Source: Cyanidioschyzon merolae | Lineage: Eukaryota | Strand: one strand, 5' to 3' | Assembly: GCA_000091205.1 (NCBI GenBank) | Contig: AP006502.2 | Length of the DNA: 64,000 nt | In this document: positions 1 to 64,000 of the stretch, piece after piece | Position numbering within the stretch: position 1 is the stretch's first letter | Layout of the letters: the number at the start of each line of letters is the position of its first letter | Notes under the pieces: model-generated | Databases searched by the model: none | What the model was told of the DNA's origin: nothing | What the model saw: only the letters and a program-made list of their open reading frames with translations | Program-made: the position numbers and the translations under genes

Positions 1-359
1 CACTCCTGTCAGGCAAAATTTGCACGATTCCTCTCACGTATCTGGGATATGCACACTAAAGCTTGGACCTCGCTCGTGTCGTCAAAACCAGCCTACGCAA
101 ACTTTTCTGCGACTGCCTCCTTTTCCTCTCTTATCTATACATTTAAATAGGCTGCGCTCTCCGTTCCAGGCAGCTTCGTTGCCTGCAGTCGAAGGATATC
201 AGTGGCAGGGATGAAGTCTCGATCAAGTTTTAACGGACTGTTGCGAATGCATTTCAACCACGGACGGATGTTGCGATCCATGCCTCTCTTGTCATTTCCA
301 TCTTACTTGCGGACAACTTCGGTGCGCCCTTCGCTGATCCGACACTGGGCTGAGGTCAA

Positions 360-1200
360 GTGTGCCCACATGTCTATCGCAACGCCCCCTCCGAGGTGGC
401 ACTGTGGTGCAAAAGCCCTTGCCTCATGGCACGGTGCATGCCCTTGATGGCTACAGAACGCACTCCTCGATGCCCGTCTACGTCTCCGTCTGTTGTGCCG
501 TGCCCGATGACCACGGGCTTGTTCTGAGCGATCCCATATGCGAGTAGGCTGTCCGCTGCGTGGGCAAATACACTCTGTTCCATTCGATTGAGGACTTAGG
601 AAAAGCGGTTTTGTTCATGGCGGAACAATTTCAGGAAGCAGTATCAAGACTGTAAAACGAGTCGAAAAAATTTCCTTCCGCGGACGATCCCTGCGTGCAA
701 AGCGGTAACACACGCACCACGGGAAGGGATCTATGTAAAAACTCAGGCCCTAGTCAAAGAAATGTAACATGCTAATAGAAGAGAAGAAAGGATCGACGAG
801 TGTATCCCGAATGAGATATCGTGCTGGTAGCGATCGCTATTTCGTTGATATCCAAACAAGAAAGCCAGACAAGTCTTTCGAAAGGAATCGATTATTTGAA
901 CGGAGAATTTCGGTGAAGTTCCGGCACCGACTTGTGAACAATTCGCCAAGAGACGACGTCAATTTTTTTCCCCATAAATCCGTTTCCAAGAATAGGCACG
1001 CTCGTGAGTTACCCAGAAACAGAAAGATCGACAATTTGACGCATGCGTTCTTGGAGTATGCAACACTTCAGGAAAGGATACGAGTCGTGGCTTGTACGTA
1101 CGAATTGCATAGAGATACCGTTCGGTTTCCGAGCTCTTGCTCGAGAGTGTCGCGAATCATCTCGATTTCGATATCGTTATGAACTCTAGCGGTAAAGAGT
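360..1200 (+). mobile_element. Degenerate Fanzor/TnpB-like element, copy A. It spans a RuvC-II/helper-like region, a K/E-rich linker, a decayed ZnF/RuvC-III region and a conserved tail.
   Basis: The 362-547 (+) translation AVPDDHGLVLSDPI...TLFHSIEDLG parallels copies B, C and D (HGLVMVDALDKF...TLFHSIKNQWNAML). DNA at 660-800 aligns to the c3/c4 upstream region (gaaaaatttcc...gctagtgatcgagaagaaaaag). DNA at 1020-1180 aligns to the conserved tail of c1 (gatacgagtcg...cgaattg). No intact ORF remains. Confidence 0.4.
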
Positions 1201-1535
1201 CGAGGGGGGCAACGCTGAGAAGACCTCCACCGAGCACATCCTCGATGGACGTATGCGTCCATGCACCCTTTATTGCTGTACATATACGGAAAAATATGAA
1301 AAAATCACACAGCAGCAAGATCGAACACTTCAGCGCTCCACATTCATCGGAGACGCTCCGATGGCGCCACGTGTCTGATACGCAACACGCGGCGCCCTAG
1401 GCTCCGCACGAGTCGGGCGCCCACAACCGTTCGTCCAGCGTTCGATTTGAGCGCTTTGTCGCCGCTGCATTCTGCTATTAGGACGCTACTTGTTCGACTT
1501 TTCGTTTTTGAGACTGCAACGAGCCGGGTTGTTCC

Positions 1536-2696
1536 ATGTTTGCGACGTTCGGGTGCAAAGTGTTGAAATCCGGCTGCTTTCTTCACCTTCGCCTCATAGT
1601 GAGGCCAAGGAGGACCCGGCCTACAACCCGCTTTCGGACTGCAGTGCCAGCCGCTTGCGACGCCCGTTCGGTCCGAACCGTAAGTGTTGCTGGGAAATCA
1701 GACGAAGCACAGCGCTCGAATAAAATCGTACTTGATTATGTTCACGTTCCACCGAAGATCGATCGGGTAAACGAAGCCAACTTGCCGCCGATCATATTTT
1801 TGCATGGATTGCTCGCTAGCTGGAGAACGTACCGTTCTGTCTTGCAACGGCCTGATCTCGCACCTGATCGCAGCATCTATGCACTTGACCTCCGAAATCA
1901 TGGATCGAGTCCGCACAGCGAGGAAATGAGCTACGATTCAATGATCGGCGATTTGTTAGCTTTTATGACGACCCAGAACATTTCGCGCGCCTGTCTGATG
2001 GGACACAGTATGGGCGGCAAGCTGGCGATGGCCGCTGCGCTTGCGCATCCTCATGTCGTGTCAGAGCTCATTGTTATGGATGCAGCACCTGTTGTCTATA
2101 AGGACCACTCTTGGCAAATGGCGGAAGTCTCCGAGGACTCGCCCCAGGCTGTCGTTCAGGCTATTGCGAAACTAAATCCGATCCCAGCCCATATGCGAAC
2201 GCGACGGGATCTGGAGGAGGCACTTCGCAACCTGGGAATTCGCAGCCACGACGTACGACAGTTTGCGCTGACCAACCTGGTTCGAAGAGGCAACGTGGAC
2301 CAAGAAATGGCTTGGCGAGTGAATATTTCCGCAATTGCGCGGAACATGGCAGAGATCATGGGTCTTCCCAAGTGGATGCAGGAGGCGAGCAGGCAACCCA
2401 CAGACACTGCGGGCCATTCCTTCACCCAAAAGGATGCAGAAACTAAGCATGCAGTTGTATACCGCGGCCCAACGTTATTTATTCGCGGTTCGCGTAGCGC
2501 TTATGTCCAAGATGCACACTGGCCTGTCATTCGCCGTCTCTTTCCCAACGCATCGCTCGTAACAATCGATGGCGCGGGCCACTGGTTACAGAGCGAGAAA
2601 CCAGACGAATTCACCCGAATTGTGAACGCGTTTCTGAATCGCAGCACGACCTCTGTACGTGCTTCGGAGTCTCCTGCACATGAGCCAGTCTACTGA
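1536..2696 (+). CDS. ABHD11: Alpha/beta-hydrolase, ABHD11/Imo32-like (probably mitochondrial).
   Basis: ATG confirmed at 1536. Lipase-like core PPIIFLHGLLASW...RNHGSSPH...CLMGHSMGGKLAMAAA (GHSMGG nucleophile elbow) has the same motif order as ABHD11. The N-terminus is basic and presequence-like. Confidence 0.6.
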   Translation: MFATFGCKVLKSGCFLHLRLIVRPRRTRPTTRFRTAVPAACDARSVRTVSVAGKSDEAQRSNKIVLDYVHVPPKIDRVNEANLPPIIFLHGLLASWRTYRSVLQRPDLAPDRSIYALDLRNHGSSPHSEEMSYDSMIGDLLAFMTTQNISRACLMGHSMGGKLAMAAALAHPHVVSELIVMDAAPVVYKDHSWQMAEVSEDSPQAVVQAIAKLNPIPAHMRTRRDLEEALRNLGIRSHDVRQFALTNLVRRGNVDQEMAWRVNISAIARNMAEIMGLPKWMQEASRQPTDTAGHSFTQKDAETKHAVVYRGPTLFIRGSRSAYVQDAHWPVIRRLFPNASLVTIDGAGHWLQSEKPDEFTRIVNAFLNRSTTSVRASESPAHEPVY

Positions 2697-3009
2697 TGTT
2701 CCGGCGTCTGCGTAGCCAGCGACGCTTGAAAGGCGCTTCGCGGTAATTTCATTATCTATGGATGTGCCAGCGCCCATCTCATATAAATAGCACCAATATT
2801 TCGCACTGGATACCGAAAATACCTTTCTCGATACCTTAGCTGAGCGGCATGCGAATCATTGGCACTGACGTTCTCCACGCAGCGATACCGCTTCGTCGAG
2901 CTCGGTGCCACCGGATGCACCAAAGCACCAGTATCGCAACTCTGCTCCCGACTCGCGCCCGGTTCCATTGCAGCCCAGGTGCTGATAGTCGCTTTACACA
3001 TGCTCATGC

Positions 3010-3684
3010 TTATTCGTGAAGTTTCACGTCGTTTTGCAATACTCCAGCATCGTGATCCCGGGCGGGTCGATCGGCAGACACGGTTGCGTCTGCATCCGGC
3101 ACTTTGCCGATGCGTTCCCGCAACCCGTCTAGTGTCGCCTGGACAGCCAAAGCACAGTACAGATCAATAGCTCGTGCGGATTCATCGTTCCCCGGTACTA
3201 TATAGGTGGCCCAGTCCGGGTCGCAATCCGTGTCGATCACAGCGATAGACGGAATATCCACGATTCGTGCTTCCCGCAGCGCAGTTCGGTGCCGATGCGC
3301 GTCGACACAGAATATGAGATCGGGCAAATGGCCCCCAAGCCTCAGTATCTGTCGACTCGCTACGGGATTCGTCAGTGTGCCGCCGACCCAGCGACCCGAC
3401 AGTGTGAAGGCCCCGGCCTGACGAGCGCGCGTTCGTACGATGCTTTCCAGGAAAGGATCCTTGGGGCCCAACCAAAGCTGACGAAGTCCTGCACGACCCG
3501 CGGCTCGGAAAACTTCCAGGGCACGCTTTAAACAAACTGCGCTCTGCTGAAGATCAACGATGTGCATTCCATTTCGCTCGCCATAGATATAGGGGCGCAT
3601 CTTCGGGTTCCACGCTGAAGTCTTATGACCAATATGGACGCCAGCACTGAGAAGCTGACGCAGAGTTGCCTGCGAAGCAGACAT
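3010..3684 (-). CDS. MRPS2: Bacterial-type ribosomal protein uS2 (mitochondrial ribosomal protein S2).
   Basis: ATG confirmed (cat at 3682-3684). LLSAGVHIGHKTSAWNPKMRPYIYGERNGMHIVDLQQS...VDIPSIAVIDTDCDPD matches the bacterial uS2 signature (GVHFGHQTRRWNPKM...IIDL; D-rich C-terminal half). Confidence 0.65.
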   Translation of the reverse strand: MSASQATLRQLLSAGVHIGHKTSAWNPKMRPYIYGERNGMHIVDLQQSAVCLKRALEVFRAAGRAGLRQLWLGPKDPFLESIVRTRARQAGAFTLSGRWVGGTLTNPVASRQILRLGGHLPDLIFCVDAHRHRTALREARIVDIPSIAVIDTDCDPDWATYIVPGNDESARAIDLYCALAVQATLDGLRERIGKVPDADATVSADRPARDHDAGVLQNDVKLHE

Positions 3685-4123
3685 GTCTGACTTTAGAAAA
3701 GCACCTCTTCACCAGAAGAAAAGCGTTTGAGAGGTACTTTGGTACCAGCGAGCGCTGCAGCCAACGCGATGCGGCTACTTTGTGGAATCAGCTGCAATGC
3801 TATAGCGCAAAGCCAGCAGTTATCCCAGAGAAAAGGCCAACTGAAGCACCCTGTTCTCCAATATTACTCTTGCAGCATAGTACAACTTTTTTCTTGAAAC
3901 GAGTTGGAGCAGGAACAGCGAGTTTGTTCACAGTTGCCAAGCACGCCGCCTTTTGAAGAAGGATCGGCGGCACGACACCAACGCCGCGCGTTGCGGCCGA
4001 AGCGCTCGAAGGACAACATGTGCATTTTCGGGGGATTTCTCCTGGAGCGTGTCGTTGTCTGGTGGTGGAACCCTCGTTACACCTTCCGATGCAAAGCGGT
4101 AGGACTTCATTGTCGCAGCAGCA

Positions 4124-5467
4124 ATGCTGCTAACTCGTGCAACACCAGAGATAGCACTGGCGCCTACAGAAAAGGCATCAAGTCTGAGGCTTCCCCCTGA
4201 ACTCAGCGCTGGCTCTTTCGCGTCGCGTCTATGCTGGCTCGGTGCGAAGTGCTTCGTAGCGGCGTCTGGCTCCGAGACGTACGCCCTGCAAGTATCGAGT
4301 AAATTGCAGGGCGTTTCGCAAGTCGCCGACCGTGACTATGAGGCTTTCTCGGAGAGCGCTCAGCGAACCGAGGTTGTGCTCCTTCCAAATAGACAGACGA
4401 GCGCTGTGTGGAGCGTGCTGGCGCAGCCCCGTTTCCGAACGGAGGCCCAGTGCTTGGCTAGCTCACTCGTTGATGGTGATTTGGACGGTGACCGCCAGTG
4501 CTTAGTCGCCTGTGTGGATTCTCTTGGGGCGCTGGCCGTGAGCCGGTTGCACCTGACGGAGTGCTCTAGTGGGACGCAGATTCAGAACCGTTCCAGTTTC
4601 ACTGGGGCGACTGTGGAGCATCCTCGGGTACACCCCGGTCCTTCCTGTTGTGCGCTGGCACGGCCAGGACGCTCCAAGTCTGTTCGGAGCCCGTACATCG
4701 CGGTTGCTGGATACCTGGGCTGTACGGTCTCGGTCTACGAAGGAGAGCTACTTGTACGGCATATGCGCACACTAGAGCACCCAAGCAGCCTCACTTTTGG
4801 GAGCGGGTCGGGGGCATTTGGTGCCCAGTTCCATTCCACGCCTTGTGAACATGAAGAACTGCTTTACTTCACGGAGGGCCCGGCCATTTCGCTATGTGAT
4901 CTACGAGCACCGGGGATGTCATTCCGAAGGAAAATCATTGGCGGGCATGCGTCCATGTCGAGCGGTGCGACCGTATCCTGGTACAGTTGCGACCTAGTTG
5001 GCTACGAAATGGCACTCGTTGGACCGCAACGCTGCGTTCTGGTTGTAGATGTTCGGCGATGGGGTGTCCTTGGCCGCTGGTGGTCATGCCTCAAATACGA
5101 TGCGACGACTGTTATGTGGGCAAGTGCAACATCGCCCTCGCTTGATCGCAGACGTACTCAAGGCATGCTCCTCTATGTCAGTGGGCGTGATAATGAAATG
5201 GCCTGTGGAACGCTTTCCGCAACGGCACCTGAAACGCAGCCGCAGCAAGCAACGCATGAACAAGGGCGACGGCCAAACGCGTTGTCAAGCAGCAGGGAGC
5301 CTGTCTCTGCACCATGTGGATGGCAACAAAAAGGTGAGCGTTTGTTCGGTTTTCGAGCAGAAAACGGTTGGATCGGTGCCGCCCGATATGGCGAATGCGG
5401 CTGGGCTGGCCTCACCGAACGCGGAATACTCTACACGTTACGGACGTGGTCGGGCAAGGAACTCTGA
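4124..5467 (+). CDS. Hypothetical protein, 447 aa, no recognised domain.
   Basis: Long ORF with ATG confirmed at 4124. The only support is ORF length in the intergenic gap between uS2m and the polyQ ORF. Confidence 0.3.
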   Translation: MLLTRATPEIALAPTEKASSLRLPPELSAGSFASRLCWLGAKCFVAASGSETYALQVSSKLQGVSQVADRDYEAFSESAQRTEVVLLPNRQTSAVWSVLAQPRFRTEAQCLASSLVDGDLDGDRQCLVACVDSLGALAVSRLHLTECSSGTQIQNRSSFTGATVEHPRVHPGPSCCALARPGRSKSVRSPYIAVAGYLGCTVSVYEGELLVRHMRTLEHPSSLTFGSGSGAFGAQFHSTPCEHEELLYFTEGPAISLCDLRAPGMSFRRKIIGGHASMSSGATVSWYSCDLVGYEMALVGPQRCVLVVDVRRWGVLGRWWSCLKYDATTVMWASATSPSLDRRRTQGMLLYVSGRDNEMACGTLSATAPETQPQQATHEQGRRPNALSSSREPVSAPCGWQQKGERLFGFRAENGWIGAARYGECGWAGLTERGILYTLRTWSGKEL

Positions 5468-6495
5468 TACAGTGCCGATGTCGCAGGCGATTAGCGGTCC
5501 ATTTCCAGGCGCTCGCTTCGACGTCCCGGTGATCGGGCACTGCCGCCTATCTTCCTCATGATTGAAACTGGTTAACTGAAGCAAAGTCATGCGCGGGACG
5601 TATCGACCTGTCGTTGAGTAGCGCTCTATTGACGGCGGCGACGCAATCGATGACGCTCAGGATTGCACTGGAAAAGCAGCGACGTGCATTTTCACATGCA
5701 TGCACTTGTATGCTCGTCTCGACGCTCTCGCCTGCGGTTCAAACTAGAAACGTTTTCGAGACAGAGTTCGATTTAGAATACGTTGTCGTCCAAGTGCAAG
5801 CATACCAGCGCACTGGGCCGGCAATGTGTCCAAGAACATCAAGAAGAGCTGGTAGTCAGGGCGCCTTCTCATGGGCGAGCGCGTCACCGTCGACGCTGGG
5901 GGATAATCTCCACGGGTACTCTGTGGAGGCAGAACGCTGCTCTGTTCTGGCGCCTCGCTTCGAACTTGAACTCGCTTTCTGGTTCCACAAAGACTTTGTG
6001 AGCCTCGTCCTGACAAAGTCTGTACCGAAACTATACTAGAATGTATCGTTTGCTCGGCTACTCAGATTCTCGACATGTTCGGTCGTTGCTCCGGAAGCAA
6101 ACGTCTTCGAACAAGCTCGACGACAGCGCTCAGGTGCTGTTGCTCCGCGCACGCTCCATGTGTGCGCCCTGGATGACGTGTTGCGACACGGTCAGGGTCA
6201 TAGTCGGGGCATTTGTTTGAACATATGTCGGCTTTTCGAGTCGCATGCCGGGCTGGACGCGGCGGCGGGGCCCTGCATGCTACCTGGAATGCACACACGT
6301 AGGTAAACGATGATATTGAGGCGTCTACTGCGTACCGCGAAGAGAATGGTAACGAGGATATCGGGAATAGGGTTGTCTTAAGTTCAGAGTGCACGGCTGC
6401 GCCGGCTTCTTGGTAAAATGGAACACCTCTGTCCTGTACAAAACGTGTATCGGTTGCTCCAACTCTAACGCAGGCAGGCGGGCCCTCGCAGCGCC

Positions 6496-6712
6496 TTATC
6501 CTTTAGCTTGATTGCCGCTCCAGGCTCGCAGTGTGTAGTGCAGGGATCCGACTAGCCCCAGGAGTAGCAGGAGCATCACGAGCGAGTGCGGCGTGTTGAG
6601 CCCCAGAGCAACGTCGGTGGCCAGCACGACTGTAAGTAGCAGCAACGCGGCGAGCAGTGCGACCCGCTGGACACGCGTAACGAGCGGTGCTTGTGGTGGA
6701 GCTACGTGTTGG

Positions 6713-6746
<34 letters not shown>

Positions 6747-6849
6747 CTCCTGAACCCGGAACGCGCTCTGGCTGATCCTCACTGGACTTATCCAGCTGGG
6801 CAGGAGAAATGGGGCCTGCAATCACCTCACTAGACAAGCGCAAGCGCAT
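6496..6849 (-). CDS. Small hypothetical membrane protein with a polyQ tract and two C-terminal hydrophobic helices.
   Basis: The track ORF 6496-6948 starts on TTG. The first ATG is at 6849. The (CAG)10 tract encodes QQQQQQQQQQHQH. The C-terminus LLAALLLLTVVLATDVALG...LVMLLLLLGLVGSL is hydrophobic. Confidence 0.2.
6713..6744. repeat. (GCT)n/(CAG)n trinucleotide microsatellite, about 10 units.
   Basis: ctgctgctg... run seen directly in the sequence. Confidence 0.85.
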
Positions 6850-7009
6850 GATTATCAGCGTCTCGTCGTGAATAGCTGTGGCTAGTGCATAGAGCTCTGC
6901 GCCCGTCCAGGTGTGTGCGCAAGCGCTCCTGAGCAACGCTCGTGCCAATAGACTGCTTCGCTCACTTGTGGTTGTCTAGAGCGTATGTATGCTCAGTGAA
7001 ACTAAAAAA

Positions 7010-7500
7010 GTCCCACGACCGTGTAGTGTATATATGCATCCCATTGCAGATGCCTCCCGGACTTTTTCGACCGGCCGCCCACTACTGGTTGTAACGTCAT
7101 CCCGTACAATTCGACCCTGAGCGGTTCTCCCACAAAGTCGGCTCGTATCAGCTCCGGGGGTCTCTTGTCCAGCACTGCACATCTCCCGATGTTGATAGCA
7201 GCGTTAAAGTCTCGGTTCGCGAACGCTATGCGTACCCTGCCTCTGGTTGAACTCACCATTGCAAGGATTCCTCGAACTTGTGTCCTCTGTTCTACTACAG
7301 TCTCGACCTCGTCCCGTCAGGCGAGCACCTTTTCTCGTCTACCTGTCCTCTTTTTCTTCGCCGCCGCGCGCTTTCCCTTGCTCGATGAAGGGCGAGAAGA
7401 GGATTTTTTCCTTGTTTTCGGACAGCCGGCAATGAGGCCCTCTAGGATCCGCGACTTCCATCTCTATACCTTAGCCTTTTTACATTTGTAAATGAACGCA
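7010..7500 (-). mobile_element. Fanzor/TnpB-like C-terminal remnant plus conserved tail, copy c1. This is the best-preserved RuvC-III motif.
   Basis: Minus-strand translation ...ILAMVSSTRGRVRIAFANRDFNAAINIGRCAVL carries D-x-NAA-x-NI, the RuvC-III signature of TnpB/Cas12/Fanzor. SSTRG and F.NRD align where TnpB has CxxCG zinc-ribbon motifs. Downstream 7010-7200 is about 75% identical to the tails of c2, c3 and c4. Confidence 0.5.
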
Positions 7501-8678
7501 CTTCGAGAGCATTTGCTCTAAACCACGAAAAAAGCATTAAATGATACGCACTTGGCGCCAGAGCACAGTTGAGGTGAAGTGCTATGACAAGAATCCTGCA
7601 CGTGCCAGGTCCGCAGCACGTCTAACATGCTCGTTGCTTTGCTCAGGGCAGAAGGTTGAGGCGCGAGCCTGATTAGCGTTGACGCGATCTGTGTTCCCAT
7701 GAGCGAAGCTACATTCTGGTGCATCAGGCGCAGTTGAGCGGATATCGGTGAGCTCACAAGTCGCCACAGGGTATGGTGCTGTGTGCTAGCCAGTCACCGC
7801 CCGCCACGTAGAACCCCGATAGCAGGACACGCAGGATACGATTCGGAACGACGAGCAACCGGGGATCGGTGCTGACCTTCTTCAGCGCGTCCAGAGCGGA
7901 GGCGAACCCTGTGCTCTATGTTTTTTCGTTCTCGATAATAGTTCCAAGACGCTCAATAGCTTGCGCACCCGCTTCGTGTCCAGGATCCGTGAGCGTGCTT
8001 CCACCAAGCGCCAGGTGCGGCTGTCGTTCTGGAACGCTACCAGCTGTTGCGAAGCAATCGTCAGCGTCAAGGGTGCAGGCATTTCTCGAATACGGCAGCG
8101 TGGAGTAGCTCTGAAACGCACGTTCGTACTTCAGGGTGCAAATCGCGACCTGGTAGCCGTCGATGTCCGCGATGGTGCGCAGAGAAGATACCAAACGCAC
8201 CTATCCATCCATCTTCCCAACTATGCATGTGTGCATGTGTGCGTAAAAGCAAGCAGGCGGCTATCCATGCGTCTATGTGCACAGGCAACCAGCAAGCAAG
8301 CAATCAAGCAAGTTGCTTTCTCAGGTAGAAGACGATATTGTGACCTGTGCGCCACGGTCTTGTGGCCATTCAGCAGCTACTGGTATAGGCAACGCAGCAG
8401 GTGCAGGAAATGACTGCGGACTCCAGCGAGCGCTGTATCGATATTGGGACACATGTTGTGAGAGCTGAACTGCAGTTTATTGGTGTGCGTGTCCTTCCCT
8501 GCGGGGTTTCCGTCCGTCTGGTATGGGTCTCCCCATGAGCGCGTACGCAATCAGGAAACATCGCTTCGTAACGCTCGCCGGTTCCTTTCGATGACGTTTC
8601 TGCGCTCCATGCGGAGCCTCTACATAGCCGTATCTCGTTCATGATGCTAATGCATGACTTTCCATGATCATGCATACC

Positions 8679-10637
8679 TCAAAAGGTCATGCTGTTGTCT
8701 GTGGTGGTATCCGTTCCTTCCTTCGATACTTTTTCATCGCTCGAACCACCATCCGCAGACAGCACGATCTTCGCCTGCTGCTCGCCAAAGGCTGGATTCT
8801 CCATGGACTCCTCGCCCATCAGCTCCGACAGGCGATTGTACTCCCTGGCACCCTCTGCTCCGAGGCGGATGCGCCGGATGAGATTCGAGAACAGCGTCCG
8901 GTCGTTGTAGTAGACGGGCGCAGCAGCGTACTGCTCGAGCTGCTCCACCTTGGTGATGTAGGAGCGCGCAAGCAGCATCTGAGCGTACTGCTCCAGAGCT
9001 GCAGCGTACTCCTCACGACTGCGGAAGAGGCGAAGGTAGAGCAGGGACCACCAGGAGTAGTGCCCAATCTGAATGCTCTCGAAGGAGGCGGCTGGTGCGG
9101 GCTGTGCACCGAGGCTCTTCGCGAAGCGCGCAGCGTACCGCGCACGCATGGCCAGGAATCGATTCTCCTCGCCTCTGAGACTGACGTTACTATACTCCGG
9201 GACAAATAGGAGAGCAAGGATCAAACCGAAGTATTCGATTCCTGCGTAGATCCACTGGATCTTACGCAGTCCAAGGAGGCCGCTATGGCCGGACTCGTTG
9301 CCATCGGGCGAGAGCGCGCTCCACATGTAAGGAAACACGGTCGTTCCGACAATGCCCCCGACCTTGCCGAGCGCCGATGACCATCCGTAGAGCGTTGCAC
9401 GCACGCGAGTGGGGTACACTTCAGCCGGGACCAGATAGACAGGGATGAACACAAAGTACTGGAAAATGAAAACGAAAGTAGTCCAAATAACGTAGCCTAC
9501 CGCATGCTTTGCAAGCATGAGGTACACGCCAGCCGTAATCAGCTGCGTGGAGGCGAGCCACGCCCATCCGAGGACCTCCGTTTTCCGCCGTCCGAGACGA
9601 TCCACGACCAGAGCAGCCGCAACTGGCCCGAGAGTGAGCACCACGCCCTGGGCGAGACCGATCCAAGCCGTCTTGAAGAGAGATGCCCCGATCACACTCG
9701 ACAGGATCACGCCACCAAACGTGCCTTGGCTGTAATTGATCCAGTCGATGAGAAACCACATGAAGATTGTGCCGATCATCCGTGGGATAAAGTGTCGGAA
9801 AATAACAAACAGGTCCAGTAGATCATAGGACTTGCGTCTTAGATTCTCATCCTTGCGGTACATTTTAGAATCGCGCATGCGAACCCGCAAGAAAAGCACG
9901 ATGATACACGGAATGAGGCCCAGCCCGTAGGAGATTCTCCACACCACCTGAGGCCGGCAATTCGGGAGGCTTACCCCTGTAGACGACGATGAAGTGATGT
10001 AGACGTGGCGGCAAGCTGCCGCAATGAGAATCAACTGGATCAACGTCGGTGTGTTGTTCCCGATGACCTCCATGAACATCACAAGCAACGAAACCCTTCG
10101 TCCGCGCGTTTTCGTGCTGACTTCCTCACTATCCTCAACGATATTCGGAACGTTACAAGTGTACTCGCCGCCCATTCCGAGGCCAACGACAGCGCGTCCG
10201 ACGATAATCATCCAGAACATACCGTCAGTTGTTTTTCCGTTCGCTGCCGTGGACAGGATCGAGCCGAGTATAACGATGCAGGAGCAAGCGATGAGACCGG
10301 CCTTGCGTCCGATGAAATCAGCGATGAATCCAAAGCCGATGAGTCCGAAAAGAACGCCATATAAAACAGAAGTTGAAAGAGCTGACTGCAGAAATGAACT
10401 AGAATACACGGTGTAATACACATCTATGTAGAGTGTAAGGAGCAGCGTACCCACTTGGTACATATAGCCATTTACGAGGAAGCCCAGTGCAGTACCGATT
10501 GCATTGTAGCGAATATAGGATGTATCAGGGGTTTCTGTTACCGCGTAGATTGCTTCCTCATCTTGGCCAGACTTTATCGGCTCCTCGGCATGGAGGAAAA
10601 TTTGGTCAGGCGCAATATCAACGATGTTTTCCGCCAT
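8679..10637 (-). CDS. MFS transporter (sugar/phosphate-permease type) with a long hydrophilic C-terminal tail.
   Basis: ATG confirmed (cat at 10635-10637). Twelve hydrophobic segments are present. Motifs GRKAGL and GRAVVGLGMGGEYT resemble the MFS signature around TM2-TM4 (Pho84-like GGDYP). About 200 aa of coiled/acidic tail follow. Confidence 0.7.
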   Translation of the reverse strand: MAENIVDIAPDQIFLHAEEPIKSGQDEEAIYAVTETPDTSYIRYNAIGTALGFLVNGYMYQVGTLLLTLYIDVYYTVYSSSFLQSALSTSVLYGVLFGLIGFGFIADFIGRKAGLIACSCIVILGSILSTAANGKTTDGMFWMIIVGRAVVGLGMGGEYTCNVPNIVEDSEEVSTKTRGRRVSLLVMFMEVIGNNTPTLIQLILIAAACRHVYITSSSSTGVSLPNCRPQVVWRISYGLGLIPCIIVLFLRVRMRDSKMYRKDENLRRKSYDLLDLFVIFRHFIPRMIGTIFMWFLIDWINYSQGTFGGVILSSVIGASLFKTAWIGLAQGVVLTLGPVAAALVVDRLGRRKTEVLGWAWLASTQLITAGVYLMLAKHAVGYVIWTTFVFIFQYFVFIPVYLVPAEVYPTRVRATLYGWSSALGKVGGIVGTTVFPYMWSALSPDGNESGHSGLLGLRKIQWIYAGIEYFGLILALLFVPEYSNVSLRGEENRFLAMRARYAARFAKSLGAQPAPAASFESIQIGHYSWWSLLYLRLFRSREEYAAALEQYAQMLLARSYITKVEQLEQYAAAPVYYNDRTLFSNLIRRIRLGAEGAREYNRLSELMGEESMENPAFGEQQAKIVLSADGGSSDEKVSKEGTDTTTDNSMTF

Positions 10638-11526
10638 CGTTCTGACCTTTCTTCAACAGCGCACAGTAACGCTTCCAATTATGAGTTGTAGTAAAGAACG
10701 CAAAATCATTTCGAATGAATTGTGCCGTCTATCGCCTGGACGAATCACAGTACTCGAGCAGCCGAGATACAACGGTCGAGATGGAGCACCTTGATCGTCA
10801 TCGGAGATTGATCCAGGAATCACGTTCGGTCGTTCGCCTTTAACTTCAACCAGCGGGTTTCGAATTCCGTTGGACACGCTCATTCCCGTGATTCTGGAGC
10901 CATGGATTCACGAGCGGAATTTCGACGCTGGAGATCAGTGTCGCGACGCGCGCAACACTTTCATAAATTGTCCCTAAATATCCTAAATTCATTCTTATTA
11001 TTTCTACAAATTGCGGTTCTTTTGGTGTTGCTTACCGTGCAAGTGAAAACTTTCACTGCGAGTAGGAGTCTATATTTCGGAGCTTAGACCACAGAGCACC
11101 ACGATAGTTCATTTGAACAGTGAACAAAAAGCAGCTTCAATGCATATAATGGGGAACGAGTTCGGGCAGTACCTGTCAAGGCCCGTACAGCGTCGGCACG
11201 GAAAAGTGAACGACTGAGAACCTGTAGCACATACAAATAAAGCCCACTCTGGCAATGAGAATTTTAAGCTGCCCACTGCAATACGGTACTATACTTCACC
11301 CATCTGTCTCGTATTTTGAATTACTGCAAAGCTTGCAGCCTTGTCTCTGGTATAGCCCGCCGCGCACCTGGCCAGGATTCGCTGGTTATCGCAGCGCCTT
11401 TGTTGTAAAACCGCTTTTCTGGTGCCGCCCCAGGACTCATCGTCTGCAGCATGTCTTGCAGCGGCAGAAGATGCCGCACTAGCTCGTATCGCCGATTCGG
11501 AAGCGCCAACAGCATGGTCCATATTT

Positions 11527-11644
11527 CTTTCTGGACGAGTTCGCTGCAGGAGGTCCCTAAAAGGCTGCCACGCTTCGTGTAGGATTCTTTCTGGACGAGT
11601 TCGCTGCAGGAGGTCCCTAAAAGGCTGCCACGCTTCGTGTAGGA
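11527..11644. repeat. 60-bp tandem duplication (about 2 units).
   Basis: aggattctttctggacgagttcgctgcaggaggtccctaaaaggctgccacgcttcgtgt is repeated exactly at 11581-11640 and 11521-11580. Confidence 0.85.
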
Positions 11645-12340
11645 GCCGCGGTCCATCACCCCTTGCCCGAGCGCTCGCGACTTGGATCTTATACAACTGG
11701 ATATTGTGAGCGGTATCCCCATGCTGAGGCTGTTTCTGCTGTGTTTCGTCGTCGCTGGGACATGGACTGGATCCTGATGCGGTGCCGATCTTGGTGGAAG
11801 CCTTCGCGCGCATCGCGCTCCACTCCTGTCGAGCACTAGAAACGGTCTGCATCGTTACGCCTCAGGCCGCGCACCAGCCCGCAGGCACGGTGCTGATGCA
11901 TGACGGAGCAAGGATGCATCCGTGCACCCATGTACTTATGCATTTACGCGTCTGTGCAGGCTGTCGCGCTTATGGCACGCAAACAGCCAGCGGCTCGAGT
12001 CTGAGCGCCCGCAGGCGCCCGGATTCTCGACACGTGTCCTGCGTGCGCGGTCCCGACGCACCGCATATGCGCAACTCTCCGAGGATAAGAATCGACAGTG
12101 GAATTCAGGGGTAGGTAGAAAGGTGGACGCTTTCCCAAAACGTTCGTACGAATCGCACCATAGGGCATCCCTGGTGAAAACGTTCTGCGAAACCAAAAAC
12201 TTGCGGGCATCTCCAGTTCCCCGTTTAAATCGTGAAGCAGTTAGTCCATCGAAATGAGATTCCTACACGAATATCCACTTATCTTTCCGTCGTCGTGTTA
12301 TTTTGTTAGATATGTTAAAAATCAGTTTCGCTATGCACAC

Positions 12341-13555
12341 CTACTGGTCCCGCAGACGACGAACGTGGAACGGCCACTCACACCGCAGCGTGCCTAGCGT
12401 TGCGAGCGCCGCTTGTGAGACGCTGCGGAGCACACCGTCGCCCGAGAGGCGCTTCCACGCTGCTGGCGAGGCGTCTCTAACAGGGCCGCTCGTGACTTGT
12501 CTGGCCTCTCGTTGCGATTCGTACGCTGCCGCTCCGTCTAAGCAGCGTAGACGAGCGCCCAGCGCTAGGCGCAGCGGCGCACTCTGCATGAGCGTGCGCA
12601 CACCCTCCCGTACAAGGCGGTGCATCTGCAGGCGTGCGACGCGCAAACGCCTTTGAAGCAAACGGCCCTGAGGGGTGTTCGTGGTGAATAGCAGCGGAAC
12701 GTTCCCCAGATAGTCCAGCGGCGAGCGCTCTGGTTCATAGCGAGTGCTATCATCTTCGGCGTCGCCCAGCTCGGGTGCGCTCCAGCAGCGCGCCAGCGCC
12801 GGGCCCGCGCACCGTTCTAGAGTAGCATCTTCTTCGGTATCCTCGTGCAGTGTGCCGGGACCTGATTCAAGCTTAACGACTGCGTATTGTTCCGTCGGGC
12901 TTTCGACTGGTGGCGGGCCCGCTGGAGCGCCCACCAGCGCAACGTTGTCCGTCTGCGGTCCCGCGCCGTCTGCCGCTTCGCGCTCGCTGGATGCTGCCGA
13001 AAGCTCCCGCAGGCGCCGCCACTTGTTCCGCAGGCGCTCCGTTCTCGGTATGGCGGAGCAGCGCGGGTCCACCACCGGTACCCCGTCTGCTGTCTGACGG
13101 GCGCAAACGAGTCGCCGTTGGTCGTAGTCTACCCACTCGTACACAATTCGCCCGAGCAGCTGCGTACGGCTAACGCCCTGTCCTCCACGAGCTGCGTTCC
13201 GCGAAGGACTGGGTGCCGCTGCCGCTTCCATTGCCGTGCTCACTGCGGCGGGTGCCGCCGTCCCGTCACGTCGCTTGCGCGGTACTTGCTCGAACGCCCT
13301 CGAAAACTTTGCAAGCACGTGCGCTCGCGCAAGCTCTACCCATAGTGGAGGGAAGAGCACTCGCCGCGCAACCTGCACCAGCGACCACTGCGGCTGTGTA
13401 GCGGTCGCCTGGAGGCTGCGGCTCGCGCCACGAACCCGCCTGTGCAGTCGTCGTCGTTGCCAGAGGCGAGCGAGAAACAACCCGACGCTGCTGCTGCCCT
13501 CCTTGGGCCCTATAAACACTGTGCTCTGTGCTGTTAAACAACTGTTCCGATTCAT
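12341..13555 (-). CDS. Hypothetical low-complexity Arg/Ala-rich ORF in a very GC-rich zone.
   Basis: ATG at 13553-13555. The ORF is overlapped by many alternative-frame ORFs on both strands. This is typical of GC-rich low-complexity DNA, so a real gene is uncertain. Confidence 0.2.
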   Translation of the reverse strand: MNRNSCLTAQSTVFIGPKEGSSSVGLFLARLWQRRRLHRRVRGASRSLQATATQPQWSLVQVARRVLFPPLWVELARAHVLAKFSRAFEQVPRKRRDGTAAPAAVSTAMEAAAAPSPSRNAARGGQGVSRTQLLGRIVYEWVDYDQRRLVCARQTADGVPVVDPRCSAIPRTERLRNKWRRLRELSAASSEREAADGAGPQTDNVALVGAPAGPPPVESPTEQYAVVKLESGPGTLHEDTEEDATLERCAGPALARCWSAPELGDAEDDSTRYEPERSPLDYLGNVPLLFTTNTPQGRLLQRRLRVARLQMHRLVREGVRTLMQSAPLRLALGARLRCLDGAAAYESQREARQVTSGPVRDASPAAWKRLSGDGVLRSVSQAALATLGTLRCEWPFHVRRLRDQ

Positions 13556-14563
13556 AACACTCGTTCGTCGTCTCCAGCGCGGCTACTTCCCATAACCGTG
13601 TCCAGTTAAAACCGTATCAGTGCAGCACTGTTCGGACTCGTGCAAGTCAAAGCGCCTCACGGTTCAGTCTTCCAGCAACTCGGTACCAGTGCATACCGTA
13701 TGCATCAGCATCTCGCGCACGGCGTTGCCACTCTAGAAGGTGACCGTTTTTCAGGCGCGCCCTGTGCATTCCGCCGCCATGCGCTGGGATCCGGGAATCG
13801 CAGCGGCCGCCGCCGTTGCCTCAGCACACCGTGCAGCGATGATGGGTGCTCTGGAGGCGCACAACTCCGCAGCTGCTCAAGTTGGTATCTCTTATGATTC
13901 TCCGAGGGCAACGGGCGATATTTAGGTGAACATGAGCTCGAGGCCGTGTTCAGGGGCTTGCAGGGACCTGGATCGAGTAATTGATGGCAATGTGCTGAAC
14001 TTGCACCGGCTTGAACGCCGCGTGCACCTGCAGAGGCTCGTTGCGGAACGTCAGCGTTGGAGCTGGGCAACGCTATCGGATGAGGGCGCGTAGAGTTCCG
14101 TCGCAGAGCGGGCTGTGCAGGTGTTGGGTGTCAGACGCGAGTTCGAAGCGATGTAAGGTAGTATGCTGCTCGTTGTTTGACGCTGGACGGAATCCAACTA
14201 TCATCGTAGTCAGCTGGGAACGCGCGTCGGACACACCAACAGGGAACGCTGCCGCATATGGAAGCACAACTACCGTCGACACCTGCTGCGTATGAAGACT
14301 GGACAAGAGCGCTCCTAGCGTTCGTACGACATTACTTCAAAGTATATTCCTATCGGAGAGCACGCTTGTCGCACAGCGTTCTGTACACGGCACAGCGCTT
14401 CAGAACCTTTCGTACCGTGAGTAAACTGTTTTCGACAATCCTATTTACGACCTAGTGGCTTGGATCGCGATACGAGCGCACTGCATGCTGTTACCTCAAC
14501 AGCTTCGCTAGTCGATATAGACGTCCATTCCGGTCCTCATGGACGATTCGTGCTCGGCTCAAT

Positions 14564-17302
14564 TTATTCAGGGGGCGGTATACTGAAAGGCACGGTCTGC
14601 ATAACATTTTGCTCATTCCGAACGATGTTAGCTACGACCATATTCGCCAACATGGCCAGCTCTGGCGGAACTGCGGCGGATAATGCCAAGCCGCTCAGAA
14701 GCCGATGGACACCAAGGCTCTGCAGGGTTGCCCGGCCAGTTGGCGTAGCGCTCAAATTACACAATGCAGCTAATGCATACTGTTGTGATTCAATATCGAC
14801 GCTCTGGGTCGCATATTGAGCAAAGTAGGTACCAGCACCCAGCTTGAGCAAGTGTGGATGCAAGTCGACGTTGTTGGTCAGTTCAGCGAGAGCCAGCAGC
14901 GCCGCTCGAGCCGTCTCTGGATCCGTTCTTCGCTGCGCAACAGCGGAAGCAAGCACAGGCAGACCGTTGGCCTGAGCGATTCGAATACTGTTCTCGATCT
15001 GTTCTGCGAAAAGAGACAGGGCACGCACGCCATATCGACGCACGCTGGGGTCCGGGTCGGTTGCCAGACGGACGGCTGCTTCGACACCGCCAGCTTGCGC
15101 TGCCATCACCCGGGACAGCCCCCCGGTAGAGACATTAAAGAGTGCTCGTGCCAACTCTCGACGCAACGAGTCGTTGTTTCCAATCACCTCTGCTTGTACC
15201 TGATTACCAGACGCCTGCGCCCAGAGTGTTGGCAGCTTCATCAAGATGCGCAAAGCACCGCGAGATCCCAGCAGATCCAACTTGGCGTTGTCTATGCGCG
15301 AGAGATTGGCTATTGTGTGTACAAGTATCTGTGCTTCATTCGTTGACAGGCTTAAGCGTCCCTGCAAAATGCCATACAACGCTTGACAAAGCCCCTGGTT
15401 TGCTAACAAGTACAACGTATCGCTGTCCTCACTGAGTTGCCCAATGAGGCGCAGGAGCGAGCGGCATGTCGGCGAAGGCACACGAGAGGTCACGCCCTCT
15501 GCATCTGGGACGCAATCCGCTAAGCGCCGCACAAGGAACGATGCATCGCGCGCTATTAGCTGAACTCGTATTCGGGCGGATTGCATCATGACGGCAAAAG
15601 CGTCCAATGCTGCTGCTCCAACCGTGGCATGCGGCGGCCGGAAGCGATCAATCCCCTCGAAGGTTTCAGCTATGCGAAGCAATTCCCGATCAGCGCCATG
15701 GAGGAGGAATGCACGGCTCAGGTGTTCGCCCGGAGCTCCCGGGACTGAACACAGCGCCGCAATTGTTTTGCATGCGGCACGCTGGGGAAGCTCCATCTGG
15801 GCTGCGTCTCGCTCTGGACCTGTGTCGTTGCGACCGCTGAGATTCTCACGGAGCACGTCGAGCAGTGTCTCTGGGATGTGACATTTCTCGAAACGATTCG
15901 CTGCTCGCATATCAATAGCGGACGTCGTGCCAGGGCTCTTCGCGAATGCTGCATCCTGCAGTATGCGGAGCGCCATGGTGCGCAGTCCCGGCTCGTCCGA
16001 TCGTGCGATGACTCGACCAAGTCGCTCCAGTGCCTCCTCGCTGGTCAGGGCGGCCAGCATGGGAGCTTGGTTCGCAAGCGAACGAAGACCAGAAAGCGCG
16101 TACTGTGCAACGCTGGAATCATCTGACTCTAGCGCAGACAAAAGTTCCCGAAGAAAGTTCCGCTTCGGGGTGGCAAAAGCTGCGAGCCTTGAGACGTTCG
16201 CTATGCACAGTATGAGCGCTCTTTCGGTCTCTCGAATTTGCGCTTGTGTTGAAATCAGCATGGTTGTGTTCTTTTGTGCCTCATGAACGCTGGCCAAAGC
16301 ACAAGCGAGCGTCTTCATGAGGCGTGTTTCATCGGCTGAGGTCGCTGTGCTCCAAATGCTTTCACTTAGTGCGAGATTGGCAAGAATCCGTGCAACCTGC
16401 TGAATCAGCGGTGCGTTCAGTTGAGACCAATCTACTGGCTTCCGCTGGCGCCCGAAAAGGAACAAAAAGCCGCTAGTCATTCCGCCACACTGCGCAGCGA
16501 CACCTGCATCCCGGTTGAGGCAATGCAGGAGACTCCGCAACAGCGGTGTATCTCTGAGCTGCGAGTGGGTTTGTTTGTTCCGCACTATTTCCCCCAGAAT
16601 CTCCAGCAACGTCGTGCGCAAGTCAACGTCTATGTCCGGACGTTCCAACGTCTGGGCAAGGACTCCCCCGACTCCACAAGAGGCGAGTTCCACGGCAGTG
16701 CCCTGCTGCACAGCATACTGGAGGATTTCGTTCGCAGCCTCTTTAGCCGCCGCAAGTTCGGAACTTTTCACCACATCCATGAGCTCCCTGATACGTTTCG
16801 TGCAAGTTTCATCTGTTCGTGGGGAGCTCGTACCTGTGGACGCTGCACCACCGGGCCCGGTGTTCACGCCCGCGATCGTGATCGACTCTGAACTCGCGAC
16901 GCCGAGGTTCGCGCTCAGACCTGTCGGAAAGCCATAGAGTGCCACAAACGTGCAAGTTCCTACACTCAGCGCAAACTGCAACAAGCGCTTCGCGGTACCG
17001 TGCAAGCCACCAACAGCTGGACTCTGCGTGAGCGGGCGTGACTGCCACGGGAAAGCAGCACCTTGCCTAGGCCCTAGTCGCGCCGTCGTTTCCGTCCTAA
17101 ACCCTAGCGCTTGCTGCGAACTCTTTCCCAGCAACTTCTGCAGCGGACGCGCGATAGGCAACCGCTGCACAGACTGAAGCCTCCATAAAGTGAGCATGAT
17201 CGCGGGACCATGCAAGCGCAGCCCCAGTTCGCAGCAGAAGCTGCAGCGATGAATAGCGTATGGGAATTGGCTCCGCTTCCGCGCGGAGCAGGGCGTGTGC
17301 AT
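14564..17302 (-). CDS. Armadillo/HEAT-repeat protein, 912 aa.
   Basis: ATG confirmed (cat at 17300-17302). About 40-residue helical repeats rich in L/A with GN...AL.NL motifs recur (LANLALS, IANLSRI, LCNLSAT), as in ARM repeats. Confidence 0.55.
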   Translation of the reverse strand: MHTPCSARKRSQFPYAIHRCSFCCELGLRLHGPAIMLTLWRLQSVQRLPIARPLQKLLGKSSQQALGFRTETTARLGPRQGAAFPWQSRPLTQSPAVGGLHGTAKRLLQFALSVGTCTFVALYGFPTGLSANLGVASSESITIAGVNTGPGGAASTGTSSPRTDETCTKRIRELMDVVKSSELAAAKEAANEILQYAVQQGTAVELASCGVGGVLAQTLERPDIDVDLRTTLLEILGEIVRNKQTHSQLRDTPLLRSLLHCLNRDAGVAAQCGGMTSGFLFLFGRQRKPVDWSQLNAPLIQQVARILANLALSESIWSTATSADETRLMKTLACALASVHEAQKNTTMLISTQAQIRETERALILCIANVSRLAAFATPKRNFLRELLSALESDDSSVAQYALSGLRSLANQAPMLAALTSEEALERLGRVIARSDEPGLRTMALRILQDAAFAKSPGTTSAIDMRAANRFEKCHIPETLLDVLRENLSGRNDTGPERDAAQMELPQRAACKTIAALCSVPGAPGEHLSRAFLLHGADRELLRIAETFEGIDRFRPPHATVGAAALDAFAVMMQSARIRVQLIARDASFLVRRLADCVPDAEGVTSRVPSPTCRSLLRLIGQLSEDSDTLYLLANQGLCQALYGILQGRLSLSTNEAQILVHTIANLSRIDNAKLDLLGSRGALRILMKLPTLWAQASGNQVQAEVIGNNDSLRRELARALFNVSTGGLSRVMAAQAGGVEAAVRLATDPDPSVRRYGVRALSLFAEQIENSIRIAQANGLPVLASAVAQRRTDPETARAALLALAELTNNVDLHPHLLKLGAGTYFAQYATQSVDIESQQYALAALCNLSATPTGRATLQSLGVHRLLSGLALSAAVPPELAMLANMVVANIVRNEQNVMQTVPFSIPPPE

Positions 17303-17399
17303 CCCTCGATCCGCCCCGGGCGAGCGTGCTGCATGTCTTTTACGTACAGAACTGTTCTACCTAGAGCGCATCCCCGGATGATTATCCAGATACCTGTCA

Positions 17400-17900
17400 A
17401 ATAAACAAAAAATGTCCTGGGACCATATAGGATAAATTAATACTCATATGTAGACACCTCTCCGCCCTTTTCGACTCGCAGACTGTTACGCATTCAGTTT
17501 TGTCCAGACAACCTTCGAGCCTGAGAGGATACCCCGCGAAGTTGGATCGCGTCAGCTCCGCGGGTCCCGTCCTCAGCACCAATGATCGCCTGATGTTTAT
17601 GGCAGCATTAAAGTACCGGTTCATGAACTTCGTGTGGGCTCTGGCGCTGGTTGCGCTCATCAATGCAAGAATTGCGGGAACTCTCGTACTCTCTGTACCA
17701 TTTGATACTCGGTCAGCTCTCTGTGCGTTTCGATCGCAAAAGCGCTTCGCGGGCACTTCTCCAGGTCGACCTTCTGAAGTGGAGACCCCAGCTCACCCTT
17801 TTGTTTATTTTAAAACGAGCGAACTTGTTTGTTCGTTTTGGTGAGGACGTTCCCGGAAGCGGGAAAGACTTGCGGATGCAAGACCGGATGTATTCTGGTA
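17400..17900 (-). mobile_element. Fanzor/TnpB-like remnant, copy c2.
   Basis: Minus-strand ORF 17397-17756: ...ILALMSATSARAHTKFMNRYFNAAINIRRSLVLRTGPAELTRSNFAGYPLRLEG. Coding and tail are both alignable to c1 (VLDKRPPELIRADFVGEPLRVE). Confidence 0.45.
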
Positions 17901-18949
17901 TCACTGTGCGCTGAACGCTTAAGCGATTCTACCAATGGAGCGCTCAATAGGCTTAATTAAAGAAAAGCGTCCTTCGATGCGGTTGAACCACGGAACATAC
18001 GGAGGAATGCAAAGCAGTTCTACTCCGATAGAATCGGCAACAGCTCCAACGCAAGGGGAATAGAGAAATGCAACGTTGTCCAATAGAAAAGCGTCGCCAG
18101 ACGTCAGGGGAAAGTCTTCAATGGCTCGACGTAATGGGCGCTGTTGTATGAGTCTTCTCTACGAGCGAAACTGAGGCCGTAAAATGAATTCACCCCAGCT
18201 AGAACAGAAGATGGTGTCGTCATTCTCCGCGAGTTCAACCGTACATTCAGCAGGCGCCCAGATCTGCGAGTACCCATATACGCTCCGACCGTTTCATCCA
18301 AGGCAAGTCTCATCGAATGAAAGAACAGACCGACTTCACTCTGCCTCAGATCGATAGCGACGTTCCTGGAAACTGTCGTTGCGATTTCGATGGAGGACGG
18401 TCGTTCATGGCATTGGACATTTTCGCGACTGTATCCCAGTGTTTTTAGGACCATACGAACTAGCTATTGAGAAACAGATACGCCGTTGGCGGCTACCACT
18501 GTCGCTTTTGCTTTCCGTAAGGTGATCAACTGGTCGTTTGCTGCCATTTAACGCAGTCAGTCTTTAAGAATATCGGACATTGTCGCAGAGCGCATATTCA
18601 GGGTTCTTTCAGTGTTCCTTAGGTATCTGAGTTCTTTTACGTGGATGACCTGATGGAGGAATGCAGTCCTCCTTACACACGTCAGTAAAGAATATATATA
18701 TCCTGCAGGAAATTTTTCTACGATCTATAGAGTACATTGCATATTGACACTGATCTCCTGGTCGTCACCGCGAAAAAACATTCAATGACAAGCAGCAGTG
18801 CTGGAACACAGTGAGTTGAGGACGATCAACGGAATGCTTGCTCGTATAATCTTTCATCTCAAGTGTTTTGCCCCTCTGCTGCGCGTCATCAAATGCTTTT
18901 TCGTGCTTTCTAGCAGACGCGTATGAACTGCGTTTGTTCTCAAAAACAA

Positions 18950-19420
18950 AACATATAAGGAAAAAATTATGGACATAGAATTCGGGGATCCTGGAGGATC
19001 GCCATCCCCGAGTTCCAGAGAGAAACTGAAAAATTTCCCTCTCGCCAACCATCGAGCGAAGAAGAGCTAGTGATCGAGAAGAAAAAGAAAATGAAATGCG
19101 GAGATAGGCGAAAAATCGTGTTTAGCTCACGGGACGGTGACGGGATTGTAGTGGCGCGGAGGGCACAAGTTCGCAGAAGCCTTGTAATGTTGAGTTCGAC
19201 TAAAGCGAATAATCGTGTAGAGTTCATGAACCGAGGACTTAACGCTTCCATCAATATCAGACGATGTGTAGCGCTGAAGGAATTAGCCTACGTACTTCGT
19301 GGGGGAGCCTCTCAGGCTCGAAGTGAACAAGAGAAACTGAAATCGATAGCGGGGAGTTCGTCAAAAAAGGCCGGAAGCGCCTGCTAGTTGATGTGTATAT
19401 GCACTCTGTGGTCGCGAAAC
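18950..19420 (+). mobile_element. Fanzor/TnpB-like remnant, copy c3.
   Basis: ORF 19070-19387 (+): IEKKKKMKCGDRRK...LVMLSSTKANNRVEFMNRGLNASINIRRCVALKE. Tail 19290-19420 aligns to the c1 tail (cttcgtggggagcctctcaggctcgaagtg...gtcaaaaaaggccgg...tatatgcact). Confidence 0.5.
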
Positions 19421-19499
19421 CGATTTCGTATCATCGTCCATACACGTAACTCGAATGTACTACAAAGTTTAGGTCTTTCCCGTTTTAGCCAGGGCAAGC

Positions 19500-19700
19500 A
19501 TTTGCGGATATTTTTTCCGCGACTACTTCCTTTCCCTCTCTCTGATCTCCGACTTTAAAATGCGTAGGTCTCTCTTTCCCCTCAGCTCTGCTGTTGCGAA
19601 TCGAAGGAGGTTGATGGCATCGTTCAAGTTCGGACGACACAACACTATGCTGTATCCAATGCATTTAATTTACAGGTAAAATTTGCACTCAACGCACCGC
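19500..19700 (-). mobile_element. Short Fanzor-remnant fragment (tail plus RuvC-III-edge), copy c6, tail-to-tail with c3.
   Basis: Plus-strand 19540-19660 (ccgactttaaaatgcgtaggtctctctttcccc...aaggaggttgatggcatcgttcaagttcgg) aligns to c5 (ccgacctcaaatacgcggctctcttctctccc...aaaggatgttgacggcagcgctcaagtccc) and to c1. Confidence 0.35.
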
Positions 19701-19889
19701 TTCCCGGTTCCATCTTCTCGATTGGATGCAGCATCGGTGCGCCCATTGCGGTGGTGATACTAGGCTTTGGTCTGGTCTTCCCGTATGTCCATCCGAATGC
19801 TTCCACTTCCTCATGCTGTGCTGTAGCTCGTAGAAAATTGCTCGACCGCTCGGGACATGTCCTTGAGCGGTAGAGAGGCTCGCCTCAAT

Positions 19890-20750
19890 GCCCTCCTCCG
19901 TTCTCGTATCCGGTGCTGTACTCTGTGATCACGCCCTTATGCTAAGCGATCCCCGCGTCGAGCGCCCTCTCCGCTGCACATGCAAGGACACGCGGTTTCA
20001 TTCGAAAAAGAACTTGTGGAACATGGAATTCCCCATGACGTCAAAAGTAGTCGAACGACAATTCCTACTGGAGACCGACACAAAAAATAAGATATTTCGA
20101 CGCTGTATTTGTGAAAAGCGGCAGCGCTCTCTCCAATGGAAGCCATCCCTGCGATAACGAAAGCCCGAGTTCAAGACCGTTTCCTAAGCGAACGTAATAA
20201 ACTGGAGCATCTCGGAGCAAATAGCGTGAGAGGTAATGCTGCCGTTGAGTTGCATTTATTTTTCGGCCACAAAGGGTGAAGGATTGGCTCATCGAACGGC
20301 ATCGATTATTAGACGTGAGAATTTTTGTGAAATCTACGCACGAGCATGTGAGCAAGTCATCAGGAGGCAACGTCGAGTTTCTTTCCTCGCCCAACGAGAG
20401 GCGCGAATGGCGCACCCTCGAATCGCCTTCAACCAGCATGATTGAAAACCTGAACCATAAGTGATTTGAGTATGTGACTCGTATGGAAAGAAGAAGGGAG
20501 GAGGCTTTTACGAGTGTACTGGACAATTATATCTCTTGTTTACGAAGCATGTTCGATGGCATCGCGTCTCCTATTGAAATCGATGACGTAACGAAGTCCA
20601 GTGGCACAGCGTCAAATGCGCCACTCCAAAGAGCGCGACCTAGAATCCTGAAATTCGTTATGAATCCATGCGCCTTTACTTCAGAACTTTGGATCTCGAG
20701 GCTGTACTTGTAAGAAAGTTCAAGAAAATATTCAAGGCAGGAACAGAACG
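19890..20750 (+). mobile_element. Degenerate Fanzor/TnpB-like element, copy D (RuvC-II/helper-like region through to the tail).
   Basis: 19888-20157 (+): SGAVLCDHALMLSDP...TRFHSKKNLWNMEFPM parallels HGLVLSDP...TLFHSIKNQWNAMLSM of copies A and C. NVEFLSS at about 20370 resembles the RVEFMNRG zinc-ribbon remnant. Tail 20580-20720 is about 80% identical to 25690-25830 (the tail of copy B). Confidence 0.4.
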
Positions 20751-21626
20751 AAGAGTTCAATGTTGCAGGTTCATCTGACATAGGGTAGATGCCGTGGGGC
20801 CCACTCAGTCTCACTGAATAACTTGCAGGCTCGGTTTCGCCACAGCAGATCCTGCACGAAACATTCATATTGGTGAGCTTGCACAAATGGCATTTGGATG
20901 CATTCGGAAAACACGGACCGCTAGCATTGATCCAATGCACACAGTTCCCGTTCCTGGACGCTGGACGGCCGTTCATGTCGGCGGTCGACCAGCTCCACAG
21001 CGTGCAGCTTGCGCATCTGCCTGCGCATCAAGGATGAATGGCGAATCCGAAACAGTGTCGATGCGTTTCCGGATGCCGTTGACGTGCCCCATGAAGCATG
21101 CCGGGCAATCGCATTCGAAGTATAGCCATCGCGAACGCGCTTCTATGGGGTCATCAGGCATCGGGCCGCATTTGTGATCCAACACTTGGTCGTCGTCGAT
21201 CATTCTTGGACCTCTCTGCCCCAAATCCGGTATCCCTATGTGCCTTGTACCCTTCTTCGTTGCATCTAGAGAAGATCACCAGCAAAGACACCTCTGGAGT
21301 GCTTGCGCTCAACAGCGGCATTGATGCCGCCAACGGGGCTTCCCGCGTTTAATGATTCCGCGACACCTGCGCTGCGGCAGGACCAAGGTCAGTAGCAGTT
21401 TTGGGTTTCGTGCGCCGCCCACAGAGGGTACTTCCACGCACGCGCTCTGTGGGTGACTTTTCCAGCCAGTGCAGCTGCTCAGGCTTTCGCGCCAAGCGCG
21501 TATCTGCCTGTAGTGGAGCGTACTCTCGGGGGTGAAACCTGGTCCGGCGCAGGCGCTTTTGCGTCCTGGAAAGAACGCCCACGTGCGTAGCAGCACGCCC
21601 TCTGCCGGGCTGCTTCCAAAGCTCCA

Positions 21627-24104
21627 ATGGACCGGAACGTTCAGGCTAGTTTCCAGTTGGATGATCTTTGGCTCACACTCCAGCCTGGAGGTGCCTCGGA
21701 ATCAGTCTTTCGACGTGTTGAGTTCGTTTTTCAGGCCGTTCTAGAGGGGCGGGAGAGTTTTCGCGGTGTTGGACTCCGCCTCCCTGAGCTTATAGACTGC
21801 ATATTCGGATTCCAGGACAGATCGCGGGGGTCTTGGAGTGAAACTGTGTCTGGTTGGCTCCCAGATTGTGAACGTCGCGCAGCACGTCCCGGGGACGCAG
21901 ACGCGCTTGTTTCGCTATTAGAGCCTCGCGGACCGCTCTTCCAGACACTGCTTTGTCACGACGAACGATACACCTATGATTTTCCGCTACAAAACTTGCC
22001 TCAGCCGCTTTTAGACGAAATCGCTGCGGTGCTCAGTGGCGAAGACGCGAATGTACGCGCTGCTGTGGCAGCGTCGCCACACCCAGATCGGAAACCCGAG
22101 AACCTCCCTACTGGAGAATACTCCCCGTTAGCCTACTATTTGTCAGCACACGTGACCGACCCCACTCACGATACCGTTCGAATTGGCGCTGCCCGATACT
22201 ACCTGCTCTGCTTCCTGGCCTATCCGGTGTATGCTCGCCATCCAACGGTCAATGAGCGCTTCACCTCGGCCTGGGACACCTCCGCTCGTCAGCACATATA
22301 CGAGCGCGTGCTGTTGGCCTTCCTCCAGGAATTCGCGTCACTGCAGCAGCTGCTTCATCAGCATGTATCATTTGAGCGTTCTGCCGCAACTACACTGTCT
22401 GTCGCTGACCTTTTCGTCCACGCATGGGTTGCGTTCTGGTTTCACTGGAATGGAGAGCTTTGGCCCTGGAATGGATGGCACGACGCAGTAGCCAATGACT
22501 GGGGCCAAATGCAGCTCGCTCGCTATCGCGAGCGACACAGCGTTCCATCGCTGCTGACCATGAAATGTCAACGCTTGGCGATGATGCACGTCATGGGGGT
22601 TTTCGAGACCCACGCTGATCAGGTCGAGCGATGGAGTGGATGCCAGCACATCATCAATCAAGATCGCGTGCCCGTGAGACATTCCGAACCATTTGCTGGA
22701 GAGTCTTCGGCATCGCGCGATACGGGCGTCCCGCGGAAAATCCCCTCCGCGGGAACACCATCGCTGCAAGTCTACTTGAATATTCCTCTCGGTTTGCAGC
22801 ATGTTGATGCGAGTTGGCGAGCGTGGCATCCAAACCAACTCGGCTCATCGGGGGCGGCGCAACGGACGAATCCACTCCTCCGTTTCCTTCTGATCGTGTT
22901 TTGCCGCTACTTTTGTCGCACAATACCTCGTATGCAGCAAATGTGCATTGATCTGGATGCGTCGACGAATGTGGCCTTTCTAAAGACCATTTCTGCGTGG
23001 CTTTTCCCCTGGGATCAGGCCACGGAGCTTTCAGCGCTTTTGGAAAAGGCACGGGATCAACGGGGACGTCGCGTTGCCCTGCTCCATGGTCTCGCACTAT
23101 TGCATACGCCTTTTGTGGAAGAACCGCGGAAATCGTCCCAATACAAAACGTCTTGCTGGCGACGTGTACTTGCCCTGCATTTTCCGCTCTACGTGCGGTT
23201 GCTTGTGGACATGCTCAACATTCTCGTCCGCTCGCGCTGTCTGCTGCAGAGCCCTGGTGCCCTTGAATTCTACCTGGATTTGCATCGCAGTGCGCAGTGT
23301 CGTGATTGGCTGGCTGATCTTCAGAAGATTGCGCATTCAACGCGAGCAGTCGAGTCTCGACAACAACCATGCATCGAAGCATGGTCGGAATTCCAACACT
23401 CCAGGTGTTCACCGAATCTGTCGGAACTGGCAGGTCTCGATTGTGATGCGTTTCGACAAACGCTGCGTGAGCTTCGGCTGCAGCTAGAGCGACGCTTGCA
23501 TTCCAGCTGGAACACCTCGGCGGTGTTCTTGAGTCGGTTAGCACGAGACCGAGCGGCGCATCTCGTTGAGCCGTGGATTCAACTCGTTGAACCTGCGGAA
23601 TTCCCTGGATCACCGAAGGCACGCGATCCATTGAGCAACGCATCCGTTCAGGCACTCGATGATACCGATTCTCTGGGTGTGATTCATCGGCGACTTCCAG
23701 CGTTATCGCCAGACCGTAGCGTAACGTCGCCAGGAGGTGCTCCACAACACTCAGCAGCGGCGGCGGGCGCGAGGGAGCCGACCACGCCCCCTTCCATGTC
23801 AACTTCGGCGTCAAGTCGGACAGACTCGGAAATGTTACCTCTTGGAGCTCAGATTGCGCTGGGTCGGAAAAAATGCTCTAACCTGGATATCGTGCCTCGT
23901 GGAGATGCATGGAGATGGCCAAAACAGAGCAATGAGTTCGGTCCAGCGCTTGTTCTGGCCCGGCGTCTCGCTCTAAAACTGGAGCAACTTACTGGAGTGT
24001 CGTGGAATCTGCGCTTTTTGGCATCGTATGTGGTGATCGGCTATCTTGCCGTGGGTTTGACACTCTCGCTACTCTGGTTGATGGTCGTTTCCGGAATTTT
24101 CTAG
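21627..24104 (+). CDS. SMPD4: Sphingomyelin phosphodiesterase 4 (neutral sphingomyelinase-3, SMPD4) homolog, tail-anchored.
   Basis: ATG at 21627. N-terminal blocks ELIDCIFGF...SGWL / LLEPRGPLFQTLL / YTYDFPLQNLPQPL parallel SMPD4 IFPWLVESIFG...VGWNL / FLDPGGPMMKLVY / YKFDFPVSYLPGPV. C-terminal NLRFLASYVVIGYLAVGLTLSLLWL parallels the SMPD4 [23 protein letters not shown] membrane anchor. Confidence 0.6.
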   Translation: MDRNVQASFQLDDLWLTLQPGGASESVFRRVEFVFQAVLEGRESFRGVGLRLPELIDCIFGFQDRSRGSWSETVSGWLPDCERRAARPGDADALVSLLEPRGPLFQTLLCHDERYTYDFPLQNLPQPLLDEIAAVLSGEDANVRAAVAASPHPDRKPENLPTGEYSPLAYYLSAHVTDPTHDTVRIGAARYYLLCFLAYPVYARHPTVNERFTSAWDTSARQHIYERVLLAFLQEFASLQQLLHQHVSFERSAATTLSVADLFVHAWVAFWFHWNGELWPWNGWHDAVANDWGQMQLARYRERHSVPSLLTMKCQRLAMMHVMGVFETHADQVERWSGCQHIINQDRVPVRHSEPFAGESSASRDTGVPRKIPSAGTPSLQVYLNIPLGLQHVDASWRAWHPNQLGSSGAAQRTNPLLRFLLIVFCRYFCRTIPRMQQMCIDLDASTNVAFLKTISAWLFPWDQATELSALLEKARDQRGRRVALLHGLALLHTPFVEEPRKSSQYKTSCWRRVLALHFPLYVRLLVDMLNILVRSRCLLQSPGALEFYLDLHRSAQCRDWLADLQKIAHSTRAVESRQQPCIEAWSEFQHSRCSPNLSELAGLDCDAFRQTLRELRLQLERRLHSSWNTSAVFLSRLARDRAAHLVEPWIQLVEPAEFPGSPKARDPLSNASVQALDDTDSLGVIHRRLPALSPDRSVTSPGGAPQHSAAAAGAREPTTPPSMSTSASSRTDSEMLPLGAQIALGRKKCSNLDIVPRGDAWRWPKQSNEFGPALVLARRLALKLEQLTGVSWNLRFLASYVVIGYLAVGLTLSLLWLMVVSGIF

Positions 24105-24559
24105 TTGCGGCAATGTTTCTTGAGCGTGGCGGGCTTTTGGCAATTTCCGGAATCAGGGATTCGCTTGTAAAAATAGAATGCCACATCTATTCGGGATATG
24201 TGTACATGTTCAGAGCATGCGCCTCACCCGTATTGAGATTGTCCATCGAGAACCTGGTGGGCGGTTTTGGAATCAGAAACCGCCCAGGTGTTTCCATAGC
24301 CCAGGATGACTGGATCGTCTCGCAGCGCTCCGGGATGAAAAGGATCGATGACCGTGAACAACTGCGTACCTTACTGGACTGTACCTGGCGCATGGCGCTC
24401 CTGGGAAGGCCCCTGCTTGCCCAAAGGCGACTGCTGATCAACCAGAGCATGCGGAAGCGCCGAATTCTTTTAAGGCGACGCTTCAACGATCCAACGATAC
24501 GGTTTTGCGCCCCCTACATCCATCGCAACATGAATTGGAACAGTTCCTACAACACGGGC

Positions 24560-24830
24560 GTATGAACTAAAGTTCAGGTCTCTTCCAAGTGTGATTGACA
24601 GCAGCCTTTTTGAGCTCTCTCTACGACGGCTTCCTCATCCCTTCGCCGTCTCCTTTCCGACCTCAAATACGCGGCTCTCTTCTCTCCCTGCACCTCTGCC
24701 CTTAGTAATCAAAGGATGTTGACGGCAGCGCTCAAGTCCCGATTTCGCCGCTTCCGGCTGTTGCCTGCGCATTGCAGGAATAGGTACAATTTGGAATCTA
24801 CGCATGACTTGCTATTTTCATCGTTCTTGT
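24560..24830 (-). mobile_element. Fanzor-remnant fragment, copy c5 (internally deleted), head-to-head with copy B.
   Basis: Plus-strand aaggatgttgacggcagcgctcaagtcccgatttcgc...cattgcaggaatagg aligns to c1 cccgatgttgatagcagcgttaaagtctcggttcgc...cattgcaaggattcc. The upstream tail is conserved with c1 and c6. Confidence 0.4.
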
Positions 24831-24989
24831 ATGTATTGTCGGTGCTCCTTTGGTAGCAGCGCTATTTTTGGTCGTAGACAGGTCATCCAGCATATCCATC
24901 ACACTTACTACTGCGAAAGTCGCCTTGTGGATCGTGAACACAATCCTCATCGCTCGGTTCATGCCCTTGACCGGTACAGAGAGCTCACT

Positions 24990-25830
24990 TTGATGGCCTC
25001 ATTCGTTTTTACATCCAGTGTGGTACTCTATGGTGACGGGCGTGTTGTGAGCCATTCCTTCGGCAAGTACTCAGTTGGCTGCACGTGCAAAGCACATGTT
25101 ATTCCATCCGATTGAGGATTCGTGGAATGCAATGCTGTCCACAATGAAACAAGTGCGGAAAGGAAAATATACCCTTGAGAAGAAGTCGAGAAATCTCGAT
25201 CCATCTCTGCAGCCTTCATACAAAGAGGTGATGCACGCTCCACTGGAAGCGATCACCGCGGGGATTGCATTGCGAATCAAAACCACTACTTTCGTACCAA
25301 GGAAAGAGACGAGAGCATCTGTGATCATATCTCGTGAGAGATACAATTCTGCTATCGAATGGCTTTTCGTGAATTACCGCAACGAGAGGAGTGCTTGTCT
25401 TTAGACCTGCGTTGAGTTTGTTGACCGGAGAAGATCCATGATCTCTAGGCATGGGCTTGTGAAGAACTCATCAAGAGACGACACTGAGGTTCGCTCCTCG
25501 TCAACCAATGGCGCGAATCGCTGCGCCCAGATGTGACAGTGAAACGGAAAGATCGAAAAATGGACGAGTTCGGGATTGGAGCACCCCACACACGTACGGA
25601 AAGGACGTGCGTTGGGTCTTGCACGCACGAATTGGATAATCATATCGGTTATTTTACGTACCCTGGTTTGATTGCGTCGCGAATCATCCCGTTGCCAGTG
25701 GAGTAACGAATTCCAGCGGCACAGCGACGCAGGAACCACTAAGAAACGCCGGCCGAGAATCCTAAAATTACGTATGGATCCGAATTCTCGAATTGCTACG
25801 TTTCGAAGATCTTGGCTGTATACTTAAAAT
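24990..25830 (+). mobile_element. Degenerate Fanzor/TnpB-like element, copy B.
   Basis: 25075-25404 (+): LFHPIEDSWNAMLSTMKQV...LEKKSRN...ERYNSAIEWLF (RuvC-III remnant, compare RGFNAAINI). Tail 25480-25700 aligns to the c1 tail (cagatgtgacagtg; gcacgcacgaattgg). Extreme tail 25690-25830 matches 20580-20720. Confidence 0.45.
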
Positions 25831-26689
25831 CTCTGGAACAATCGAAAAGCATGAACAGAGCGAAGAGTCGAGTGTTTCATATCAATCTGACCGGGATATA
25901 GTTTTTAGCGCTAGTTTTAGGCCATTGTGGTTTCTTCAGCTTGCCGTGCATCGGCAGACATCACCTCTGCTCATTATCTCATTGATTGCTTACGCTTTAG
26001 CTCATAAGAATTACAAGCCCAAGCACATACCTACCCCGTCGAGTCGATGTTTGATGAAAGTGTTTCGCATACACGAGAGATGCTGCGAGATAAATGCGCA
26101 GGCGGGCGCTCTTTCGAAAGCCCTCGGGAAACGAGTGTTCCCTCACAGCCCACAAGTATCTCCTTGAATCCTCGTCTGACAGCATTATGCTTCCGAAATC
26201 GTCGACGCCTTCCAATATCTCCGGGTATTTGAGTCGATTTTCAGCACAGAGGTGTACCGCGAAATTGCTTCTCGCAACGTGACGTCTCGTATGCAATTCG
26301 TGGAAAAGCAGGGACGGTCTTCACCCCTGGCCTTGACGATCATCTACTCACGCTGTCAATCCAGCTCTGTTTCAAACTCGAGTTATGTCCCAAAATATGC
26401 AAACCCTACTCTGTTCGGTCGTCGCCTCCGTGCCCACATAGTTAGCGACGCTTCCGCATCGCTTGGGCATGCGGCTCCGCGGGAACGCGATCGATTTGAT
26501 TGGATCGCGCGCTGGCCCCATGGCCTGGGGTGCTCCCTGGGAATAAAACGATGCTGTATGCAGACTCGGAACCTCGATCGCAGACGGATAAAGTGACAAA
26601 TGCCCGCGTAGGATCAACACGTTAGTACGTTCTTTAACATCCCGTAGCGCGTTTCGTTGCTCGGTTTTTTATTCTTGACTCGCGTGAGC

Positions 26690-27394
26690 ATGGCGACGAC
26701 CGAGGACGAAGCGCGAACGCTTTTGGAACGTTTTCGCACGCACCTTGAAACGTTAAAGAGGGCTTCGCTTCGGGATGCCGTAGAACAGGCACCGGAAAAC
26801 TGTCAAGATAGTTCTCGGAAGGACGTTTCGCGTGATGGCGTCGAGTCGATACCAGCGGTTGCACAGTGGCCTGACGGTGTAAAGTGCGCGCACGAGCTGC
26901 ACATGCTTGCCGTATTGCACCAGCAGCTTGCGGAACACTTCTACTCGAGCCTGAGTCGTCTTAGGGATACTCTAGGCAGAGTTGAGCTGCTCCAGCTTGA
27001 GCGATCCGCACTTGAGTACCAAATAGAGCGCTTCAGGGAGCGGCGGCTGTATGTGGAGAGCCAACGCGCGGCCGCGAAAACCATCCAGATCTTAGGCGGC
27101 AGCGGGGCGAAGCCGGAAAACGCAGCTGTTCTGAAAGAGGAGTTGCAAGCGGAGCTAGCGTCTCGTGAAAAACTGGCGGCCGAGCTCGCGGAGCTTGGTC
27201 TACAGATCGAAGAAGCGAGGAGGCGCCAGATAACTGACGAGCAGCGGATCCAGGCCTGTGTCCCTGCCCATGCGGAACTCGAACGTCTCGTGCAAGCTCT
27301 TTGCAGAAGCCTAACTGCTGAGCATTCCGATGAGGTGGCTGAAATTTCCACTGGAATGGAGCTTGGTTGTGCGAACGAGAAGTCTCAAGGCTAG
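26690..27394 (+). CDS. Hypothetical coiled-coil protein.
   Basis: The track ORF starts on TTG at 26657. The first ATG is at 26690 (MATTEDEARTLLERF...). Heptad-like E/L/R-rich sequence continues to the end. Confidence 0.3.
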   Translation: MATTEDEARTLLERFRTHLETLKRASLRDAVEQAPENCQDSSRKDVSRDGVESIPAVAQWPDGVKCAHELHMLAVLHQQLAEHFYSSLSRLRDTLGRVELLQLERSALEYQIERFRERRLYVESQRAAAKTIQILGGSGAKPENAAVLKEELQAELASREKLAAELAELGLQIEEARRRQITDEQRIQACVPAHAELERLVQALCRSLTAEHSDEVAEISTGMELGCANEKSQG

Positions 27395-28329
27395 ATTCCG
27401 GAACCTGCCGGGGATAGACGGCTTACCCTACTGGACATGCGCTGTCAGTGTGGGTCGGGATTTGCGGCTGCGATGACCTGCAACTGCTGGAGGGTGCATT
27501 TCGACCATGCACGGTCCAAACACAATCGTATTCAGCGGGGCTCTGGATAGCAAACAGTGCCTCGCAAGCAACAGACGTTGTTGGTTCGGGGACGACTCTA
27601 AAGGACCGCTGGCATCTAGACATTGCTGGAATGGACAGGCCCAGCAGTTTTGCTCCGCGTGGCACCAAGCTAATCCTAGCAGCACGTAAGCTTGTGCTCG
27701 AGTCATTTTGGGAGCTTTGACGTGGCAGGACTTGGGAACTCGGCGACGCAGCGTGTTTCGGACTGGGCTCCTGGGCGTCGCCACCGGGAAGCACACAGGC
27801 ACTGCAATCAGAACTTGTGCCGCTTAGCACTGAAGCGATTATTTGTGCGATCAGGGTAGACGCGGTCGCGGGCCCCATACTGCATACGCCAAAGATACAA
27901 GGCCAATCATCGATGTTGAACTCGATGATGAAGCATGCATCTATGCGTATCGAGACACGATGTGCATGCGCCTTTAGCAGCTGCAGACAGCACGCGCTCG
28001 CGATGCGTGCGACGAACATGCGTGCACGCCTCGGAGACACGTGTCCTTCATCTGGAGGTGCCGACGCCGTGCAGCATCACCAGAGCACGTGCCTATGTTG
28101 CGCACCGTTGTCGATGCAAGTGTCGATTGGCGAACAGTACTAGTTGGCCGCGGCTTTGGGAGCAAGCCATTAGGGCGAATGGCACACCCTGAGCGCTCGC
28201 GGCCAAAGCTTTTGGCGGGCTTTAGAACGGAACAAAATGACTGGGACAGAAGCGAAAACCCCGGTGACGGTTTGCATGTCATAGTATACGTGCAGGTGCG
28301 TTGAAACTTAAAAGCTTGCGATAACTCCT

Positions 28330-28698
28330 TTAACTTGGAGTAACCGCCGAATTCTCTTGCATATAGCGTTCGATTTCCATATCGAGTTCCGCTGTTGATT
28401 TGGTGGTTTTCGCTTCTTTCTGTTGACGTTTTCGACCTTTGCGCTCGGAGCGCGGAGTCCCATCCTTGCCGCGCCGTGGTTTCTTTTCTTTCTGAACTTT
28501 TCGTGGCTTTTCGATGACATGGCTTTGGACACCAGCCTTCGACTTGGTCGGACGACGCTTTTTCTTTGCCTTTCTCTTGGAGTCAGCGCTCTGAGAAAAG
28601 CGCTCGTTCAAGCTTGGCGTTACTTTTGCGGGCTGCCTCGGGGATACCGCCCCACTCTTGTTACCCTCCAAAGCGAATTCTGTTCCACGTAAAGGCAT
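28330..28698 (-). CDS. Small Lys/Arg-rich ORF with an Aly/REF-type UAP56-binding-like C-terminal motif (ELDMEIERYM). Tentative.
   Basis: This is the 3' third of track ORF 28330-29124. The 5' two-thirds overlaps MAK16 in antisense and is discounted. An internal ATG (MPLRG...) gives 122 aa, with a KRKAKKKRRPTKSK basic run and a terminal LDxxIxxYM motif. Confidence 0.2.
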   Translation of the reverse strand: MPLRGTEFALEGNKSGAVSPRQPAKVTPSLNERFSQSADSKRKAKKKRRPTKSKAGVQSHVIEKPRKVQKEKKPRRGKDGTPRSERKGRKRQQKEAKTTKSTAELDMEIERYMQENSAVTPS

Positions 28699-28899
28699 GA
28701 CACTCGACCTGAATCCAGCTTCTGCGTTTCCTCCACAGTCGCTCGACTGCTGCCTGTTGAACGCGTCCACAGAGACCTGTCGTTGCAAGTCGCGCGCAGC
28801 ACTCGTAGGCAGTGCAAGCATCTTGCGCGTATCGACGACGACGTGCTTGCGAGCGCTTCCTCGTGTCCAGGTGCGGTCGTTGTGTTGAACGTTGCCGTC

Positions 28900-29946
28900 A
28901 TGCAGAACGATGACGTTATCTGGTCGCTCATTGGTAATAAGAGGTTTTGTCGCTACAAGGTGAAAACGAGGAGACAACAAGAGAACTTCTGCCTGAACGA
29001 GTATAACGTCACCGGCATGTGCAGCCGGCAGTCCTGCCCTTTGGCGAACTCGCGGTACGCCACTATTCGGGAAGCCGCCGACGGCAGACTCTATCTTTTC
29101 ATCAAGACGATCGAGCGGGCGCACATGCCTCGTAAGCTTTGGCAGAAGATTCGTCTATCTGGATCGTATACGAAAGCACTTTCCCAGATAGACGAGCACC
29201 TAGCGATGTGGCCCAAGTTTCTTGTTCATCGTGCGAAACAGCGACTCACGAAGCTCACACAGTATCTCATCCGAAAACAGCGTCTAGAATCCGTAGAGAA
29301 AACACAACTGTTGCCCGTGAAAAAGAAGGTTGAGCGGAGAGAGCGGAAACAAGAGCAGCGCGCTCTTGACGCCGCCAAGCTGAGCCTCACGATAGAGAAC
29401 GAGCTGTTGGCGCGGCTCAAACAGGGCAAGTACGGAGAGATCTTTAACTTTGCACAAAAGGAATTTGAGCACGTCATGGAACAAGAGGCGGAGCCGCTGG
29501 AGCTTGAGCGAGATCTCGACCGTAGCTACTTTGAGCCGCTGTACGAGTCCAGCGATGAGGAGGCGGTGTTCGGTGCAGGCGACGACAGCGACGTGCCGGG
29601 CACCTACGCAAACGCAGCCCCGCCAGACGATGAAGAAGCTTCATGGTCTGATGGTTCCGCAATGGATGACGTTCCCTCTGATTCAGCTGACGAAGACTGG
29701 AGCCCAGCTCCCGATCTGGAAGACCTGCCTCATCCAGCAGATCGAAACGCCTCGACCTTCTACTTCGATGAGGCCTCTGACTCCACAGAAGCTGATGAGC
29801 GATTACCGACAAGACCAACGCCGGTTCAGCGTGCTCGTGTCGCTCAGGAAGCGAGCCGACGAAGAAAGACGAAAGCATCATCGTCTAGGCACCGGAAGCA
29901 ATTCGAGACCGAATTCGAATTTGAGCGAGAACTCGAGCCTCTCTGA
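28900..29946 (+). CDS. MAK16: MAK16 ribosome-biogenesis protein (Mak16/RPL28e-like N-domain plus acidic C-terminal tail).
   Basis: The track ORF starts on TTG at 28783. The first ATG is at 28900, giving MQNDDVIWSLIGNKRFCRYKVKTRRQQENFCLNEYNVTGMCSRQSCPLANSRYATI..., the canonical Mak16 N-terminus with its Cys cluster. The D/E/S-rich tail is typical. Confidence 0.75.
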   Translation: MQNDDVIWSLIGNKRFCRYKVKTRRQQENFCLNEYNVTGMCSRQSCPLANSRYATIREAADGRLYLFIKTIERAHMPRKLWQKIRLSGSYTKALSQIDEHLAMWPKFLVHRAKQRLTKLTQYLIRKQRLESVEKTQLLPVKKKVERRERKQEQRALDAAKLSLTIENELLARLKQGKYGEIFNFAQKEFEHVMEQEAEPLELERDLDRSYFEPLYESSDEEAVFGAGDDSDVPGTYANAAPPDDEEASWSDGSAMDDVPSDSADEDWSPAPDLEDLPHPADRNASTFYFDEASDSTEADERLPTRPTPVQRARVAQEASRRRKTKASSSRHRKQFETEFEFERELEPL

Positions 29947-30866
29947 AGAACGCACGCTAAAACATGCAGTGCTATCAAAAGTATACAGCGCTCGTCTATT
30001 CCAAAGCTATGGAAAAGCAAGCGTTGGTTTTGAATCGCGTGCTGCACAGATCCACCGCAGTCAGAAGGTTCCCGCTAAAAGGAAGCAAAATAACGCGATC
30101 GACAAGGCGATGGACTCAAATCTATCCACGACAACATATGCTTTGGGGGATACTTTGGGAAACTGCCCGACTTGCACCACAGCAACAATGCGTCTGCAAG
30201 GTTCTGCGTCACTCGAACTGCAGACGTCCATTGGTGCTTTGAACGAAGGCGCCGCATCGACGCTAACGCGCCCTCATACAATCCGCAAGAACACGTGCCG
30301 AACGTCTTGGAAAGCACGTGAGACACCAGAACGCGACCATGGTGGCGCTGCACAGGTCGCTATCCGGCGCTAGACGTGAAACCACACCGCATGCAGCGCG
30401 TGGACGAGGCGGGGCCGCACAACGCTCGTCCCTAAAACCGGCTACAGACTTTCCACGTATGACTTGCAGCACATCAAGACTCAAGGAATCAAGTTTTTCA
30501 CATTTTAGAGGGCGCTGAAAACACAGCGGATGTCCCTATGAACTTGCACGAGCTGGCGTGCAGGCACGCAACGAACGTCGTGCATGCACCAAAGCACCCT
30601 CTACTCCAAAAGCGCTCACCGTCTACACGCTCTCATAACTGACCCGACACGCTTCTCCTTCCCGGTGTGGTCAACAGCATCACTCGAGGATGAATGGAAA
30701 GAAAGCGTTCGATCCCAGGAAAAAGGCGCCGTTTTGCCACGAAGCTGCCGCAGCGACCCAGCATGCCATCATTTGACCGATTTTTCCCTCAACGACGGCG
30801 TTGTGGCGCTATTCGCGCGCGAAAACTTTCTGACCCATAGGCTTTGTCATGCGTGCCTCGGTCTGA

Positions 30867-32132
30867 ATGAGTACTTTGGAAAAGTTTCTCGCTGAGCTTG
30901 ATAAAATTTCAGGAACTGCACAGAATTCAATCGTTCCAGATTTTCTCGCTGGTCCAGGACAAGTCGCGCTTGAGAGCGCGCCGGCGCCGCCAGACTCGTC
31001 GTCGTTTGGAGCTGCGCCAGCGCCTGCACCCGAGGCGCCTCTTGGCAGGAACGCGACCTCCGTACGAACAGGTGCTCGAGAACTGGAGCGGTCACTGCTT
31101 CAGTCCGCAGAAAAAACGGAAACTGGTGTGTCTCTCTCGTCGTCCAGCGCTTGCGGTGAGCCGAGTTCGCGCGACGAGGTAGCGCAGGCGTTGCGCGCCC
31201 TTGTGGAACGCCTTCGCCTGAGCGGTACGCTTTCAGAACCGCCGGACAACGGCATCCTGAAGACCCGCACAGCCTCAATAGCACCTACGCAACGAGAGCA
31301 GGTATCCCCTGGAGACAGCGCAGGTGCTGCATCAAGCGCACCGGCGTATATCGCTAGCAACGAGGCTGGGACTTGTCCAAACGATGCGACAACGACGGAG
31401 CAGGACGCGCTGGCTCTTCAGCTTGCAGCTGTACAGCACCAGGCAACGCTTCTGCACAGGGAGTGCGCTTGGGTTCAGCGTTTATGTGACGACCTGAGTC
31501 GGGAGCTATCGGAAGAGCGGCAGCGCCGACTTGTTGCCGAAGAGCGAGCACGTCAGCTTGCCGAACAGCTTGAGGAGCTCTACGACGAAAGCGTTCGACA
31601 AGCCCGTTCACTACGGCTGCAATTCGAGGACGCCCTTGAACAAGAGCGGGAAACCATCCGCACACTCGAGGCTGAACTCGCGGATCACCGGCGACTCGCG
31701 GAGAACGTTGGCGACACCGGGGAGCGCCTCGACCATACGCGGACACAGCCCAGTTCCCGGACCAGCACAGGTGTTGATGCAAGCTCCGTGGCGGCACCAG
31801 AGAAGACAACGGTGATCGTCGCAGAAAAACTCTGCCAAACAGAGCCTGTATGGAAGATGGATGCTGCATGTATGACGGATGAAGCGCAGGCCGAGCTCGC
31901 CGGTAAAGCGATGGCCGTCGACCGACCGCCGTTGAAAGAAGCTTACTATCGGACACAATTGTCGGAACGCTCGGAAGCTGAAAATCCCGCGCAAGAAGAC
32001 GGTCAATCGCTTCGTCAAGCCAACCTCTACGTCGAGTTGTACGAGGCGCTGAAGCAACGCGATTTGTGGATGCGCGAGGCGCAGGCACTGGCTCGCAGCT
32101 TGCGGTTCCTCCGTCAGGCGTTCCACTATTGA
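30867..32132 (+). CDS. Hypothetical coiled-coil protein (421 aa).
   Basis: ATG at 30867. Long heptad-like E/R/L/Q stretch (LHRECAWVQRLCDDLSRELSEERQRRLVAEERARQLAEQLEELYDE...). Confidence 0.35.
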   Translation: MSTLEKFLAELDKISGTAQNSIVPDFLAGPGQVALESAPAPPDSSSFGAAPAPAPEAPLGRNATSVRTGARELERSLLQSAEKTETGVSLSSSSACGEPSSRDEVAQALRALVERLRLSGTLSEPPDNGILKTRTASIAPTQREQVSPGDSAGAASSAPAYIASNEAGTCPNDATTTEQDALALQLAAVQHQATLLHRECAWVQRLCDDLSRELSEERQRRLVAEERARQLAEQLEELYDESVRQARSLRLQFEDALEQERETIRTLEAELADHRRLAENVGDTGERLDHTRTQPSSRTSTGVDASSVAAPEKTTVIVAEKLCQTEPVWKMDAACMTDEAQAELAGKAMAVDRPPLKEAYYRTQLSERSEAENPAQEDGQSLRQANLYVELYEALKQRDLWMREAQALARSLRFLRQAFHY

Positions 32133-33396
32133 CAAAGAGACACGCTACCAGCGTTTGGTGGTCATGGTGATGGTGGTAGTTATGGCGGCAGTGTCATATC
32201 GATGCTGTCGCTCCAACGACTGCTGCTGTTCCAGGAGCACCGTGATACGGTGCTTCTCGACGAGATATGGTACGAACACCGCATCACCGACGGATGTGCG
32301 CTGACGAGGTACTGCTTTTCCATGGGATCTAGCTCAAACGCCGTTTTCTCAACGGATGATGCTCGTCTCTGGTGGAATCGTCAACGCTGGAGCGATGACG
32401 CTACTTGTGTTGCTCCATCGGTGATGCCCGGGAAGTTTTCGACGCTGACCTATCGATTCATTTGTGCACTGAGTGCTCGTTATTCGGCCAGGTGATGACT
32501 GTATTAGCTGTATCTGATGGGGCAATGACCAACTCCTCTGTGAAGACACCGAGAGAATCCCACCCATTGAAGCTGATGGCCGTTGCGGCATTCGGGTTGC
32601 CTCTGAGGCCGTGGACGAGTGCGTCATATCAGCGATTTGTCGCAGAACTTTCCGTTTGCAGAGACGGAGTGATTTATTGGATGGAGGCGGGCTTTAAAAG
32701 GCATGAAGCGACGCGATGGAACTCGTTTCCACGATGATATACGCGATCCTGGCATCGTCGCTCGGTCTCTTTCGATGTAGCATGCGTTCACGACGGTTCC
32801 GAGTTGCCGCCAGCTACAATGCAGTACGCAGCGGGTTTGGATGACGCTGCTTTCTGTGCTGGGCGCTCAGTCCGGCGCAAATCGTTTGCTGTGCAAAATC
32901 AGTAATTTTATCGATTAGGGCGCTTTGGATGCGCGGGTTCTCGTTGTCGCATCAGCCATTCCAGCCGCCGATCATCCGGGTAGCCTCTAATCCCCGTATT
33001 CGATCCTGTAGAGACCCTGAATCGACAGCGATGCACCCACGGGGACACTAGTCCCCATCGAGACCGAGTCTTTCGTGCTGTAGGAGCGCCTGTGTACGAG
33101 TCATTGCCACGCGTTTCTGCATGCCGAACGATAATGCCCCTCATGGGCTCCGAACAAGAGCATCACGACGAATGGGTAGAGCGGTCATGATCAAGAAAAA
33201 TTCTGAGCGCGAGGCCTGCTCAGCAAGATAGCGAAGATACGCTGTACATCTGCGCAGCGTCGTTTCCTATCTCGCAGGCAGATGCCGCCATACCGAAGCA
33301 CTTTGCCTGGGCGAGAATAGGCATTTAACCTGTCGTAATGAGCGTTTGCTCTGGTGCCTTCCGACGACGTCATACCTACTGATTGCTCTGTAGCAT

Positions 33397-34335
33397 TCAA
33401 AAATGAGAACTCCGTTTGCGGCCACTGTATTTGCTGAGGGGGCGCACGGGCTTCCCCTGACGTAACCGTCGAAGACGTTGCTTCTCAATCAAACGACGGA
33501 CCGACTGCACCCTCCTATGAACTGACTTACGGGAAACATTTTGCTGCCTGTTCTTGGGAACTGCAGCGATTGCAGTGTTTCCCGCCGGCGCCCTTGTCTC
33601 ACAGAGCGATGCTTCATCTTCGGACACGTCATCCGTCATTGGTTCCACGAAGCGCCGCGCGACTGCAGGTGATAACGCCTGCTGGCGCATCGTTGTCGCG
33701 CGTTCCGCAGGGCCTGCTTGCAGCACCAAGTAAAACTTCTTTGCACGAGTGCTGTTCGGGTAGTCTACAACGAGCCCGCCATCAAAACCCGCCCGTTTCG
33801 CTTGCGCGAAAATGAAAGCCACCTGGCGTTCGTGGCTCGGGTAGAACTGGAACACTGCCCGCGCACCGCGTCGAAGACATGCATATAATGTCATGAAGAA
33901 GGTAAACAAACGCTTTCGCGGATCCTGGTCGCTTGCGTCAGCATGACAGAGCCACTGGAGCACTGAGATACTCACTGCTCCATCAAAACAGCCGATTTGG
34001 AACGGTAAACCGGCTCCGAGGTCCAGTTGAATGAGGTCACCGTCAACGTCGCGCTCGACGGCGACTGACAGCATGGCAGCGGCGATGTCAAGACCCACCC
34101 ATAGGTGCCCAGCACGGCTCAGGACGTCTCCACTTAGCCCAGTACCGCATCCCAAATCGAGTATGAGTGCAGGGCCCTGCTCTAGTGTCGACGGATCGAG
34201 ATCTAGTAGTTCTAGTGCACGCTCTGCCAAGCGGGTCTGTACCTCGACAGTGTGCGTGTGGTAGATGTACTTGCGTGCTTCCTTCGGGTCGTAGAAGACT
34301 TGCGGCGGTGCCTTGTTCTCGGGGCGCTGCGCCAT
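33397..34335 (-). CDS. BUD23: 18S rRNA (guanine-N7)-methyltransferase Bud23/WBSCR22.
   Basis: The track start is GTG. The first ATG is at 34333-34335 (MAQRPENKAPPQVFYDPKEARKY...). SAM-binding motif LDLGCGTGLSG, the ISISVLQWLCHAD block and the C-terminal GGLVVDYPNS.KAKKFYLVL block are Bud23 family signatures. Confidence 0.75.
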   Translation of the reverse strand: MAQRPENKAPPQVFYDPKEARKYIYHTHTVEVQTRLAERALELLDLDPSTLEQGPALILDLGCGTGLSGDVLSRAGHLWVGLDIAAAMLSVAVERDVDGDLIQLDLGAGLPFQIGCFDGAVSISVLQWLCHADASDQDPRKRLFTFFMTLYACLRRGARAVFQFYPSHERQVAFIFAQAKRAGFDGGLVVDYPNSTRAKKFYLVLQAGPAERATTMRQQALSPAVARRFVEPMTDDVSEDEASLCETRAPAGNTAIAAVPKNRQQNVSRKSVHRRVQSVRRLIEKQRLRRLRQGKPVRPLSKYSGRKRSSHF

Positions 34336-34893
34336 CGACACGCCGTGCTCCGGTTACCAGCACCAGGTCACAGTGACCGGACGAACAATCCCGTCCACTT
34401 TATCGGTGCGCCTTGAGATGCAAGAACGAGAGGTGTGAGCGGCGCGTCAAGTAGAACACCCATACACTGGTATATGGGAAACCACGCGAAAACGCTTGCT
34501 GCCCCTCTTGAGCGACAACGAGCTGAAACTTAGAGTGTCCGGGTCGGCACTTGGGACACAGGTTCCAAAAGCTGGTACAGAGTGCTTTCAGAAGAATGCA
34601 GGCGGTGCCCGTGCTTTCGCCTCTGCACAAAGGTCCCTATGGCTACGGGCTCAAGTGTGAGCTGCTAGTCCACGATTGACGGTTGCGTTTCGCACGGGCG
34701 TCGATGGGAAACGTTGCTGGAATTATTGGGACACATATGTCCATTCGCAAGATCGAACAATATTGTATATCAATACTTATTTCTGTCTTGCCTGTCCATA
34801 AATGGACATGTGCTTTGCACTCCATCGCGCCCTGACCCAGCTCGCTCATCGCTTCGGCCTGCGCTCTAGTCACCAGCTATCACTACTTTCAGA

Positions 34894-35829
34894 ATGGTTC
34901 ACAGGGACCCCGCTGAAGAGCTATGGTGTGAGCTGTGGCAGCCTGGCGTAGACATCACGAGGAAAATGAACGCTATTTTCGGTTTAAAGGAGATCGGTAC
35001 GGAGCGTGCCGTGACGCTGCTCTGCGCAGCGTTACTGGACGCCCGGGAGCGGTCAGTTCTCGTGCGTCACGAAATTGCGTACGTACTCGGCCAGATCCAA
35101 AGTGCAGCTTCTATAAAAACGCTCACTGATAGGTTAATCGATACTGATGAGAACTCAATTGTCCGCCACGAGTGTGGGGAAGCGCTCGGTGCCGTTCGGG
35201 CTTTCGCGGTGCGACCTATCCTGCAGAAACTGTGTGGCGACGCGGTACCCGAAGTTCGCGAGACGTGCGTCCTGGCGCTTGAGCGGTTACGCTGGCTTGA
35301 AGAAAAGTCCACGAACGAGGAGCGCGTGCGAGAAACCTCGGCGAAAGCGTTCAAGCTCTTCGAAACGGTCGATCCAGCGCCGGCTTTTGTTGCACCCGAC
35401 GACCTAGAGGCATCCTGGTCCAACGCTGAGCTCGGTGAACTGCTCTTGAATGAAAACGAACCATTATTTCGAAGGTATCGGGCGCTGTTTACGCTACGTG
35501 ATCGCAATACGGACGATACGGCCGGGGTGATTGCGGCAGCGCTTCGACGGGACACATCGAGTGCCCTGTTCCGGCACGAGGTGGCGTATGTGCTGGGCCA
35601 GATGAGTCGTGCCTGCACGTTACCAGCGTTGGAGTCTGCTCTGGCTGACACACACGAACACGCCATGGTGCGACACGAAGCAGCGGAGGCCATTGGTGCG
35701 ATAGGTAACTCAAGTGCATGCGATATATTGCGGAGATTTCTGCGAGATGCGAATGTCATCGTTCGAGAGAGCTGTCAGGTGGCTCTAGATATAGCTGGAA
35801 TCTCTGACGACTGCCAGTTCATGGACTAG
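34894..35829 (+). CDS. DOHH: Deoxyhypusine hydroxylase (HEAT-repeat di-iron enzyme).
   Basis: ATG at 34894. Four His-Glu motifs in HEAT-like repeats (RHEIAYVLGQ, RHECGEALGA, RHEVAYVLGQ, RHEAAEAIGA) are arranged symmetrically, diagnostic of DOHH. Confidence 0.8.
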   Translation: MVHRDPAEELWCELWQPGVDITRKMNAIFGLKEIGTERAVTLLCAALLDARERSVLVRHEIAYVLGQIQSAASIKTLTDRLIDTDENSIVRHECGEALGAVRAFAVRPILQKLCGDAVPEVRETCVLALERLRWLEEKSTNEERVRETSAKAFKLFETVDPAPAFVAPDDLEASWSNAELGELLLNENEPLFRRYRALFTLRDRNTDDTAGVIAAALRRDTSSALFRHEVAYVLGQMSRACTLPALESALADTHEHAMVRHEAAEAIGAIGNSSACDILRRFLRDANVIVRESCQVALDIAGISDDCQFMD

Positions 35830-36973
35830 ATCATCAGAATTTTTCATATCCGTATCGTGTGCTTGGGCGAGTTGCAATACTCAAGTGTGGCAGCCAACAC
35901 GAACAGGAAATCGCTCTCCGGTACCGAATGGTCTCATGAGCTGCATCGTATTGTCTGTTGATGAGTTGATTGCATTGTCGTGCAGGGAACCTCAGGAGCG
36001 GCTATGGTGATCGGGAATCCCGTTTCAGGCTGGCACCGCTGGACCGAACAAGAATGCACCGTAATCCCTGGATACACAGAGGCGCACTGAACCCATCCAT
36101 GTGAAGCAGGCATGGTGTGAGGCTCCTTCGCAATAAATGGACGCCGCTTGCACCTTGTATGAGGTGCGAATTGTTTGTAGACAATTCGTCGGGAACGTGC
36201 TGATATTCAAGATATCGATGCTGGTGGGTAATTCCGGCAGCAGTGCGCAACTGCGCGCCGAGTCCTTCGAGTGTACTTGCATCCAGTATGGCTTCGCCGC
36301 ATGCCGGCCTCTAAGCCGTGCGAGCAGGGCTTACTCCTTTGCTTTTATCTGTGACAGCCAACACGAGAAGCATACTCGAGTTAGCGCCAACCGATCGTAC
36401 GGGTTCTGAATGTAACCGAGGCACCCAGCAGGCGTGTCGGAACTCTTGTGGATGCATATGCTGGACCGGCGTTCCAGAGCGAACGATTCGAGAAATGGGG
36501 CACTGTTTCGGACTTGTGGGCGCGAGGTCAAGGGCGGCGTAGGTGCGTTCGCAAACGCCGAAGTTGCACGATGCCCCGTTATCGAGGTTTTGTCGATACG
36601 ATTGGGGAGTAAACTCCTGGGTCGATTTTAGCATTCGGTGGCGTCTAGAACGTTCGTTTGGCCCGGATATCGATATGCACGAACTCTCCTGAACGAATGG
36701 CCGGGTCATGTTTAGACACACTCAGTAATATCGAATAATGCAACACCATTCTCGATTGGCAGTCGCCCAGGGATACCATTCCGACTACATAAATACGATG
36801 TTGCAGACTTGTTGTATTCCTGACCATACCATACTACTGAATTGCTCCAGGCGAGAATCAGATGCCGCCTCTCTAATGTCCTTGAATTCGTTTATCAAAG
36901 GTCGTCAGCGATTCAGGGCAATGCCCACGGCCTGTACGCAACGATCCGCTCCGGGGTCCGTTCGATGCAGAGC

Positions 36974-38137
36974 TCATGCGCGTTTCGCTAGCAGAGGCCA
37001 TCTCCGAACGTTGTTCGACAGACGCTCATATCTCGATCCATAAAGGGCCGTCACACGCTTCGACAGGTAAACGCACACAACTGCATGCCGCTCGCTCTCG
37101 TTGCTCGCTGCATCGGACGTTATCTCAGCGTACCGTGCAACATCTCGAGCGTCCGGCTCTGTTTCACGCTCTTCTCCTCTACCGGCATCAGCGCGCAACC
37201 GTGCTCTTGATTTCTGCATATTGTCCTGCATCCATCGATAAGCATCGGAAAGAATCGATTCCTTCGCTCGTTGCACGCTCTCGTAGATGCAGCAGGAATG
37301 CAGCCCGAGCGCGTTCCAGCGCCTCGAGCGGCAGTGCGCTGCCACCGAACAGCACGACGCATCATGCACTATCGGGTTGATGTTCATGTTCATGTTCATG
37401 TTCATGTTCATGTTCATGTTCAAGTCCATGTCCTTGATCAAGTCCTTGAGCGTGTCCACGTCCATGTCCATTTCATGGAAACCGTTGGCCAGTCTGCGCT
37501 TCTTGCCTCCGTGCAGCCGGAGCATCGGCGAGTCCGGTGCGGCTCCATCTAGTGCCTCCATAGATTGTCTGCATGAGCCATTTGGACGCTCATGTGCTCC
37601 GTGAATGCGGCGTTCAGAGAATACCTCAGACCGCTGGATTCGGCGCTCAGAGCGTCAACATGGGTCACGACGCTGTCCTTGCACTCGCTGGTAGACCGCT
37701 GGGCGCCCGCCATGTCGGGCTCCCGTTCATGCCCTTCCCTGCACAAGCTGCGCAGTTGCATTTGCTCGCCCTGAGGATCTCCGGATACATCCCCTCGATG
37801 TAGAGATACTGCATCTGAGATGACGGTTTCCAGCTGCGGATCCGGGTCCGCCGCAATGTTCGTCTCGTCGTCTACCCTGACAGGTTGAAAAAGCTGCTCG
37901 TCGGCTGACGCTGGCCTCGGTTTCATGGAGTCTGTGTTTGTGTGTGTGTGTGTGCGTATGTGTGCAGACGGACAGTCCGTCGGTGCATCGTCCCTGTGCA
38001 TTTCGTCTTGTTTCCTTCGTGTGACAGAGAAACCTTGAACGAGCCTCTGCTCTGCTCTGCTCTGCTCTGCTTGAGGCTGCTCGAGCGATACGTCGCTGCT
38101 CGAAGAGATACCAGACCCTCTTCGCTATCCGCTTCAC
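36974..38137 (-). pseudogene. Hypothetical gene inside duplication copy 1, frameshifted relative to copy 2 by a (TG)n length difference.
   Basis: ORFs 36974-37561, 37549-38001 and 37727-38137 (-) together cover the same protein as copy 2 ORFs 49604-50167 and 50155-50745. The HTHTHTH tract sits at the frame break. Confidence 0.25.
37376..37422. repeat. (ATGTTC)n hexanucleotide microsatellite, about 7 units. Its partner at about 50006-50029 has 4 units.
   Basis: Seen directly. It encodes a (MN)n/(HV)n low-complexity tract in overlapping ORFs. Confidence 0.9.
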
Positions 38138-39339
38138 TGGGATGCCCGGTCATGGTCTGGTTGCTATGCTCTACGTCTGTTTTCCTCCTTGAGAAGCACA
38201 CGGACTGGATGGGCACTGTTACTAAGACTCGCCTTCTCTGTGTATGTATCGGCGCTCTCTCGGACACGTTTTCGTTACCTTCTTGAACGCGAGCGTGTCC
38301 ACGCACTGAAACGTGCCCCTGCGCTCCCTCCTGTGCAAGAGACGCGGCCCAACACGGTAGTTCAGGGCTGGTGGAGGTATCGCAAGCGTCGTCGAAAAAC
38401 TCGAGTGTTACGGACGTGACTGACGCACCACTAGATCCGTGAGCGTCAGAGCGGCTTTTGCCAACAGAAAAGACGCTTTCGACTGGAATGGACCAACGGA
38501 GAGTAGACTGGCAGGAAGCGCAGCTCTACGCAGTCTCAGCTGCATACTCGGTGACTGCTTCTTGTTGTGACGGGAACCGACGTTTTCTAGCAGCAGGACA
38601 GAAGAGCTTGGGAACGAGGTTCCGTGAGCACTTCTTAGAAGATTGAGGTTTTTGAAGGATCCGGGCTGTTCAGCGATCTCGGGGCGACCAGACGTGTTAC
38701 CCGCCGCTAGCTAGGACTGTTGTTGCCGTCGCGCTCGCTTGTCTTGGCTGAACGAACTGCGAATCGCCCCTCTTTAACTACCCGTGCGCAAGTCTACGCG
38801 TTCTCACGAACAAAGTCGCATCGAGTGAGACATGCAGCAGTCTGTCCCACGGTAAGCGATCCCTGAACAATACAAAAGCAAAGCTGAGCTGAGCTGAGCT
38901 GTCCGACACAGGATACGTTCCGGTGGCATCGCGCTTTCTCCCGCGTCCATTGGTGGCCCTTCACCGCTCTTCGTATCATGGGTACGGAAGTTTCAGAAAC
39001 TGTGGCTTTGCCAGTAGAGCTTCATAGCGAACGCTTGGAGACGAATGGAATGACGAGACGACGGTCGTGGAGATCGAGGTCCATAGGTTGCACGTCGGGT
39101 GCACCATGTCCAGACCGAGGACTAGGCAGCGAATGGCCCGTGCATCTGCCCACCGAAGAATGCCTGAATACTACACCTAAGATCCTCTGTCGCATGCTAC
39201 CAGAGACATCATAAAGTCGTCCCGCAACGCTCTTCCAACATGCTGGATACAGTCCATTAGTTGAGTGCCTGCGAGAAAAACAGAGGACGACGATGAAAAC
39301 GGCGTGCTGGTACAGGAGCTCCAGAATGCACTGCTCTGT

Positions 39340-42300
39340 TTATAGGCTCTCGATAGATGCCAAGTACTGGTGTGGGGAGAGCACGCTTGTACCGCCAATT
39401 ACCACGTCAATCTGCAGATGTGTAGCGAGTCCTCGTATCTGCTCCACTTCAAGAGCGGTGACTCCACCAAGTACCACGAACAGGAAGCGATCGTTTCGGT
39501 AACGTTCAGCGGCTCGCTGGAGACGATCCACCAACGCTGCATGCACTCCAGCGTCCTCGGGCAATGTTTCAGTCGCATCTTGCTGCTGCTGCTGCAGTGC
39601 CTCTGTGCCGTCTAAGGCTTCACAAACAGTCGCTTGTGATCGCACGTTCCTTTGTGCACTAGATGGGGGACTTGACGGCGACAGCGCCTCTGCCAGCATG
39701 CCTGCTTCTTCAGCGATACGCAACCTGCTGCGACGTGCACTGCGTTTGACGTCGACATCTGGCGTCGCCCGGTCGACTTGCTGAACGACTCGTGGAGTCG
39801 TTTGCGTGTCGGCTGCCGTTCGCTGTTCGTCGCTTTGATTACATGTTGTCCCTGGACTGTGCATCATATGCGCGTCCTCAGAATGAATACCTTTGCGGGT
39901 GTTCTGGCTGGGCATGGCGTCCAGTTGCATACCGACAGCAGCATCGTGCGTCATATCATGTCCCTGGGTTGCAGGCGTCGTCGTCGTCGTCATCGTCGTC
40001 GTCGCAGCGAGCGGAGCTGTCACGTGAGGCTCGGGCGCTGGCGACGGCGCTCGCGGCTCCACGAGCAACGTAGACAAGAAGAGTTCCGCAGCCGGTGACC
40101 CCAGCGGCTCCTTGTGTTCATGGTCGGACGCAACAGCGCTGTCGTCGTGCCCTTCAGCGACTTCATGTCGTTGTTGAAGATCGAATGCGCCCATATACTG
40201 GAGCAAAATTTGGCTCGCCATCGTCTCCGGTAACAGTAGCGATCCAAGTGACTCGTGTACCAGCACTCGAGCTCGCCGTCTCCGTCGCACGCGGGCGGAG
40301 CGCGTTGCCCACTTGGCGGCACGAAGGCGTTGAAGAAACGCATTCGCCGTTCGTATCAGCGAGTCTTGCGTCTGCAGGTCCAGTCCCGGAATTTTCTGGA
40401 CCAGTTCCCTGACAAGATGTGGGTCCCGGCATCCAAGGAACACCAGCAGTAAGCGCAGCTTGTCGGAGAGCGCATACGTGTCCGCTTCGAGAACCTTTTC
40501 CACGGTACGGCGCATCGTAGCGGAACTGATTCGTGACCCTTGATCCTGCTTGATACCCATGACGATGCACCTTTCCAACGCCGATAAATAGAGTAGATTT
40601 CGTTGTTGCTGTTCTTGGAGACAACGCTCCAGGCTCTTTGCATGCCAGCGCAAAGCGGAAAGCAACTCCAACTGCGCCGGGTCCGCTGCTTGGAGGCTCT
40701 CAAGCGCTCGCTTCAGCGAGGCAAGATCCAGGTCGATACATTCCGCATGAGTCACGCGGTTATCTGAGTCAGGCTCGCTGGATGCGAGGAGCGGCTGCGC
40801 GAGCGCCTGCAGTTTCGCCACAGCGTCCGATAGCGTGTACTGTCGCAGCGCTCGCCAGACCGCATCGTGCTCGGAAGGCCACTGCGGTCGGGCGTTTCCC
40901 GCTGCATCATTCAGTTCCAGAAGCATGCCGCGGTAGGTGTTCACGTGTAGCAGAGGCGTAACGGGGTCCACGGCACGATCCATGAGCAGGAGGTGCAGGG
41001 CACCGCGCCCTGCCACCAAACCTGGACAGAACAGCGGCAAGAGATGCACCGCTGCATACGTCTGAGCCGCCCTGGCAATGCAGGTCGCTTGTTCACTAGC
41101 CGCAGGAGAGGTATGAATCTGAATCCAGGGGGCTTCATTCGCAAAGGTGCCTGCACCCATGCCGTGCAGTAGGGTGCCGATCTGGTGACCGAGTTCCTCC
41201 ATGAGCTGGAACCGCATGGCGCAGGTCTCGGGAGCATCTGCACCGTACAAGAGACCAAATACGTCTTCCCGATTCTCGATACTTACCACTTGTTCCTCGA
41301 TCGGGAAAAAGTCCACATGAATGGGTAGTAAGACGGTGCTTCCGTCAACGTCCGCCCAGGAAATGGCGTGGCGGCGGGGCAGCGGTGCGCTCGGCGAACG
41401 CGTCAACAAGAGCCGCACCGGCACTGGAGCGCTTCGCTTAGCCTCATAGCGCGCCACACTGGTCATCCAGTCGCCCGTTGGAGCCAGAATATAGATTGTT
41501 GGGAGCTCTAGTTCCCGATTTCCGCAACGAGGAAGCTGCTCCAGGAGACATATCCGTGCTGAAGGGAAGCATTCGGCCAAGTTTGGTCCCAGGGCATATT
41601 TCAGGAGCACTGCAGTGCGGGCGTCGAGAACAAGAAGCCAATCTCTTTGCCCAAAGTGCTCCACTTGATCGTGGACAAGGGCGACCAGGAGACGCTGCAC
41701 TCGCTGGACGATGCTGAAAGGTTTTTGAGAATCGTCTATCGACCCGAAGCTCGGCAAACTGAGCATCAAAGGCGACAGGCTGTCCATGGACAGGATCCCC
41801 CCCGGAATACCCCAGCGCGGCTCATTCGCTGCCTCAGACCCGAGACTCGTCGGGCTGAGCGTGCCCTTCTCCGCTGCATCAGCTGCTTGAAATCCGTAGG
41901 CAGCCCCGAAATGCGCTTTTTTCTCGAAGCCAGCTCGTCGCTGCCGTCGTCTGCGCAGAAGGCACCATACCAACAATACACCGAATACCAGAGCGAGTAC
42001 GATCAGCACCGCCACAATGGCAGCTACGGCACCTGTACTGATGCCTTGAGCGGGACCCGCGGTCACAGCGTTGGCCTCGTTTGGATCCTGGACATCAACC
42101 GCGAGCACGTTGTCCGCGCCACAAGATACGGGTCCGAGCGCCGTCAAGTTACTCAAATGGCCCCTGCATACAAAGCGATTCAACGCTGTTTGCCAAGCAT
42201 CTAAAGCACTTGCGCTGATGACGCCCGCATAAGTGGCGATCACTGATCCAGCACGCAGATCGACCAGCACCAGCGGCGGGTCCGACAGAAGCGCTTCGCG

Positions 42301-43329
42301 TATATCCGGATTTCGCAATAGCGCTTCCGTGATATTTTGACTCACGCCAGTGGTAAATTTGCTCAGCATTAATCCCGTAAAATTCAACGGGAAGACTACC
42401 CGACGCGATGATTCTCCCCGGAAGGCAGGGAGTGGCGCGATAGTTGCCTGAGCGCTCCGCACGCCGCTGGCGATCGGGAACGGTAGCGGTGTCGGCACCG
42501 AGTCGCTCCCAGCGCTTTTAGCCGTCACCAGCACATTCGCGTATCGAATACCGGGGCAACGGGCATTGTAGAGGGCCCAGGTACCGCTGGAGAACGTGTT
42601 GTCACTCGTCTCAACAGAGAGCTCTCCGTTAATGAACACTTGAAGGCGGGCGTGATCGCAGCGCACGTGCAGCTCGACAAAGTCTCCGAGCGGGTACGGC
42701 TGCGCGTGCGCCGCTGTCGCAATCGTGTTCCAGCTCCCGTTCGCGACAACCTGCAGCTGCTGAATAGCGCCGCTGGCACGAACTCCCGGCTCTTCCGTGT
42801 TACTCCACACGAAGCGGTAATAGTTATTCGAGTCCTGAATGCGAAACATGACTCCGGCCAGTCCGTTAACTGCGGCATTGATCGCAACATAGATATCGTA
42901 GTTGGTGAGGGTCTCAGAGCCGGCCCCGATGTACTGGAGAAACGTGCCTGCATAGGGGTCGGCGGCGCTATTTGGCGAGAAAATGTTCTTGGTCTGCTCG
43001 AGCACCGCACCGCTCTCGTAACGCATCCCGTTCGCATCCACGTCGGTTTCAATCCAGAAGGAGGGCGCCCCAATCGAGCCCTGGTCCACTGGCTTCCACA
43101 CGCTCGTGTCTATTGGACATATTGGCGCTGTGCAGGAAGAGAAGTCCGTTCCGAAAATGACACCAGACTCGCTCACTCGAAACTTGCTCCAGTCGGGTGA
43201 AGCGCCCCTGACTGATTCGGAAACGCCCAAAAGCGCCAGCACCAGAACAAGCGCGCAGAGCCAGCGGTACCGCCGGGGCCACGGACGCCAGCGCGCACCC
43301 GAGAGCAGCGCGGCAACCGATGCGAACAT
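39340..43329 (-). CDS. Single ORF encoding a signal peptide, a ConA/LamG-like ectodomain, a TM helix and a complete Sec1/Munc18 (SM) domain. Apparent fusion protein.
   Basis: The track ORF starts on TTG at 43371. The first ATG is at 43329 (MFASVAALLSG...). The hydrophobic signal-like segment LCALVLVLALLGVSESVRG and the TM helix AVAAIVAVLIVLALVFGVLLVWCLL followed by RRRRQRR lie at about 41955-42035. Downstream come SM motifs: WLLVLDARTAVLL...LPTIYILAPT; LLMDRAVDPVTPLLHVNTYRGMLLEL; C-terminal FLFVVLGGVTALEVEQIRGLA...IDVVIGGTSVLSPHQYL. No in-frame stop lies between the modules. Confidence 0.5.
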   Translation of the reverse strand: MFASVAALLSGARWRPWPRRYRWLCALVLVLALLGVSESVRGASPDWSKFRVSESGVIFGTDFSSCTAPICPIDTSVWKPVDQGSIGAPSFWIETDVDANGMRYESGAVLEQTKNIFSPNSAADPYAGTFLQYIGAGSETLTNYDIYVAINAAVNGLAGVMFRIQDSNNYYRFVWSNTEEPGVRASGAIQQLQVVANGSWNTIATAAHAQPYPLGDFVELHVRCDHARLQVFINGELSVETSDNTFSSGTWALYNARCPGIRYANVLVTAKSAGSDSVPTPLPFPIASGVRSAQATIAPLPAFRGESSRRVVFPLNFTGLMLSKFTTGVSQNITEALLRNPDIREALLSDPPLVLVDLRAGSVIATYAGVISASALDAWQTALNRFVCRGHLSNLTALGPVSCGADNVLAVDVQDPNEANAVTAGPAQGISTGAVAAIVAVLIVLALVFGVLLVWCLLRRRRQRRAGFEKKAHFGAAYGFQAADAAEKGTLSPTSLGSEAANEPRWGIPGGILSMDSLSPLMLSLPSFGSIDDSQKPFSIVQRVQRLLVALVHDQVEHFGQRDWLLVLDARTAVLLKYALGPNLAECFPSARICLLEQLPRCGNRELELPTIYILAPTGDWMTSVARYEAKRSAPVPVRLLLTRSPSAPLPRRHAISWADVDGSTVLLPIHVDFFPIEEQVVSIENREDVFGLLYGADAPETCAMRFQLMEELGHQIGTLLHGMGAGTFANEAPWIQIHTSPAASEQATCIARAAQTYAAVHLLPLFCPGLVAGRGALHLLLMDRAVDPVTPLLHVNTYRGMLLELNDAAGNARPQWPSEHDAVWRALRQYTLSDAVAKLQALAQPLLASSEPDSDNRVTHAECIDLDLASLKRALESLQAADPAQLELLSALRWHAKSLERCLQEQQQRNLLYLSALERCIVMGIKQDQGSRISSATMRRTVEKVLEADTYALSDKLRLLLVFLGCRDPHLVRELVQKIPGLDLQTQDSLIRTANAFLQRLRAAKWATRSARVRRRRRARVLVHESLGSLLLPETMASQILLQYMGAFDLQQRHEVAEGHDDSAVASDHEHKEPLGSPAAELFLSTLLVEPRAPSPAPEPHVTAPLAATTTMTTTTTPATQGHDMTHDAAVGMQLDAMPSQNTRKGIHSEDAHMMHSPGTTCNQSDEQRTAADTQTTPRVVQQVDRATPDVDVKRSARRSRLRIAEEAGMLAEALSPSSPPSSAQRNVRSQATVCEALDGTEALQQQQQDATETLPEDAGVHAALVDRLQRAAERYRNDRFLFVVLGGVTALEVEQIRGLATHLQIDVVIGGTSVLSPHQYLASIESL

Positions 43330-45099
43330 CCACCACGTCCTGTGACGACTCAGTATAAAACCTGTGCCCAACCCTGCGCGTAAAACTCAATGAAAACAAA
43401 GCGCGTGATACCTGGAAGCGCAAGGCGGATCGCAGAACAGAAATCTCTGTTCATTGTAGGAGAAATAGGCATTCGATCGATCCGAGTATGGACGCGTGGC
43501 CTGGGGAGCAAACAGCGCCGGCTGGTGGCGCCTCGAGGGCCGGTGGCGGCACGTGCCGCTTCCGCGCACAGGGCGGCGCTTTTGTTGTGGCCCGGACCTA
43601 GCGGGGAAGCCGACGGAGATGGTTCATATTTGTCTATTAATGAATAAGAATATGAAGCGGCAGCAGGGCAATCGAGGTCTCCGCGCTCTTGCGCGTACCC
43701 CGCTGGACAGGAAAATGCGTACGCGCGCGCGGCTCGCATCCGATGATCGACACCTGTGATCGATACACATGCGATACTGAACTGCTCGTGCTATCCCTGC
43801 GTTGTGACTTGTCGCAAATTGCAGCGTTAAACGGACAACCTAGAGATCAAAAGTGCATGCATAGGAGATTACGGGTGCATATATAGGTATACGATTTTTG
43901 ATCGATTTTGTTCGGAGTGGGTTCTTCGAAGCTTTTGCGCCTGGGATTCGTTACGTTCCCAGAAACAAGATGACTGGGGGCGGCGCCCACAAATAATGAT
44001 TGGGAAAATAACCAATGTCGCGATGCAGCGTATGCGTCCAAGTCTCCGCTATTCTTCTATCGTTACATGTATCATGTTCAAATCACGTATTCTTCGTGGT
44101 TTCGATCGCACTGTTCTGAAGCGAGTCGTGCACGCAGTAATGCACGTCGCCGGATTGGCCACGAAACCAGAGCTCAACGTCGACTCTCGAAGGCGTTTTT
44201 CACATCGAATCATTTGTCTCGTTCGAAACACAAATCCGCCTCTGTTTCGAGGCATCGACCAATCGGCATTCGCCTGGAGCATAATACCTGTCACGGGATA
44301 TGCTCGCAAGGGCCCCTGTCTCTTCTCTTTGCATTCAAAAAAGGGTACTGGACACGAGCTCCAGTTATCGCAACGATCACTTCCCGTGGACCATAAGCGG
44401 ATGGAAAACTCTCGATCTCTCCTCTAACCTGGATTCCGCTTCCGAAACGTGTTCCATCATGACCAAGATCGCGTTTCATAAATCCCGTCTCGAATGGAAC
44501 ACTGCGCGCTTGCGCTCGCGGAGGATACCCTATTTACTGCGTGAATCGCACAGAAAAAACATGTGATCATGCGATACGACGATGTGTGCGAAAATGCAGG
44601 ACGGTACCGAAAGAAGCCTTCCGTAGTGTCCAGGTACATGCGGCAATCGATGAAGCAAGCGTTCAAGCTGCACTAGCCGCCGATAAAAGAGAGGGCACTT
44701 GTTGCGATGGACATCTGGGACGCCTGACCGCTGCCAAGTGTCACTGCTGCGAGGGACGAACCGAGGTCGCGTTCGAAGAACGTGCGTAGATCACAACTTT
44801 TGCCGGTGCATGAATCGCGTGAACAACACCCAGAAGCAGCGAAATCGGCGACTTGGACGCTACGATCAATACCCCTTGACCGGCATTAACAGAGCTGAAC
44901 AGACAGGAGAGATCGACGTAATCTGAGCCTGAGACCATACGGAGGTAAGGCAGGCAGTCGGAGACGAATCCCTCAAAGACTTTTGTTCATGACTGTGGGA
45001 AGCATCCCAAACTTGAGAATGTACGCTCGAGTTAGACCAGTGGACCTGCACCTTTCGATTCTGATATCGCGAGATGCTCGGTCGAGCAAAGAAGCAGAC

Positions 45100-45660
45100 G
45101 TCGACCGGGGGCTGGCGGGTACATCTATTCAGCCAATCCCAGACGCCTTCCAGCCTTTATTAGGCCGGCCGACTGCTAACGGTTTCAGTTTATCCGGGCA
45201 CACTTCGAACCTCAGAGGCAAACCCCACGAAGCTGGATTACGTCAGGCCGTCGTGTCTCGTCTTCAGCACCACACAGCGTCTGATATTGATAGCAGCGTT
45301 GAAGCCCCGGGTCACGAACTCCATGCGTTTGTTGCCTCTGGTCGAACTCACAAGTGCAAGAATTGCTAGAACTCGTGCCCCATCAGAGCCACTACAGTCT
45401 CGACATTGTCCTGTCGGGCAAGCACCGTGTCCCGCACATCTCCGCTCTTCCTCGTCTTTTGCTTCTACATCACTTGCTCTTCTTCGCTCGATCGTCGGCG
45501 AGAAGAGGATTTTTCTGTTTCCTTTCCAGTACCCGGCGATCTCGGGCCCGCCAGGACCCCTGACTTGCACGTCCATATCCGCCCCTTGGGTTTCTTACTT
45601 GTCCAAACGAGCACATGTCGAAAACGTCCAGCATAAACCGCAAAAAAAAGCACTTGACGC
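45100..45660 (-). mobile_element. Fanzor/TnpB-like remnant, copy c4.
   Basis: ORF 45238-45576 (-): ...RRCAGHGACPTGQCRDCSGSDGARVLAILALVSSTRGNKRMEFVTRGFNAAINIRRCVVLK. A cysteine cluster is retained upstream of RuvC-III. Upstream DNA is about 80% identical to c3 (atcgagcgaagaagagc.agtgat). The tail aligns to c1. Confidence 0.5.
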
Positions 45661-45787
45661 AACGCACCTGGAGATGGAACGCAATTCAGATGAAAGTCCA
45701 GAACGCACGCTGCGGCACCGGATCGCCGCAAGATCGCAGGCGCGCAGCGTGCACAGACGGCGCCTTTGCCGCTGAGGGTAGCGTCCG

Positions 45788-46010
45788 TCACGAGAAGCGG
45801 CCTGTGCGCGTCTGTCACGAGAAGCGGCCTGTGCGCGTCTGTCACGAGAAGCGGCCTGTGCGCGTCTGTCACGAGAAGCGGCCTGTGCGCGTCTGTCACG
45901 AGAAGCGGCCTGTGCGCGTCTGTCACGAGAAGCGGCCTGTGCGCGTCTGTCACGAGAAGCGGCCTGTGCGCGTCTGTCACGAGAAGCGGCCTGTGCGCGT
46001 CTGTCACAGC
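45788..46010. repeat. 27-bp minisatellite, about 8.5 perfect units (GTCACGAGAAGCGGCCTGTGCGCGTCT).
   Basis: Seen directly. It translates as (HEKRPVRVC)n or (VTRSGLCAS)n in overlapping ORFs and lies immediately beside remnant c4. Confidence 0.9.
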
Positions 46011-46471
46011 TGGGAACGGCTGCACAGCAGTGCTTCGCGCTCACTTGGCTGTTCCAGGAAAGCACATCTGGGGCTATGTCGACGTCAAGGTTGTGTACAA
46101 GTTTCCGAGCGATTAACGGCCGGGGCTTAGGGACTCTCGTTCCACGGCGAGGGCTGCACCAGACAACAGCGAGAAACCGAGCGACGCACGGCGAACACGA
46201 CGAACACCACGATGTGTACGGGTACCTGCACGCTCCGCACATGTACGACTTGAGTCACGCAAGCAAGTGGAAGTACGGCATTGCGACGTTTACATTTGTT
46301 ACAACAGGGCTGGGATTGCCTTTCTTCATGGTATGGTACTCGCAGAAAAAAGCCGGCATATGGTAAGACGGTTTCGATCAAGGTATTGTTGCTGGGGCTG
46401 TTGGCTGCTTCTTGAGGTTGGCGTCTCGTGTCCAACTTGTAAACACTACTTGTTTCTGAGTAACCCACGTT

Positions 46472-47128
46472 TTAGAGATACCGTTGGGGGAAGGAGAAAA
46501 TAGGTTCCATAAGAGAAGCAGCGCTCGGCAAACCAGACGCAGACGTGAGTACGTCGCGCACAAGCAGCGGCGGTTCAAGGCCCAGCGCCTGGGCACGTTC
46601 CCAGCGCTCGAGGCGACTGATACCTACACAAGGGCCGTATCGCACATCGAGGTCAAACATACGTAAAATATCTTCAGCATTTTCGTATCCCTCTGGACTT
46701 GCTGTCAAAGTGGAGGCACCGCCCCCGACTGTCGCTCCCTGCAATGTCGCTGTCGTCAGCGTTCTTGACGGCCTCGGAGCCTTCGTTGGCGTCTCCGGTG
46801 ATAACGTTCCTGACCTTGGTGCCGCCTCCTCAAACGTGCCAGGCTGGTGCGCTTTGTGTAACACGCGCACAGGTGTCGTCGAACCTGGTACGCTTCGTGC
46901 GGAAGCGGTCTGCGCGGCGCCAGACTTGGAAGCGCCACTTAAGGTCGATTTTCGACTCGTTGCTTCCATACGCAGCGTCTGTCTATCATGCTTTTGGTTT
47001 CGTGCGCTAGCCCTTGGAGAGCTGGCAGCTGCCGCGCCACCGGTCGCCTTCGAGACGCCCTCCGAAGTGACGTGCTGCTTGGCAGCGCGGGACCTGCCTC
47101 CTTGCCTCGTTCGCGTCGACACTGGCAT
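46472..47128 (-). CDS. POLD4: DNA polymerase delta subunit 4 (p12/Cdm1-like), with a long S/T/A-rich N-terminal extension.
   Basis: ATG (cat at 47126-47128). C-terminal ILRMFDLDVRYGPCVGISRLERWERAQALGLEPPLLVRDVL matches the POLD4 family core (FDL..YGPC.GITRL.RW.RA..LGLEPP). Confidence 0.6.
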   Translation of the reverse strand: MPVSTRTRQGGRSRAAKQHVTSEGVSKATGGAAAASSPRASARNQKHDRQTLRMEATSRKSTLSGASKSGAAQTASARSVPGSTTPVRVLHKAHQPGTFEEAAPRSGTLSPETPTKAPRPSRTLTTATLQGATVGGGASTLTASPEGYENAEDILRMFDLDVRYGPCVGISRLERWERAQALGLEPPLLVRDVLTSASGLPSAASLMEPIFSFPQRYL

Positions 47129-47449
47129 CTTCCGATAAAAACCTTAAAATAAATTCACCTGAGAACTTGTTTCCAGTACCAGACTATACCAAATCGAAGG
47201 TTTCATGAAACGCATTCCTCTGAGAAGCTCGCGATCGAACGACAGAGGAAGCGCTGCGGGCGATGTTGTGCTGCACGTCCGGCTGCGGCCGGTAACGCGC
47301 TGGCCGCCCGAACGACGACTTGTCGCGGTTCACGACGCTGTTCAACGCAGATTCGCGCTCTACACGGTACCAGCAACACGTAGTACAAGCAACACGACAC
47401 ACTGTCTTGGGAAGCACGCTTCCAAAAGCCTTGTGAACCGCTTAATTCA

Positions 47450-48196
47450 ATGGCGCTTCGCGTTCAGTTCGAGAACAATAACGATATCGGGTGTTTCGCC
47501 CGACTCACGAACGCTTACTGCCTGGTAGCCGTCGGCGGAAGTGAAGCGTTCTACTCGGCGTTCGAAGCGGAGCTTGCGGATCATATTCCTGTCATTCACG
47601 CTTCTGTCGCTGGTTGCCGCATCATCGGCCGGCTGTGCGTGGGTAATAAGCACGGCCTACTGCTTCCGAGCACCACGAACGATCAGGAGCTTCTACACAT
47701 CCGGAACTCGTTACCCGAGAGTATCGTAGTGCAGCGCGTCGAAGAGCGTTTATCTGCTCTGGGCAACTGCATCGCTTGTAACGACTACGCTGCGCTGGTG
47801 CATACGGACTTGGATCGTGAAACGGAGGAAATCATAGCGGATACTCTGCAGGTGGAGACGTTTCGTCAGACGCTTGCTGGCGAGGCGCTCGTTGGCAGTT
47901 ACTGTTACTTCACGAATCAAGGCGGCGTTGTTCACCCTATGTGTAGAGTGGAGGACCTAGATGAGCTCAGCGGCCTCTTGCAGGTCCCGCTGGTCGCAGG
48001 CACCGTCAACCGAGGCAGTGAAGTGATTGGAGCGGGGATCGTCGCCAACGACTGGCTCGGCTACTGCGGCTTTGCGACGACCGCAACAGAGCTATCTGTT
48101 GTGGAGAGCATTCTCAAGCTACGGACTTGGGCTGATAACAATGCATACGATTCGAGCGGTGCATTCAAGTCGGCGCTTATTGATGCCTTGGCTTGA
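47450..48196 (+). CDS. EIF6: Eukaryotic translation initiation factor 6 (eIF6/Tif6).
   Basis: ATG at 47450. Full-length 248 aa. [32 protein letters not shown]...[23 protein letters not shown]...[43 protein letters not shown] is collinear with eIF6. Confidence 0.9.
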
Positions 48197-49603
48197 GTTG
48201 CTCCTGCAGCGCACGCAGAGCATATTGGGATACTCGTGAAAGCCGGGGACACCTACGCCTCGAGTTGTCTGCAGAGCACTGATGGAACCGTCTGGGCTGG
48301 GAATTGGGCAAGTGCCCATCCAGATGCAATTTGAGGTGCACGAATGCATAGCTAGAAGGATGGCGTCCAAGCGGGTAGCTGCGCTCTCGTGCACCTCGTG
48401 TCTTTGCTTGAGGCGTAACACAAGCGCAGCGCCATCCTGGTATTCCGCGTCTGGGCTACATAGACAATGGTACTGGTGCGGCTCCGGTGTCATCGTTCGT
48501 GTGAAGCCTTTATGAGCAAGACAACGTAGACGCTGCAAGTTGCGTACGATGACTCGATGACAAATAGGCTCTACGCAGAGCACAGCACTCATCACGCTTG
48601 AGATGGTAGCGCTTCGGTGGCACTCCCGTGTGGTTGGCTAGAATACCAACAGCCTCTCAACAAAGATAGTCTGGGACAAGACGATGTCGGCAGCAGGACC
48701 TGTCAGAGGCGATCAGTACTCCCTATATCGTTTCTGGAACAAAGCTGTCGTGAGAGACGCATGATTTCACTGCATTGCACCACTGCTGAGTAATCGAGAT
48801 TTGTATGCATCCGTGCTTCCGGGATTGAACGTAACGCATTTCAAGTCGGTTGGTTGCGTAAGCAAGCAGGCGCTGCTGGCTACGGTGTGCTCGAAAGCGC
48901 GCGCACGTCCACGAGTGAACGTCATGGAAGCGTGCGAATGCGCTCCTCGATCATCTCTTCAACGCTTGCATGTCGCTCGTCTGCGCTTGTGCGGTGCTTT
49001 CCGTTCCGTCTTTCGATACCTTTCAAACTTGGCACCTGGGACTTGTTCAGTTTATGCCCATGACAGCCAAAGTGGATGCAGAGCAACATCGCTTGCGCTT
49101 CATGCTCGCCGGACGCAAACGCATTCGTTCCCACAGAAAACGTCACGCGCAAAACCCCGCTTGTTGGGCGGGCATGCGCAGCAAATCCGGGACCGCTGAC
49201 AAAGGTGTTGCCATTCCTGCTCATCATGGCGTTGTGCTGAGGTCTCGGCTCGTTTGGAGCCGTGTAGCTCATGTGGCTCCATAGCGCGCAAGTATGCACC
49301 GCAGCTTCGCCAGTTGAAATTCGGCAGCCACGTGTGTATTCTGCGAGAAACTCAGTAATATCGAATAATGCAACACCATTCTCGATTGGCAGTCGCCCAG
49401 GGATACCATTCCGACTACATAAATACGATGTTGCAGACTTGTTGTATTCCTGACCATACCATACTACTGAATTGCTCCAGGCGAGAATCAGATGCCGCCT
49501 CTCTAATGTCCTTGAATTCGTTTATCAAAGGTCGTCAGCGATTCAGGGCAATGCCCACGGCCTGTACGCAACGATCCGCTCCGGGGTCCGTTCGATGCAG
49601 AGC

Positions 49604-50745
49604 TCATGCGCGTTTCGCTAGCAGAGGCCATCTCCGAACGTTGTTCGACAGACGCTCATATCTCGATCCATAAAGGGCCGTCACACGCTTCGACAGGTAA
49701 ACGCACACAACTGCATGCCGCTCGCTCTCGTTGCTCGCTGCATCGGACGTTATCTCAGCGTACCGTGCAACATCTCGAGCGTCCGGCTCTGTTTCACGCT
49801 CTTCTCCTCTACCGGCATCAGCGCGCAACCGTGCTCTTGATTTCTGCATATTGTCCTGCATCCATCGATAAGCATCGGAAAGAATCGATTCCTTCGCTCG
49901 TTGCACGCTCTCGTAGACGCAGCAGGAATGCAGCCCGAGCGCGTTCCAGCACCTCGAGCGGCAGTGCGCTGCCACCGAACAGCACGACGCATCATGCACT
50001 ATCGGGTTCATGTTCATGTTCATGTTCAAGTCCATGTCCTTGATCAAGTCCTTGAGCGTGTCCACGTCCATGTCCATTTCATGGAAACCGTTGGCCAGTC
50101 TGCGCTTCTTGCCTCCGTGCAGCCGGAGCATCGGCGAGTCCGGTGCGGCTCCATCTAGTGCCTCCATAGATTGTCTGCATGAGCCATTTGGACGCTCATG
50201 TGCTCCGTGAATGCGGCGTTCAGAGAATACCTCAGACCGCTGGATTCAGCGCTCAGAGCGTCAACATGGGTCACGACGCTGTCCTTGCACTCGCTGGTAG
50301 ACCGCTGGGCGCCCGCCATGTCGGGCTCCCGTTCATGCCCTTCCCTGCACAAGCTGCGCAGTTGCATTTGCTCGCCCTGAGGATCTCCGGATACATCCCC
50401 TCGATGTAGAGATACTGCATCTGAGATGACGGTTTCCAGCTGCGGATCCGGGTCCGCCGCAATGTCCGTCTCATCGTCTACCCTGACAGGTTCAAAAAGC
50501 TGCTCGTCGGCTGACGCTGGCCTCGGTTTCATGGAGTCTGTATTTGTGTGTGTGTGCGTGTGCGTATGTGTGCAGACGGACAGTCCGTCGGTGCATCGTC
50601 CCTGTGCATTTCGTCTTGTTTCCTTCGTGTGACAGAGAAACCTTGAACGAGCCTCTGCTCTGCTCTGCTCTGCTCTGCTTGAGGCTGCTCGAGCGATACG
50701 TCGCTGCTCGAAGAGATACCAGACCCTCTTCGCTATCCGCTTCAC
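49604..50745 (-). CDS. Hypothetical protein encoded in the duplicated segment (two overlapping ORFs, 49604-50167 and 50155-50745, offset by one frame).
   Basis: D/E-rich, HT-repeat and MN-repeat low-complexity ORFs. The frame offset falls at a microsatellite. This could be an unspliced short intron or a frameshift. Confidence 0.25.
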
Positions 50746-51979
50746 TTGGATGCCCGGTCATGGTCTGGTTGCTATGCTCTACGTCTGTTTTCCTCCTTGA
50801 GAAGCACACGGACTGGATGGGCACTGTTACTAAGACTCGCCTTCTCTGTGTATGTATCGACGCTCTCTCGGACACGTTTTCGTTACCTTCTTGAACGCGA
50901 GCGTGTCCACGCACTGAAACGTGCCCCTGCGCTCCCTCCTGTGCAAGAGACGCGGCCCAACACGGTAGTTCAGGGCTGGTGGAGGTATCGCAAGCGTCGT
51001 CGAAAAACTCGAGTGTTACGGACGTGACTGACGCACCGCTAGATCCGTGAGCGTCAGAGCGGCTTTTGACAACAGAAAAGACGCTTTCGACTGGAATGGA
51101 CCAAGGGAGAGTAGACTGGCAGGAAGCGCAGCTCTACGCAGTCTCAGCTGCATACTCGGTGACTGCTTCTTGTTGTGACGGGAACCGACGTTTTCTAGCA
51201 GCAGGACAGAAGAGCTTGGGAACGAGGTTCCATGAGCACTTCTCAGAAGATTGAGGTTTTTGAAGGATCCGGGCTGTTCAGCGATCTCGGGGCGACCAGA
51301 CGTGTTACCCGCCGCTAGCTAGGACTGTTGTTGCCGTCGCGCTCGCTTGTCTTGGCTGAACGAACTGCGAATCGCCCCTCTTTAACTACCCGTGCGCAAG
51401 TCTACGCGTTCTCACGAACAAAGTCGCATCGAGTGAGACATGCAGCAGTCTGTCCCACGGTAAGCGATCCCTGCACAATACAAATGCAAAGCTGAGCTGA
51501 GCTGAGCTGAGCTGAGCTGAGCTGAGCTAAGCTGAGCTGAGCTGTCCGACACAGGATACGTTCCGGTGGCATCGCGCTTTCTCCCGTGTCCATTGGTGGC
51601 CCTTCACCGCTCTTCGTATCATGGGTACGGAAGTTTCAGAAACTGTGGCTTCGACAGTAAAGCTTCATAGCGAACGCTTGGAGACGAATGGAACGACGAG
51701 ACGACGGTCGTGGAGATCGAGGTCCATAGGTTGCACGTCGGGTGCACCATGTCCAGACCGAGGACTAGGCAGCGAATGGCCCGTGCATCTGCCCACCGAA
51801 GAATGCCTGAATACTACACCTAAGATCCTCTGTCGCATGCTACCAGAGACATCACAAAGTCGTCCCGCAACGCTCTTCCAACATGCTGGATACAGTCCAT
51901 TAGTTGAGTGCCTGCGAGAAAAACAGAGGACGACGATGAAAACGGCGTGCTGGTACAGGAGCTCCAGAATGCACTGCTC

Positions 51980-52108
51980 TGTTTATAGGCTCTCGATAGA
52001 TGCCAAGTACTGGTGTGGGGCGAGCACGCTTGTACCGCCAATTACCACGTCAATCTGCAGATGTGTAGCGAGTCCTCGTATCAGCTCCACTTCAAGAGCG
52101 GTGACTCC
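51980..52108 (-). pseudogene. Duplicated 3' fragment (last about 43 codons) of the SM-fusion gene.
   Basis: ORF 51983-52231 (-) ends ...GGVTALEVELIRGLATHLQIDVVIGGTSVLAPHQYLASIESL. This is identical to the SM C-terminus except for two substitutions, and it diverges upstream. Confidence 0.6.
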
Positions 52109-52499
52109 ACCCCAGTAGCCCGGCCTTGCCCGTTCCACATGATCGACGATTCTCAGTCGATATATCCCTCCGATAAAGAGCGTGCCCTTGGCGACGCAAG
52201 AGTGCACTCGCCCGCACGCCGCACCAATCACAGAAATCGCTGCACGAAAAGCGCCGAGTACAAACTATATCGAATGCCAAGGAGTTCTTGTGCCGTAGTG
52301 GGCTCTCTTCGTTTGCGTGTTAGAGTTCTTGCAGCTTACCAAACACAGAAAGTAAGGAGGCGGACTGCCAGATTCACTCCAGGGTGCTTTTAGTGGCCGC
52401 TACTGCCGCTAAGCGCAGGTCGGGAGCGCAGCGCGCGGGCGAGGAACTCGTTTTGGAACGGGCGCGCCTAGTTGGTCGTCGCTTCAGCAAGTGCGCTGC

Positions 52500-55400
52500 A
52501 TGAACACGTCGCCAAGGTTACGAGGTCAGCGTCGATCGGACTATGCTGCGTATGCAGGTCGTCGACGACAGCCTGCATCGTCGTTGTCGTGCGCGGTTGG
52601 CGCTGAACTGAAAGCCGCTGCTCATGCAGAGCCTGTCTCTCCAGGTAACGAGATACCGCGCACCACTGGCGAGGGTGAACGTACCGGTACGGCCGTGCAA
52701 GGTCCGACAACTTCTCGGATTGATGCACTTCTAACGAAGCAGGCGCTTTCGGACGAGTTACTGATGTCAAAGCTTAGCGACCGTCTGCGGGAACTGGCAC
52801 GGAGAGCTGCAGCCTCTCGTGACGAGCACCTTCGTCAGGCGCAGCTCTTGCAAACGCGAGCTGAACGTGAACAGAAACGAAAGCTAGTGCGCAGCCACGG
52901 TGATGTGAGGCCCCTGAAACGAGACGCAGCTGGTTCGAGCGTGCTGCACACAACAGCACCACGGGGAACCGGCGAGCAGGCAAGCCCGCCTCGCTCCACG
53001 TTCCGGGACGCTGGCTCCATGGACTGGAAGTCGAGCGCGGAGGAGCCAGCCCGACTGACTCTAGACGAGCAGGTTTTGCAACATTTAACAAAAGGTCATG
53101 AATCGGGAGGAACCTCCACGTCTGCGGCTTTAGAGAAGCGCTGTCAGGCGTCCATCGAGGCCCTCGATACCACTGTTCTGGGTTTTTCTGATGCTGATGC
53201 TGCGTCGCAGCGCCTAGCGGAGGACCGCATACTGCGTGAAGCCACCGAAATCCAACAGCGCAACCTGGAGCTTGCGAAAGCGCGCCTGCCGAAGCAACCG
53301 GAACCGCCGCGCTCGAAGACACACCACGACTATCTCTGTGAGGCGATGATCTGGCTAGCCACTGATTATCGAGAGCGCTTCAAGTGGCACGCTGCTTTTC
53401 GAGCACGACTCGCTCGCGCTATCCACAGATTTCATGAAGAACGGAAGCAGCGGGACGCACGTGACTCCCAGGCACGAGAGGTCGCGCGTATACGACGAGC
53501 TCGCCTGTTGAGTCGGCACGTTCAAAAGTTCTGGGAGTCACTCTTCCATATGATGATATGGGAACAGCAGGCACAGGACGAGCGCCTTGCAAAGCGCAAA
53601 CGACAACGGGCTTTGGATTCCCTTGTTCACCAGACTGAAGACTACGTCAAGGTCCTGGCAGAAGAACTAGCGACTTGTGACTCGGAACAGATGGTTGTGG
53701 ATGGAGAGCCATATTCTACCGCGGAACTTGCGACAGGAAGGGAATCGGATCGGGCATCGCAAACGCAGCTCCCGGAGATAACCGCAGATACCGCAGCGAA
53801 TGGAACGATACGCGAGTCGGATACGCAGTCTCTGATGCCGCGCGCTACCAACGAAGTGCACTTGTCGACGAGCCGAGCACGAAGGCCACTTCCTGGTTGC
53901 TTGATGAGCAGCGCGGACGCATCAGTTGATGATGTTGGTACTGGCGGTTACGGAACGCAGCGACAAATTGGATCGATGCCAGGGACTGCGGATTCGGTCT
54001 ACTCCAGTGCGCAGCGACTGGGAGACGCCTCGCCCGAAGATCGTGGTGATGGTGATGGCGGTACAGCACTGCTACCAACGAAACCGGAAGTAGCTGCGAA
54101 CATGTCCGAAAGGTTGCCAAATACATCGCTGGGAGCAGCCGCTGCACCCGATGTTGAAGAGCATTCGGGAAACGCAACCCAGACCAGCTGTGCTGCACTG
54201 TCCACGAAAGAGGCACTTGAGCGGCCGGCATCGTTCCGCTCCGTGGACGACGCTTTGCGTATTCTCTTTCGAGGCCGCTTGCGCCCCTATCAACACGCCG
54301 GCCTACAATGGCTCATTGCCTTGAACGAGAAGGGTCTCAATGGTATGCTGGCAGACGACATGGGCCTGGGCAAGACCATCCAGACAATAGCGCTGTTGGC
54401 TTGGCTGGCAACTGCAAAACAGGACTGGGGTCCGCATCTGATCGTGGTACCCACCTCTGTGGTCATGAATTGGAACATTGAATTCAAAAAGTTCGCCCCA
54501 GGCCTCAAGGTGCTTTGTTATTTCGGGACGCCCACCGAACGAGCTGCCAAGCGCCGCGGCTGGACCAAACCCAATGCTTTCCACGTTTGTGTCACGTCTT
54601 ACCACATGGTGGTGCAGGACGCCACCGTCTTTCGTCGACAGCAATGGAGCTATCTCGTGCTCGATGAAGCGCAACACATCAAGAACTTTCAGAGCCAAAA
54701 ATGGCAGACATTGCTCACCTTCCATTCGCGGCATCGTTTACTGCTGACCGGAACGCCGCTGCAGAACTCGCTGATAGAATTGTGGTCGCTGTTACATTTC
54801 CTCATGCCAAATGTTTTCCAAAGCCATAGCGAATTCCGGGAGTGGTTTCAGGAACCTATCGAGACGCTCATTCAAGCCGATGCAAGCGTCCAGGAGAGCA
54901 TGGTTGAACGTCTGCACCGCGTTATTCGTCCCTTTGTGCTTCGACGCCTGAAGCGCGACGTGGAGCGTGAGCTGCCCCCGAAAACCGAGGAAATTGTCTG
55001 GTGTTCACTAAGCAAACGGCAACGAGAGCTCTACGATGACTTTATGAGTCGAGCAGCTACGCGGGAGAAGCTACTCAGCGGAAATTACCTGTCTGTGATG
55101 AATGTGCTCATCCAGCTGCGCAAGGTTTGTAACCATCCGGACTTGTTTGCAGGGCGACCCATCGACGAGCCCTACGCAAGTCAACGACCGCTGACGATCT
55201 TCATTCCGCACATCATACGAGCAGAAGCAGCGTCTGAGACGGCGCAGCGCCGGGCACCCCGCCTCGTCGATGAATCCATGTCTCGCGAGGACGCTGCTCG
55301 GATACGAGCCCTTACCGCCGCCGCGCGAATGCTCGCAGAGACTTCAGCGTGTCCGACGACATGCTCCGATTCGCAGGCCATATCGCGGGCATCGTTTGCG

Positions 55401-58046
55401 AGTCTCCTAGCTCGGATCGACAGAGCCGAGCAAACGGAACGCAACCAGTTGCGTCTGGTATCATGTAGTCGACGCATCGCGGAGCCAGTTATAGGGGCGA
55501 GTATTCGGCAACTCGTGCGGGTGCCTTTGCGCTCAGCACCTGCGCTGCATCCAGTGGCCACGCTGGAGCGCCTTGTTGACCGAGCGTTAGCGCAGGCGTT
55601 GCCGTTTACGCTGGTGGTGCATCGCGCGATCGCACCGGTGCCGCAGCTCGTAAGCAAGGCAGCTTTTCGTTACCAGAGACGAACAGCTTGTGGGACCACA
55701 TCACCGCCTCTAGCGTATTTGTTCGGTTTGTGGCGACCGTTGGCGATTCGTCAGCAACTGCGCTTCCCGGATGCGCGGCTGCTGCAGTGGGACTGCGGGA
55801 AACTCCAGCGCCTTGCTGTCCTGTTGAGAGAACTGGAACAAAAAGGGCATCGAGTGCTCATATTTACTCAAATGGTACGAATGCTCGATATTCTTGAACA
55901 ATTTCTCTGCCTGCATCGCTTTGCCTACATTCGCATGGACGGGAGCACGCCCACGGGTTTGCGTCTACGCCTCTGTGAGCGTTTCAACAACGATCGGCGC
56001 TATCTGGTGTTTCTCTCCACTACGCGTAGCGGAGGTGTCGGCTTGAACCTCACCGGTGCCGATACGGTGCTCTTCTACGACTCGGACTGGAACCCCACGG
56101 TTGATGCGCAGGCCCAAGACCGCTGTCATCGCATCGGACAGGATCGGCCGGTGCGAATCTACCGGCTCGTGACGGAAGGCACCGTGGAGGCTCCGATACT
56201 TCGTCGAGCGCTGCAGAAGCAACGCCTGGAACAACTGGTACTCGCGGATGGTCTCTTCACGACCGAGGTATTGCAGCGGGTCCATCCACTGGAACTGATC
56301 GAGGGAGGTCCGGCGCCGCCTCCTGTGCACCCGAATCCATACGGAGGACTGGAGGCGTGCGGCCTCACCGAGCAGGAGTACATACAGCTAGAGCGCACGA
56401 TACTCGAGGCTGAGGACGACGAGGAGCGACGGATGCGCCAGGCCATGGAGTTGGCAGCGTCTGCTGACGCCAGTCTGGATGCAGTGGACTTTGCCGAAAC
56501 GCCCGCCATGGCCGCTACTCGTACGGACAAGCCCGCTGGGGACACTTCGACCTGGTGGCCTGTTTGGCACACTGCGTGGCGAATCGCGCAGCATCTCGGA
56601 GGACCTGTGGCAGCAGCAGCAGCAGTAGCATGGGATACAAGGCAGGCACCGGAACGTGTTGCCAACACGAACGACTCCAACCTCGACGAAGGTGCTGCAA
56701 ACACATCTTTGAATGATGAAGCCGATCAGAACAGTGCAGCGCTACCTTTGGTGTATCCACCTGTTCCGGATCCGAACAGTTCGGGAACAAAAAACGGATC
56801 CGGGGGTCTCGACTGGCGGCGTACGACTCGCGCGTACCATAGCGAGAAGCGTAGCGGCGACACGGCGGCGGCGCTGGTGATGGTGTACGGGCCGCCCGTC
56901 GAGACCCCCGTTGATTTGATCCTCGACCCCGAGGCTGGCACCGAAGACGCGGCGTTTTTTATTCACTGCTATTGGCGAATGGCGCATTCTGGAGCCCCAA
57001 CTGCGCTCCAGCGCGGACGAGTAAGTGACGTGCAGCAAATCGCTTCGCATCTGCGCAACGACGACGCATTTGTCGATTCATTGACTGCTGGCTTGGGGGC
57101 AGCAGCAGCAACAACAACAACAACAACAACTACGACTACTACACGAGTACCTGTTGCAGAAGCGCGTAACGCTGTCGATCGCATTCGGGCCCCCGAGGCG
57201 ACTGCGACTGCCAAATCCGGAGCTCGTGCCGACTCGAGTACCATGCGGACATTGCCGCTAGGCCCAACACGCCAGGTCTATGTGAACCTACAGGCCTGGT
57301 TACGTCATCGAGTGCAGTGGTCGTTCCAGGAAGATGCCGCGCTGCTCCAGGCGTGGCAGCGCTACGGCTCCAATCCTCGACTGTTGGGGGATATCCTCCA
57401 TGCGCAAGCAAGCGTCCGTCTTGGTCTATTGCACCGTCGTACGGTCAGAGAGATTGAGGAGCGGCTGCAGCTCTTGCTTGCGAAGAAGATTACAGAACCG
57501 AGTGCCTTAGCGCAGTGGCATGAGGCCGTCTCGCAGACGCGAGCGACCTCGATGCGAAAACACCATCGTCGCTCGATTCAGCTGGCCCAGCGTCGCGTGC
57601 TGGGCATGCGAGCTCGCTTGGACACCAAGCGAGTGCTCCGAACGTCACGCGGGGACGCTGGAAACAACGCTTTTCTGGACCCGGACAGGGCACGCGAGGC
57701 ATCCCCGCGAACGGTGACAGCAGACCGCGCAGCAGCGAAACGCGACGCTCTTCCAAAGCGTACGCAAACAAACGAGGGAGCCCGAACCCCCGCTGATGCT
57801 GTTCCTGGAGCGGTGGCACCAGCTCCTGCCCAAGTCATGGATCCGCGAGTGTTGGTTCCACCGCCGGGCACCAGCGGCTGCGGCACTGCAGAGGCAACGG
57901 CCGCTGGGAGCCTTGTCCATCGCCCGGGGGTGAAACTCGAAGAGGAACTTCGTCGGAGGCGTCCTTTTCGTCGCTACATTGCCAGACTGGGTCCGCTGCT
58001 TGGTTTCGAGTTGCGAACCTCGAATCGGGGCCTCGACAACGACTAA
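52500..58046 (+). CDS. SWR1: SWR1/SRCAP-type SNF2 chromatin-remodelling ATPase (HSA domain plus split ATPase with a long insertion).
   Basis: The track ORF starts on GTG at 52491. The ATG is at 52500. HSA-like THHDYLCEAMIWLATDYRERFKWHAAFRARLARAIHRFHEE. Motif I LADDMGLGKTIQTI, DEAQ box LVLDEAQHIKN, and LLLTGTPLQNSL. About 250 aa are inserted before the helicase-C lobe (LIFTQMVRMLDILE...DSDWNPTVDAQAQDRCHRIGQ). (GCA)n/(ACA)n encodes an A/T-rich tract. Confidence 0.8.
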   Translation: MNTSPRLRGQRRSDYAAYAGRRRQPASSLSCAVGAELKAAAHAEPVSPGNEIPRTTGEGERTGTAVQGPTTSRIDALLTKQALSDELLMSKLSDRLRELARRAAASRDEHLRQAQLLQTRAEREQKRKLVRSHGDVRPLKRDAAGSSVLHTTAPRGTGEQASPPRSTFRDAGSMDWKSSAEEPARLTLDEQVLQHLTKGHESGGTSTSAALEKRCQASIEALDTTVLGFSDADAASQRLAEDRILREATEIQQRNLELAKARLPKQPEPPRSKTHHDYLCEAMIWLATDYRERFKWHAAFRARLARAIHRFHEERKQRDARDSQAREVARIRRARLLSRHVQKFWESLFHMMIWEQQAQDERLAKRKRQRALDSLVHQTEDYVKVLAEELATCDSEQMVVDGEPYSTAELATGRESDRASQTQLPEITADTAANGTIRESDTQSLMPRATNEVHLSTSRARRPLPGCLMSSADASVDDVGTGGYGTQRQIGSMPGTADSVYSSAQRLGDASPEDRGDGDGGTALLPTKPEVAANMSERLPNTSLGAAAAPDVEEHSGNATQTSCAALSTKEALERPASFRSVDDALRILFRGRLRPYQHAGLQWLIALNEKGLNGMLADDMGLGKTIQTIALLAWLATAKQDWGPHLIVVPTSVVMNWNIEFKKFAPGLKVLCYFGTPTERAAKRRGWTKPNAFHVCVTSYHMVVQDATVFRRQQWSYLVLDEAQHIKNFQSQKWQTLLTFHSRHRLLLTGTPLQNSLIELWSLLHFLMPNVFQSHSEFREWFQEPIETLIQADASVQESMVERLHRVIRPFVLRRLKRDVERELPPKTEEIVWCSLSKRQRELYDDFMSRAATREKLLSGNYLSVMNVLIQLRKVCNHPDLFAGRPIDEPYASQRPLTIFIPHIIRAEAASETAQRRAPRLVDESMSREDAARIRALTAAARMLAETSACPTTCSDSQAISRASFASLLARIDRAEQTERNQLRLVSCSRRIAEPVIGASIRQLVRVPLRSAPALHPVATLERLVDRALAQALPFTLVVHRAIAPVPQLVSKAAFRYQRRTACGTTSPPLAYLFGLWRPLAIRQQLRFPDARLLQWDCGKLQRLAVLLRELEQKGHRVLIFTQMVRMLDILEQFLCLHRFAYIRMDGSTPTGLRLRLCERFNNDRRYLVFLSTTRSGGVGLNLTGADTVLFYDSDWNPTVDAQAQDRCHRIGQDRPVRIYRLVTEGTVEAPILRRALQKQRLEQLVLADGLFTTEVLQRVHPLELIEGGPAPPPVHPNPYGGLEACGLTEQEYIQLERTILEAEDDEERRMRQAMELAASADASLDAVDFAETPAMAATRTDKPAGDTSTWWPVWHTAWRIAQHLGGPVAAAAAVAWDTRQAPERVANTNDSNLDEGAANTSLNDEADQNSAALPLVYPPVPDPNSSGTKNGSGGLDWRRTTRAYHSEKRSGDTAAALVMVYGPPVETPVDLILDPEAGTEDAAFFIHCYWRMAHSGAPTALQRGRVSDVQQIASHLRNDDAFVDSLTAGLGAAAATTTTTTTTTTTRVPVAEARNAVDRIRAPEATATAKSGARADSSTMRTLPLGPTRQVYVNLQAWLRHRVQWSFQEDAALLQAWQRYGSNPRLLGDILHAQASVRLGLLHRRTVREIEERLQLLLAKKITEPSALAQWHEAVSQTRATSMRKHHRRSIQLAQRRVLGMRARLDTKRVLRTSRGDAGNNAFLDPDRAREASPRTVTADRAAAKRDALPKRTQTNEGARTPADAVPGAVAPAPAQVMDPRVLVPPPGTSGCGTAEATAAGSLVHRPGVKLEEELRRRRPFRRYIARLGPLLGFELRTSNRGLDND
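57100..57140. repeat. (GCA)4(ACA)7 microsatellite encoding AAAATTTTTTTTTTT inside SWR1.
   Basis: Seen directly. Confidence 0.85.
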
Positions 58047-58799
58047 GGTTCTAAATCGCGATGTGTGCAGGTTCTAAGGTGCGTTTCGTTCACGAACGAG
58101 CTCCAGGGAAGCGCAGCTCGGGCATGTAATGGTATTGATGTTAGGTGCGGTGGCGTGGGGTTGCATAGCGACCCGCGCTGCTGACGTCATTGCCGGCTGC
58201 TGGACGGGATGTTGTGGCGCATGCCCCTGAAGCCTTCGCAATGCCTTTCGGTCGTGAAGACGCTGGTCTAGTTTCTCGGGTTCATCTGGGGAGGACAGAG
58301 CGCCTGAATCCCTGGAAACCGGACGTTGAGCATGTGCTCATCGTGGGTGTTGCGGCTATCGGCTGCATGGAGACAGGAAGTGCGGTCGCGGTCGTGTAAT
58401 GTATCGCTGCGAGAACACGTTAGAACACGTGCTGTTTTACCGCGAACAAGCTGCAGTCTCCGTGTTCCGCCGATTATGGATGTTGGTATGGAACCTTGGT
58501 ATCTAGAGTGCGCCCCCGAGTCCCTGTAAGCGGAGGTTTCCGCGGAGGATCGCTAGACCCACGTCAGAATAGAATGGAACAAGTACATGAACACTGGCGT
58601 TCTTGCCAATGTTCTGCATACTCTTCCCACGTTTATCAACAGAAGCATTTGTGGCATTTATCTGCGACTGCTTCCTCGTACTTTCTTTGATCGCCGGCAG
58701 CAAATACGCCGTGTTCTGCTTTCTCTCACGCTTCATTGTCAGCAATTGGAGGGTGTTCATAGCGGCACTGAAGTCCCGGTAACGCTTTTGCGGGCTGAT

Positions 58800-59700
58800 T
58801 TCGACAACATCCATGTAGGCGAGGTTGTAGCGATCTCCGTATCGCTTGCCATTTTCATCTTCCTGCTAGATAACATCGACGCGCAATGCGTAGCGGTGAC
58901 ACGGGCATGTAAGGCCGGTATTCCCGAGTATCCACCACATATTCACCTCCGAAGGCCGGGCAATGACGCTTCAAGACTTGCCTCATTGTTCGGTGCGTGC
59001 GCCGAACGAGTGCAGAAGGCTTCCGCCGATGCCCTCTCGAGTTCGCATGGCGAGTGCAGTACCGCAGGATCACGGGCTTGTCATGGTCGATGCCCTGGAC
59101 AAATTCACCGTCTGCTGCGAGCGCTCCCGTACTCTGTTCCATTCGATCAAGAATCAGTGGAACGCGATGCTGTCCATGGTAGACCAGGTACAGGGAGAAA
59201 ACTCCAGACTAACGAACAAGCCGCGATCATTCGTTCTCTTAACACTCCTCTCCTGCAAATCGATGGTACTCCTCCCAGTGCGTTACGATCGCTGCGATGA
59301 CTCAGGTCCGAGCACGAGACTCTTTTCCATGGAAACCGAAGCAAGGGGAGCCTCTCGGAACACATCCCGTCACAGGTATCATGCTGCTGTGCAAAAGTCG
59401 TTTCATCGATCACCGTAAAACGATTCGGACTTGTGATTCGATTGCATTCGATGATTTGACGTGAAAAGTTGCGTGCACTTTCAGCGTGCGCACGTATGAA
59501 CTTGTCGTCAAAACACGAAATCGAGTTTTCGTTTCCGCGTCAGTCCAGCTGCGCGAATTGCCTCGCCAACGAGCTCAAACATAAAAATAGTCGAAATCTT
59601 GAAGAATGCATGATTGGAGGAGGCTGCATTTTGGGAAACGTAACGAGAGGACCCTTGTTCGTATGATCAGAATTATGATGTCGTCTATTTTACGAACGCT
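58800..59700 (+). mobile_element. Degenerate Fanzor/TnpB-like element, copy C. The longest coding remnant: possible RuvC-I-like, RuvC-II/helper-like, decayed ZnF/RuvC-III.
   Basis: 58587-59300 (+) contains GEVVAISVSLAIFIF (compare the Fanzor/TnpB RuvC-I block vvsIDPGvrtF). 58963-59418 (+): AVPQDHGLVMVDALDKFTV...TLFHSIKNQWNAMLSMVDQV (compare the TnpB RuvC-II ...vvIEdLnvk... and NRSIsDAgWg.f...L.YKA). Then RCDDSG...RHRYHAAVQKS (compare CxxC...FNAAINI). Reverse-strand parallel ORFs 374-583 and 58855-59142 both begin MEQS.... Confidence 0.45.
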
Positions 59701-59753
59701 CGATCTGCTTGTATCCAGGTGATGTCCATCGATACGCCTTGCTTGTCCGATCG

Positions 59754-61148
59754 CTATAACCGACGAGCATCCTCGAAAATTGCCTTGAACATATAGGCTC
59801 GGCTCAGAAGCGTGCTGAGATCCTGTTCTGTCCACGATCGGGTCGGCAGATTCTGAAGAAAGAGTACGAGATCGGGGAATGTCAGGCGCACAAGATCCAA
59901 CGAAAAACGCTCCAAAAGTGCAGCGCATACATACACGTGGAACGCGGCAAATGTGCCGCGTTCACTCAGATACGCATCCCAGAGTCGAAGGGTAATCGGA
60001 AGCGGAAACTCGCGAACCAAGAGACAATTCATCCAACGGAATGCAAACTGCATAAAGGTTACCTGCTCTTTGGCTAAGTGCGCACACAGTGAAGCATCAA
60101 TGCGTTGCATGATGCGTTCGAGTAGCGCCACTCGACGCTGAATACCAGGTTGCCCGAATACATACTGATCTTGCAGTGCTTCGAGAAGTGTGCTCAAGCA
60201 CCAGTAGGTATCCGCTTCAACCTCGCGCAGCAGCGGCTCCGCATCTTCCGGAAGCGTGGTGCGATCGAGTTGGCTAAACTCTGGAGCCTGGTCCGCGTAA
60301 AAGACGTACAACAGTGGTACCAGGATGTCATTGAGGCCTTGTACATAACCGGCGGCGGGATGTCGCACGGACCACAAGTGTAGGATCCGCGTCATTGCCT
60401 GTTGTACGGCTCCGGTGTGGAAGAGCGGAAATTCGGGTGCGGTACGCGGCACGTCGAGGTCGATCTGACGCTTACGAGCCCAGTCTTCTGAGGACAGGCG
60501 ATTACCGAGTCTGGGATCAGTGACTAGCCCGAGTTCAGCAACTGCTTGCCAGTACTGGTCGCGTTTGCGGCTGACGCTCCGGAGAAGACGCGAAGGTTGC
60601 GGCGGGCAGTAGTCCAGCAGCACCTTCCACGCAAGGGCCCGTTGCGCACCAGGCACGCCGCTCCAGGCAAGTTGTTCGAGGAGCCCGCGATCGACAGCGC
60701 TGATCCTGCTCAGTTCTGCAGCATCTCCTCGTCTCCAGGCCTGGCGAATCGCGTCCAGTTGTGTCCAGAGTGTGGTGGAGGCCTTCGAACCCACGCCCTC
60801 AGCGTCTTCGGTTTCCAGCGCGACTGCTGGCGCTGTTGCTGGCTTTGTCACAAGTGCTGCGCTGCCCCTTTTCAAACCAGCGTCTGTGGAAGCTTCTCGT
60901 TTGTTTTCGGCGAGCAACGGACCCTGGCACAAGGCCTGAACCGCCGTGCCGACTCGCGAACAGTGCGTTGTCGGCGCAGCGTCCGCTGAGGTTGCAGTCG
61001 TGTTATGAGGTGCGCTATCAGCGGTGATACCGCCTTGTTGCGCTTCCCATTCGCTGAACTGTGGTACGAGCTCACCTAAGCAGTCACCTGGTGCCCCAGA
61101 GAGCGAGCGAATAGACCACCAAACCGTGTTCAGCGCTCTCGAGTCCAT
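59754..61148 (-). CDS. TBC-domain Rab GTPase-activating protein (Gyp1/TBC1D22-like).
   Basis: The track start is GTG at 61199. The first ATG is at 61146-61148. Arg-finger block RKRQIDLDVPRTAPEF and Gln-finger block YVQGLNDILVPLLYVF are present, along with the TBC helices LDLVRLTFPDLVLFLQNLP. Confidence 0.7.
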   Translation of the reverse strand: MDSRALNTVWWSIRSLSGAPGDCLGELVPQFSEWEAQQGGITADSAPHNTTATSADAAPTTHCSRVGTAVQALCQGPLLAENKREASTDAGLKRGSAALVTKPATAPAVALETEDAEGVGSKASTTLWTQLDAIRQAWRRGDAAELSRISAVDRGLLEQLAWSGVPGAQRALAWKVLLDYCPPQPSRLLRSVSRKRDQYWQAVAELGLVTDPRLGNRLSSEDWARKRQIDLDVPRTAPEFPLFHTGAVQQAMTRILHLWSVRHPAAGYVQGLNDILVPLLYVFYADQAPEFSQLDRTTLPEDAEPLLREVEADTYWCLSTLLEALQDQYVFGQPGIQRRVALLERIMQRIDASLCAHLAKEQVTFMQFAFRWMNCLLVREFPLPITLRLWDAYLSERGTFAAFHVYVCAALLERFSLDLVRLTFPDLVLFLQNLPTRSWTEQDLSTLLSRAYMFKAIFEDARRL

Positions 61149-61486
61149 GCAGTTCGCGGCTGCTCCAGCGTATGTGTCCAAGTTGTCGCTCAGTACCACG
61201 CAGATAACTATGGTATTCGTAACTGTGGCAGCTGCGTCATCGGACGCCTGTCACGCTCTCGTTCAGGTCAGTGGGCAAACAACACCCATATCGAGACCGC
61301 AGCTCTATGCCACGTCCTGGACTAGGGAGAACGCTTCCAGGCTTTGCCTCGGAGCGACGATCGCTGCTGGCGTATGTGTCATTGGCATTGACTTTCTCTA
61401 GGCTTCTGTCGTTGCCGTTGTCGTCGAACAGAGACGATCGTGACCCGCTTATAAGGTGCTCCTGCAACTTTGCGGAAGCTTTCGGC

Positions 61487-61756
61487 ATGCAAGGGAGAAA
61501 ATGTGTGATTAAGTCTGTGGATATGCCAGAAGATCGGCAGCAGTTTGCCGTAGAGACTGCGACAAAGGCCATCGAGAACTATCAGGTGGAGAAGGACGTG
61601 GCGGCAGCTATAAAGAAAGAGTTTGACGCCAAGTACGGACCTACCTGGCACTGTATCGTCGGACGAAACTTTGGCTCGTACGTCACGCATGAAACCGGGT
61701 GTTTCATATACTTTTACCTGGACCAAATCGCGGTGCTTCTTTTCAAGTCCGGGTAG
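61487..61756 (+). CDS. DYNLL1: Dynein light chain LC8.
   Basis: ATG at 61487. The 89-aa product [89 protein letters not shown] is near-identical in pattern to canonical LC8. Confidence 0.85.
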
Positions 61757-62849
61757 TGACGGGAGGGCGCGAGACGTTTGCCCGGGTCGAGCACTTGAAA
61801 GGATAACCCGCTGGTAAACGCTTTTATCAGTGCAAGCCAAACTGTTGCTACATCGTAGGTTCACTCGTAGTTTTTGCAGGGGAAGCGCCAGAAAAATGCC
61901 GATGGGGCAGCTGTAAGGCGCACAAGCACGCTTTTTTTTTGGCGGGAGCGGAGCACTTGACACGATGCAGCTACTGCTGCCGCAGTCTGCCGCAGTCAGC
62001 AACATATCGAAAAAAAGCATGGCGTTGTGCTCTGCCAACCAGGCGTAAGCAGTGTCGGAGAAGGCGCGAAGCGAACAGCGCCTCATCATCCTGGGCTGTA
62101 CACTGAAAGTCGAATAAACACGAGGCTGCTGCGAAGCAGCCTGTATCCCATTTAGGCCAGTATCGTGCGCTTCCCGCATGTTGCGTTTTCGATGCCCAGC
62201 TGCGCTCATCGCTGTCGACTTTCTCGGGAGAAAGGCATACGGTTCGTGTTTCAAAGTGGAGTTTCGATACCGAACGCGGCTCTACGGTCGTCGCCTGAAC
62301 CTAGCTCTAATGTTCCACGTCCTTGTGACGTACACATCGGATAGTCTCGTGGCGATACGCTGTCGCTTGATACACGTCCGTTGACGAAACGGATTCCAGG
62401 AATGCGACGTTTTCAACGCTCCGTGTATTCGTTTCGCATACGCTGTCCGTTACTTCACACCATCCATCTTTTGACAAAGCATGTCGCCAATGCGCGTCAA
62501 CGGAAGGCGGTCGCTTCTACCAGCTTGCTGGGCCATGGTTCAAAGCTTTTGCCTCAAATTGTGTTGGGGTGTTTTCGGCTATCGAGGTTCGATTTAGCGA
62601 ACCAGAAGCTACGGAATGTGCGCACACTGACGCCATCAATGACCAGCGGACAGGCATCTGCTCCTTTGCTGACGCTACGAGGGTCTGCGATCACCAGTTT
62701 CGTACTCCGCTGAGCAGAGGGAGCTTGAGCGAGCGACACGCGTGCAGAGAACCCAAGCCACGGCCCTGCTCATACCTACCTGGACAGCCGCGATATCGAA
62801 GCGTCAGCGTTTACGTAGCGCCCCTGACCTGGAGGGCCCAGATCCATCC

Positions 62850-63620
62850 TCACGGGGGGTCTGCTGCGTCCCTCAATGAACCCCAGTGATGCACCTTGTT
62901 TCCAGTGTCATACAAATGATGAGCGCATCCAGCAGGTCCTGGCTCGATTCGCCAGCAGAAGTTTGCCTCCTTCATGGCCGGATACAGCGGTGGGCAGCGG
63001 TGCCCACTACGCCGCCAACCGTCCCGCCATGGACTCGATGGTATCGAGAACGTTTCCAGCTCCGAAATCTGGAGTGCTTGTGCAAGCGCTCCCGACACCA
63101 CCCCTGGTCGGAACGTACAACCGCGGAGTGGATCGAACTCATCCAAAGGAACGTACACGTCACCGAGACCACGTAGGCGACTCCAGAGACGCCACTCTTC
63201 GGTCAGAGATTCTGATAAAGGCGTTTGCGGTTCTTGCAAGCATTCCATCAATCGCTCATATGCGTCTCGAACAAAAGCGAGTGCTCCACTCGGTAAGCCT
63301 CGTTTATTCTCTAGGTACCTTCGCTTCGCTCGCCAGTGTGCAGGAACTGGTACAGTACCCTGTTCGCTCTTGATGCTCACCAGTGCGAAGGGCTCGGGAG
63401 CGCTGCAGTCCCAGGGCTCCACCACAAACGGGTACGGAACGTGTAGCTTGAGATCGATGACCCGCGGGCGGCAGGCTCGACGCAGTCGCCGACTGGCTCT
63501 CCCAGGGAGTGGTGGTGCGCTCGATCCAGCCTGGTGCTGCGTTGAAGGTTGCTCACGGAACCTTTCTTCTTGCTTATCATAGTGCGGCAGATCTTTCGCC
63601 AGGTCTGAATCTTCCACCAT
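62850..63620 (-). CDS. SF3B2: Compact splicing factor 3B subunit 2 (SF3b145)-like protein with DUF382 and PSP regions, only 256 aa.
   Basis: ATG (cat at 63618-63620). LKLHVPYPFVVEPWD...TVPVPAHWRAKRRYLENKRG parallels SF3B2 DUF382 (LLVHLKAYRNTVPVPRHWCFKRKYLQGKRG). The downstream SSPW...CPPLYPAMK...GCAHHLYDTGN parallels the PSP PPPWL...GPPPSYPNLK...GCSFGYHAGG. Confidence 0.5.
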   Translation of the reverse strand: MVEDSDLAKDLPHYDKQEERFREQPSTQHQAGSSAPPLPGRASRRLRRACRPRVIDLKLHVPYPFVVEPWDCSAPEPFALVSIKSEQGTVPVPAHWRAKRRYLENKRGLPSGALAFVRDAYERLMECLQEPQTPLSESLTEEWRLWSRLRGLGDVYVPLDEFDPLRGCTFRPGVVSGALAQALQISELETFSIPSSPWRDGWRRSGHRCPPLYPAMKEANFCWRIEPGPAGCAHHLYDTGNKVHHWGSLRDAADPP

Positions 63621-64000
63621 TGCAAGTTCCGCAGACAGGGACGAAGCTGCTGCTGTCGGTGCTCGGGTTAACTTACGAGACGGCTTTGGCGTTTCTCCGA
63701 GAGGCTGGTATCACCTTCGCTTGCATTCAAGGGTGCATTGGAACTCACAAAATCCTTTTCTCGATACTTCCCCAAGTTGACAGCAGTGCTGACTGCCCAG
63801 AGCAACACGAGCAACAATAACGAAACAAGAACATGGCTTTTCGCTTGCTGCACCCGATAATCGCTCCGGGCATCCGCGGTCATTACACGTCCTTCGACAA
63901 CGCGTGCGTAGCGTTTACGAACCTTGCCTTCCGCTTTCTATTCGGTGCTGCAGAACGATCTGAGGACTTTTCACAGACTTTTTTGGACTAGACTTTTACT

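Follow-up and report, generated by a model that had tools for sequence, protein, structure and literature searches.

Results

Four repeats in the window are dead copies of the transposon CMe-1A

Four dispersed repeats, c1 to c4, are very probably dead copies of CMe-1A, a transposon family of Cyanidioschyzon merolae that encodes the Fanzor1 protein (Bao and Jurka, 2013, Mob DNA 4:12; Repbase; PMC3627910). They lie in a 64-kb stretch of DNA, which was analyzed as a whole and is referred to as the window, on chromosome 20 of C. merolae 10D; proteins encoded there are identical to BAM83290.1, BAM83293.1, and BAM83302.1. CMe-1A is the same family as the 3.2-kb interspersed element with 253 copies and an ORF resembling WSSV WSV486 that was reported in the C. 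merolae genome papers (Matsuzaki 2004; Nozaki 2007; PMC1955436). The four copies are:

c1, 7045..7585, minus strand: CMe-1-type internal-deletion derivative
c2, 17442..17795, minus strand: CMe-1-type 3' fragment only (CMe-1A nt 2738-3092)
c3, 18844..19475, plus strand: CMe-1-type deletion derivative (CMe-1A nt 785-969 and 2809-3084, plus tail)
c4, 45050..45577, minus strand: CMe-1-type deletion derivative (CMe-1A nt 2842-3083)

The initial annotation had singled out one peptide in each of them, namely ANRDFNAAINIGRC (c1, 7205, minus strand), MNRYFNAAINIRRS (c2, 17609, minus strand), MNRGLNASINIRRC (c3, 19241, plus strand), and TRGFNAAINIRRC (c4, 45300, minus strand). All four are present where it placed them, and a six-frame scan of the window gave no further match to N[AS][AS]xN[IVL]. 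The copies are true DNA repeats with pairwise identities of 65-72% over 200-400 bp (E 1e-21 to 1e-45). We compared them with the CMe-1A consensus from the supplement of PMC3627910, which comprises 3169 bp with a 734-aa protein. The copies are colinear with both the consensus DNA and the protein, at a DNA identity of 62-79%, slightly below the value of about 80% reported for the family versus its consensus. In tblastn searches with CMe-1p, c1 was matched with 60% identity over 96 aa (E 3e-30), and c2, c3, and c4 were matched with E-values of 8e-16, 1e-8, and 8e-13, respectively. An HMM built from nine members of the CMe-1 family recognized c1 (E 4e-20), c2 (5e-12), c3 (2.7e-9), and c4 (6e-13). 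Every copy contains stops and frameshifts, and all, the longer repeats described below included, are intergenic in a eukaryotic, intron-poor locus. The match to CMe-1A at the DNA, protein, and HMM levels thus bears out the original reading of these sequences as pseudogenized remnants of Fanzor, the eukaryotic TnpB homologue, in nuclear intergenic DNA. Kinetoplastid retroposon relics of the SIDER type (about 500 bp, about 70% identity) were also considered; they are ruled out by the C. merolae host and by the match to CMe-1A.

An internal deletion is shared by c1 and c3

Full-length CMe-1A is about 3.2 kb long and contains an ORF of about 734 aa, whereas c1, c3, and c4 span only 0.5-0.6 kb, in which nt ~785-1070 are joined to nt ~2830-3085. 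The first ~785 nt of CMe-1A, including the TE-N2_CMe-like 635 bp, are missing from these three copies, and the last 84 nt of CMe-1A are replaced in them by a 3' tail of their own of about 85 nt. The fourth copy, c2, is a 3' fragment of about 350 bp without a 5' module (68.3% identity to CMe-1A over 360 nt, E 1e-45, blastn), so that it is likewise a derivative and not a full member of the family; its tail extends to ~17380, about 80 bp upstream of a host ORF (17302..14564).

In c1, the 5' module at 7585-7405 corresponds to CMe-1A nt 787-969 (70.7% identity over 184 nt, blastn) and extends to the junction at ~7300, and the 3' module at 7292-7045 corresponds to nt 2835-3085 (78.5% over 251 nt, E 1e-55, blastn). 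A subfamily-specific tail follows and reaches ~6965, and an 85-aa ORF at 7002-7259 includes NRDFNAAINI. The boundaries of c3 are the same as those of c1: the two copies begin at CMe-1A nt 787 (c1) and nt 785 (c3), and the sequence between about nt 1070 and about nt 2827-2835 is missing from both, with the microhomology GTG-(A/G)AA at the deletion junction. In c1 the junction, reading ...DEVETVVEQRTQVRGILAMV, is in frame. Demonstrably, therefore, the same internal deletion, in frame and about 1.75 kb long, is present in c1 and c3. The 5' module of c4 was identified via its alignment to c1 and c3 (70.7% identity to c3 over 403 nt), and on this alignment c4 apparently carries the same deletion.

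Because c1 and c3, and apparently c4, share one deletion, they descend from a single deletion derivative and did not decay independently. The earlier statement that every copy had lost catalytic residues or was frameshifted holds insofar as the copies are dead; in c1 and c3 (and apparently c4), however, the loss was inherited with one deletion and did not occur copy by copy. RuvC-I and RuvC-II are absent from all four, either by deletion (c1, c3, c4) or by truncation (c2), and none of them can therefore make a nuclease. Many environmental strains keep c1 at the orthologous locus. Among 11 variants of the c1 ORF from metagenomes, 3 were frameshifted and RD was changed to RE in 2.

In having several dispersed copies with one breakpoint and retained ends, the c repeats resemble non-autonomous, MITE-like derivatives of DNA transposons that arise by internal deletion. 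In contrast to these, CMe-1, like the c copies, has no evident terminal inverted repeats, and mobilization of the c derivative in trans would have to be assumed. Bao and Jurka drew an analogy with HAL1/L1 for non-autonomous derivatives; the main text of their paper makes no mention of the deletion subfamily represented by c1, c3, and c4 (PMC3627910).

The CMe-1 lineage has Fanzor1 motifs and lacks a C4 zinc ribbon

The FxNAAINI motif of the c copies is the RuvC-III motif of the Fanzor lineage. Fanzor1 belongs to the eukaryotic homologues of TnpB; it is a RuvC DNA endonuclease guided by omega RNA and is borne by transposons. In the intact relatives of CMe-1, the segments D(PG), DEFRT(S), and NRDFNAAINI are conserved, the first of them in the form GADPG (alignment A3). 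The published signature of the superfamily is D-x(125,275)-[TS][TS]-x-x-[C4 zinc finger]-x(5,50)-RD (Bao and Jurka; PMC3627910). In intact members of the CMe-1 lineage the C4 zinc finger is missing from the stretch between TS and RD, even in relatives with as little as 31% identity (alignment A3), and in the c copies of the window the RD segment alone remains. Because the intact relatives also lack the four cysteines, the absence of the zinc ribbon is ancestral to the CMe-1 lineage, and the cysteines, which the initial annotation had described as decayed, were not lost by decay in c1 to c4. Nor is CAGHGACPTGQCRDC in c4 a remnant of a zinc ribbon: it is an out-of-frame reading of the basic N-terminal region of the CMe-1 ORF (aa ~40-55).

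With SpuFz1 (8GKH) and GtFz1 (9CER), the CMe-1 lineage shares the RuvC-III motif RDxNAAxNI, and its intact relatives have D(PG), DEFRT, and RD at the expected spacing. However, the identity to these proteins is just 12-13%, the lineage lacks the C4 zinc ribbon, and the copies in the window in addition lack RuvC-I and RuvC-II. The CMe-1 lineage escapes sequence profiles: the c peptides and the c consensus had no Pfam match, CMe-1p reached the gathering score of neither PF07282 (11 bits, E 0.51) nor PF01385, and CMe-1p yielded nothing at threshold against NCBIfam or the PDB sequences. By sequence alone, membership of CMe-1 in the superfamily is thus given by short motifs and by the published PSI-BLAST-type analysis. 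A Foldseek search with a structure model of the intact relative P0083 returned GtFz (9CER) and SpuFz (9CEU, 9CEZ, 9CEY, 8GKH) as the top five matches (probability 1.00, E 6e-8 to 1e-6); the match after these had an E-value of 0.46. At significant E-values, solved Fanzor1 structures alone were thus matched, and the fold of P0083 may resemble them. As confidence in the model is low, with a mean pLDDT of 53 (below 50 in the RuvC part; TM ~0.2), this result is suggestive only.

A second repeat family, L, probably has TnpB/Fanzor ancestry

The window contains a second repeat family of 1.3 kb, named L, with five copies:

L copy A, 69..1300, minus strand: tblastn with the L consensus, E 1e-33 to 1e-38 (A of the initial annotation)
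L copy D, 19475..20785, minus strand: three colinear tblastn HSPs, E 9e-55 (formerly c6 and D)
L copy B, 24628..25891, minus strand: tblastn E 2e-47 (formerly c5 and B)
L copy E, 43880..45002, plus strand: tblastn E 5e-39 (not annotated before)
L copy C, 58617..59573, minus strand: tblastn E 4e-49 (formerly C)

Copies A to D had been described before, and they are genuine repeats with a mean column identity of 66% (alignment A2). Their assignment to a RuvC-II and helper region, however, was made on the wrong strand. What had been read on the plus strand of A to D, HGLVMVDALDKF and TLFHSIKNQWNAMLSMVDQV, is antisense to the probable reading frame: of the frames of the L consensus, the two best on the minus strand of A to D contain only 4-5 stops, those on the plus strand 11-14. 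It contains a stop-free run of 318-336 aa with the TnpB motif at its end. Copy A retains a TnpB/Fanzor-like ORF in decayed form on the minus strand, and its C-terminal motif LDRDFIPATDILRL lies near 150-340; copy B has NRDLSAAVNIL at 24744-24715, and copy C has RYRDFSAAMNTLQL at its left end, with the ORF on the minus strand; the ORF of copy E is on the plus strand. For A and C, the extents given previously were incomplete, as the C-terminal motif is also found at the left ends (69-340 and 58617-58901, minus strand).

The C-terminus of the consensus reads TSAQCHRCEG...CPCMKC...RNRDLNAAINILRL when five copies are used and TTAKCHGCEG...CLCMKC...RNRDFNAAINILRL when eight are used. The pattern [TS][TS]-x-x-CxxC...CxxC-x(5,50)-RD-x-NAA-x-NI is found in the L consensus only, all single copies being degraded. 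L is older than the CMe-1-type family. Encoded in its consensus are the last ~336 aa of a TnpB/Fanzor-like protein, including a canonical zinc ribbon. Among the Pfam and NCBIfam models, it matched those of bacterial TnpB best, in both cases below the curated cut-offs: PF07282 (Cas12f1-like TNB) at 25.2 bits with E 1.9e-5 and at 20.8 bits with E 4e-4 (cut-off 26.3), and guided_TnpB (NF040570) with a weak E-value of 0.016. Thus, in the Pfam comparison proposed earlier, the c peptides remained unmatched and the L consensus came close to the cut-off without reaching it. With bacterial TnpB of IS200/IS605 and IS607 elements, the L consensus shares the canonical C-terminus TSxxCxxC...CxxC...RDxNAAxNIL. 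In contrast to those elements, which have prokaryotic hosts, L resides on a eukaryotic chromosome; a Pfam scan of the ten longest ORFs found no TnpA-type domain, no subterminal hairpins were noticed in passing, and every L copy is a pseudogene of which only the C-terminal half of the ORF is left. The eight-copy consensus also contains mere candidates for RuvC-I (WIDEEKN) and RuvC-II (VMDIREHLTT), neither of which any profile supported.

Could the CxxC...CxxC...RDxNAAxNIL arrangement be a chance or convergent feature of a family unrelated to Fanzor and TnpB? The profile scores are indeed all below threshold, the CMe-1 HMM gives no match on the L copies, and neither the L consensus nor the L alignment matched any PDB sequence (phmmer, hmmsearch). 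A word-indexed search of 5.8 billion proteins contained no intact L-type protein, its sole match, P0001, being a decayed ORF, and in metagenomes a single L consensus found nine loci, which represent three further decayed copies, none of them intact. However, the longest stop-free frame ends with the full published signature in both the five-copy and the eight-copy consensus, and the best Pfam and NCBIfam matches are both of the TnpB type, with colinear model positions. Moreover, hhalign aligned L with the CMe-1 family colinearly from GYG to RDxNAAxNI (probability 76.6%, E 2.2e-5), and four of the five copies in the window each keep parts of RDxNAAxNI. We therefore regard a chance resemblance as quite unlikely, and, judged from these sub-threshold scores, a TnpB/Fanzor ancestry of L is probable but not proven.

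Duplicated relics and the number of lineages

Two further relics are the arms of a direct duplication:

M1, 36720..39468, minus strand: arm of a 2.8-kb direct duplication with a decayed CMe-1-like Fanzor1 ORF
M2, 49350..52111, minus strand: second arm of the duplication with the same Fanzor1 relic

The arms are 96.9% identical over 2786 nt. In M1, the HMM matched 37923-37525 and 37332-37027 (E 1e-11 and 3e-11). The relic segments of M2 are at 50592-50131 and 49962-49657, and its full relic sequence matched the CMe-1 family HMM with an E-value of 1e-26. The motifs of M2 are degraded, with ADPDPQ for GADPGN, IDGCRT for VDEFRT, and FMDRDM for FVNRDFNAAINI.

Altogether, the window contains at least three lineages, namely CMe-1 deletion derivatives, family L, and the 2.8-kb relics, and not the single family of ten copies that had been proposed. 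That count treated c5 and B, and likewise c6 and D, as separate copies although each pair is one, and it overlooked copy E (~43880-45002) as well as the relics at 36720-39468 and 49350-52111.

CMe-1-type elements abut copies of L

At two sites, c3/D and c4/E, a CMe-1-type mini-element abuts the ORF-downstream end of an L copy in a tail-to-tail arrangement, with L copy D adjoining the 3' end of c3 and L copy E that of c4. For the L copies A, B, and C, the upstream sequence contained no c-type tail above shuffled controls.

Discussion

We propose the following history. Intact CMe-1 elements encode a Fanzor1 protein of about 734 aa. In c1 and c3, and apparently in c4, one deletion joins codon ~55 to codon ~642 of the CMe-1 consensus. 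What these copies keep of the 5' region amounts to about 290 nt, with the 5' UTR and the basic N-terminus; from the 3' end of the ORF they keep about 250 nt with the RuvC-III motif, followed by their own ~85-nt tail. The single non-autonomous derivative from which they descend multiplied, presumably mobilized in trans, and its copies later drifted to 65-79% identity. The c1 to c4, L, and M copies are molecular fossils without demonstrated present function.

A bacterial origin of the repeats, as fragments of IS200/IS605 or IS607 TnpB that entered by contamination or recent horizontal transfer, might be suggested by the presence of RDxNAAxNI in bacterial TnpB as well and by the bacterial model behind the weak NCBIfam match. 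However, the copies sit among genes for Sec1, RabGAP-TBC, and DOHH on a finished C. merolae chromosome, and a eukaryotic transposon consensus is matched over hundreds of bases. In addition, the structural neighbors of the intact relative are Fanzor1 proteins, not TnpB or Cas12f, and the intact protein, which begins with a basic, NLS-like segment and has a long N-terminal extension, comprises about 700 aa versus about 400 aa for TnpB. The initial annotation had rightly preferred a Fanzor-like over a bacterial IS605 assignment. We consider a bacterial origin to be practically ruled out. Another reading would give the c mini-elements a function: keeping the transposon 3' end, they might supply a guide RNA or regulatory sequence as non-autonomous omega-RNA carriers, comparable to the miniature elements derived from bacterial IS200/IS605, or adjacent host genes might have taken them over to serve as promoters or 5' UTRs. 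The deletion leaves exactly the parts that a mobilizable derivative needs (the 5' region and the ORF 3' end with the tail), and in solved Fanzor complexes the protein is bound to omega RNA (title of 8GKH). Yet the four 3' modules of the c copies have neither a stable consensus structure nor covariation support (RNAalifold, -22.5 kcal/mol with a covariation term of +1.5; 2 of 45 pairs compensatory), no Rfam family was matched in the window, the mutual identity of the copies is just 65-72%, and the strain variants of c1 include frameshifts and loss of the catalytic Asp. Co-option is suggested by the short distance, about 30-80 bp, between the 3' ends of c1 and c2 and the same-strand host ORFs downstream of them, and, like the carrier function, by the retention of c1 in many environmental strains. 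However, in a compact genome insertions survive in intergenic DNA only, which is enough to explain the proximity to genes. A function of either kind seems very unlikely, and we prefer the reading of the c copies as dead remnants.

The abutments of c3 with D and of c4 with E, which apparently arose independently, allow a more speculative combination. The published inventory lists one Fanzor family for C. merolae (PMC3627910). L could be a second, older Fanzor lineage of the Cyanidiales with a C4 zinc ribbon, outside this inventory, and both abutments could record a shared, sequence-specified insertion site; that all of this is correct we consider unlikely.

Fanzor1 elements have been known in C. 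merolae since 2013 (PMC3627910), and the repeat itself since 2004/2007 (PMC1955436). As a discovery, the finding has little weight, the Fanzor family having been described previously. The case shows that a relic of the Fanzor RuvC-III motif can be recognized correctly from a reading of the letters only, and it corrects the anatomy of these elements with respect to the shared deletion derivative, the strand of A to D, the number of copies, and the ancestral loss of the zinc ribbon. The probable second Fanzor-like family, L, and the tail-to-tail junctions between c and L copies provide small leads on the insertion of Fanzor-bearing elements. If the combination set out above were true, these junctions would be a natural trace of the target specificity of Fanzor elements in a eukaryote.

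Four Fanzor Relics of the CMe-1A Family

The initial annotation had drawn attention to four short peptides with an FxNAAINI core (the RuvC-III motif), in elements referred to here as c1 to c4. A six-frame scan of the 64 kb with the pattern N[AS][AS]xN[IVL] yielded exactly four matches, and these are the same four peptides, at the places and on the strands proposed; c1 contains an 85-aa ORF at 7002-7259 on the minus strand (MVSSTRGRVRIAFANRDFNAAINIGRC...). The motifs are not isolated because, in a self-blastn comparison, c1 to c4 are DNA repeats, with pairwise identities of 65-72% across 200-400 bp (E 1e-21 to 1e-45).

One Fanzor1 family, CMe-1A, has been described in C. merolae (Bao and Jurka, 2013; PMC3627910). 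Its 3169 bp consensus encodes a 734-aa Fanzor1 protein, and about 150 copies exist, each ~80% identical to the consensus; there are no TIRs, the TSDs are undetermined, and the first 635 bp are another repeat, TE-N2_CMe (PMC3627910). The 3.2-kb interspersed element reported in 253 copies, with a truncated ORF like WSV486 of white spot syndrome virus (WSSV) (Nozaki et al., 2007; PMC1955436), is very probably CMe-1A, because Bao and Jurka list a Fanzor in the WSSV genome (PMC3627910). The CMe-1A consensus, taken from the supplement of PMC3627910, was compared with the window.

Repeat coordinates (self-blastn) of c1 to c4 and their matches to the CMe-1A consensus (nt, identity)
c1, 7030-7550: nt 787-969, 70.7%; nt 2835-3085, 78.5% (E 1e-55)
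c2, 17478-17683: nt 2738-3092, 68.3%
c3, 18880-19350: nt 785-969, 69.3%; nt 2809-3084, 62.7%
c4, 45123-45577: nt 2842-3083, 68.0%; 5' part placed by alignment with c1 and c3

All four also matched the CMe-1 protein (E 3e-30, 8e-16, 1e-8 and 8e-13 for c1 to c4, respectively) and a family HMM built from nine members recovered from metagenomes (E 4e-20 to 3e-9). Thus, c1 to c4 are real, already known Fanzor relics that belong to the published CMe-1A family as deletion derivatives. All 43 protein matches to the CMe-1 consensus came from metagenome assemblies (JGI, ENA or Logan) and none from the NCBI C. merolae 10D proteome; therefore, the CMe-1 ORFs appear to lack gene annotation in the 10D reference.

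A Shared Internal Deletion

The c consensus starts with DMEVADPGGPxSPA..., the CMe-1 N-terminus (MEKEVEDPGGPVSPA...), and continues to ...DEVETVV, equivalent to DEMVVKA at aa ~50-56 of CMe-1. Directly thereafter follows ...QRTQVRGILAMVSS, which corresponds to ERRAKVRGLLALVST, from aa ~642 onward. The two parts join within a GTG-(A/G)AA microhomology, and in c1 the reading frame is kept across the join. As judged from the alignments, an internal deletion of about 1.75 kb is common to c1, c3 and c4, which also share a 5' boundary at CMe-1A nt ~785 (seen directly in c1 and c3) and a 3' divergence point at nt ~3085, followed by a tail of their own of about 85 nt. Because junction and boundaries are held in common, these three descend from one deletion derivative and are not full-length genes that eroded independently; c2 is a 3' fragment.

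Fanzor Assignment and Zinc Ribbon

The search of CMe-1p, the CMe-1 protein, against Pfam PF07282 gave only E 0.51, and no match was obtained against PDB sequences. A structure model of P0083, a 702-aa relative (42% identical), was poor (21-sequence alignment, mean pLDDT 53). Nevertheless, its only significant Foldseek matches in the PDB (E 6e-8 to 1e-6) were Fanzor structures, from Guillardia theta (9CER) and Spizellomyces punctatus (9CEU, 9CEZ, 9CEY, 8GKH), the next match having E 0.46. CMe-1 relatives retain the triad D(PG), DEFRT and RDxNAAxNI, and both results agree with the published assignment. Together with the CMe-1A matches of c1 to c4, they bear out the original call of Fanzor-like remnants.

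The cysteines had been considered decayed. Intact relatives (P0083-P0086, 31-43% identity) likewise have none between DEFRTS and NRDFNAAINI, and therefore the zinc-ribbon loss, as far as these proteins indicate, is ancestral to the CMe-1 lineage. The CAGHGACPTGQCRDC ascribed to c4 turned out to be an out-of-frame reading of the N-terminal basic region, which in the correct frame reads KQKTRKSGDVRDTVLARQDNVETVVALMGHE, matching CMe-1 KQKREARRQRLQERRQYDEMVVKACLLGH.

The metagenome protein P0044, with all three motifs, is encoded by a near-full-length copy (locus L013) that is 85-88% identical to consensus nt 648-3168. In this near-intact copy, a ~72-nt internal tandem duplication (L013 3725-3871, Ga0504780_000149; CMe-1A nt 2117-2188 repeated) lengthens the acidic KHEE.K.A.P.TQ.VQDND repeat, an array that is even longer in P0053.

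A Second Family and a Duplicated Relic

The longer elements A, B, C and D, together with a fifth copy, E, form a repeat family of ~1.2-1.3 kb, termed L (mean column identity 66%). A consensus built from the five window copies contains 11-14 stops in every plus frame. On the opposite strand, its two best frames contain only 4-5, with a stop-free run of 318 aa, which grew to 336 aa after three further metagenome copies were added. Hence, the plus-strand peptides initially read in A to D are antisense. Elements c5 and c6, listed as separate copies, are the C-terminal ORF ends of B and D. The 336-aa run ends ...NKPVIIGYGTGYENAGGHR.EPSVPVKGMHRAM...VMDIREHLTTAKCHGCEGRTD...GKRCVDRNFCLCMKCVGNSPKQRNRDFNAAINILRL, and this C-terminus has the signature [TS][TS]xx-C4-x(5,50)-RD of Bao and Jurka (PMC3627910). 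L scored 25.2 bits (E 1.9e-5) and 20.8 bits against PF07282 (cut-off 26.3), its top NCBIfam match was NF040570 guided_TnpB (E 0.016), and hhalign aligned it colinearly with the CMe-1 family (probability 76.6%, E 2.2e-5); PDB sequences gave no match, and a protein search found no intact L-type protein. These consistent, sub-threshold similarities indicate that L is probably of TnpB/Fanzor ancestry. Because all copies stop at a common point upstream within the ORF, L is a 1.3-kb unit confined to the gene's C-terminal half. It probably represents a second Fanzor-like family, older than CMe-1; it was not found in the searchable literature and may exist in Repbase.

A direct 2.8-kb duplication (arms 36720-39468 and 49350-52111, 96.9% identical) carries in each arm a decayed CMe-1-like Fanzor1 ORF on the minus strand (CMe-1 HMM, full-sequence E 1e-26) with the degraded motifs ADPDPQ, IDGCRT and FMDRDM. 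The arms have stops in common, so the duplication is later than the decay. The initial copy list was right for c1 to c4 and lacked these relics and copy E. The relics contain the microsatellites GTTCAT x9 (37376-37475, a T*T*T* run in translation) and AGCTG x11 (51490-51544), and the first arm, at its right end, overlaps the final ~130 nt of the Sec1-family ORF 39340..43371.

Genomic Context and Junctions

The long ORFs of the window are eukaryotic and without introns (Sec1, RabGAP-TBC, ARM repeat protein, deoxyhypusine hydroxylase, MFS transporter); exact look-up identified BAM83290.1, BAM83293.1 and BAM83302.1 of C. merolae 10D, chromosome 20. The 3' ends of c1 (6948-7045) and c2 (17302-17442) lie ~30-80 bp upstream of same-strand host ORFs, 6948..6496 (150 aa, poly-Q run) and 17302..14564 (ARM-repeat protein), respectively. 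A tandem repeat at 45781-46007 (27-bp unit, 8.4 copies, 99% identity; GCGTCTGTCACGAGAAGCGGCCTGTGC) lies ~200 bp past the c4 5' end, and a 60-bp intergenic unit is perfectly duplicated in tandem at 11525-11644.

At c3/D (19384-19513) and c4/E (45002-45140), the c-type 3' tail abuts the ORF-downstream L end, tail-to-tail. As D and E are not a pair of nearest relatives, these junctions look like independent events that may reflect a preferred insertion site; no c tail was found beside A, B or C. Unlike the window arrangement, two metagenome contigs of a relative (L008 469-1944, L010 2434-3908) show a chimeric arrangement, with a c-type 5' module, from the start codon region to the deletion junction, ~30 bp from the ORF-upstream L end in the same orientation. 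This chimeric arrangement suggests that c-type and L elements exchange modules.

Decay and a Possible History of the Elements

Stops or frameshifts occur in every copy, in line with the view that all are pseudogenised. Among 11 variants of the c1 ORF from hot-spring metagenome strains, frameshifts affect three, and two carry RE in place of RD. RNAalifold detected no covariation in the four c 3' modules, and Rfam gave no match across the window. Nothing suggests present activity of the window copies.

Intact CMe-1 elements would encode an omega-RNA-guided RuvC endonuclease, as established for SpuFz1 and GtFz1 and as we infer for CMe-1. The common breakpoints of the c-type elements suggest that these are non-autonomous deletion derivatives that would have spread with help in trans. 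As their decay shows, all copies in the window are now neutral fossils.

Follow-up and report, generated by a model that had tools for sequence, protein, structure and literature searches.

Tails of Fanzor1 remnants in Cyanidioschyzon merolae as probable decayed 3'-terminal coding sequence of the CMe-1A transposon family

The 64,000-nucleotide stretch of Cyanidioschyzon merolae DNA analysed here (contig AP006502.2; referred to below as the window) contains several remnants of a nuclease gene, each of which had been described in the initial annotation as followed by a conserved non-coding tail, a candidate scaffold of an omega-RNA. The question raised by this locus is whether the tails represent such an RNA module or owe their similarity to something else. 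The positional part of the proposal, that the guide RNA derives from the nuclease gene's 3' end together with the right end of the transposon, agrees with the characterised Fanzor and TnpB systems, Fanzor omega-RNAs being transcribed between the end of the ORF and the right end (PMC10432273). The omega-RNA of SpuFz1 consists of a 75-nt scaffold and a 14–15-nt guide and lies downstream of the stop codon (PMC10432273; PMC10530073), whereas that of GtFz1 overlaps 17 codons of its gene and that of ISDra2 TnpB overlaps more (PMC10432273; PMC10530073).

Nuclease remnants in the window and their parent family

The genes for eIF6 and a phosphate transporter present in the window correspond exactly to BAM83306.1 and BAM83293.1, and the host is thus C. 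merolae strain 10D, a species in which a single Fanzor1 family, CMe-1A, has been reported (Bao & Jurka 2013, Mob DNA 4:12; PMC3627910). This family comprises ~150 copies, each ~80% identical to a 3169-bp consensus whose ORF (906–3107) encodes the 734-residue protein CMe-1; it has neither terminal inverted repeats nor a known transposase, and its target-site duplications are undetermined (PMC3627910). In the consensus, taken from the supplement of the same paper, the stop codon (3108–3110) is followed by only 59 nt to the end of the element. Some 8–10 nt past the published end are semi-conserved (TTTGNTGGTG), with unique flanks beyond. A full-length element located on a metagenome contig (L005, 2352–5508) is 86% identical to the consensus over all 3169 bp. 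The features of the window discussed in the text, with the positions of their parts in the consensus as given by local alignment, are as follows.

c1, 6965..7585, minus strand: internal-deletion derivative of CMe-1A of ~0.62 kb, with consensus 787 to ~1070 joined to ~2840–3169 (blastn, local alignment); the 5' piece lies at 7585 to ~7300 and the 3' piece (~2840–3085) at 7287–7045; 78% identity
c1 RuvC-III motif NRDFNAAINI, 7188..7217, minus strand: from the translation of ORF 7002..7259, aligned with CMe-1 and P0003–P0006
c1 tail, 7023..7193, minus strand: last 57 codons of CMe-1 (consensus 2937–3107), with the equivalent of the stop codon near 7020–7022
c1 post-stop region, 6965..7019, minus strand: 59-nt 3' UTR and right end of CMe-1A (alignment, fold, comparison with the consensus)
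c2, 17442..17808, minus strand: CMe-1-like Fanzor 3' fragment with no 5' piece (consensus 2728–3092, 70.5% identity); tail at 17442–17597
DDE_3 remnant, 17970..18330, minus strand: decayed Tc1/mariner-type transposase immediately upstream of c2 in the same orientation (translation)
c3, 18844..19450, plus strand: internal-deletion derivative, consensus 785–1016 joined to 2809–3084 and beyond (3' identity 68%); tail from 19253
c4, 45075..45695, minus strand: internal-deletion derivative, consensus 793–1070 joined to 2842–3083 and beyond (3' identity 69.5%); tail from 45288 down
A, 1..1200, minus strand: remnant of a second Fanzor-like family, motif RD..A..IL at ~108–341
B, 24450..25720, minus strand: second copy of the family of A, C..(x)..C..NRDLSAAVNIL at ~24628–24861
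19520–20390 and 58550–59710: further copies of the A/B family, which with A and B make four
44000–44950: fifth copy of the A/B family, in the orientation opposite to that of the other four

The homology claimed among the segments at 7010–7200, 17400–17600, 19290–19420, and 45100–45240 is well founded. The tails of c1–c4 are related far beyond chance (Smith–Waterman z 17–43 against shuffles; self-blastn of the 64-kb window, E 8e-21 to 4e-43), and the similarity does extend, as had been described, past the RuvC-III motif NRDFNAAINI. In the self-comparison, 7030–7408 of c1 aligns with 45123–45514 of c4 (69.5% identity) and 7170–7550 of c1 with 19276–18880 of c3 (65.6%), while 17478–17683 of c2 aligns with 45168–45374 of c4 (72.1%) and 18968–19350 of c3 with 45577–45175 of c4 (70.7%). 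The earlier observation is thus partly confirmed: four of the six tails reported as alignable are related, their pairwise identity (58–69%) is below the 70–80% stated, and, as described below, the tail is coding.

The two tails that do not belong are those of A and B, which align only with each other (68% identity in the self-comparison) and have no similarity to the tails of c1–c4 or to the CMe-1A consensus (z −0.3 to 1.9). Four copies of the A/B family carry on the minus strand, in one frame, the pattern C..C..C..C followed by RD..AA.NIL, the readings being LQCAGNSRKRRNRDLSAAVNIL; GKRCVECKFYL.IKCIGYSIVLCRPNLNDAINLL; PQKRYRDFSAAMNTL; and LKLDRDFIPATDIL. Coding on the plus strand (ALDGYRT ... 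RERYNSAIEWL) was considered and rejected, the minus strand being favoured by the occurrence of the motifs in one frame in four copies. The plus-strand string LTAALKSRF is what NRDxxAAxN yields when read in antisense, and c1 and c4 show the same. On the coding strand, the segments taken as the tails of A and B lie 800–950 nt 5' of the motif and therefore are not downstream tails. A and B belong to a family other than that of c1–c4, and the initial annotation had read them on the wrong strand.

All four c copies are recognised by the CMe-1A consensus at the nucleotide level. In blastn searches, c1 (7287–7045) matches consensus 2840–3085 with 79% identity (E 3e-55), followed by c2 (71%, E 3e-30), c4 (79%, E 3e-23), and c3 (70%, E 1e-8); the 5' pieces of c1 and c3 are also found, at consensus 785/840–969, and local alignments of the copies yield 68–78% identity. 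Over stretches of 240–365 nt the window DNA is 68–79% identical to the consensus from the same species, and protein identity reaches 60% over the last 96 residues. The window copies resemble the published family in being old and decayed and in having no visible terminal inverted repeats. Thus, c1–c4 belong to CMe-1A, a family already known.

None of the copies is complete, in which they differ from the family as published. Coding similarity to CMe-1 is restricted to its last ~90–125 residues (tblastn E 3e-30 for c1 and 1e-8 for c3), the remainder of the gene being deleted. Only the third RuvC motif is retained, unaltered in c1 but mutated in c2 (NRYF), c3 (NRGL), and c4 (TRGF). The copies are interrupted by stops and frameshifts and have mutated catalytic residues, and an active nuclease from any of them is ruled out. 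The 5' boundary common to c1, c3, and c4, together with their identical in-frame deletion, identifies these three as copies of one non-autonomous derivative of ~0.62 kb. The suggestion that non-autonomous derivatives are present is thus borne out for these copies by the deletions mapped to the consensus; such an internal-deletion form is absent from the published description of the family, as far as that was accessible. In turn, c2 is fused to the DDE_3 remnant, whose match to Pfam DDE_3 (E 3.8e-5) falls short of the curated cut-off.

The assignment of the remnants to the TnpB/Fanzor type is also upheld, through the published family and through a search by fold. The parent protein contains the motifs of the RuvC triad, ADPGNT, (I/V)DEFRTS, and NRDFNAAINI. 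Sequence searches of Pfam and PDB with the remnants, the ORFs of the L005 element, and the CMe-1 consensus gave nothing significant: phmmer found nothing in PDB, and the TnpB/Cas12f zinc-ribbon profile TNB (PF07282) reached only E 0.2–0.5 over 11 residues. The zinc-finger cysteines are partly missing from CMe-1; a relative, P0115, has a precomputed match to PF07282. Since sequence profiles are uninformative here, family membership was settled by the published consensus and by the fold. Intact distant homologues (P0091–P0094, 31–43% identity) were retrieved with the consensus protein as query, and one of them, P0091 (43% identical to CMe-1), has an AlphaFold model of moderate confidence (pLDDT 61.8). 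In a Foldseek search of PDB, the best seven matches of this model are structures of GtFz, PpFz, and SpuFz (E 3.6e-11 to 3.3e-10, probability 1.00), with low TM-scores of 0.28–0.37 to these Fanzor1 structures, and the Cas12 proteins that come next have E of at least 0.05. The Fanzor1 fold is thus recognised, at ~4e-11, in the model of P0091, which is a relative and not a window copy.

The tail as part of the parent coding region

The tail of c1 lies inside an 85-residue ORF on the minus strand (7002..7259) that begins just upstream of NRDFNAAINI. In a tblastn search with CMe-1, 7307–7029 of c1 aligns with residues 639–734, that is, to the final residue of the protein, with 60% identity (E 3e-30), and the tail corresponds to residues ~678–734. 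The tail had been taken as non-coding; in c1 the ORF is open throughout it, and it equals the last 57 codons of CMe-1. Both parts of the proposed arrangement, the coding remnant as well as the non-coding tail, are coding sequence of the parent gene. The conservation of non-coding sequence is consequently no argument for an RNA module.

Comparison with relatives of CMe-1 supports the same reading frame. Short metagenome relatives found by protein search, including P0003 and P0004, are open through the tail to the stop codon, with the pattern NRDFNAAINxRxCAVLExRPPELTRxNFVGQPLKVELYxKKLEAVVGGRSKKxGRRLxxxxRRFV*, and one of them is located on the contig of the full-length L005 element. In the more distant homologues P0091–P0094 the first half of the tail is retained (RRCxxLxxRPxxLxRxxFxGxPL), and the protein ends ~28 codons short of the CMe-1 stop. 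Of the three sequence blocks described as shared by the tails, the first two encode FVGEPLRVELYG and GGRSKKSGR, and only the third is within the short 3' UTR. The first block owes its conservation to the protein it encodes, its motif being kept in homologues only 31–43% identical; as a nucleotide block, its sole match within three mismatches is in c1.

The tail was further said to be conserved about as well as the coding remnant beside it, which the window copies contradict. Their pairwise identity is 59–80% in the 94 nt around RuvC-III, 58–69% in the tail, and 35–62% after the stop, so that divergence in the tail is no slower than beside it. For the parent family, diversity was calculated from 80 loci with 67 unique 3' ends, 85–90% identical to the consensus. 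Upstream of the tail, diversity at codon positions 1, 2, and 3 is ~0.10, ~0.08, and ~0.28 in these 67 sequences, a clear coding signature; in the tail, the corresponding values are 0.16, 0.16, and 0.17 at consensus 2937–2996, and 0.17, 0.09, and 0.23 at 2997–3056. In the parent family, selection acts on the tail as protein-coding sequence. The diversity of the 3' UTR over all sites is 0.29, level with synonymous sites. At seven four-fold-degenerate sites at consensus 2952–2987 diversity is 0.085, compared to 0.294 elsewhere (p = 0.001); because an equally deep dip in synonymous diversity occurs near 2385, this low value is suggestive, not decisive.

RNA structure in the window copies, the parent family, and a sister family

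The folding of the window tails is not distinguished from that of shuffled sequences. Their minimum free energies have z of −1.45 to +0.11, with the antisense strand no different, at variance with a stable fold. RNAalifold applied to the four tails gave −13.65 kcal/mol with a covariation term of +1.12 and one compensatory pair, compensatory meaning that both sides have changed and pairing is kept. The inverted complementarity pointed out previously (GACTTT and AAAGTC) is present at 7061–7066 and 7135–7140, but one 6-nt inverted pair in 190 nt is what chance would provide. A search of the window against Rfam gave no match at the gathering score and only chance-level matches at E up to 10. The post-stop region of c1 contains the third shared block and a hairpin specific to this copy (GTGGGAC..GTTTCAC), and c1, c3, and c4 each have a terminal hairpin of their own.

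In the parent family, RNAalifold found in 47 copies of CMe-1A over 250 nt only nine pairs (−3.25 kcal/mol), none of them compensatory. An exhaustive helix scan of CMe-1A copies yielded numerous short helices whose pairs are simply conserved, double changes being nearly absent. A structure built by hand from all candidate helices has 15 pairs changed on both sides, compared to 12.0 ± 2.1 after shuffling, and 71 of 500 shuffles reach 15. The compensatory changes concentrate in two hairpins of the UTR, namely a 5-bp hairpin after the stop (GGCGSG..CSCGCC, with C-G in 21 copies and G-C in 17) and the terminal hairpin, while the four helices within the coding tail have 0–5 each. A long-range helix between the coding tail and the UTR (AGTAGTGG/CCACTACT), taken from the fold of the consensus, was rejected, as it has no compensation. 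A single consensus terminal hairpin also fails, since the subfamilies use different registers for their GC-rich hairpins (CGTCGTTCGA/TCGAACGGCG versus CGTTTTTC/GAAAGGCG). The mean z of the coding tail is −0.80, compared to +0.02 to −1.15 for six other coding segments; the UTR has −1.27, the last 130 nt a mean of −1.72, somewhat better than shuffles, and 260 nt of the consensus −2.1. Three weak signals, namely the conserved four-fold-degenerate sites, the folding of the last 130 nt, and the two UTR hairpins, point to some constraint at the nucleotide level in the parent family that coding alone leaves unexplained.

Neither the four window tails nor the 47 copies thus exhibit covariation or a stable shared fold, and common transposon descent explains the similarity of the tails, outcomes that the initial annotation had itself named as speaking against its proposal. 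Of the properties of an omega-RNA scaffold that were examined, the tail has only the position, running from the RuvC-III motif to the end of the element; a conserved covarying structure, a stable fold, and a match to a described RNA family were looked for and not found.

That such a structure can be detected in this clade is indicated by the sister family of mariner-Fanzor1 elements (PUl-1 and PGv-1, Bao & Jurka 2013; loci L087–L095, identified in this analysis). Their proteins are 43% identical to CMe-1 and have the C-terminal tail motif in common with it, and a DDE_3 gene precedes the Fanzor gene as in the layout of c2. The nearest relatives of CMe-1 (P0091, P0092, and P0095–P0098), originating from saline and other metagenomes, belong to elements in which the Fanzor gene comes after a DDE_3 transposase gene. 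In contrast to CMe-1, the mariner-Fanzor1 stop codon comes ~28 codons earlier and is followed by a non-coding region of ~190 nt that extends to the terminal repeat (...GAGTATA). The consensus fold of this region in six sequences has 36 pairs, 14 of them compensatory, and in a core of 31 pairs 16 are changed on both sides, compared to 6.6 ± 1.8 after shuffling (a value reached in 0 of 500 shuffles) and 1–6 in slid controls. This strong covariation shows that the method is able to detect an omega-RNA-like element in the clade.

A covariance model built from the core of this sister-family RNA (R1) gave nothing significant in the window or in the CMe-1A loci. With filters off, the c1 tail (6967–7092, minus strand) scored 8.0 bits (E 3.7), seventh among matches at chance level, and the 3' end of the full-length L005 copy was absent from the matches. 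Homology between the 3' end of CMe-1A and the structured RNA of the sister family is therefore unsupported by the covariance model, and the presence of that region remains a difference between the two families.

Origin of the tails and meaning for the CMe-1A family

Taken together, the tails of c1–c4 are very probably decayed 3'-terminal coding sequence of CMe-1A copies, their similarity having been inherited from a common transposon ancestor. A single in-frame internal-deletion derivative of ~0.62 kb, which starts at consensus ~785–793 and in which the first ~55 codons adjoin the last ~90 codons plus the right end, is ancestral to c1, c3, and c4; c2 is a 3' fragment behind a remnant of a mariner-type transposase. 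The copies have since decayed through stops, frameshifts, and mutated catalytic residues. The deletion derivatives are inferred to have kept the 3' ~330 nt for functions of the end that act in cis, and by analogy with GtFz1 and ISDra2 TnpB the same segment may also bear an omega-RNA. For the window copies themselves, the omega-RNA reading is not supported, and there is no sign of a currently functional RNA in them.

The situation in active copies may have been different. With a 3' UTR of only ~59–70 nt, any omega-RNA scaffold of CMe-1A would have to overlap the end of the ORF. All characterised Fanzors depend on an omega-RNA made at the 3' end, and a stretch of the tail may therefore have served two purposes. 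An omega-RNA overlapping the end of the ORF in the parent family is plausible by comparison with GtFz1 and ISDra2 TnpB (Saito et al. 2023), in which the corresponding region is likewise at the 3' end of the gene beside the right end. These systems had their RNA sequenced from the ribonucleoprotein; the coding part of CMe-1A has no shared fold or covariation.

Whether, in active CMe-1A, such a scaffold overlapped much of the coding tail, making the window tails relics of a module used for both purposes, is doubtful, although several observations point that way. The position fits that of an omega-RNA (PMC10432273; PMC10530073); the UTR of 59 nt, even with the ~8–10 nt beyond it, is below the 75-nt scaffold of SpuFz1, so that the scaffold would have to extend partly into the ORF; the synonymous sites at 2952–2987 are conserved as a cluster; the terminal 130 nt fold somewhat better than shuffles and contain two covarying hairpins; and exactly this 3' end is retained in the deletion derivatives. 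Against these stand the coding tail of the 47 copies, with neither consensus fold nor compensatory changes, the overall diversity of the UTR, no lower than that of synonymous sites, and the second synonymous dip of the same depth near 2385. Moreover, a free third position of a Val codon in the helix AGTAGTGG/CCACTACT varies without compensation, and the best that the sister-family model offers is its chance-level match to the c1 tail, with nothing significant in CMe-1A.

It is about equally doubtful that the 3' ~330 nt were kept purely as a right end at the DNA level, recognised by the transposition machinery and with no RNA function. A GC-rich hairpin, varying in sequence and register, is present at the very 3' end in every subfamily; the boundary to unique flanks ~10 nt past consensus 3169 is clean; and the derivatives have a common 5' boundary. 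However, CMe-1A lacks the terminal inverted repeats, known transposase, and determined target-site duplications that would define such an end (PMC3627910), and the synonymous conservation 150 nt inside it would be left unexplained. This reading is also compatible with the one that invokes an RNA.

A more far-reaching version, which we can only put forward as improbable, would see the 28-codon extension specific to CMe-1 as read-through into the formerly non-coding omega-RNA region of a mariner-Fanzor ancestor; the scaffold would then lie almost wholly in coding sequence, and the ~0.62-kb derivatives would be, or would once have been, guide-RNA-only modules serviced in trans by intact copies. 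Least likely is that c1, c3, and c4 are maintained as modules of this kind today, supplying omega-RNAs in trans to intact Fanzor copies: three copies of one derivative with a common 5' boundary (consensus ~785–793) do occur within 64 kb, and a published precedent exists in the ~550-nt 'ghost' derivatives of S. punctatus that keep the omega-RNA region (PMC10432273; PMC10530073), but the window copies differ by 31–42% in the tail and still more beyond the stop, fold no better than shuffles, have terminal hairpins specific to each copy, have lost the post-stop hairpin of the family in c1, and bear no trace of purifying selection. The ghost loci of S. punctatus (Saito et al. 2023) are likewise short, multi-copy Fanzor1 derivatives that retain the 3' end; they are flanked by no coding remnant of this kind but have inverted repeats of 30 nt, and their 3' region is non-coding and resembles an expressed omega-RNA, whereas in the strongly diverged derivatives of C. 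merolae inverted repeats are absent and the retained sequence is coding.

With the tails read as inherited coding sequence, what at face value would be a red-algal guide-RNA module not described before is in fact a catalogued transposon family found again, and knowledge of how Fanzor systems work is unchanged by these results. For the biology of the family, the Fanzor1 element of C. merolae also exists there in a short internal-deletion form, and the 3' UTR of CMe-1A is unusually short, hence the overlap with the ORF that any omega-RNA of this family would require. The well-supported structured 3' RNA of the sister mariner-Fanzor1 family could guide experiments.

Structured 3′ regions and nucleotide-level constraint

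In the mariner-Fanzor1 elements found in metagenomes, which combine a DDE_3 transposase with Fanzor1, a non-coding region of ~190 nt extends from the Fanzor1 stop to the terminal repeat (...GAGTATA).

Non-coding 3′ region of ~190 nt in mariner-Fanzor1 loci
L087, 3255-3482
L088, 3617-3810
L089, 3601-3796
L093, 2152-2340
L095, 3152-3365

The consensus fold of this region shows covariation in 16 of the 31 core pairs, a result equalled by none of 500 shuffles, and a search of Rfam with the region gave no match. It is a strong omega-RNA candidate.

Within the Fanzor1 family CMe-1A, seven clustered four-fold-degenerate sites are conserved (diversity 0.085 versus 0.294, 67 family copies), which constitutes constraint at the nucleotide level.

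Consensus 2952-2987, corresponding to window 7143-7178 in the decayed copy c1, minus strand: conserved four-fold-degenerate cluster

A hairpin, CTGGAG..CTCCAG, sits amid this cluster and is disrupted in the window copies. Past consensus position 3169, the flanks at loci L007-L086 retain ~8-10 semi-conserved nucleotides (TTTGNTGGTG) and are unique beyond; CMe-1A probably reaches slightly past its published end or, alternatively, has a target preference.

Surroundings of the window copies

Several metagenome contigs from hot springs also carry the c1 ORF, at 96-99% identity (protein clusters P0001 and P0002), and therefore the c1 insertion is old and common to related strains. A second ORF lies directly downstream of the c1 element end, its poly-Q stretch encoded by a (CTG)n run at 6717-6745.

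7002-7259, minus: 85-aa ORF of c1
6496-6948, minus: 150-aa ORF containing the poly-Q stretch

A second Fanzor-like family is represented in the window by five decayed copies with the signature C..C..C..C followed by RD..AA.NIL.

1-1200, minus: second-family copy
19520-20390, minus: second-family copy
24450-25720, minus: second-family copy
58550-59710, minus: second-family copy
44000-44950, plus: second-family copy

Two of the five abut the 3′ ends of the CMe-1A derivatives c3 and c4, tail-to-tail, which suggests either duplication of a single composite unit or an insertion preference. The 5′ end of c4 adjoins a tandem array of ~54-nt units (45781-46007, 98-99% identity), and a perfect 60-nt tandem duplication occupies 11525-11644.

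Strongly decayed Fanzor-like remnants are also carried, one per copy, by a 2.7-kb dispersed repeat with 97% identity between copies. They match residues 423-652 of the CMe-1 protein in tblastn (24% identity, E 2e-8 to 3e-7), and in both copies a short repeat, 'T*T*T*', breaks up the remnant.

36720-39468 and 49350-52111: 2.7-kb dispersed repeat
37084-37866 and 49714-50472, minus: Fanzor-like remnants

Possible mariner link of CMe-1A

Directly upstream of c2, a 3′ fragment of CMe-1A, and on the same strand, lies the remnant of a transposase.

17970-18330, minus: Tc1/mariner DDE_3 transposase remnant

The order of this remnant and c2 is identical to the gene order in the intact DDE_3 and Fanzor1 elements of loci L088-L095, a shared arrangement which hints that CMe-1A descended from a mariner-borne Fanzor.

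Follow-up and report, generated by a model that had tools for sequence, protein, structure and literature searches.

The armadillo-repeat gene and the SMPD4-like gene of the red alga Cyanidioschyzon merolae point away from each other, and the 4.3 kb between them raise the question of what fills this spacer and how it arrived there. We analyzed a 64-kb stretch of DNA around the locus (hereafter the window), which belongs to chromosome 20 of C. merolae 10D; its proteins match CMT genes exactly. The first-pass annotation had described the spacer as free of host genes and as holding four nuclease copies in alternating orientation, termed c2, c3, c6 and D. The former claim was confirmed: no long host ORF is present from 17302, where the armadillo ORF ends, to 21627; the 877-aa orthologous gene call in a close strain (contig L003, 468-3101) implies an armadillo start at ~17197. 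The latter had to be revised to three elements, with c6 and D forming one element on one strand. The island consists of three decayed non-autonomous DNA transposons, which are Tc1/mariner-like and come from Fanzor-carrying families. The features of the locus are:

14564..17302, minus strand: armadillo-repeat host gene, left border (ORF of 912 aa; Pfam ARM_ARMC5/Arm matches)
17397..17795, minus strand: c2, tail of Element A, 3' part of a T-family (CMe-1-like) Fanzor1 gene (translation, blastn, hmmsearch)
17796..18841, minus strand: M, a Tc1-like DDE_3 transposase remnant, body of Element A (Pfam, tblastn, repeat alignment)
18757..18917, no strand: head-to-head junction of Elements A and B (local alignment)
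18851..19445, plus strand: c3, or Element B, a T-short deletion derivative of 0.6 kb (blastn, A2 profile)
19420..20787, minus strand: Element C, or HD, H family, earlier c6 and D (collinearity, consensus, TIR, tblastn)
20788..21626, no strand: spacer upstream of SMPD4 without repeat-family match
21627..24104, plus strand: SMPD4-like host gene CMT338C, right border (exact match to BAM83296.1 / XP_005539332.1)

The Pfam mit_SMPDase match on the SMPD4-like ORF is weak. The repeat-free spacer upstream of this gene, together with positions 17303-17396, is presumably what is left of the ancestral promoter region. Rfam searches at gathering thresholds and a tRNA scan across the window gave no matches. 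Pfam searches with single window ORFs were mostly empty, and domains were recovered only through the reconstruction of consensus sequences.

In Element A (17397-18841, minus strand), the remnant of a Tc1-like DDE transposase precedes a Fanzor1 gene with an internal deletion. Its tail c2 is indeed a minus-strand nuclease remnant, as had been proposed, and represents the C-terminal part of a TnpB/Fanzor protein. The RuvC-III motif NRYFNAAINI (17592-17621) has a Tyr in place of the catalytic Asp. Using blastn, c2 matches positions 5080-5424 of contig L006, and profile A2, which was built from metagenome copies only, detects it with E=1.2e-18 (hmmsearch). The 1.1-kb core between c2 and c3 is AT-richer, as noted before (GC 0.464 at 18-19 kb versus ~0.55 elsewhere), but it is not anonymous sequence: it is a repeated Tc1-like DDE_3 transposase remnant, M. 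Its catalytic core runs from 18370 to 17904 and includes IPPYVPWFNRIEG at 17970-18008 (tblastn); the 5' region of Element A lies at 18757-18841. The Pfam model DDE_3 matches the window ORF with E=2.3e-4 and reaches 58.6 bits on a consensus of four M copies (cut-off 28.6). The consensus triad is DD34E-like, with SDET...LLLDN followed by the Glu of NRIE, 34 residues separating the second Asp from the Glu. M is 66-70% identical to loci L044, L046 and L065 across 0.9-1.05 kb, collinear with the T part, and M together with T-short is collinear at five loci (the window, these three and L014). The transposase copies in the window are frameshifted.

Element B is c3, for which the assignment as a plus-strand nuclease copy was supported by its RuvC-III motif and by a match to profile A2 (E=4.7e-10). 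Its 3' limit is uncertain and falls between 19418 and 19445. The element joins ~190-230 nt of the 5' end of a Fanzor element to ~250-330 nt of its 3' end, matching L006 at 3132-3311 and 5153-5425 (blastn), and this deletion junction is common to the copies T7 and T45 of the window and to four metagenome copies. In its RuvC-III motif, NRGLNASINI (19229-19258), Gly replaces Asp. Elements A and B meet at their 5' ends, where the homologous stretches 18757-18819 (A, minus strand) and 18854-18917 (B, plus strand) form an inverted repeat ~34 nt apart, with a local alignment score of 23 versus 8.5 ± 1.4 in shuffles.

Element C accounts for the remaining two of the four proposed copies. That c6 is a minus-strand tail was verified by the RuvC-III remnant NLNDAINL at 19607-19630, and c3 and c6 are indeed oriented tail-to-tail. 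D had been taken for a separate nuclease copy on the plus strand; however, 19452-20790 aligns collinearly over 1.3 kb, as a single unit, with four further window copies, and the coding sense of D is minus. D is thus the body of the element that ends in c6, and it consists largely of transposase rather than nuclease sequence: tblastn places a transposase N-terminal remnant at 20706 to 20081 and a Fanzor C-terminal remnant at 20004 to 19475. The head TIR is located at ~20760-20787; at the junction with c3, part of the tail TIR has been deleted or overlapped. Further copies of both families in the window are:

6986..7578, minus strand: T7, a T-short copy with intact NRDFNAAINI at 7188-7217
24500..25900, minus strand: HB, a single H-family copy, earlier c5 and B (transposase part 25823 to 25095)
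43748..45696, no strand: second tail-to-tail pair of T-short and H (one 2-kb collinear HSP with 18851-20790; termini)

HB, with an intact RuvC-III motif (NRDLSAAVNI, 24715-24744), replaces the head-to-head inverted pair that had been seen in c5 and B. The second pair consists of H44 (43748-45076, gene sense plus) and T45 (45119-45696, minus), the latter with the RuvC-III motif TRGFNAAINI at 45283-45312.

The H family comprises 18 distinct 1.4-kb copies with a star phylogeny and 52-61% pairwise identity. Their consensus, read on the minus strand, is a transposase N-terminus fused to a Fanzor C-terminus. The N-terminal part scores 38.5 bits with DDE_3, and two Asp motifs, the first and the second, are present in it (IDET, IMDN); helix-turn-helix models match less well (HTH_Tnp_Tc3_2, E=1.6e-4 and 22.3 bits, below the cut-off of 31.5; HTH_33, E=4.3e-4). 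The C-terminal part matches Cas12f1-like_TNB (PF07282; 31.2 bits, cut-off 26.3, E=2.5e-7) and shows REHLTTVKCHRC...CMKC...NRD, that is, CxxC...CxxC and NRDLNAAINI. The consensus of the 18 copies ends in TIRs of 26 bp (5' CACCCGTGTCAGATTAAAATGGAACA, reverse complement of the 3' end CACCCATGTCAGAATAAAATGGAACA) with TA directly outside both; in old single copies TA is found at ~5/9 heads and 6/9 tails. A homology search with the H consensus returned one decayed copy (P0067) and no intact H-family protein on record. A periodicity-3 test on an alignment of five H copies gave no coding signal, and tblastx matches are spread over several frames; judged by these sequence patterns, the similarity among the copies is neutral and at the DNA level.

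The T family includes L006 (3047-5452), a near-full-length copy with VVGADPG (RuvC-I), IDEFRTS (RuvC-II) and NRDFNAAINL (RuvC-III), and 43 distinct T copies were collected from C. merolae-like metagenomes. c2, c3, T7 and T45 match the 5' and 3' ends of such full-length copies (T-full) and share one internal deletion. The zinc finger of the family is not a canonical C4, and the TNB/zinc-ribbon model (PF07282) gave only E=0.22 on the tail of L006. The 5' region of T-full is homologous to that of M (z=10.6), and the bases following the shared part resemble, by eye, the final transposase codons; together this fits a deletion of the transposase from T-full. In the T/M family no TIRs or TA duplications could be demonstrated, individual M+T composites giving only chance 6- to 12-mers, and younger T-full copies have short hairpin-forming palindromes near both ends instead, making the transposition chemistry of T less certain than that of H. 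When 43 T 3' regions were folded with RNAalifold, no convincing omegaRNA-like guide RNA structure emerged (-10 kcal/mol, 15 pairs, one compensatory). PDB sequence and profile searches with the T-family Fanzor yielded no relatives, and a homology search with the T7 tail yielded six short decayed proteins only. The RuvC-I region of L006 has a weak tblastn match at 37.5 and 50.1 kb; it was first regarded as low-complexity, but profile A2 supports a third Fanzor-like remnant there.

In all three island motifs (c2, c3 and Element C) the RuvC-III Asp is mutated, RuvC-I is missing entirely from the island copies, and c2 and c3 also lack RuvC-II. Since no copy has the full catalytic constellation, the island holds remnants and not genes.

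An empty-site comparison, which the first-pass annotation had suggested, was carried out with related genomes. Two related species keep the armadillo(-)/SMPD4(+) synteny (SMPD4 is 46-47% identical) with a spacer of only 671 and 680 nt, in which no T, H or M repeats were found. HB is likewise absent from the syntenic interval of a relative (L089). In the close strain represented by L003 the island is present at 99.3% identity; an empty site is therefore not to be had from close strains. The short, repeat-free spacers of the relatives support adjacent insertions into a divergent promoter region. Together with the observations that the pieces stop at family ends and that neighboring copies are no closer to each other than to copies at other loci, they support the earlier suggestion of repeated adjacent insertion. 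We consider it very probable that separate insertions of three Fanzor/Tc1-like non-autonomous elements, now dead, built the island.

The alternative that fares best against these data is that the clustering was targeted, with elements preferring to insert beside the termini of resident copies and immediately 5' of host start codons. Such a preference might stem from a transposase that binds element ends and promoter chromatin, or from cuts guided by Fanzor/omegaRNA and repaired at sequences flanking a tail. Copies abut tail-to-tail in c3/HD, in T45/H44 and in a T-full/T-short pair in L044, and head-to-head in Element A/c3. In 22 of the 43 distinct T copies the ATG of a long host ORF (taken as the first ATG rather than a mapped transcription start) lies at most 310 nt from the Fanzor stop, 18 in the same orientation and four in the opposite one; the arrangement of c2 and the armadillo gene fits this pattern, and element heads mostly point toward divergent gene starts (12 versus 2). 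However, in a compact genome the tolerated sites are mostly promoter-side spacers, and retention bias alone can yield such patterns. In addition, none of the ~18 other H tails has an abutting T, and neither a guide-RNA structure nor a conserved flanking motif was found. Targeting is therefore unlikely in our view. That the Fanzor1 Tc1-like elements of C. merolae, rather than being passively scattered, are placed, or selectively kept, directly upstream of host ATGs, in sense and flush against the termini of other copies, we regard as quite unlikely. If true, it would suggest promoter- or end-directed integration, possibly by Fanzor/guide-RNA cutting beside a resident tail, or else that element tails routinely serve as promoters where spacers are very short, with the island as a stacked example.

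Co-option of the remnants as promoter or 5'UTR of the armadillo and SMPD4 genes, or as non-coding RNA, is very unlikely. In its favor, c2 ends 95-200 nt away from the ATG of the armadillo gene and runs in the same direction, an arrangement repeated in many other copies, and environmental strains keep the block at 99% identity. The between-strain divergence of the block (1.18%), however, matches the 1.07% of the non-TE spacer and is roughly double the 0.49-0.52% of the flanking coding sequence, showing no constraint; the Rfam and tRNA searches gave no candidate for a co-opted RNA, and in relatives the two genes are expressed from an element-free spacer of 0.67 kb.

Duplication and rearrangement of one ancient segment in place would explain the orientations as well as the T/H pair at 43.7-45.7 kb, and has, if anything, a slimmer chance. 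18851-20790 is collinear with 45696-43746 as one 2-kb HSP, and T and H abut tail-to-tail only at these two sites, 0 of ~18 other H copies doing so. Yet the similarity ends exactly at the family termini and the flanks are not shared. HD and H44 are 57% identical, inside the range of all H pairs, and c3 and T45 are 68% identical, inside the 60-72% of T-short pairs, with private shared indels of at most three columns. The junctions are also unlike, as both termini are complete in T45/H44 whereas ~10-30 nt are missing in c3/HD. The star-like identity matrices and the differing junctions thus speak against the two pairs as sister duplicates. The least probable reading, a composite transposon in the manner of Tn5/Tn10 with c2 and c3 as inverted arms mobilizing the core, draws on the outward tails of c2 (-) and c3 (+) and on the DDE transposase remnant between them, but is largely refuted: c2 and c3 are 62% identical while each is 64-72% identical to copies elsewhere, L044, L046, L065 and L014 carry the core with a c2-type arm and nothing c3-like opposite, and c3 is an independent element, of the family to which the core belongs, that abuts the core head-to-head with its 5' end. 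From the composite element proposed earlier, c2 plus core thus stands as one unit, collinear at four to five other loci, and c2-core-c3 does not.

Under the preferred reading of separate insertions, the divergent armadillo/SMPD4 spacer would have grown from ~0.7-0.9 kb to 4.3 kb in three separate events. The elements belong to two distantly related Tc1/mariner-type families with a DDE_3 transposase, H having TIRs and a TA target duplication. In the full-length ancestors, a Fanzor1 gene (for a TnpB-like RNA-guided nuclease) probably came after a transposase gene; this architecture is a reconstruction from deletion derivatives, and no intact autonomous copy with transposase and Fanzor was found for either family in ~0.7 Mb of related sequence. 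Element A would have kept the transposase while its Fanzor gene was internally deleted, Element B would have lost the transposase and the Fanzor interior, and in Element C a deletion would have fused the transposase N-terminus to the Fanzor C-terminus. Such derivatives would be immobile alone and, following the literature, may have been cut and pasted by the transposase of an intact relative supplied in trans, while Fanzor and its guide RNA may once have kept or re-copied the element. The copies would owe their persistence to the tolerance of this compact genome for insertions in a divergent promoter region, and all island elements are now dead and drifting neutrally.

A Fanzor1 family of C. 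merolae is known: CMe-1A has ~150 copies that are ~80% identical to the consensus and is accompanied by TE-N2_CMe with ~70 copies (PMC3627910). Bao and Jurka (2013; PMC3627910) found neither TIRs nor TSDs in CMe-1A and left its class unknown; they gave the Fanzor1 constellation as D...[TS][TS]-x-x-[C4 zinc finger]...RD and described Mariner-borne Fanzor1 in other species. An association of Mariner/Tc1 transposons with Fanzor has also been reported (PMC10530073). We infer from copy number, divergence and size, the comparison being with the published descriptions only, that T corresponds to CMe-1A / TE-N2_CMe. Both come from the same genome, and ~80% identity to a consensus implies ~64% between pairs, like the 60-72% of T; CMe-1A is described as 'around 3 kb', compared to ~2.65 kb for full-length T. 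TE-N2_CMe resembles T-short in being small (~0.6 kb) and in accompanying the longer element in dozens of copies, although it was described as the 5' 635 bp of CMe-1A, whereas T-short combines a 5' and a 3' piece. In contrast to the 2013 account, T is linked here physically and by sequence to a Tc1-like DDE transposase, M+T sharing the T 5' end, and TIRs and TA flanks are evident in the second family, H.

DDE_3 and Fanzor1 are likewise united in one element in SPu-1 (33-bp TIRs, TA TSDs), Mariner-2_PGv and Fanzor1c-Mariner/Tc1 (PMC10530073). Mariner/Tc1 Fanzor1 elements have TIRs of ~26-33 bp with TA flanks, as H does, and abundant Fanzor-only non-autonomous derivatives; in contrast, there are deletion derivatives only here, and the H fusion unit of 1.4 kb was later amplified. 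The bacterial TnpB-omegaRNA (OMEGA) elements of IS200/IS605 and IS607 share a homologous RuvC nuclease (RuvC-III RD-NAA-NI, zinc ribbon) whose gene is placed 3' in the element, as well as frequent TnpB-only non-autonomous copies; they differ in their Y1 or serine TnpA, which is replaced here by DDE_3 cut-and-paste, and the present elements have a eukaryotic host and no detected omegaRNA. Tc1/mariner MITEs and internal-deletion derivatives are similar in size (0.6-1.4 kb), in defined ends and a common deletion breakpoint, in their burst-like star phylogeny and in promoter-side intergenic sites, but the elements described here keep recognizable coding fragments of transposase and Fanzor and not TIRs alone.

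The island itself is unremarkable, a cluster of decayed transposons in a genome from which a Fanzor1 family had been described before. The additions are modest: a link between the Fanzor elements of C. merolae, which had no class in 2013, and Tc1-like DDE transposases; a second, abundant family of chimeric transposase/Fanzor deletion derivatives; and a bias toward sites just upstream of host genes. These elements make up ~16% of the 64-kb window and are mostly located in divergent promoter regions, often 100-300 nt from a host ATG. This promoter-side location matters for the annotation of this model red alga, and for the choice of intact Fanzor copies and their flanks in studies of guide RNAs or target sites.

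The island lies between two divergently transcribed genes in a window of about 55% GC with many genes and few introns. The products of five long ORFs in the window are identical to C. merolae 10D proteins, SMPD4 being CMT338C (BAM83296.1).

14564-17302, minus strand: armadillo-repeat ORF
21627-24104, plus strand: SMPD4

No Pfam-domain ORF was found between these two genes. A 60-nt unit is perfectly duplicated in tandem elsewhere in the window (11525-11644), inside or beside ORFs at 11289-11852.

A sensitive self-comparison of the window revealed two old dispersed repeat families, T and H, with pairwise identities of 58-72%.

6986-7578, minus strand: T copy T7
17403-17692, minus strand: T copy c2, limits from the self-comparison
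18851-19445, plus strand: T copy c3
45123-45696, minus strand: T copy T45
55-1281: H copy
19452-20790: H copy, c6 and D
24514-25891: H copy HB, c5 and B
45064-43746: H copy H44
58553-59711: H copy

Together with the transposase repeat M, these copies total about 10 kb, or about 16% of the 64-kb window, the 2.75-kb duplicates described below not counted; the transposon content first reported for the C. merolae genome is said to have been much lower. The 5' end of T45 abuts about 11 tandem copies of a 27-nt unit (45754-46050, 79-100% identical), and this array gives rise to ORFs in several frames.

The first-pass annotation had described four nuclease remnants in alternating orientation, an observation which was confirmed in part. 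c2, c3 and c6 are genuine and lie where they had been placed, and A2, a profile built from metagenome copies only, matches the ORFs of c2 (E=1.2e-18) and c3 (E=4.7e-10). c6 and D had been taken as separate copies, but they form one collinear 1.3-kb block that aligns whole with four other copies and represents a single copy; likewise, c5 and B are a single collinear H copy instead of a pair. D, listed as a plus-strand nuclease copy, continues c6 without a break and consists largely of transposase remnant on the minus strand. The island holds three elements instead of four: Element A (c2 and the core M), Element B (c3) and Element C (c6 and D, copy HD).

Translation showed that one frame of the T family corresponds to the C-terminus of a TnpB/Fanzor nuclease, with the following RuvC-III motifs.

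7188-7217: NRDFNAAINI, T7
17592-17621: NRYFNAAINI, c2
19229-19258: NRGLNASINI, c3
45283-45312: TRGFNAAINI, T45

The T7 tail, used as a homology query, led to protein P0004, encoded on contig L006, where a near-full-length T gene in three ORF pieces (3047-5452) carries the motifs VVGADPGNTN (RuvC-I), IDEFRTS (RuvC-II) and NRDFNAAINL (RuvC-III). The two halves of the 0.6-kb copies T7, c3 and T45 match L006 at 3132-3362 (5' end) and 5080-5425 (3' end), and these copies have one internal deletion junction in common, also present in four further loci; such short copies (T-short) are non-autonomous deletion derivatives. Metagenome contigs contained 414 matching stretches, the best 80 of which yielded 43 distinct T copies from C. 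merolae-like hot-spring samples, with amino-acid identities of 74-100% over the last 178 residues. Matched by published description only, the T family fits the Fanzor1 family CMe-1A (~150 copies, ~80% identity to the consensus, around 3 kb) and its companion family TE-N2_CMe (roughly 0.6 kb) (PMC3627910). The longest T-family ORF has 623 aa (L078 4735-6606) and contains a tandemly triplicated block of roughly 25 aa (ETQKVQDNVLVVDAMKHEEK...) shortly before the RuvC-I motif. Near each end, younger full-length-type copies (T-full) carry a short palindrome that forms a hairpin (L006 ~2885-2900, 5' palindrome GCGCTCGATGAGCGC; ~5500-5535, 3' palindrome CGTTCGACTTTCGAACG), and terminal inverted repeats are not obvious in them; these ends differ from those of the H family and recall Helitron2 or IS605-type ends. 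A conserved RNA structure was not found in the T 3' region, nor was there an Rfam match in the window.

An ORF at 17919-18083 (minus strand) matches Pfam DDE_3, and the whole stretch of 17800-18841, previously noted as an AT-richer core, belongs to the M repeat family. Copies in L044, L046 and L065 align with M over 0.9-1.05 kb at 66-70% identity, and L014 has part of a copy. In translation, the consensus of four copies contains SDET...LLLDN...(34 residues)...E of NRIE and scores 58.6 bits with DDE_3 (cut-off 28.6). Since M continues at each of these loci into a T-short copy on its own strand, always through the same junction, c2 and the core are one unit, Element A (17397-18841, minus strand). 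Younger T-full copies have a 5' region homologous to that of M (alignment score 24 vs 10.8 ± 1.2 for shuffles), and the bases following it resemble, as read from the sequence, the end of a transposase ORF. These data fit a T/M ancestor consisting of 5' end, Tc1-like transposase, Fanzor1 and 3' end, from which T-full may have lost the transposase, M+T the Fanzor interior and T-short both. The 5' ends of Element A (18757-18819, minus strand) and c3 (18854-18917, plus strand) make up an inverted repeat with a gap of about 34 nt (score 23 vs 8.5 ± 1.4 for shuffles), showing that two elements of one family lie head-to-head. A further DDE_3-like remnant (L086 6454-6789), with only ~30% identity to the consensus of M (E=2.3e-10), suggests that these genomes contain a third lineage of Tc1-like transposases.

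The H family is represented by 18 distinct copies of about 1.4 kb each; every pair shows 52-61% identity, and the phylogeny is accordingly star-shaped. The consensus of these copies has no long ORF on the strand first annotated as plus; its minus strand encodes two joined parts. The transposase part (MYSLEIRS...FGVAPSTLCRW...VAIDETAF...IMDNIAFHKS) is a Tc1/mariner-type N-terminus reaching the second catalytic Asp (DDE_3, 38.5 bits), and the Fanzor part (...VVVDIREHLTTVKCHRC...CMKC...NRDLNAAINI...) is a Fanzor C-terminus from RuvC-II onward (Cas12f1-like_TNB, 31.2 bits), both scores being above the Pfam cut-offs. The island copy contains both parts.

20706->20081, minus strand: transposase part
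20004->19475, minus strand: Fanzor part

Inverted repeats of 26 bp, CACCC(G/A)TGTCAGA(T/A)TAAAATGGAACA, bound the consensus, with TA directly outside both ends, which is still seen in most individual copies. The inverted repeats, TA flanks and domain content identify H as a Tc1/mariner-type non-autonomous element, whose two genes were apparently fused by internal deletion. The H and M transposases are distant homologs (31% identity over 55 aa, E=1.6e-6), and the Fanzor tails of H and T have the RuvC-III motif as their sole shared part; T/M and H are two separate families. In the best-preserved H copy seen (L025 7314-8527 / L017 9802-11015), the reading frame can still be followed across the entire transposase part (a single HSP of 247 aa, 52% identical to the H consensus) and on through the Fanzor part.

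The first-pass interpretation, adjacent insertions or a composite element, was supported in its first part. A close environmental strain (L003) is 99.3% identical over 14097-34105, island included. More distant relatives retrieved by a search with SMPD4 (P0068, 47% identity, including NCBI assembly GCA_041825655.1; P0069, 46%) conserve the order armadillo (-), SMPD4 (+) and the downstream synteny (Mak16, methyltransferase), with spacers of only 671 and 680 nt in which nhmmer and tblastn found no match to T, H or M. The non-repeat remainder in the window is about 930 nt (17303-17396 and 20788-21626). These short repeat-free spacers establish that the island block is a lineage-specific set of insertions. 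Downstream of SMPD4 the relative's interval is about 1.5 kb shorter, in agreement with HB missing there. Local rearrangement or duplication within the window is suggested by c3 and its neighboring H copy being collinear with 45696-43746 over 2 kb; however, the element ends are the limits of similarity, neither HD and H44 nor c3 and T45 resemble each other more than other pairs do, and the junctions (c3-HD vs T45-H44) are unlike each other. Nor is there support for c2 and c3 as the arms of a composite transposon: they share 62% identity, which is no more than unrelated copies do, and the M+T unit is found elsewhere without a second arm.

The adjacent insertions have decayed neutrally. RuvC-I is missing from the island remnants, the catalytic Asp is gone from all three RuvC-III motifs and the transposase frames are broken. 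Divergence between 10D and L003 is 1.18% in the transposon block, 1.07% in the non-transposon spacer and 1.07% in HB, compared to 0.49% and 0.52% in the armadillo and SMPD4 coding sequences. Neither divergence nor lost motifs nor broken frames give a sign of constraint on the island remnants.

Two T/H tail-to-tail pairs occur in the window and none at ~18 other H tails. At L044 4053-5034 (also in L047), a T-full and a T-short copy are tail-to-tail with their 3' termini nearly in contact (last codons 129 nt apart), an M copy following directly, and the head-to-head pair of Element A and c3 is a further end-to-end contact. Among the 43 distinct T copies from the best 80 of 414 stretches (loci L010-L088), 22 carry a Fanzor stop that lies no more than 310 nt from the first ATG of a host ORF of at least 250 aa; 18 of these T copies run in the orientation of the ORF and four in the opposite one. 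T heads mostly face a divergent gene start (12 vs 2), at larger distances. c2 conforms to this pattern: it shares the strand of the armadillo gene, and 95-200 nt separate its terminus from the start of that gene (17197-17397). This placement could reflect retention bias in a compact genome, promoter-region targeting or a promoter function of the tail.

A third, more distant Fanzor-like remnant lies on the minus strand in both copies of a 2.75-kb direct duplication (36720-39468 / 49350-52111; 97% identical, 12.6 kb apart).

37552-38124, minus strand: RuvC-I region, A2 profile E=1.7e-6
37123-37368, minus strand: RuvC-II region, A2 profile E=2.7e-7
50158-50757 and 49753-49998, minus strand: equivalent A2 matches, second duplicate

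Its RuvC-II Glu appears to be replaced (IDGCRT). The two remnants are probably the fuller nuclease copies 'A' and 'C' of the first-pass annotation.

From established knowledge of Tc1/mariner elements, the insertions would have arisen by cut-and-paste at TA with transposase supplied in trans. Going by the literature on Fanzor and TnpB (PMC10530073), the nuclease of intact ancestors may have used a 3'-encoded guide RNA, and nuclease and guide RNA might have re-copied the element after excision. Taken together, the island is an ordinary cluster of dead transposons of a kind already reported in the C. merolae genome, to which we add the Tc1-like classification, a second, chimeric family (H) and the promoter-side placement.

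What the first reader, a model, noticed from the sequence alone, without database searches (positions are those of the whole stretch)
36721..52108. 2.75-kb near-identical direct repeats bracketing a 9.9-kb interval containing essential genes (SM, POLD4, eIF6)
Copies at 36721-39468 and 49351-52108 are almost identical apart from microsatellite unit counts. That implies very recent duplication or ongoing gene conversion. Copy 1 ends inside the genuine 3' end of the SM gene. Copy 2 carries the same 43 codons as a dead fragment. So copy 2 was generated from the copy-1 locus.

Direct repeats of this size and identity are NAHR substrates. Recombination would delete or tandemly amplify eIF6, POLD4 and the SM gene. 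The first nuclease remnant c4 and the minisatellite lie in the bracketed interval.
Basis: seen in the sequence. Interest (0 to 1): 0.6.

Follow-up and report, generated by a model that had tools for sequence, protein, structure and literature searches.

The report
Old 2.75-kb duplication in red alga
A 2.75-kb stretch of mostly non-coding DNA next to a membrane-trafficking gene on chromosome 20 of the red alga Cyanidioschyzon merolae was copied 12.6 kb downstream; the duplication is real and shared by wild strains, but it is an ordinary segmental duplication with occasional copy-to-copy correction and no sign of copy-number change.

Summary
Direct repeats lie at 36720-39468 and 49350-52111 and bracket 9,881 bp. 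They differ by about 25 substitutions (0.92%) and three indels.

The window is Cyanidioschyzon merolae 10D, from its 1.62-Mb record (chromosome 20).

Copy 1 is the DOHH-SM intergenic region plus the last 42 codons and stop of CMT347C, a Sec1/Munc18-like gene. Copy 2 is an insertion between eIF6 and a SNF2 helicase gene.

All four junctions recur at the same bases in many independent environmental assemblies. Two diverged relatives keep the gene order but have no repeat. So the direction is copy 1 to copy 2, and this is not an assembly artefact.

The repeat body has no conserved ORF, no RNA-family hit and no other copies. It is not the known 253-copy interspersed element and not an LTR.

It is not "very recent". 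The paralog divergence equals the between-strain non-coding divergence, and every sampled strain has the duplication. Two to three lineage-specific substitutions shared by both 10D copies, and no position-specific variants shared across strains, indicate episodic gene conversion.

Three "eIF6-repeat-SM" contigs that looked like amplification come from transcript assemblies, so there is no genomic evidence of copy-number variation.

Verdict: an ordinary low-copy repeat, of low interest.

The parts
36720..39468 (.). Repeat copy 1 (A1, the source copy), 2,749 bp: DOHH-SM intergenic DNA plus the last 129 nt of the CMT347C coding sequence
   Evidence: Self-alignment. X|A and A|B junctions reproduced in independent assemblies.
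49350..52111 (.). Repeat copy 2 (A2, the derived copy), 2,762 bp, inserted in the eIF6-SNF2 helicase spacer
   Evidence: B|A and A|Y junctions reproduced. The outgroup eIF6-SNF2 spacer is only 1.2 kb and has no repeat.
39340..39468 (-). True 3' end (42 codons plus stop) of CMT347C lying inside copy 1
   Evidence: ORF and translation. Homologous to the C-terminus of the outgroup orthologs.
51983..52111 (-). Dead fragment of the CMT347C 3' end in copy 2, with 2 non-synonymous differences and no in-frame ATG
39469..49349 (.). Bracketed unique interval B (9,881 bp)
39340..43329 (-). CMT347C (BAM83303), 1,329 aa: signal-like N-terminus, DUF1080-like domain, TM segment, Sec1/Munc18 domain
   Evidence: Exact match. 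Pfam. PDB best hits are Munc18-2 and Munc18-1. Hydropathy.
44400..45594 (-). Fragment 'c4' of a diverged dispersed repeat family that is also present at six other places in the window. Its nuclease identity is unconfirmed.
   Evidence: tblastx, alignment. No Pfam or PDB support.
45781..46007 (.). 27-bp minisatellite, 8.4 units, 99% identity
   Evidence: Unit number differs between assemblies.
46076..46366 (+). COX7C-like small ORF (probably BAM83304)
   Evidence: Pfam PF02935, 30.1 bits against a cutoff of 25. Conserved block in the outgroup.
46472..47128 (-). DNA polymerase delta subunit 4 (BAM83305)
47450..48196 (+). eIF6 (BAM83306)
37376..37431 (.). (GTTCAT)n microsatellite in copy 1. Its counterpart at 50006-50037 is 24 bp shorter.
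51490..51544 (.). (AGCTG)11 microsatellite in copy 2. Its counterpart at 38882-38901 has 4 units, a 35-bp difference.
36720..37287 (.). Left 568 nt with no difference between the two 10D copies; a possible recent conversion tract
   Evidence: P = 0.004 for this position, but 0.095 for a gap of this size anywhere. Other strains vary at 13 sites here.

Best explanation
This is a DNA-level, insertional (non-tandem) segmental duplication on the 1.62-Mb record (chromosome 20) of Cyanidioschyzon merolae.

A 2.75-kb segment was copied and inserted 9.9 kb away, in the same orientation, into the spacer between eIF6 and a SNF2-family helicase gene. The segment consists of the non-coding DNA downstream of the Sec1/Munc18-like gene CMT347C plus the last 129 nt of that gene. 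The insertion created two new blunt junctions.

The event happened after the lineage separated from its nearest sampled relatives, and before (or around) the common ancestor of strain 10D and the environmental strains sampled here. The repeat body encodes nothing recognisable and evolves at the rate of the flanking non-coding DNA.

The two copies have exchanged sequence by interlocus gene conversion at least once since the strains diverged. In 10D they have since drifted 0.92% apart.

As direct repeats in an organism with efficient homologous recombination, they could mediate deletion or duplication of the 12.6-kb unit. Deletion would remove eIF6 in a mostly haploid organism and should be eliminated by selection, which would explain why only the two-copy state is seen.

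Shown: the repeat, its junctions, its direction, its presence in other strains, its absence in the outgroups, its lack of coding or RNA-family content, and the conversion signature.

Inferred: the repair or replication mechanism that made it, and selection against the deletion product.
For: - Repeat and its differences.
- Organism and annotation: exact matches to BAM83301-83303 and BAM83305-83307 of C. merolae 10D, with no CDS annotated inside either copy.
- Junctions: all four (X|A, A|B, B|A, A|Y) sit at identical bases in independent assemblies. One 122-kb contig spans X-A-B-A-Y (L012+L001). Many contigs break 30-214 nt into the repeat, as expected for a repeat with at least two copies.
- Outgroups: L028 (SM 51% identical, 135-kb contig) and L030 (59%) keep the order MT-DOHH-SM-COX7C-POLD4-eIF6-SNF2. 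They have no kb-scale repeat. Their spacers are 1.2 kb (eIF6-SNF2) and 0.88-1.74 kb (DOHH-SM), against 4.3 and 3.5 kb here. Only the SM C-terminus is conserved.
- Content: no Rfam or tRNA hit. No Pfam hit on the repeat's ORFs. Those ORFs have no homologs other than the repeat itself. The ORFs differ between the copies because of frameshifting indels.
- Not a dispersed element: the best translated match of the repeat to anything else in the window is 27 bits. A metagenome scan found it only in the two known positions.
- Age: between-strain non-coding divergence is 0.3-1.7%, against 0.92% between the copies.
- Conversion: 3 lineage-specific sites are shared by both 10D copies, against 0 position-specific variants shared across strains. 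About 0.02 such sites are expected from parallel mutation.
- Recombination competence in this alga.
Against: - The repeat interiors of short-read metagenome contigs cannot be phased. The zero differences between the copies in L012/L001, and the 10 between L011 and L021, may partly reflect collapsed assembly. So the degree of homogenisation in the non-10D strains is uncertain.
- The conversion argument rests on 2-3 sites.
- The mechanism of insertion is not identifiable. There is no microhomology, no target-site duplication and no filler sequence at the junctions.
- The repeat appears to be transcribed across its length in transcript-type assemblies. An RNA-mediated origin, or a function for the repeat, is therefore not excluded.
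- Only a 64-kb window and environmental contigs were available, not the rest of the 10D genome.
Confidence: 0.78

Rival explanations
1. RNA-mediated origin. Copy 2 would be a 5'-truncated cDNA of a long CMT347C transcript (the last 129 nt of the CDS plus a roughly 2.6-kb 3' UTR or read-through), inserted by non-LTR retrotransposon machinery or captured at a double-strand break.
For: - The repeat is colinear with the 3' end of the gene and starts inside the CDS, as a 5'-truncated retrocopy would.
- Transcript-type contigs run from the SM 5' end through up to the whole repeat (L032 reaches 1,973 nt into it; L009, L010 and L031 cross it).
- The genome has non-LTR retrotransposons, some with an intact RT ORF.
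Against: - No poly(A)/poly(T) remnant at the expected end (left of 49350).
- No target-site duplication.
- The transcript 3' end was not mapped.
- A 2.6-kb 3' UTR would be unusual in this compact genome.
Confidence: 0.08
2. Tandem duplication of the whole 12.6-kb unit (A+B), followed by deletion of the second B.
For: Tandem duplication is the commonest duplication type. The B|A junction at 49349|49350 is what such an event would create.
Against: It needs a second event whose right breakpoint coincides exactly with the first event's breakpoint and whose left breakpoint falls at the A|B boundary. No intermediate (genomic B-A-B) was found.
Confidence: 0.05
3. Very recent duplication with no gene conversion.
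For: 99% identity between the copies.
Against: - The same junctions are present in all sampled strains, which differ from 10D by 0.3-1.7% in non-coding DNA.
- The paralog divergence equals the strain divergence.
- Lineage-specific alleles are shared by both copies.
Confidence: 0.03
4. The two copies are members of a mobile or dispersed family. Candidates are the 253-copy, roughly 3.2-kb interspersed element of this genome, LTRs of a retroelement, or the ends of a composite transposon.
For: The size is similar to the 3.2-kb interspersed element reported for this genome. Direct repeats flanking an interior resemble LTRs.
Against: - No similarity to the dispersed family that is present seven times in the window.
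- Only two genomic contexts were found.
- No TG..CA ends and no target-site duplication.
- The interior consists of host genes whose order is conserved in outgroups that lack the repeats.
- The repeat includes part of a host gene's CDS.
- No LTR retrotransposons are known in this genome.
Confidence: 0.02
5. Assembly artefact in the 10D reference (a false duplication).
Against: - The copies differ at 25 sites and 3 indels.
- The reference was finished from BACs.
- All four junctions are seen in independent assemblies from many samples, including one contig that spans the whole structure.
Confidence: 0.01
6. The 12.6-kb unit is amplified in tandem, or excised as a circle, in some wild populations (active NAHR).
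For: Three contigs from three samples read eIF6-side spacer, then the repeat, then full-length SM (L009, L010, L031).
Against: - Those contigs end at scattered positions 85-170 nt upstream of the SM and eIF6 start codons, like transcript 5' ends.
- The same sample series yields mRNA-sized POLD4 contigs with unrelated 5' sequence or internal rearrangement. L009 itself has a chimeric end.
- JGI produced many metatranscriptome assemblies of a 10D-like alga.
- Two convergent transcripts merging through a shared repeat explains the contigs.
- No long multi-gene genomic contig shows B-A-B or X-A-Y.
Confidence: 0.03

Closest known systems
Segmental duplications / low-copy repeats (LCRs) that undergo interlocus gene conversion and can mediate NAHR, as described in human and yeast genomes
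   Same: - Direct repeats over 1 kb and over 97% identical, separated by unique sequence.
- Derived from non-repetitive DNA, including a gene fragment.
- A concerted-evolution signature.
- Architecture suitable for deletion or duplication of the intervening segment.
   Different: - Very small scale (2.75 kb, one pair), in one of the least redundant eukaryotic genomes known.
- No copy-number variant observed.
- The interval contains at least one gene expected to be indispensable in a haploid, so the deletion product should be lethal.
Engineered direct-repeat pop-out (URA marker recycling) in C. merolae (Takemura et al. 2018/2019, as reviewed in PMC8504449)
   Same: Same organism and same topology: directly repeated sequence flanking an interval, resolved by homologous recombination.
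   Different: The engineered repeats are identical and their loss is selected with 5-FOA. Here the repeats are 0.92% diverged, and loss of the interval would be selected against.
Processed (5'-truncated) retrocopies made by non-LTR retrotransposon machinery
   Same: Copy 2 is colinear with the 3' end of a gene, begins inside its coding sequence, and appears to be transcribed DNA.
   Different: No poly(A) tail and no target-site duplication. It would need a 2.6-kb 3' UTR.
The 253-copy, roughly 3.2-kb interspersed repetitive element of C. merolae (Nozaki et al. 2007)
   Same: Similar length, same genome, reported as transcribed.
   Different: No sequence similarity to the dispersed family seen in this window. 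Only two copies, with a host-gene fragment at one end.

Membership tests
Segmental duplication / low-copy repeat | Two or more copies at least 1 kb long and at least 90% identical, not explained by high-copy repeats | tested here: met
   2,749 and 2,762 bp, about 99% identical. No similarity to the dispersed family in the window. Only two contexts found in the collections.
Segmental duplication / low-copy repeat | Both copies physically present (not an assembly artefact) | tested here: met
   Four junctions at identical bases in independent assemblies. One 122-kb contig spans the whole structure.
Segmental duplication / low-copy repeat | Derived state relative to a single-copy ancestor | tested here: met
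   Two outgroups with conserved synteny lack any kb-scale repeat and have short spacers.
Interlocus gene conversion (concerted evolution) | Lineage-specific substitutions shared by both paralogs, and a lack of position-specific variants shared between lineages | tested here: met
   3 sites (37014, 37248, 38527) against 0. About 0.02 expected from parallel mutation. Caveats: the non-10D copies come from short-read assemblies, and one transcript contig (L010) shares the 10D allele at 37014.
Interlocus gene conversion (concerted evolution) | Identifiable conversion tracts (runs of identity longer than expected) | tested here: inconclusive
   The left 568 nt are identical in 10D. P = 0.004 for that position but 0.095 for a gap anywhere.
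NAHR-generated copy-number variation | Recombinant junctions (B-A-B duplication or X-A-Y deletion) in genomic DNA | tested here: not met
   No X-A-Y contig was found. B-A-B appears only in contigs from transcript-type assemblies. Read depth and long reads are not available.
LTR retrotransposon | TG..CA termini, a 4-6 bp target-site duplication, and an internal gag/pol | tested here: not met
   The ends are ACTCAG...CTCCACC and the flanks do not match. The interior is host genes that are syntenic in the outgroups.
Processed retrocopy | 3' poly(A) tract and flanking target-site duplication | tested here: not met
   The SM-sense 3' end of copy 2 reads ...ATTACTGAGT|TTCTCGCAG. There is no A-run and no shared flank motif.
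Processed retrocopy | The copy is colinear with a mature transcript, ending at its poly(A) site | not testable with these tools
   Transcript-type contigs cover the repeat, but the transcript 3' ends cannot be mapped here.
C. merolae 253-copy interspersed element | Sequence similarity to other family members, with a truncated WSV486-like ORF | tested here: not met
   Best translated match to any other part of the window is 27 bits, while true family fragments match each other at 40-71 bits. The repeat's ORFs have no homologs.

The most novel reading that the evidence does not exclude
The repeat body is a transcribed non-coding unit: a long 3' UTR or lncRNA downstream of CMT347C. Its second copy, placed between eIF6 and the SNF2 helicase gene, would be retained and kept similar by gene conversion because it does something, such as acting as a terminator or insulator between convergent and tandem genes in a very compact genome. 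Alternatively, the pair would allow reversible amplification or circular excision of a 12.6-kb cassette carrying eIF6, POLD4, COX7C and the SM gene in natural populations.
Probability: 0.06. Interest if true: 0.45.

Novelty: new member of a known kind. Interest (0 to 1): 0.2.

Why it matters
C. merolae is used as a minimal, almost redundancy-free model eukaryote with efficient homologous recombination. This documented 2.75-kb direct repeat pair has four practical consequences:
- **Gene targeting:** it matters when designing targeting constructs near CMT347C, eIF6 or the SNF2 helicase gene.
- **Read mapping and variant calling:** reads from the two copies can be confused, and transcript or short-read assemblies merge across them. 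That produced false "eIF6-repeat-SM" contigs here.
- **Conversion rates:** it offers a small natural system for measuring interlocus gene conversion in a red alga.
- **Essentiality:** the pair brackets genes whose loss should be lethal in a haploid.

Beyond that it is an ordinary segmental duplication and changes no general picture.

Tried and rejected
1. LTR or composite-transposon reading. Rejected: no TG..CA ends, no target-site duplication, and a host-gene interior that is syntenic in the outgroups.
2. Membership of the 253-copy interspersed element. Rejected by translated self-comparison.
3. A hidden gene or RNA in the repeat. Rfam at E<=1 and ARAGORN found nothing. Pfam on its ORFs found nothing. 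Exact look-ups of ten ORFs found no annotated protein. Homology searches with two of its ORFs found only the repeat itself, or nothing.
4. The metagenome scan with the central ORF gave only four loci, all in known contexts, so a broad census of flanks was not possible.
5. B-A-B contigs as evidence of amplification. Pursued through and rejected as merges in transcript assemblies.
6. Retrocopy hallmarks were looked for and are absent.
7. Microhomology and hairpins at the breakpoints: nothing beyond chance.
8. Nucleotide similarity between the outgroup spacers and X or the repeat body: none, the sequences are saturated.
9. Nuclease (TnpB/Fanzor-like) identity of the dispersed fragments. There is only a short R(D/G)FNAAINI motif resemblance recalled from memory, with no Pfam or PDB profile support.
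10. Using within-strain copy identity in metagenome contigs as proof of homogenisation. Set aside, because short-read assemblers can reuse a collapsed repeat.


Full report
**Observation.** A seeded repeat search and a gapped BLASTN self-comparison of the whole window find a single long repeat pair.
- Copy 1 (A1) is 36720-39468 and copy 2 (A2) is 49350-52111. They are in direct orientation, 12,630 bp start to start, and enclose 9,881 bp (B, 39469-49349).
- A pairwise alignment with flanks shows identity collapsing to background immediately outside both ends.
- Inside, the copies differ by 25 substitutions (24 in a multiple alignment), which is 0.92%.
- There are three indels: 24 bp in a (GTTCAT)n tract, 2 bp beside a (TG)n tract and 35 bp in an (AGCTG)n tract.
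The description "identical apart from microsatellites" understates the substitutions.

**Where this is.** Exact-sequence look-ups identify the window as Cyanidioschyzon merolae strain 10D, on its 1,621,617-bp record; the CMT locus-tag prefix marks chromosome 20. The genes are consecutive:

| Accession | Gene | Coordinates |
|---|---|---|
| BAM83301 | Bud23-like methyltransferase | 33397-34335(-) |
| BAM83302 | deoxyhypusine hydroxylase (DOHH) | 34894-35829(+) |
| BAM83303 | CMT347C, the Sec1-family "SM" gene | 39340-43329(-) |
| BAM83305 | POLD4 | 46472-47128(-) |
| BAM83306 | eIF6 | 47450-48196(+) |
| BAM83307 | SNF2-family helicase | 52500-58046(+) |

- Pfam confirms these assignments.
- A COX7C-like ORF at 46076-46366 is probably BAM83304.
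- No CDS is annotated inside either repeat copy.
- The 10D genome was finished telomere to telomere from BACs (PMC1955436).

**Anatomy.**
- A1 begins 890 bp downstream of the DOHH stop codon. It ends 129 nt (42 codons plus stop) inside the 3' end of CMT347C, exactly at a codon boundary.
- A2 carries the same 129 nt with two non-synonymous changes. These sit in an 82-codon ORF with no in-frame ATG, so it is a dead fragment.
- The remaining 2.62 kb of the repeat has several short ORFs. They differ between the copies because two of the indels shift the frame.
- These ORFs have no Pfam match, are not annotated, and have no homologs other than the repeat's own copies.
- Rfam at E<=1 and ARAGORN find nothing in 35800-52600.
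- G+C is uniform at 49-60%.

**Is it real, and which copy is the original?** Contigs carrying the same or nearly the same proteins were retrieved from many independent metagenome, ENA and Logan assemblies, 98.3-99.6% identical to the window.
- All four junctions (X|A1, A1|B, B|A2, A2|Y) occur at exactly the same bases as in the window.
- One 122-kb contig (L012+L001) spans X-A-B-A-Y. A 39-kb contig spans X-A-B-(A), and a 142-kb contig spans B-A-Y.
- Many others stop 30-214 nt into the repeat at both ends of B. That is what short-read assemblers do at a repeat with at least two copies.
- An assembly artefact in 10D is therefore excluded.
- Two diverged orthologs of CMT347C (59% and 51% identity) gave outgroup loci.
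- The 135-kb outgroup contig L028 keeps the complete order Mak16...MT-DOHH-SM-COX7C-POLD4-eIF6-SNF2. It has no repeat longer than 90 bp.
- Its eIF6-SNF2 spacer is 1.2 kb. In the window the spacer is 4.3 kb, which is 1.53 kb plus A2.
- The SM-DOHH spacers in L028 and L030 are 1.74 and 0.88 kb, against 3.51 kb in the window.
- Only the SM C-terminal codons of the repeat are conserved in the outgroups.
- The 2.6-kb non-coding body of the repeat is itself specific to the C. merolae lineage.

**Known repeats as rivals.** Nozaki et al. 2007 report 253 copies of a roughly 3.2-kb interspersed element making up about 5% of this genome.
- A translated self-comparison reveals a diverged dispersed family with fragments at about 100-1200, 7000-7360, 17400-17710, 19020-20090, 24650-25725, 44400-45520 and 58950-59230, matching each other at 40-71 bits.
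- Nothing in that family matches the repeat, whose best match outside its own pair is 27 bits.
- A scan of metagenome contigs with the central ORF of the repeat found only the two known positions.
- The ends are not TG..CA, there is no target-site duplication, and the interior is syntenic host genes. An LTR or composite-transposon reading therefore fails.

**Age.**
- In unique non-coding DNA next to the repeat, 10D differs from the other strains by 0.3-1.7%, typically about 0.9%. In the SM coding sequence the difference is 0.33-0.55%.
- The two 10D copies differ by 0.92%. Any two full-length copies from different strains differ by 20-36 substitutions, whatever their position.
- Together with the shared junctions, this places the duplication at or before the common ancestor of the sampled strains. 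It is not "very recent".

**Gene conversion.**
- Polarising the 24 differences between the 10D copies with the other strains gives 7 private to A1, 3 private to A2 and 14 where both alleles also occur in other strains' copies.
- Using only long, multi-gene (genomic) contigs, no variant is position-specific across strains.
- Three sites (37014, 37248, 38527) carry one allele in both 10D copies and another in every other copy at both positions. One transcript contig shares the 10D allele at 37014.
- With roughly 12 private changes per copy in 2.75 kb, about 0.02 identical parallel hits are expected. At least one interlocus conversion after the lineages split is therefore required.
- The haplotype TCG at 39009-39017 occurs only in copies joined to SM (10D A1, L010, L031-L033). 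All A|Y-flanked copies, and some SM-flanked ones, have CAA. This is consistent with an old paralog-specific variant that has been converted in part of the population.
- The left 568 nt are identical between the 10D copies. This is suggestive only (P = 0.095 allowing any position).
- Caveat: the interiors of short-read metagenome repeats cannot be phased. The 0 differences (L012 vs L001) and 10 differences (L011 vs L021, whose B regions differ at 12 of 9,482 sites) cannot be taken at face value.

**The apparent amplification junction.** Three contigs from three JGI samples (L009, L010, L031) read eIF6, spacer, repeat, then full-length SM. That is the B-A-B junction expected from unequal recombination or a circle. 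I followed this up because it would have been the most interesting outcome.
- Their ends scatter over 43413-43445 (43839 in L009) and 47279-47337. These positions are 85-170 nt upstream of the SM and eIF6 start codons.
- Four further SM contigs from the same sample series start at the same place.
- POLD4 contigs from the series are 1.4-2.3 kb. They match the window only from about 47.20-47.24k down to about 45.9k, and carry unrelated 5' sequence (ubiquitin, a ZNF380-like gene) or internal rearrangements.
- L009 begins with 83 nt of misplaced eIF6 coding sequence.
- JGI assembled many Poly-A and RiboMinus metatranscriptomes of a "C. merolae 10D-like isolate" from Lemonade Creek, Yellowstone (PMC11662350).
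- I infer that these are transcript assemblies. Two convergent transcription units, eIF6 read-through into A2 and SM with its 3' region in A1, were merged through the shared repeat.
- I could not verify the sample types directly. Even so, these contigs are not evidence of genomic copy-number change.
- No long genomic contig shows B-A-B or X-A-Y.
- A by-product is that the repeat seems to be transcribed along its whole length.

**Mechanism of origin.**
- The structure has two novel junctions, 49349|49350 and 52111|52112.
- There is no microhomology, filler sequence, target-site duplication or nearby hairpin.
- That fits insertion of a copied fragment by end joining or by template switching during repair or replication. 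I cannot discriminate between these.
- A tandem duplication of A+B followed by a precise deletion needs coincident breakpoints.
- A 5'-truncated cDNA of a long SM transcript is attractive because the repeat is colinear with the gene's 3' end and is transcribed. However, there is no A-tail and no target-site duplication.

**Consequences.**
- Direct-repeat pop-out by homologous recombination is used routinely in this alga (PMC8504449), so the pair is a credible substrate.
- Deletion would remove CMT347C, COX7C, POLD4 and eIF6. From general knowledge of eIF6 (yeast TIF6) this should be lethal in haploid cells. That would explain why only the two-copy arrangement is seen, but it was not tested here.
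- The repeat evolves at the same rate as the neighbouring non-coding DNA, so nothing indicates a function.

**Verdict.** This is a genuine but ordinary low-copy segmental duplication with a concerted-evolution signature, in a genome famous for its lack of redundancy. It is a new instance of a well-known kind of feature.

Noticed in passing
window 39340-43329 (-), CMT347C / BAM83303: The Sec1/Munc18-family protein has an unusual architecture. It has a signal-peptide-like N-terminus, a DUF1080/3-keto-disaccharide-hydrolase-like domain (PF06439, 25.3 bits, just below the 26.8 cutoff), one strong hydrophobic segment (about residues 430-455) followed by RRRRQRR, and then the Sec1 domain. The closest PDB hits are Munc18-2 and Munc18-1. 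The PF06439+Sec1 combination is also recorded for a 59%-identical ortholog (P0025). SM proteins are normally soluble, so a membrane-anchored one would be worth a separate look.
   Followed up: partly
window ~100-1200, 7005-7316, 17400-17792, 18959-20090, 24650-25725, 44400-45594, 58950-59230: A diverged dispersed repeat family has seven fragments in 64 kb. Four fragments share a conserved block ...S(S/A)T...F.NR.FNAAINI.R.. that from memory resembles the RuvC-III motif of TnpB/Fanzor nucleases. Pfam and a PDB profile search gave no support. It may correspond to the 253-copy interspersed element, or to the 'bacterial-type transposase' elements, of Nozaki et al. 2007.
   Followed up: partly
window 45781-46007: A 27-bp minisatellite (8.4 units, 99% identical) lies between the dispersed-family fragment and the COX7C-like gene. 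The unit number differs between assemblies (about 7 fewer in L001, 2-3 more in L008 and L006), though short-read assembly may distort this.
   Followed up: partly
window 46076-46366 (+): A 96-aa ORF matches Pfam COX7C (PF02935, 30.1 bits against a cutoff of 25), and its 3' part is conserved at 77% nucleotide identity in the outgroup L028. This exact ORF is not in the protein collection, so the 10D annotation (probably BAM83304) may use a different start.
   Followed up: partly
L039-L046, L009 (JGI samples 33000503xx, 33000526xx, 33000536xx): Contigs from these samples behave like transcript assemblies. Their ends cluster 76-170 nt upstream of start codons. This gives approximate 5' ends for POLD4 (about 47.20-47.24k), eIF6 (about 47.28-47.34k) and SM (about 43.41-43.45k). 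Several are chimeras joined at those ends (ubiquitin-POLD4, ZNF380-like-POLD4, eIF6 fragment-eIF6 upstream). Such contigs in public collections can mimic structural variants.
   Followed up: yes
window 11525-11644: A perfect 60-bp tandem duplication (11525-11584 = 11585-11644, 100% identity) turned up in the self-BLAST.
   Followed up: no
window 35026-35283 vs 35533-35790: An internal repeat within the DOHH gene (44% amino-acid identity over 86 residues) matches the two HEAT-repeat halves expected for deoxyhypusine hydroxylase.
   Followed up: no
window 36720-39340 vs outgroup loci L028 13922-15660 and L030 4419-5294: The 2.6-kb non-coding body of the repeat has no counterpart in either outgroup. 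Their SM-DOHH spacers are 1.74 and 0.88 kb, and the part of the window spacer outside the repeat (X, 890 bp) is about the size of the whole L030 spacer. So the repeat body may itself be an older lineage-specific insertion of unknown source.
   Followed up: partly
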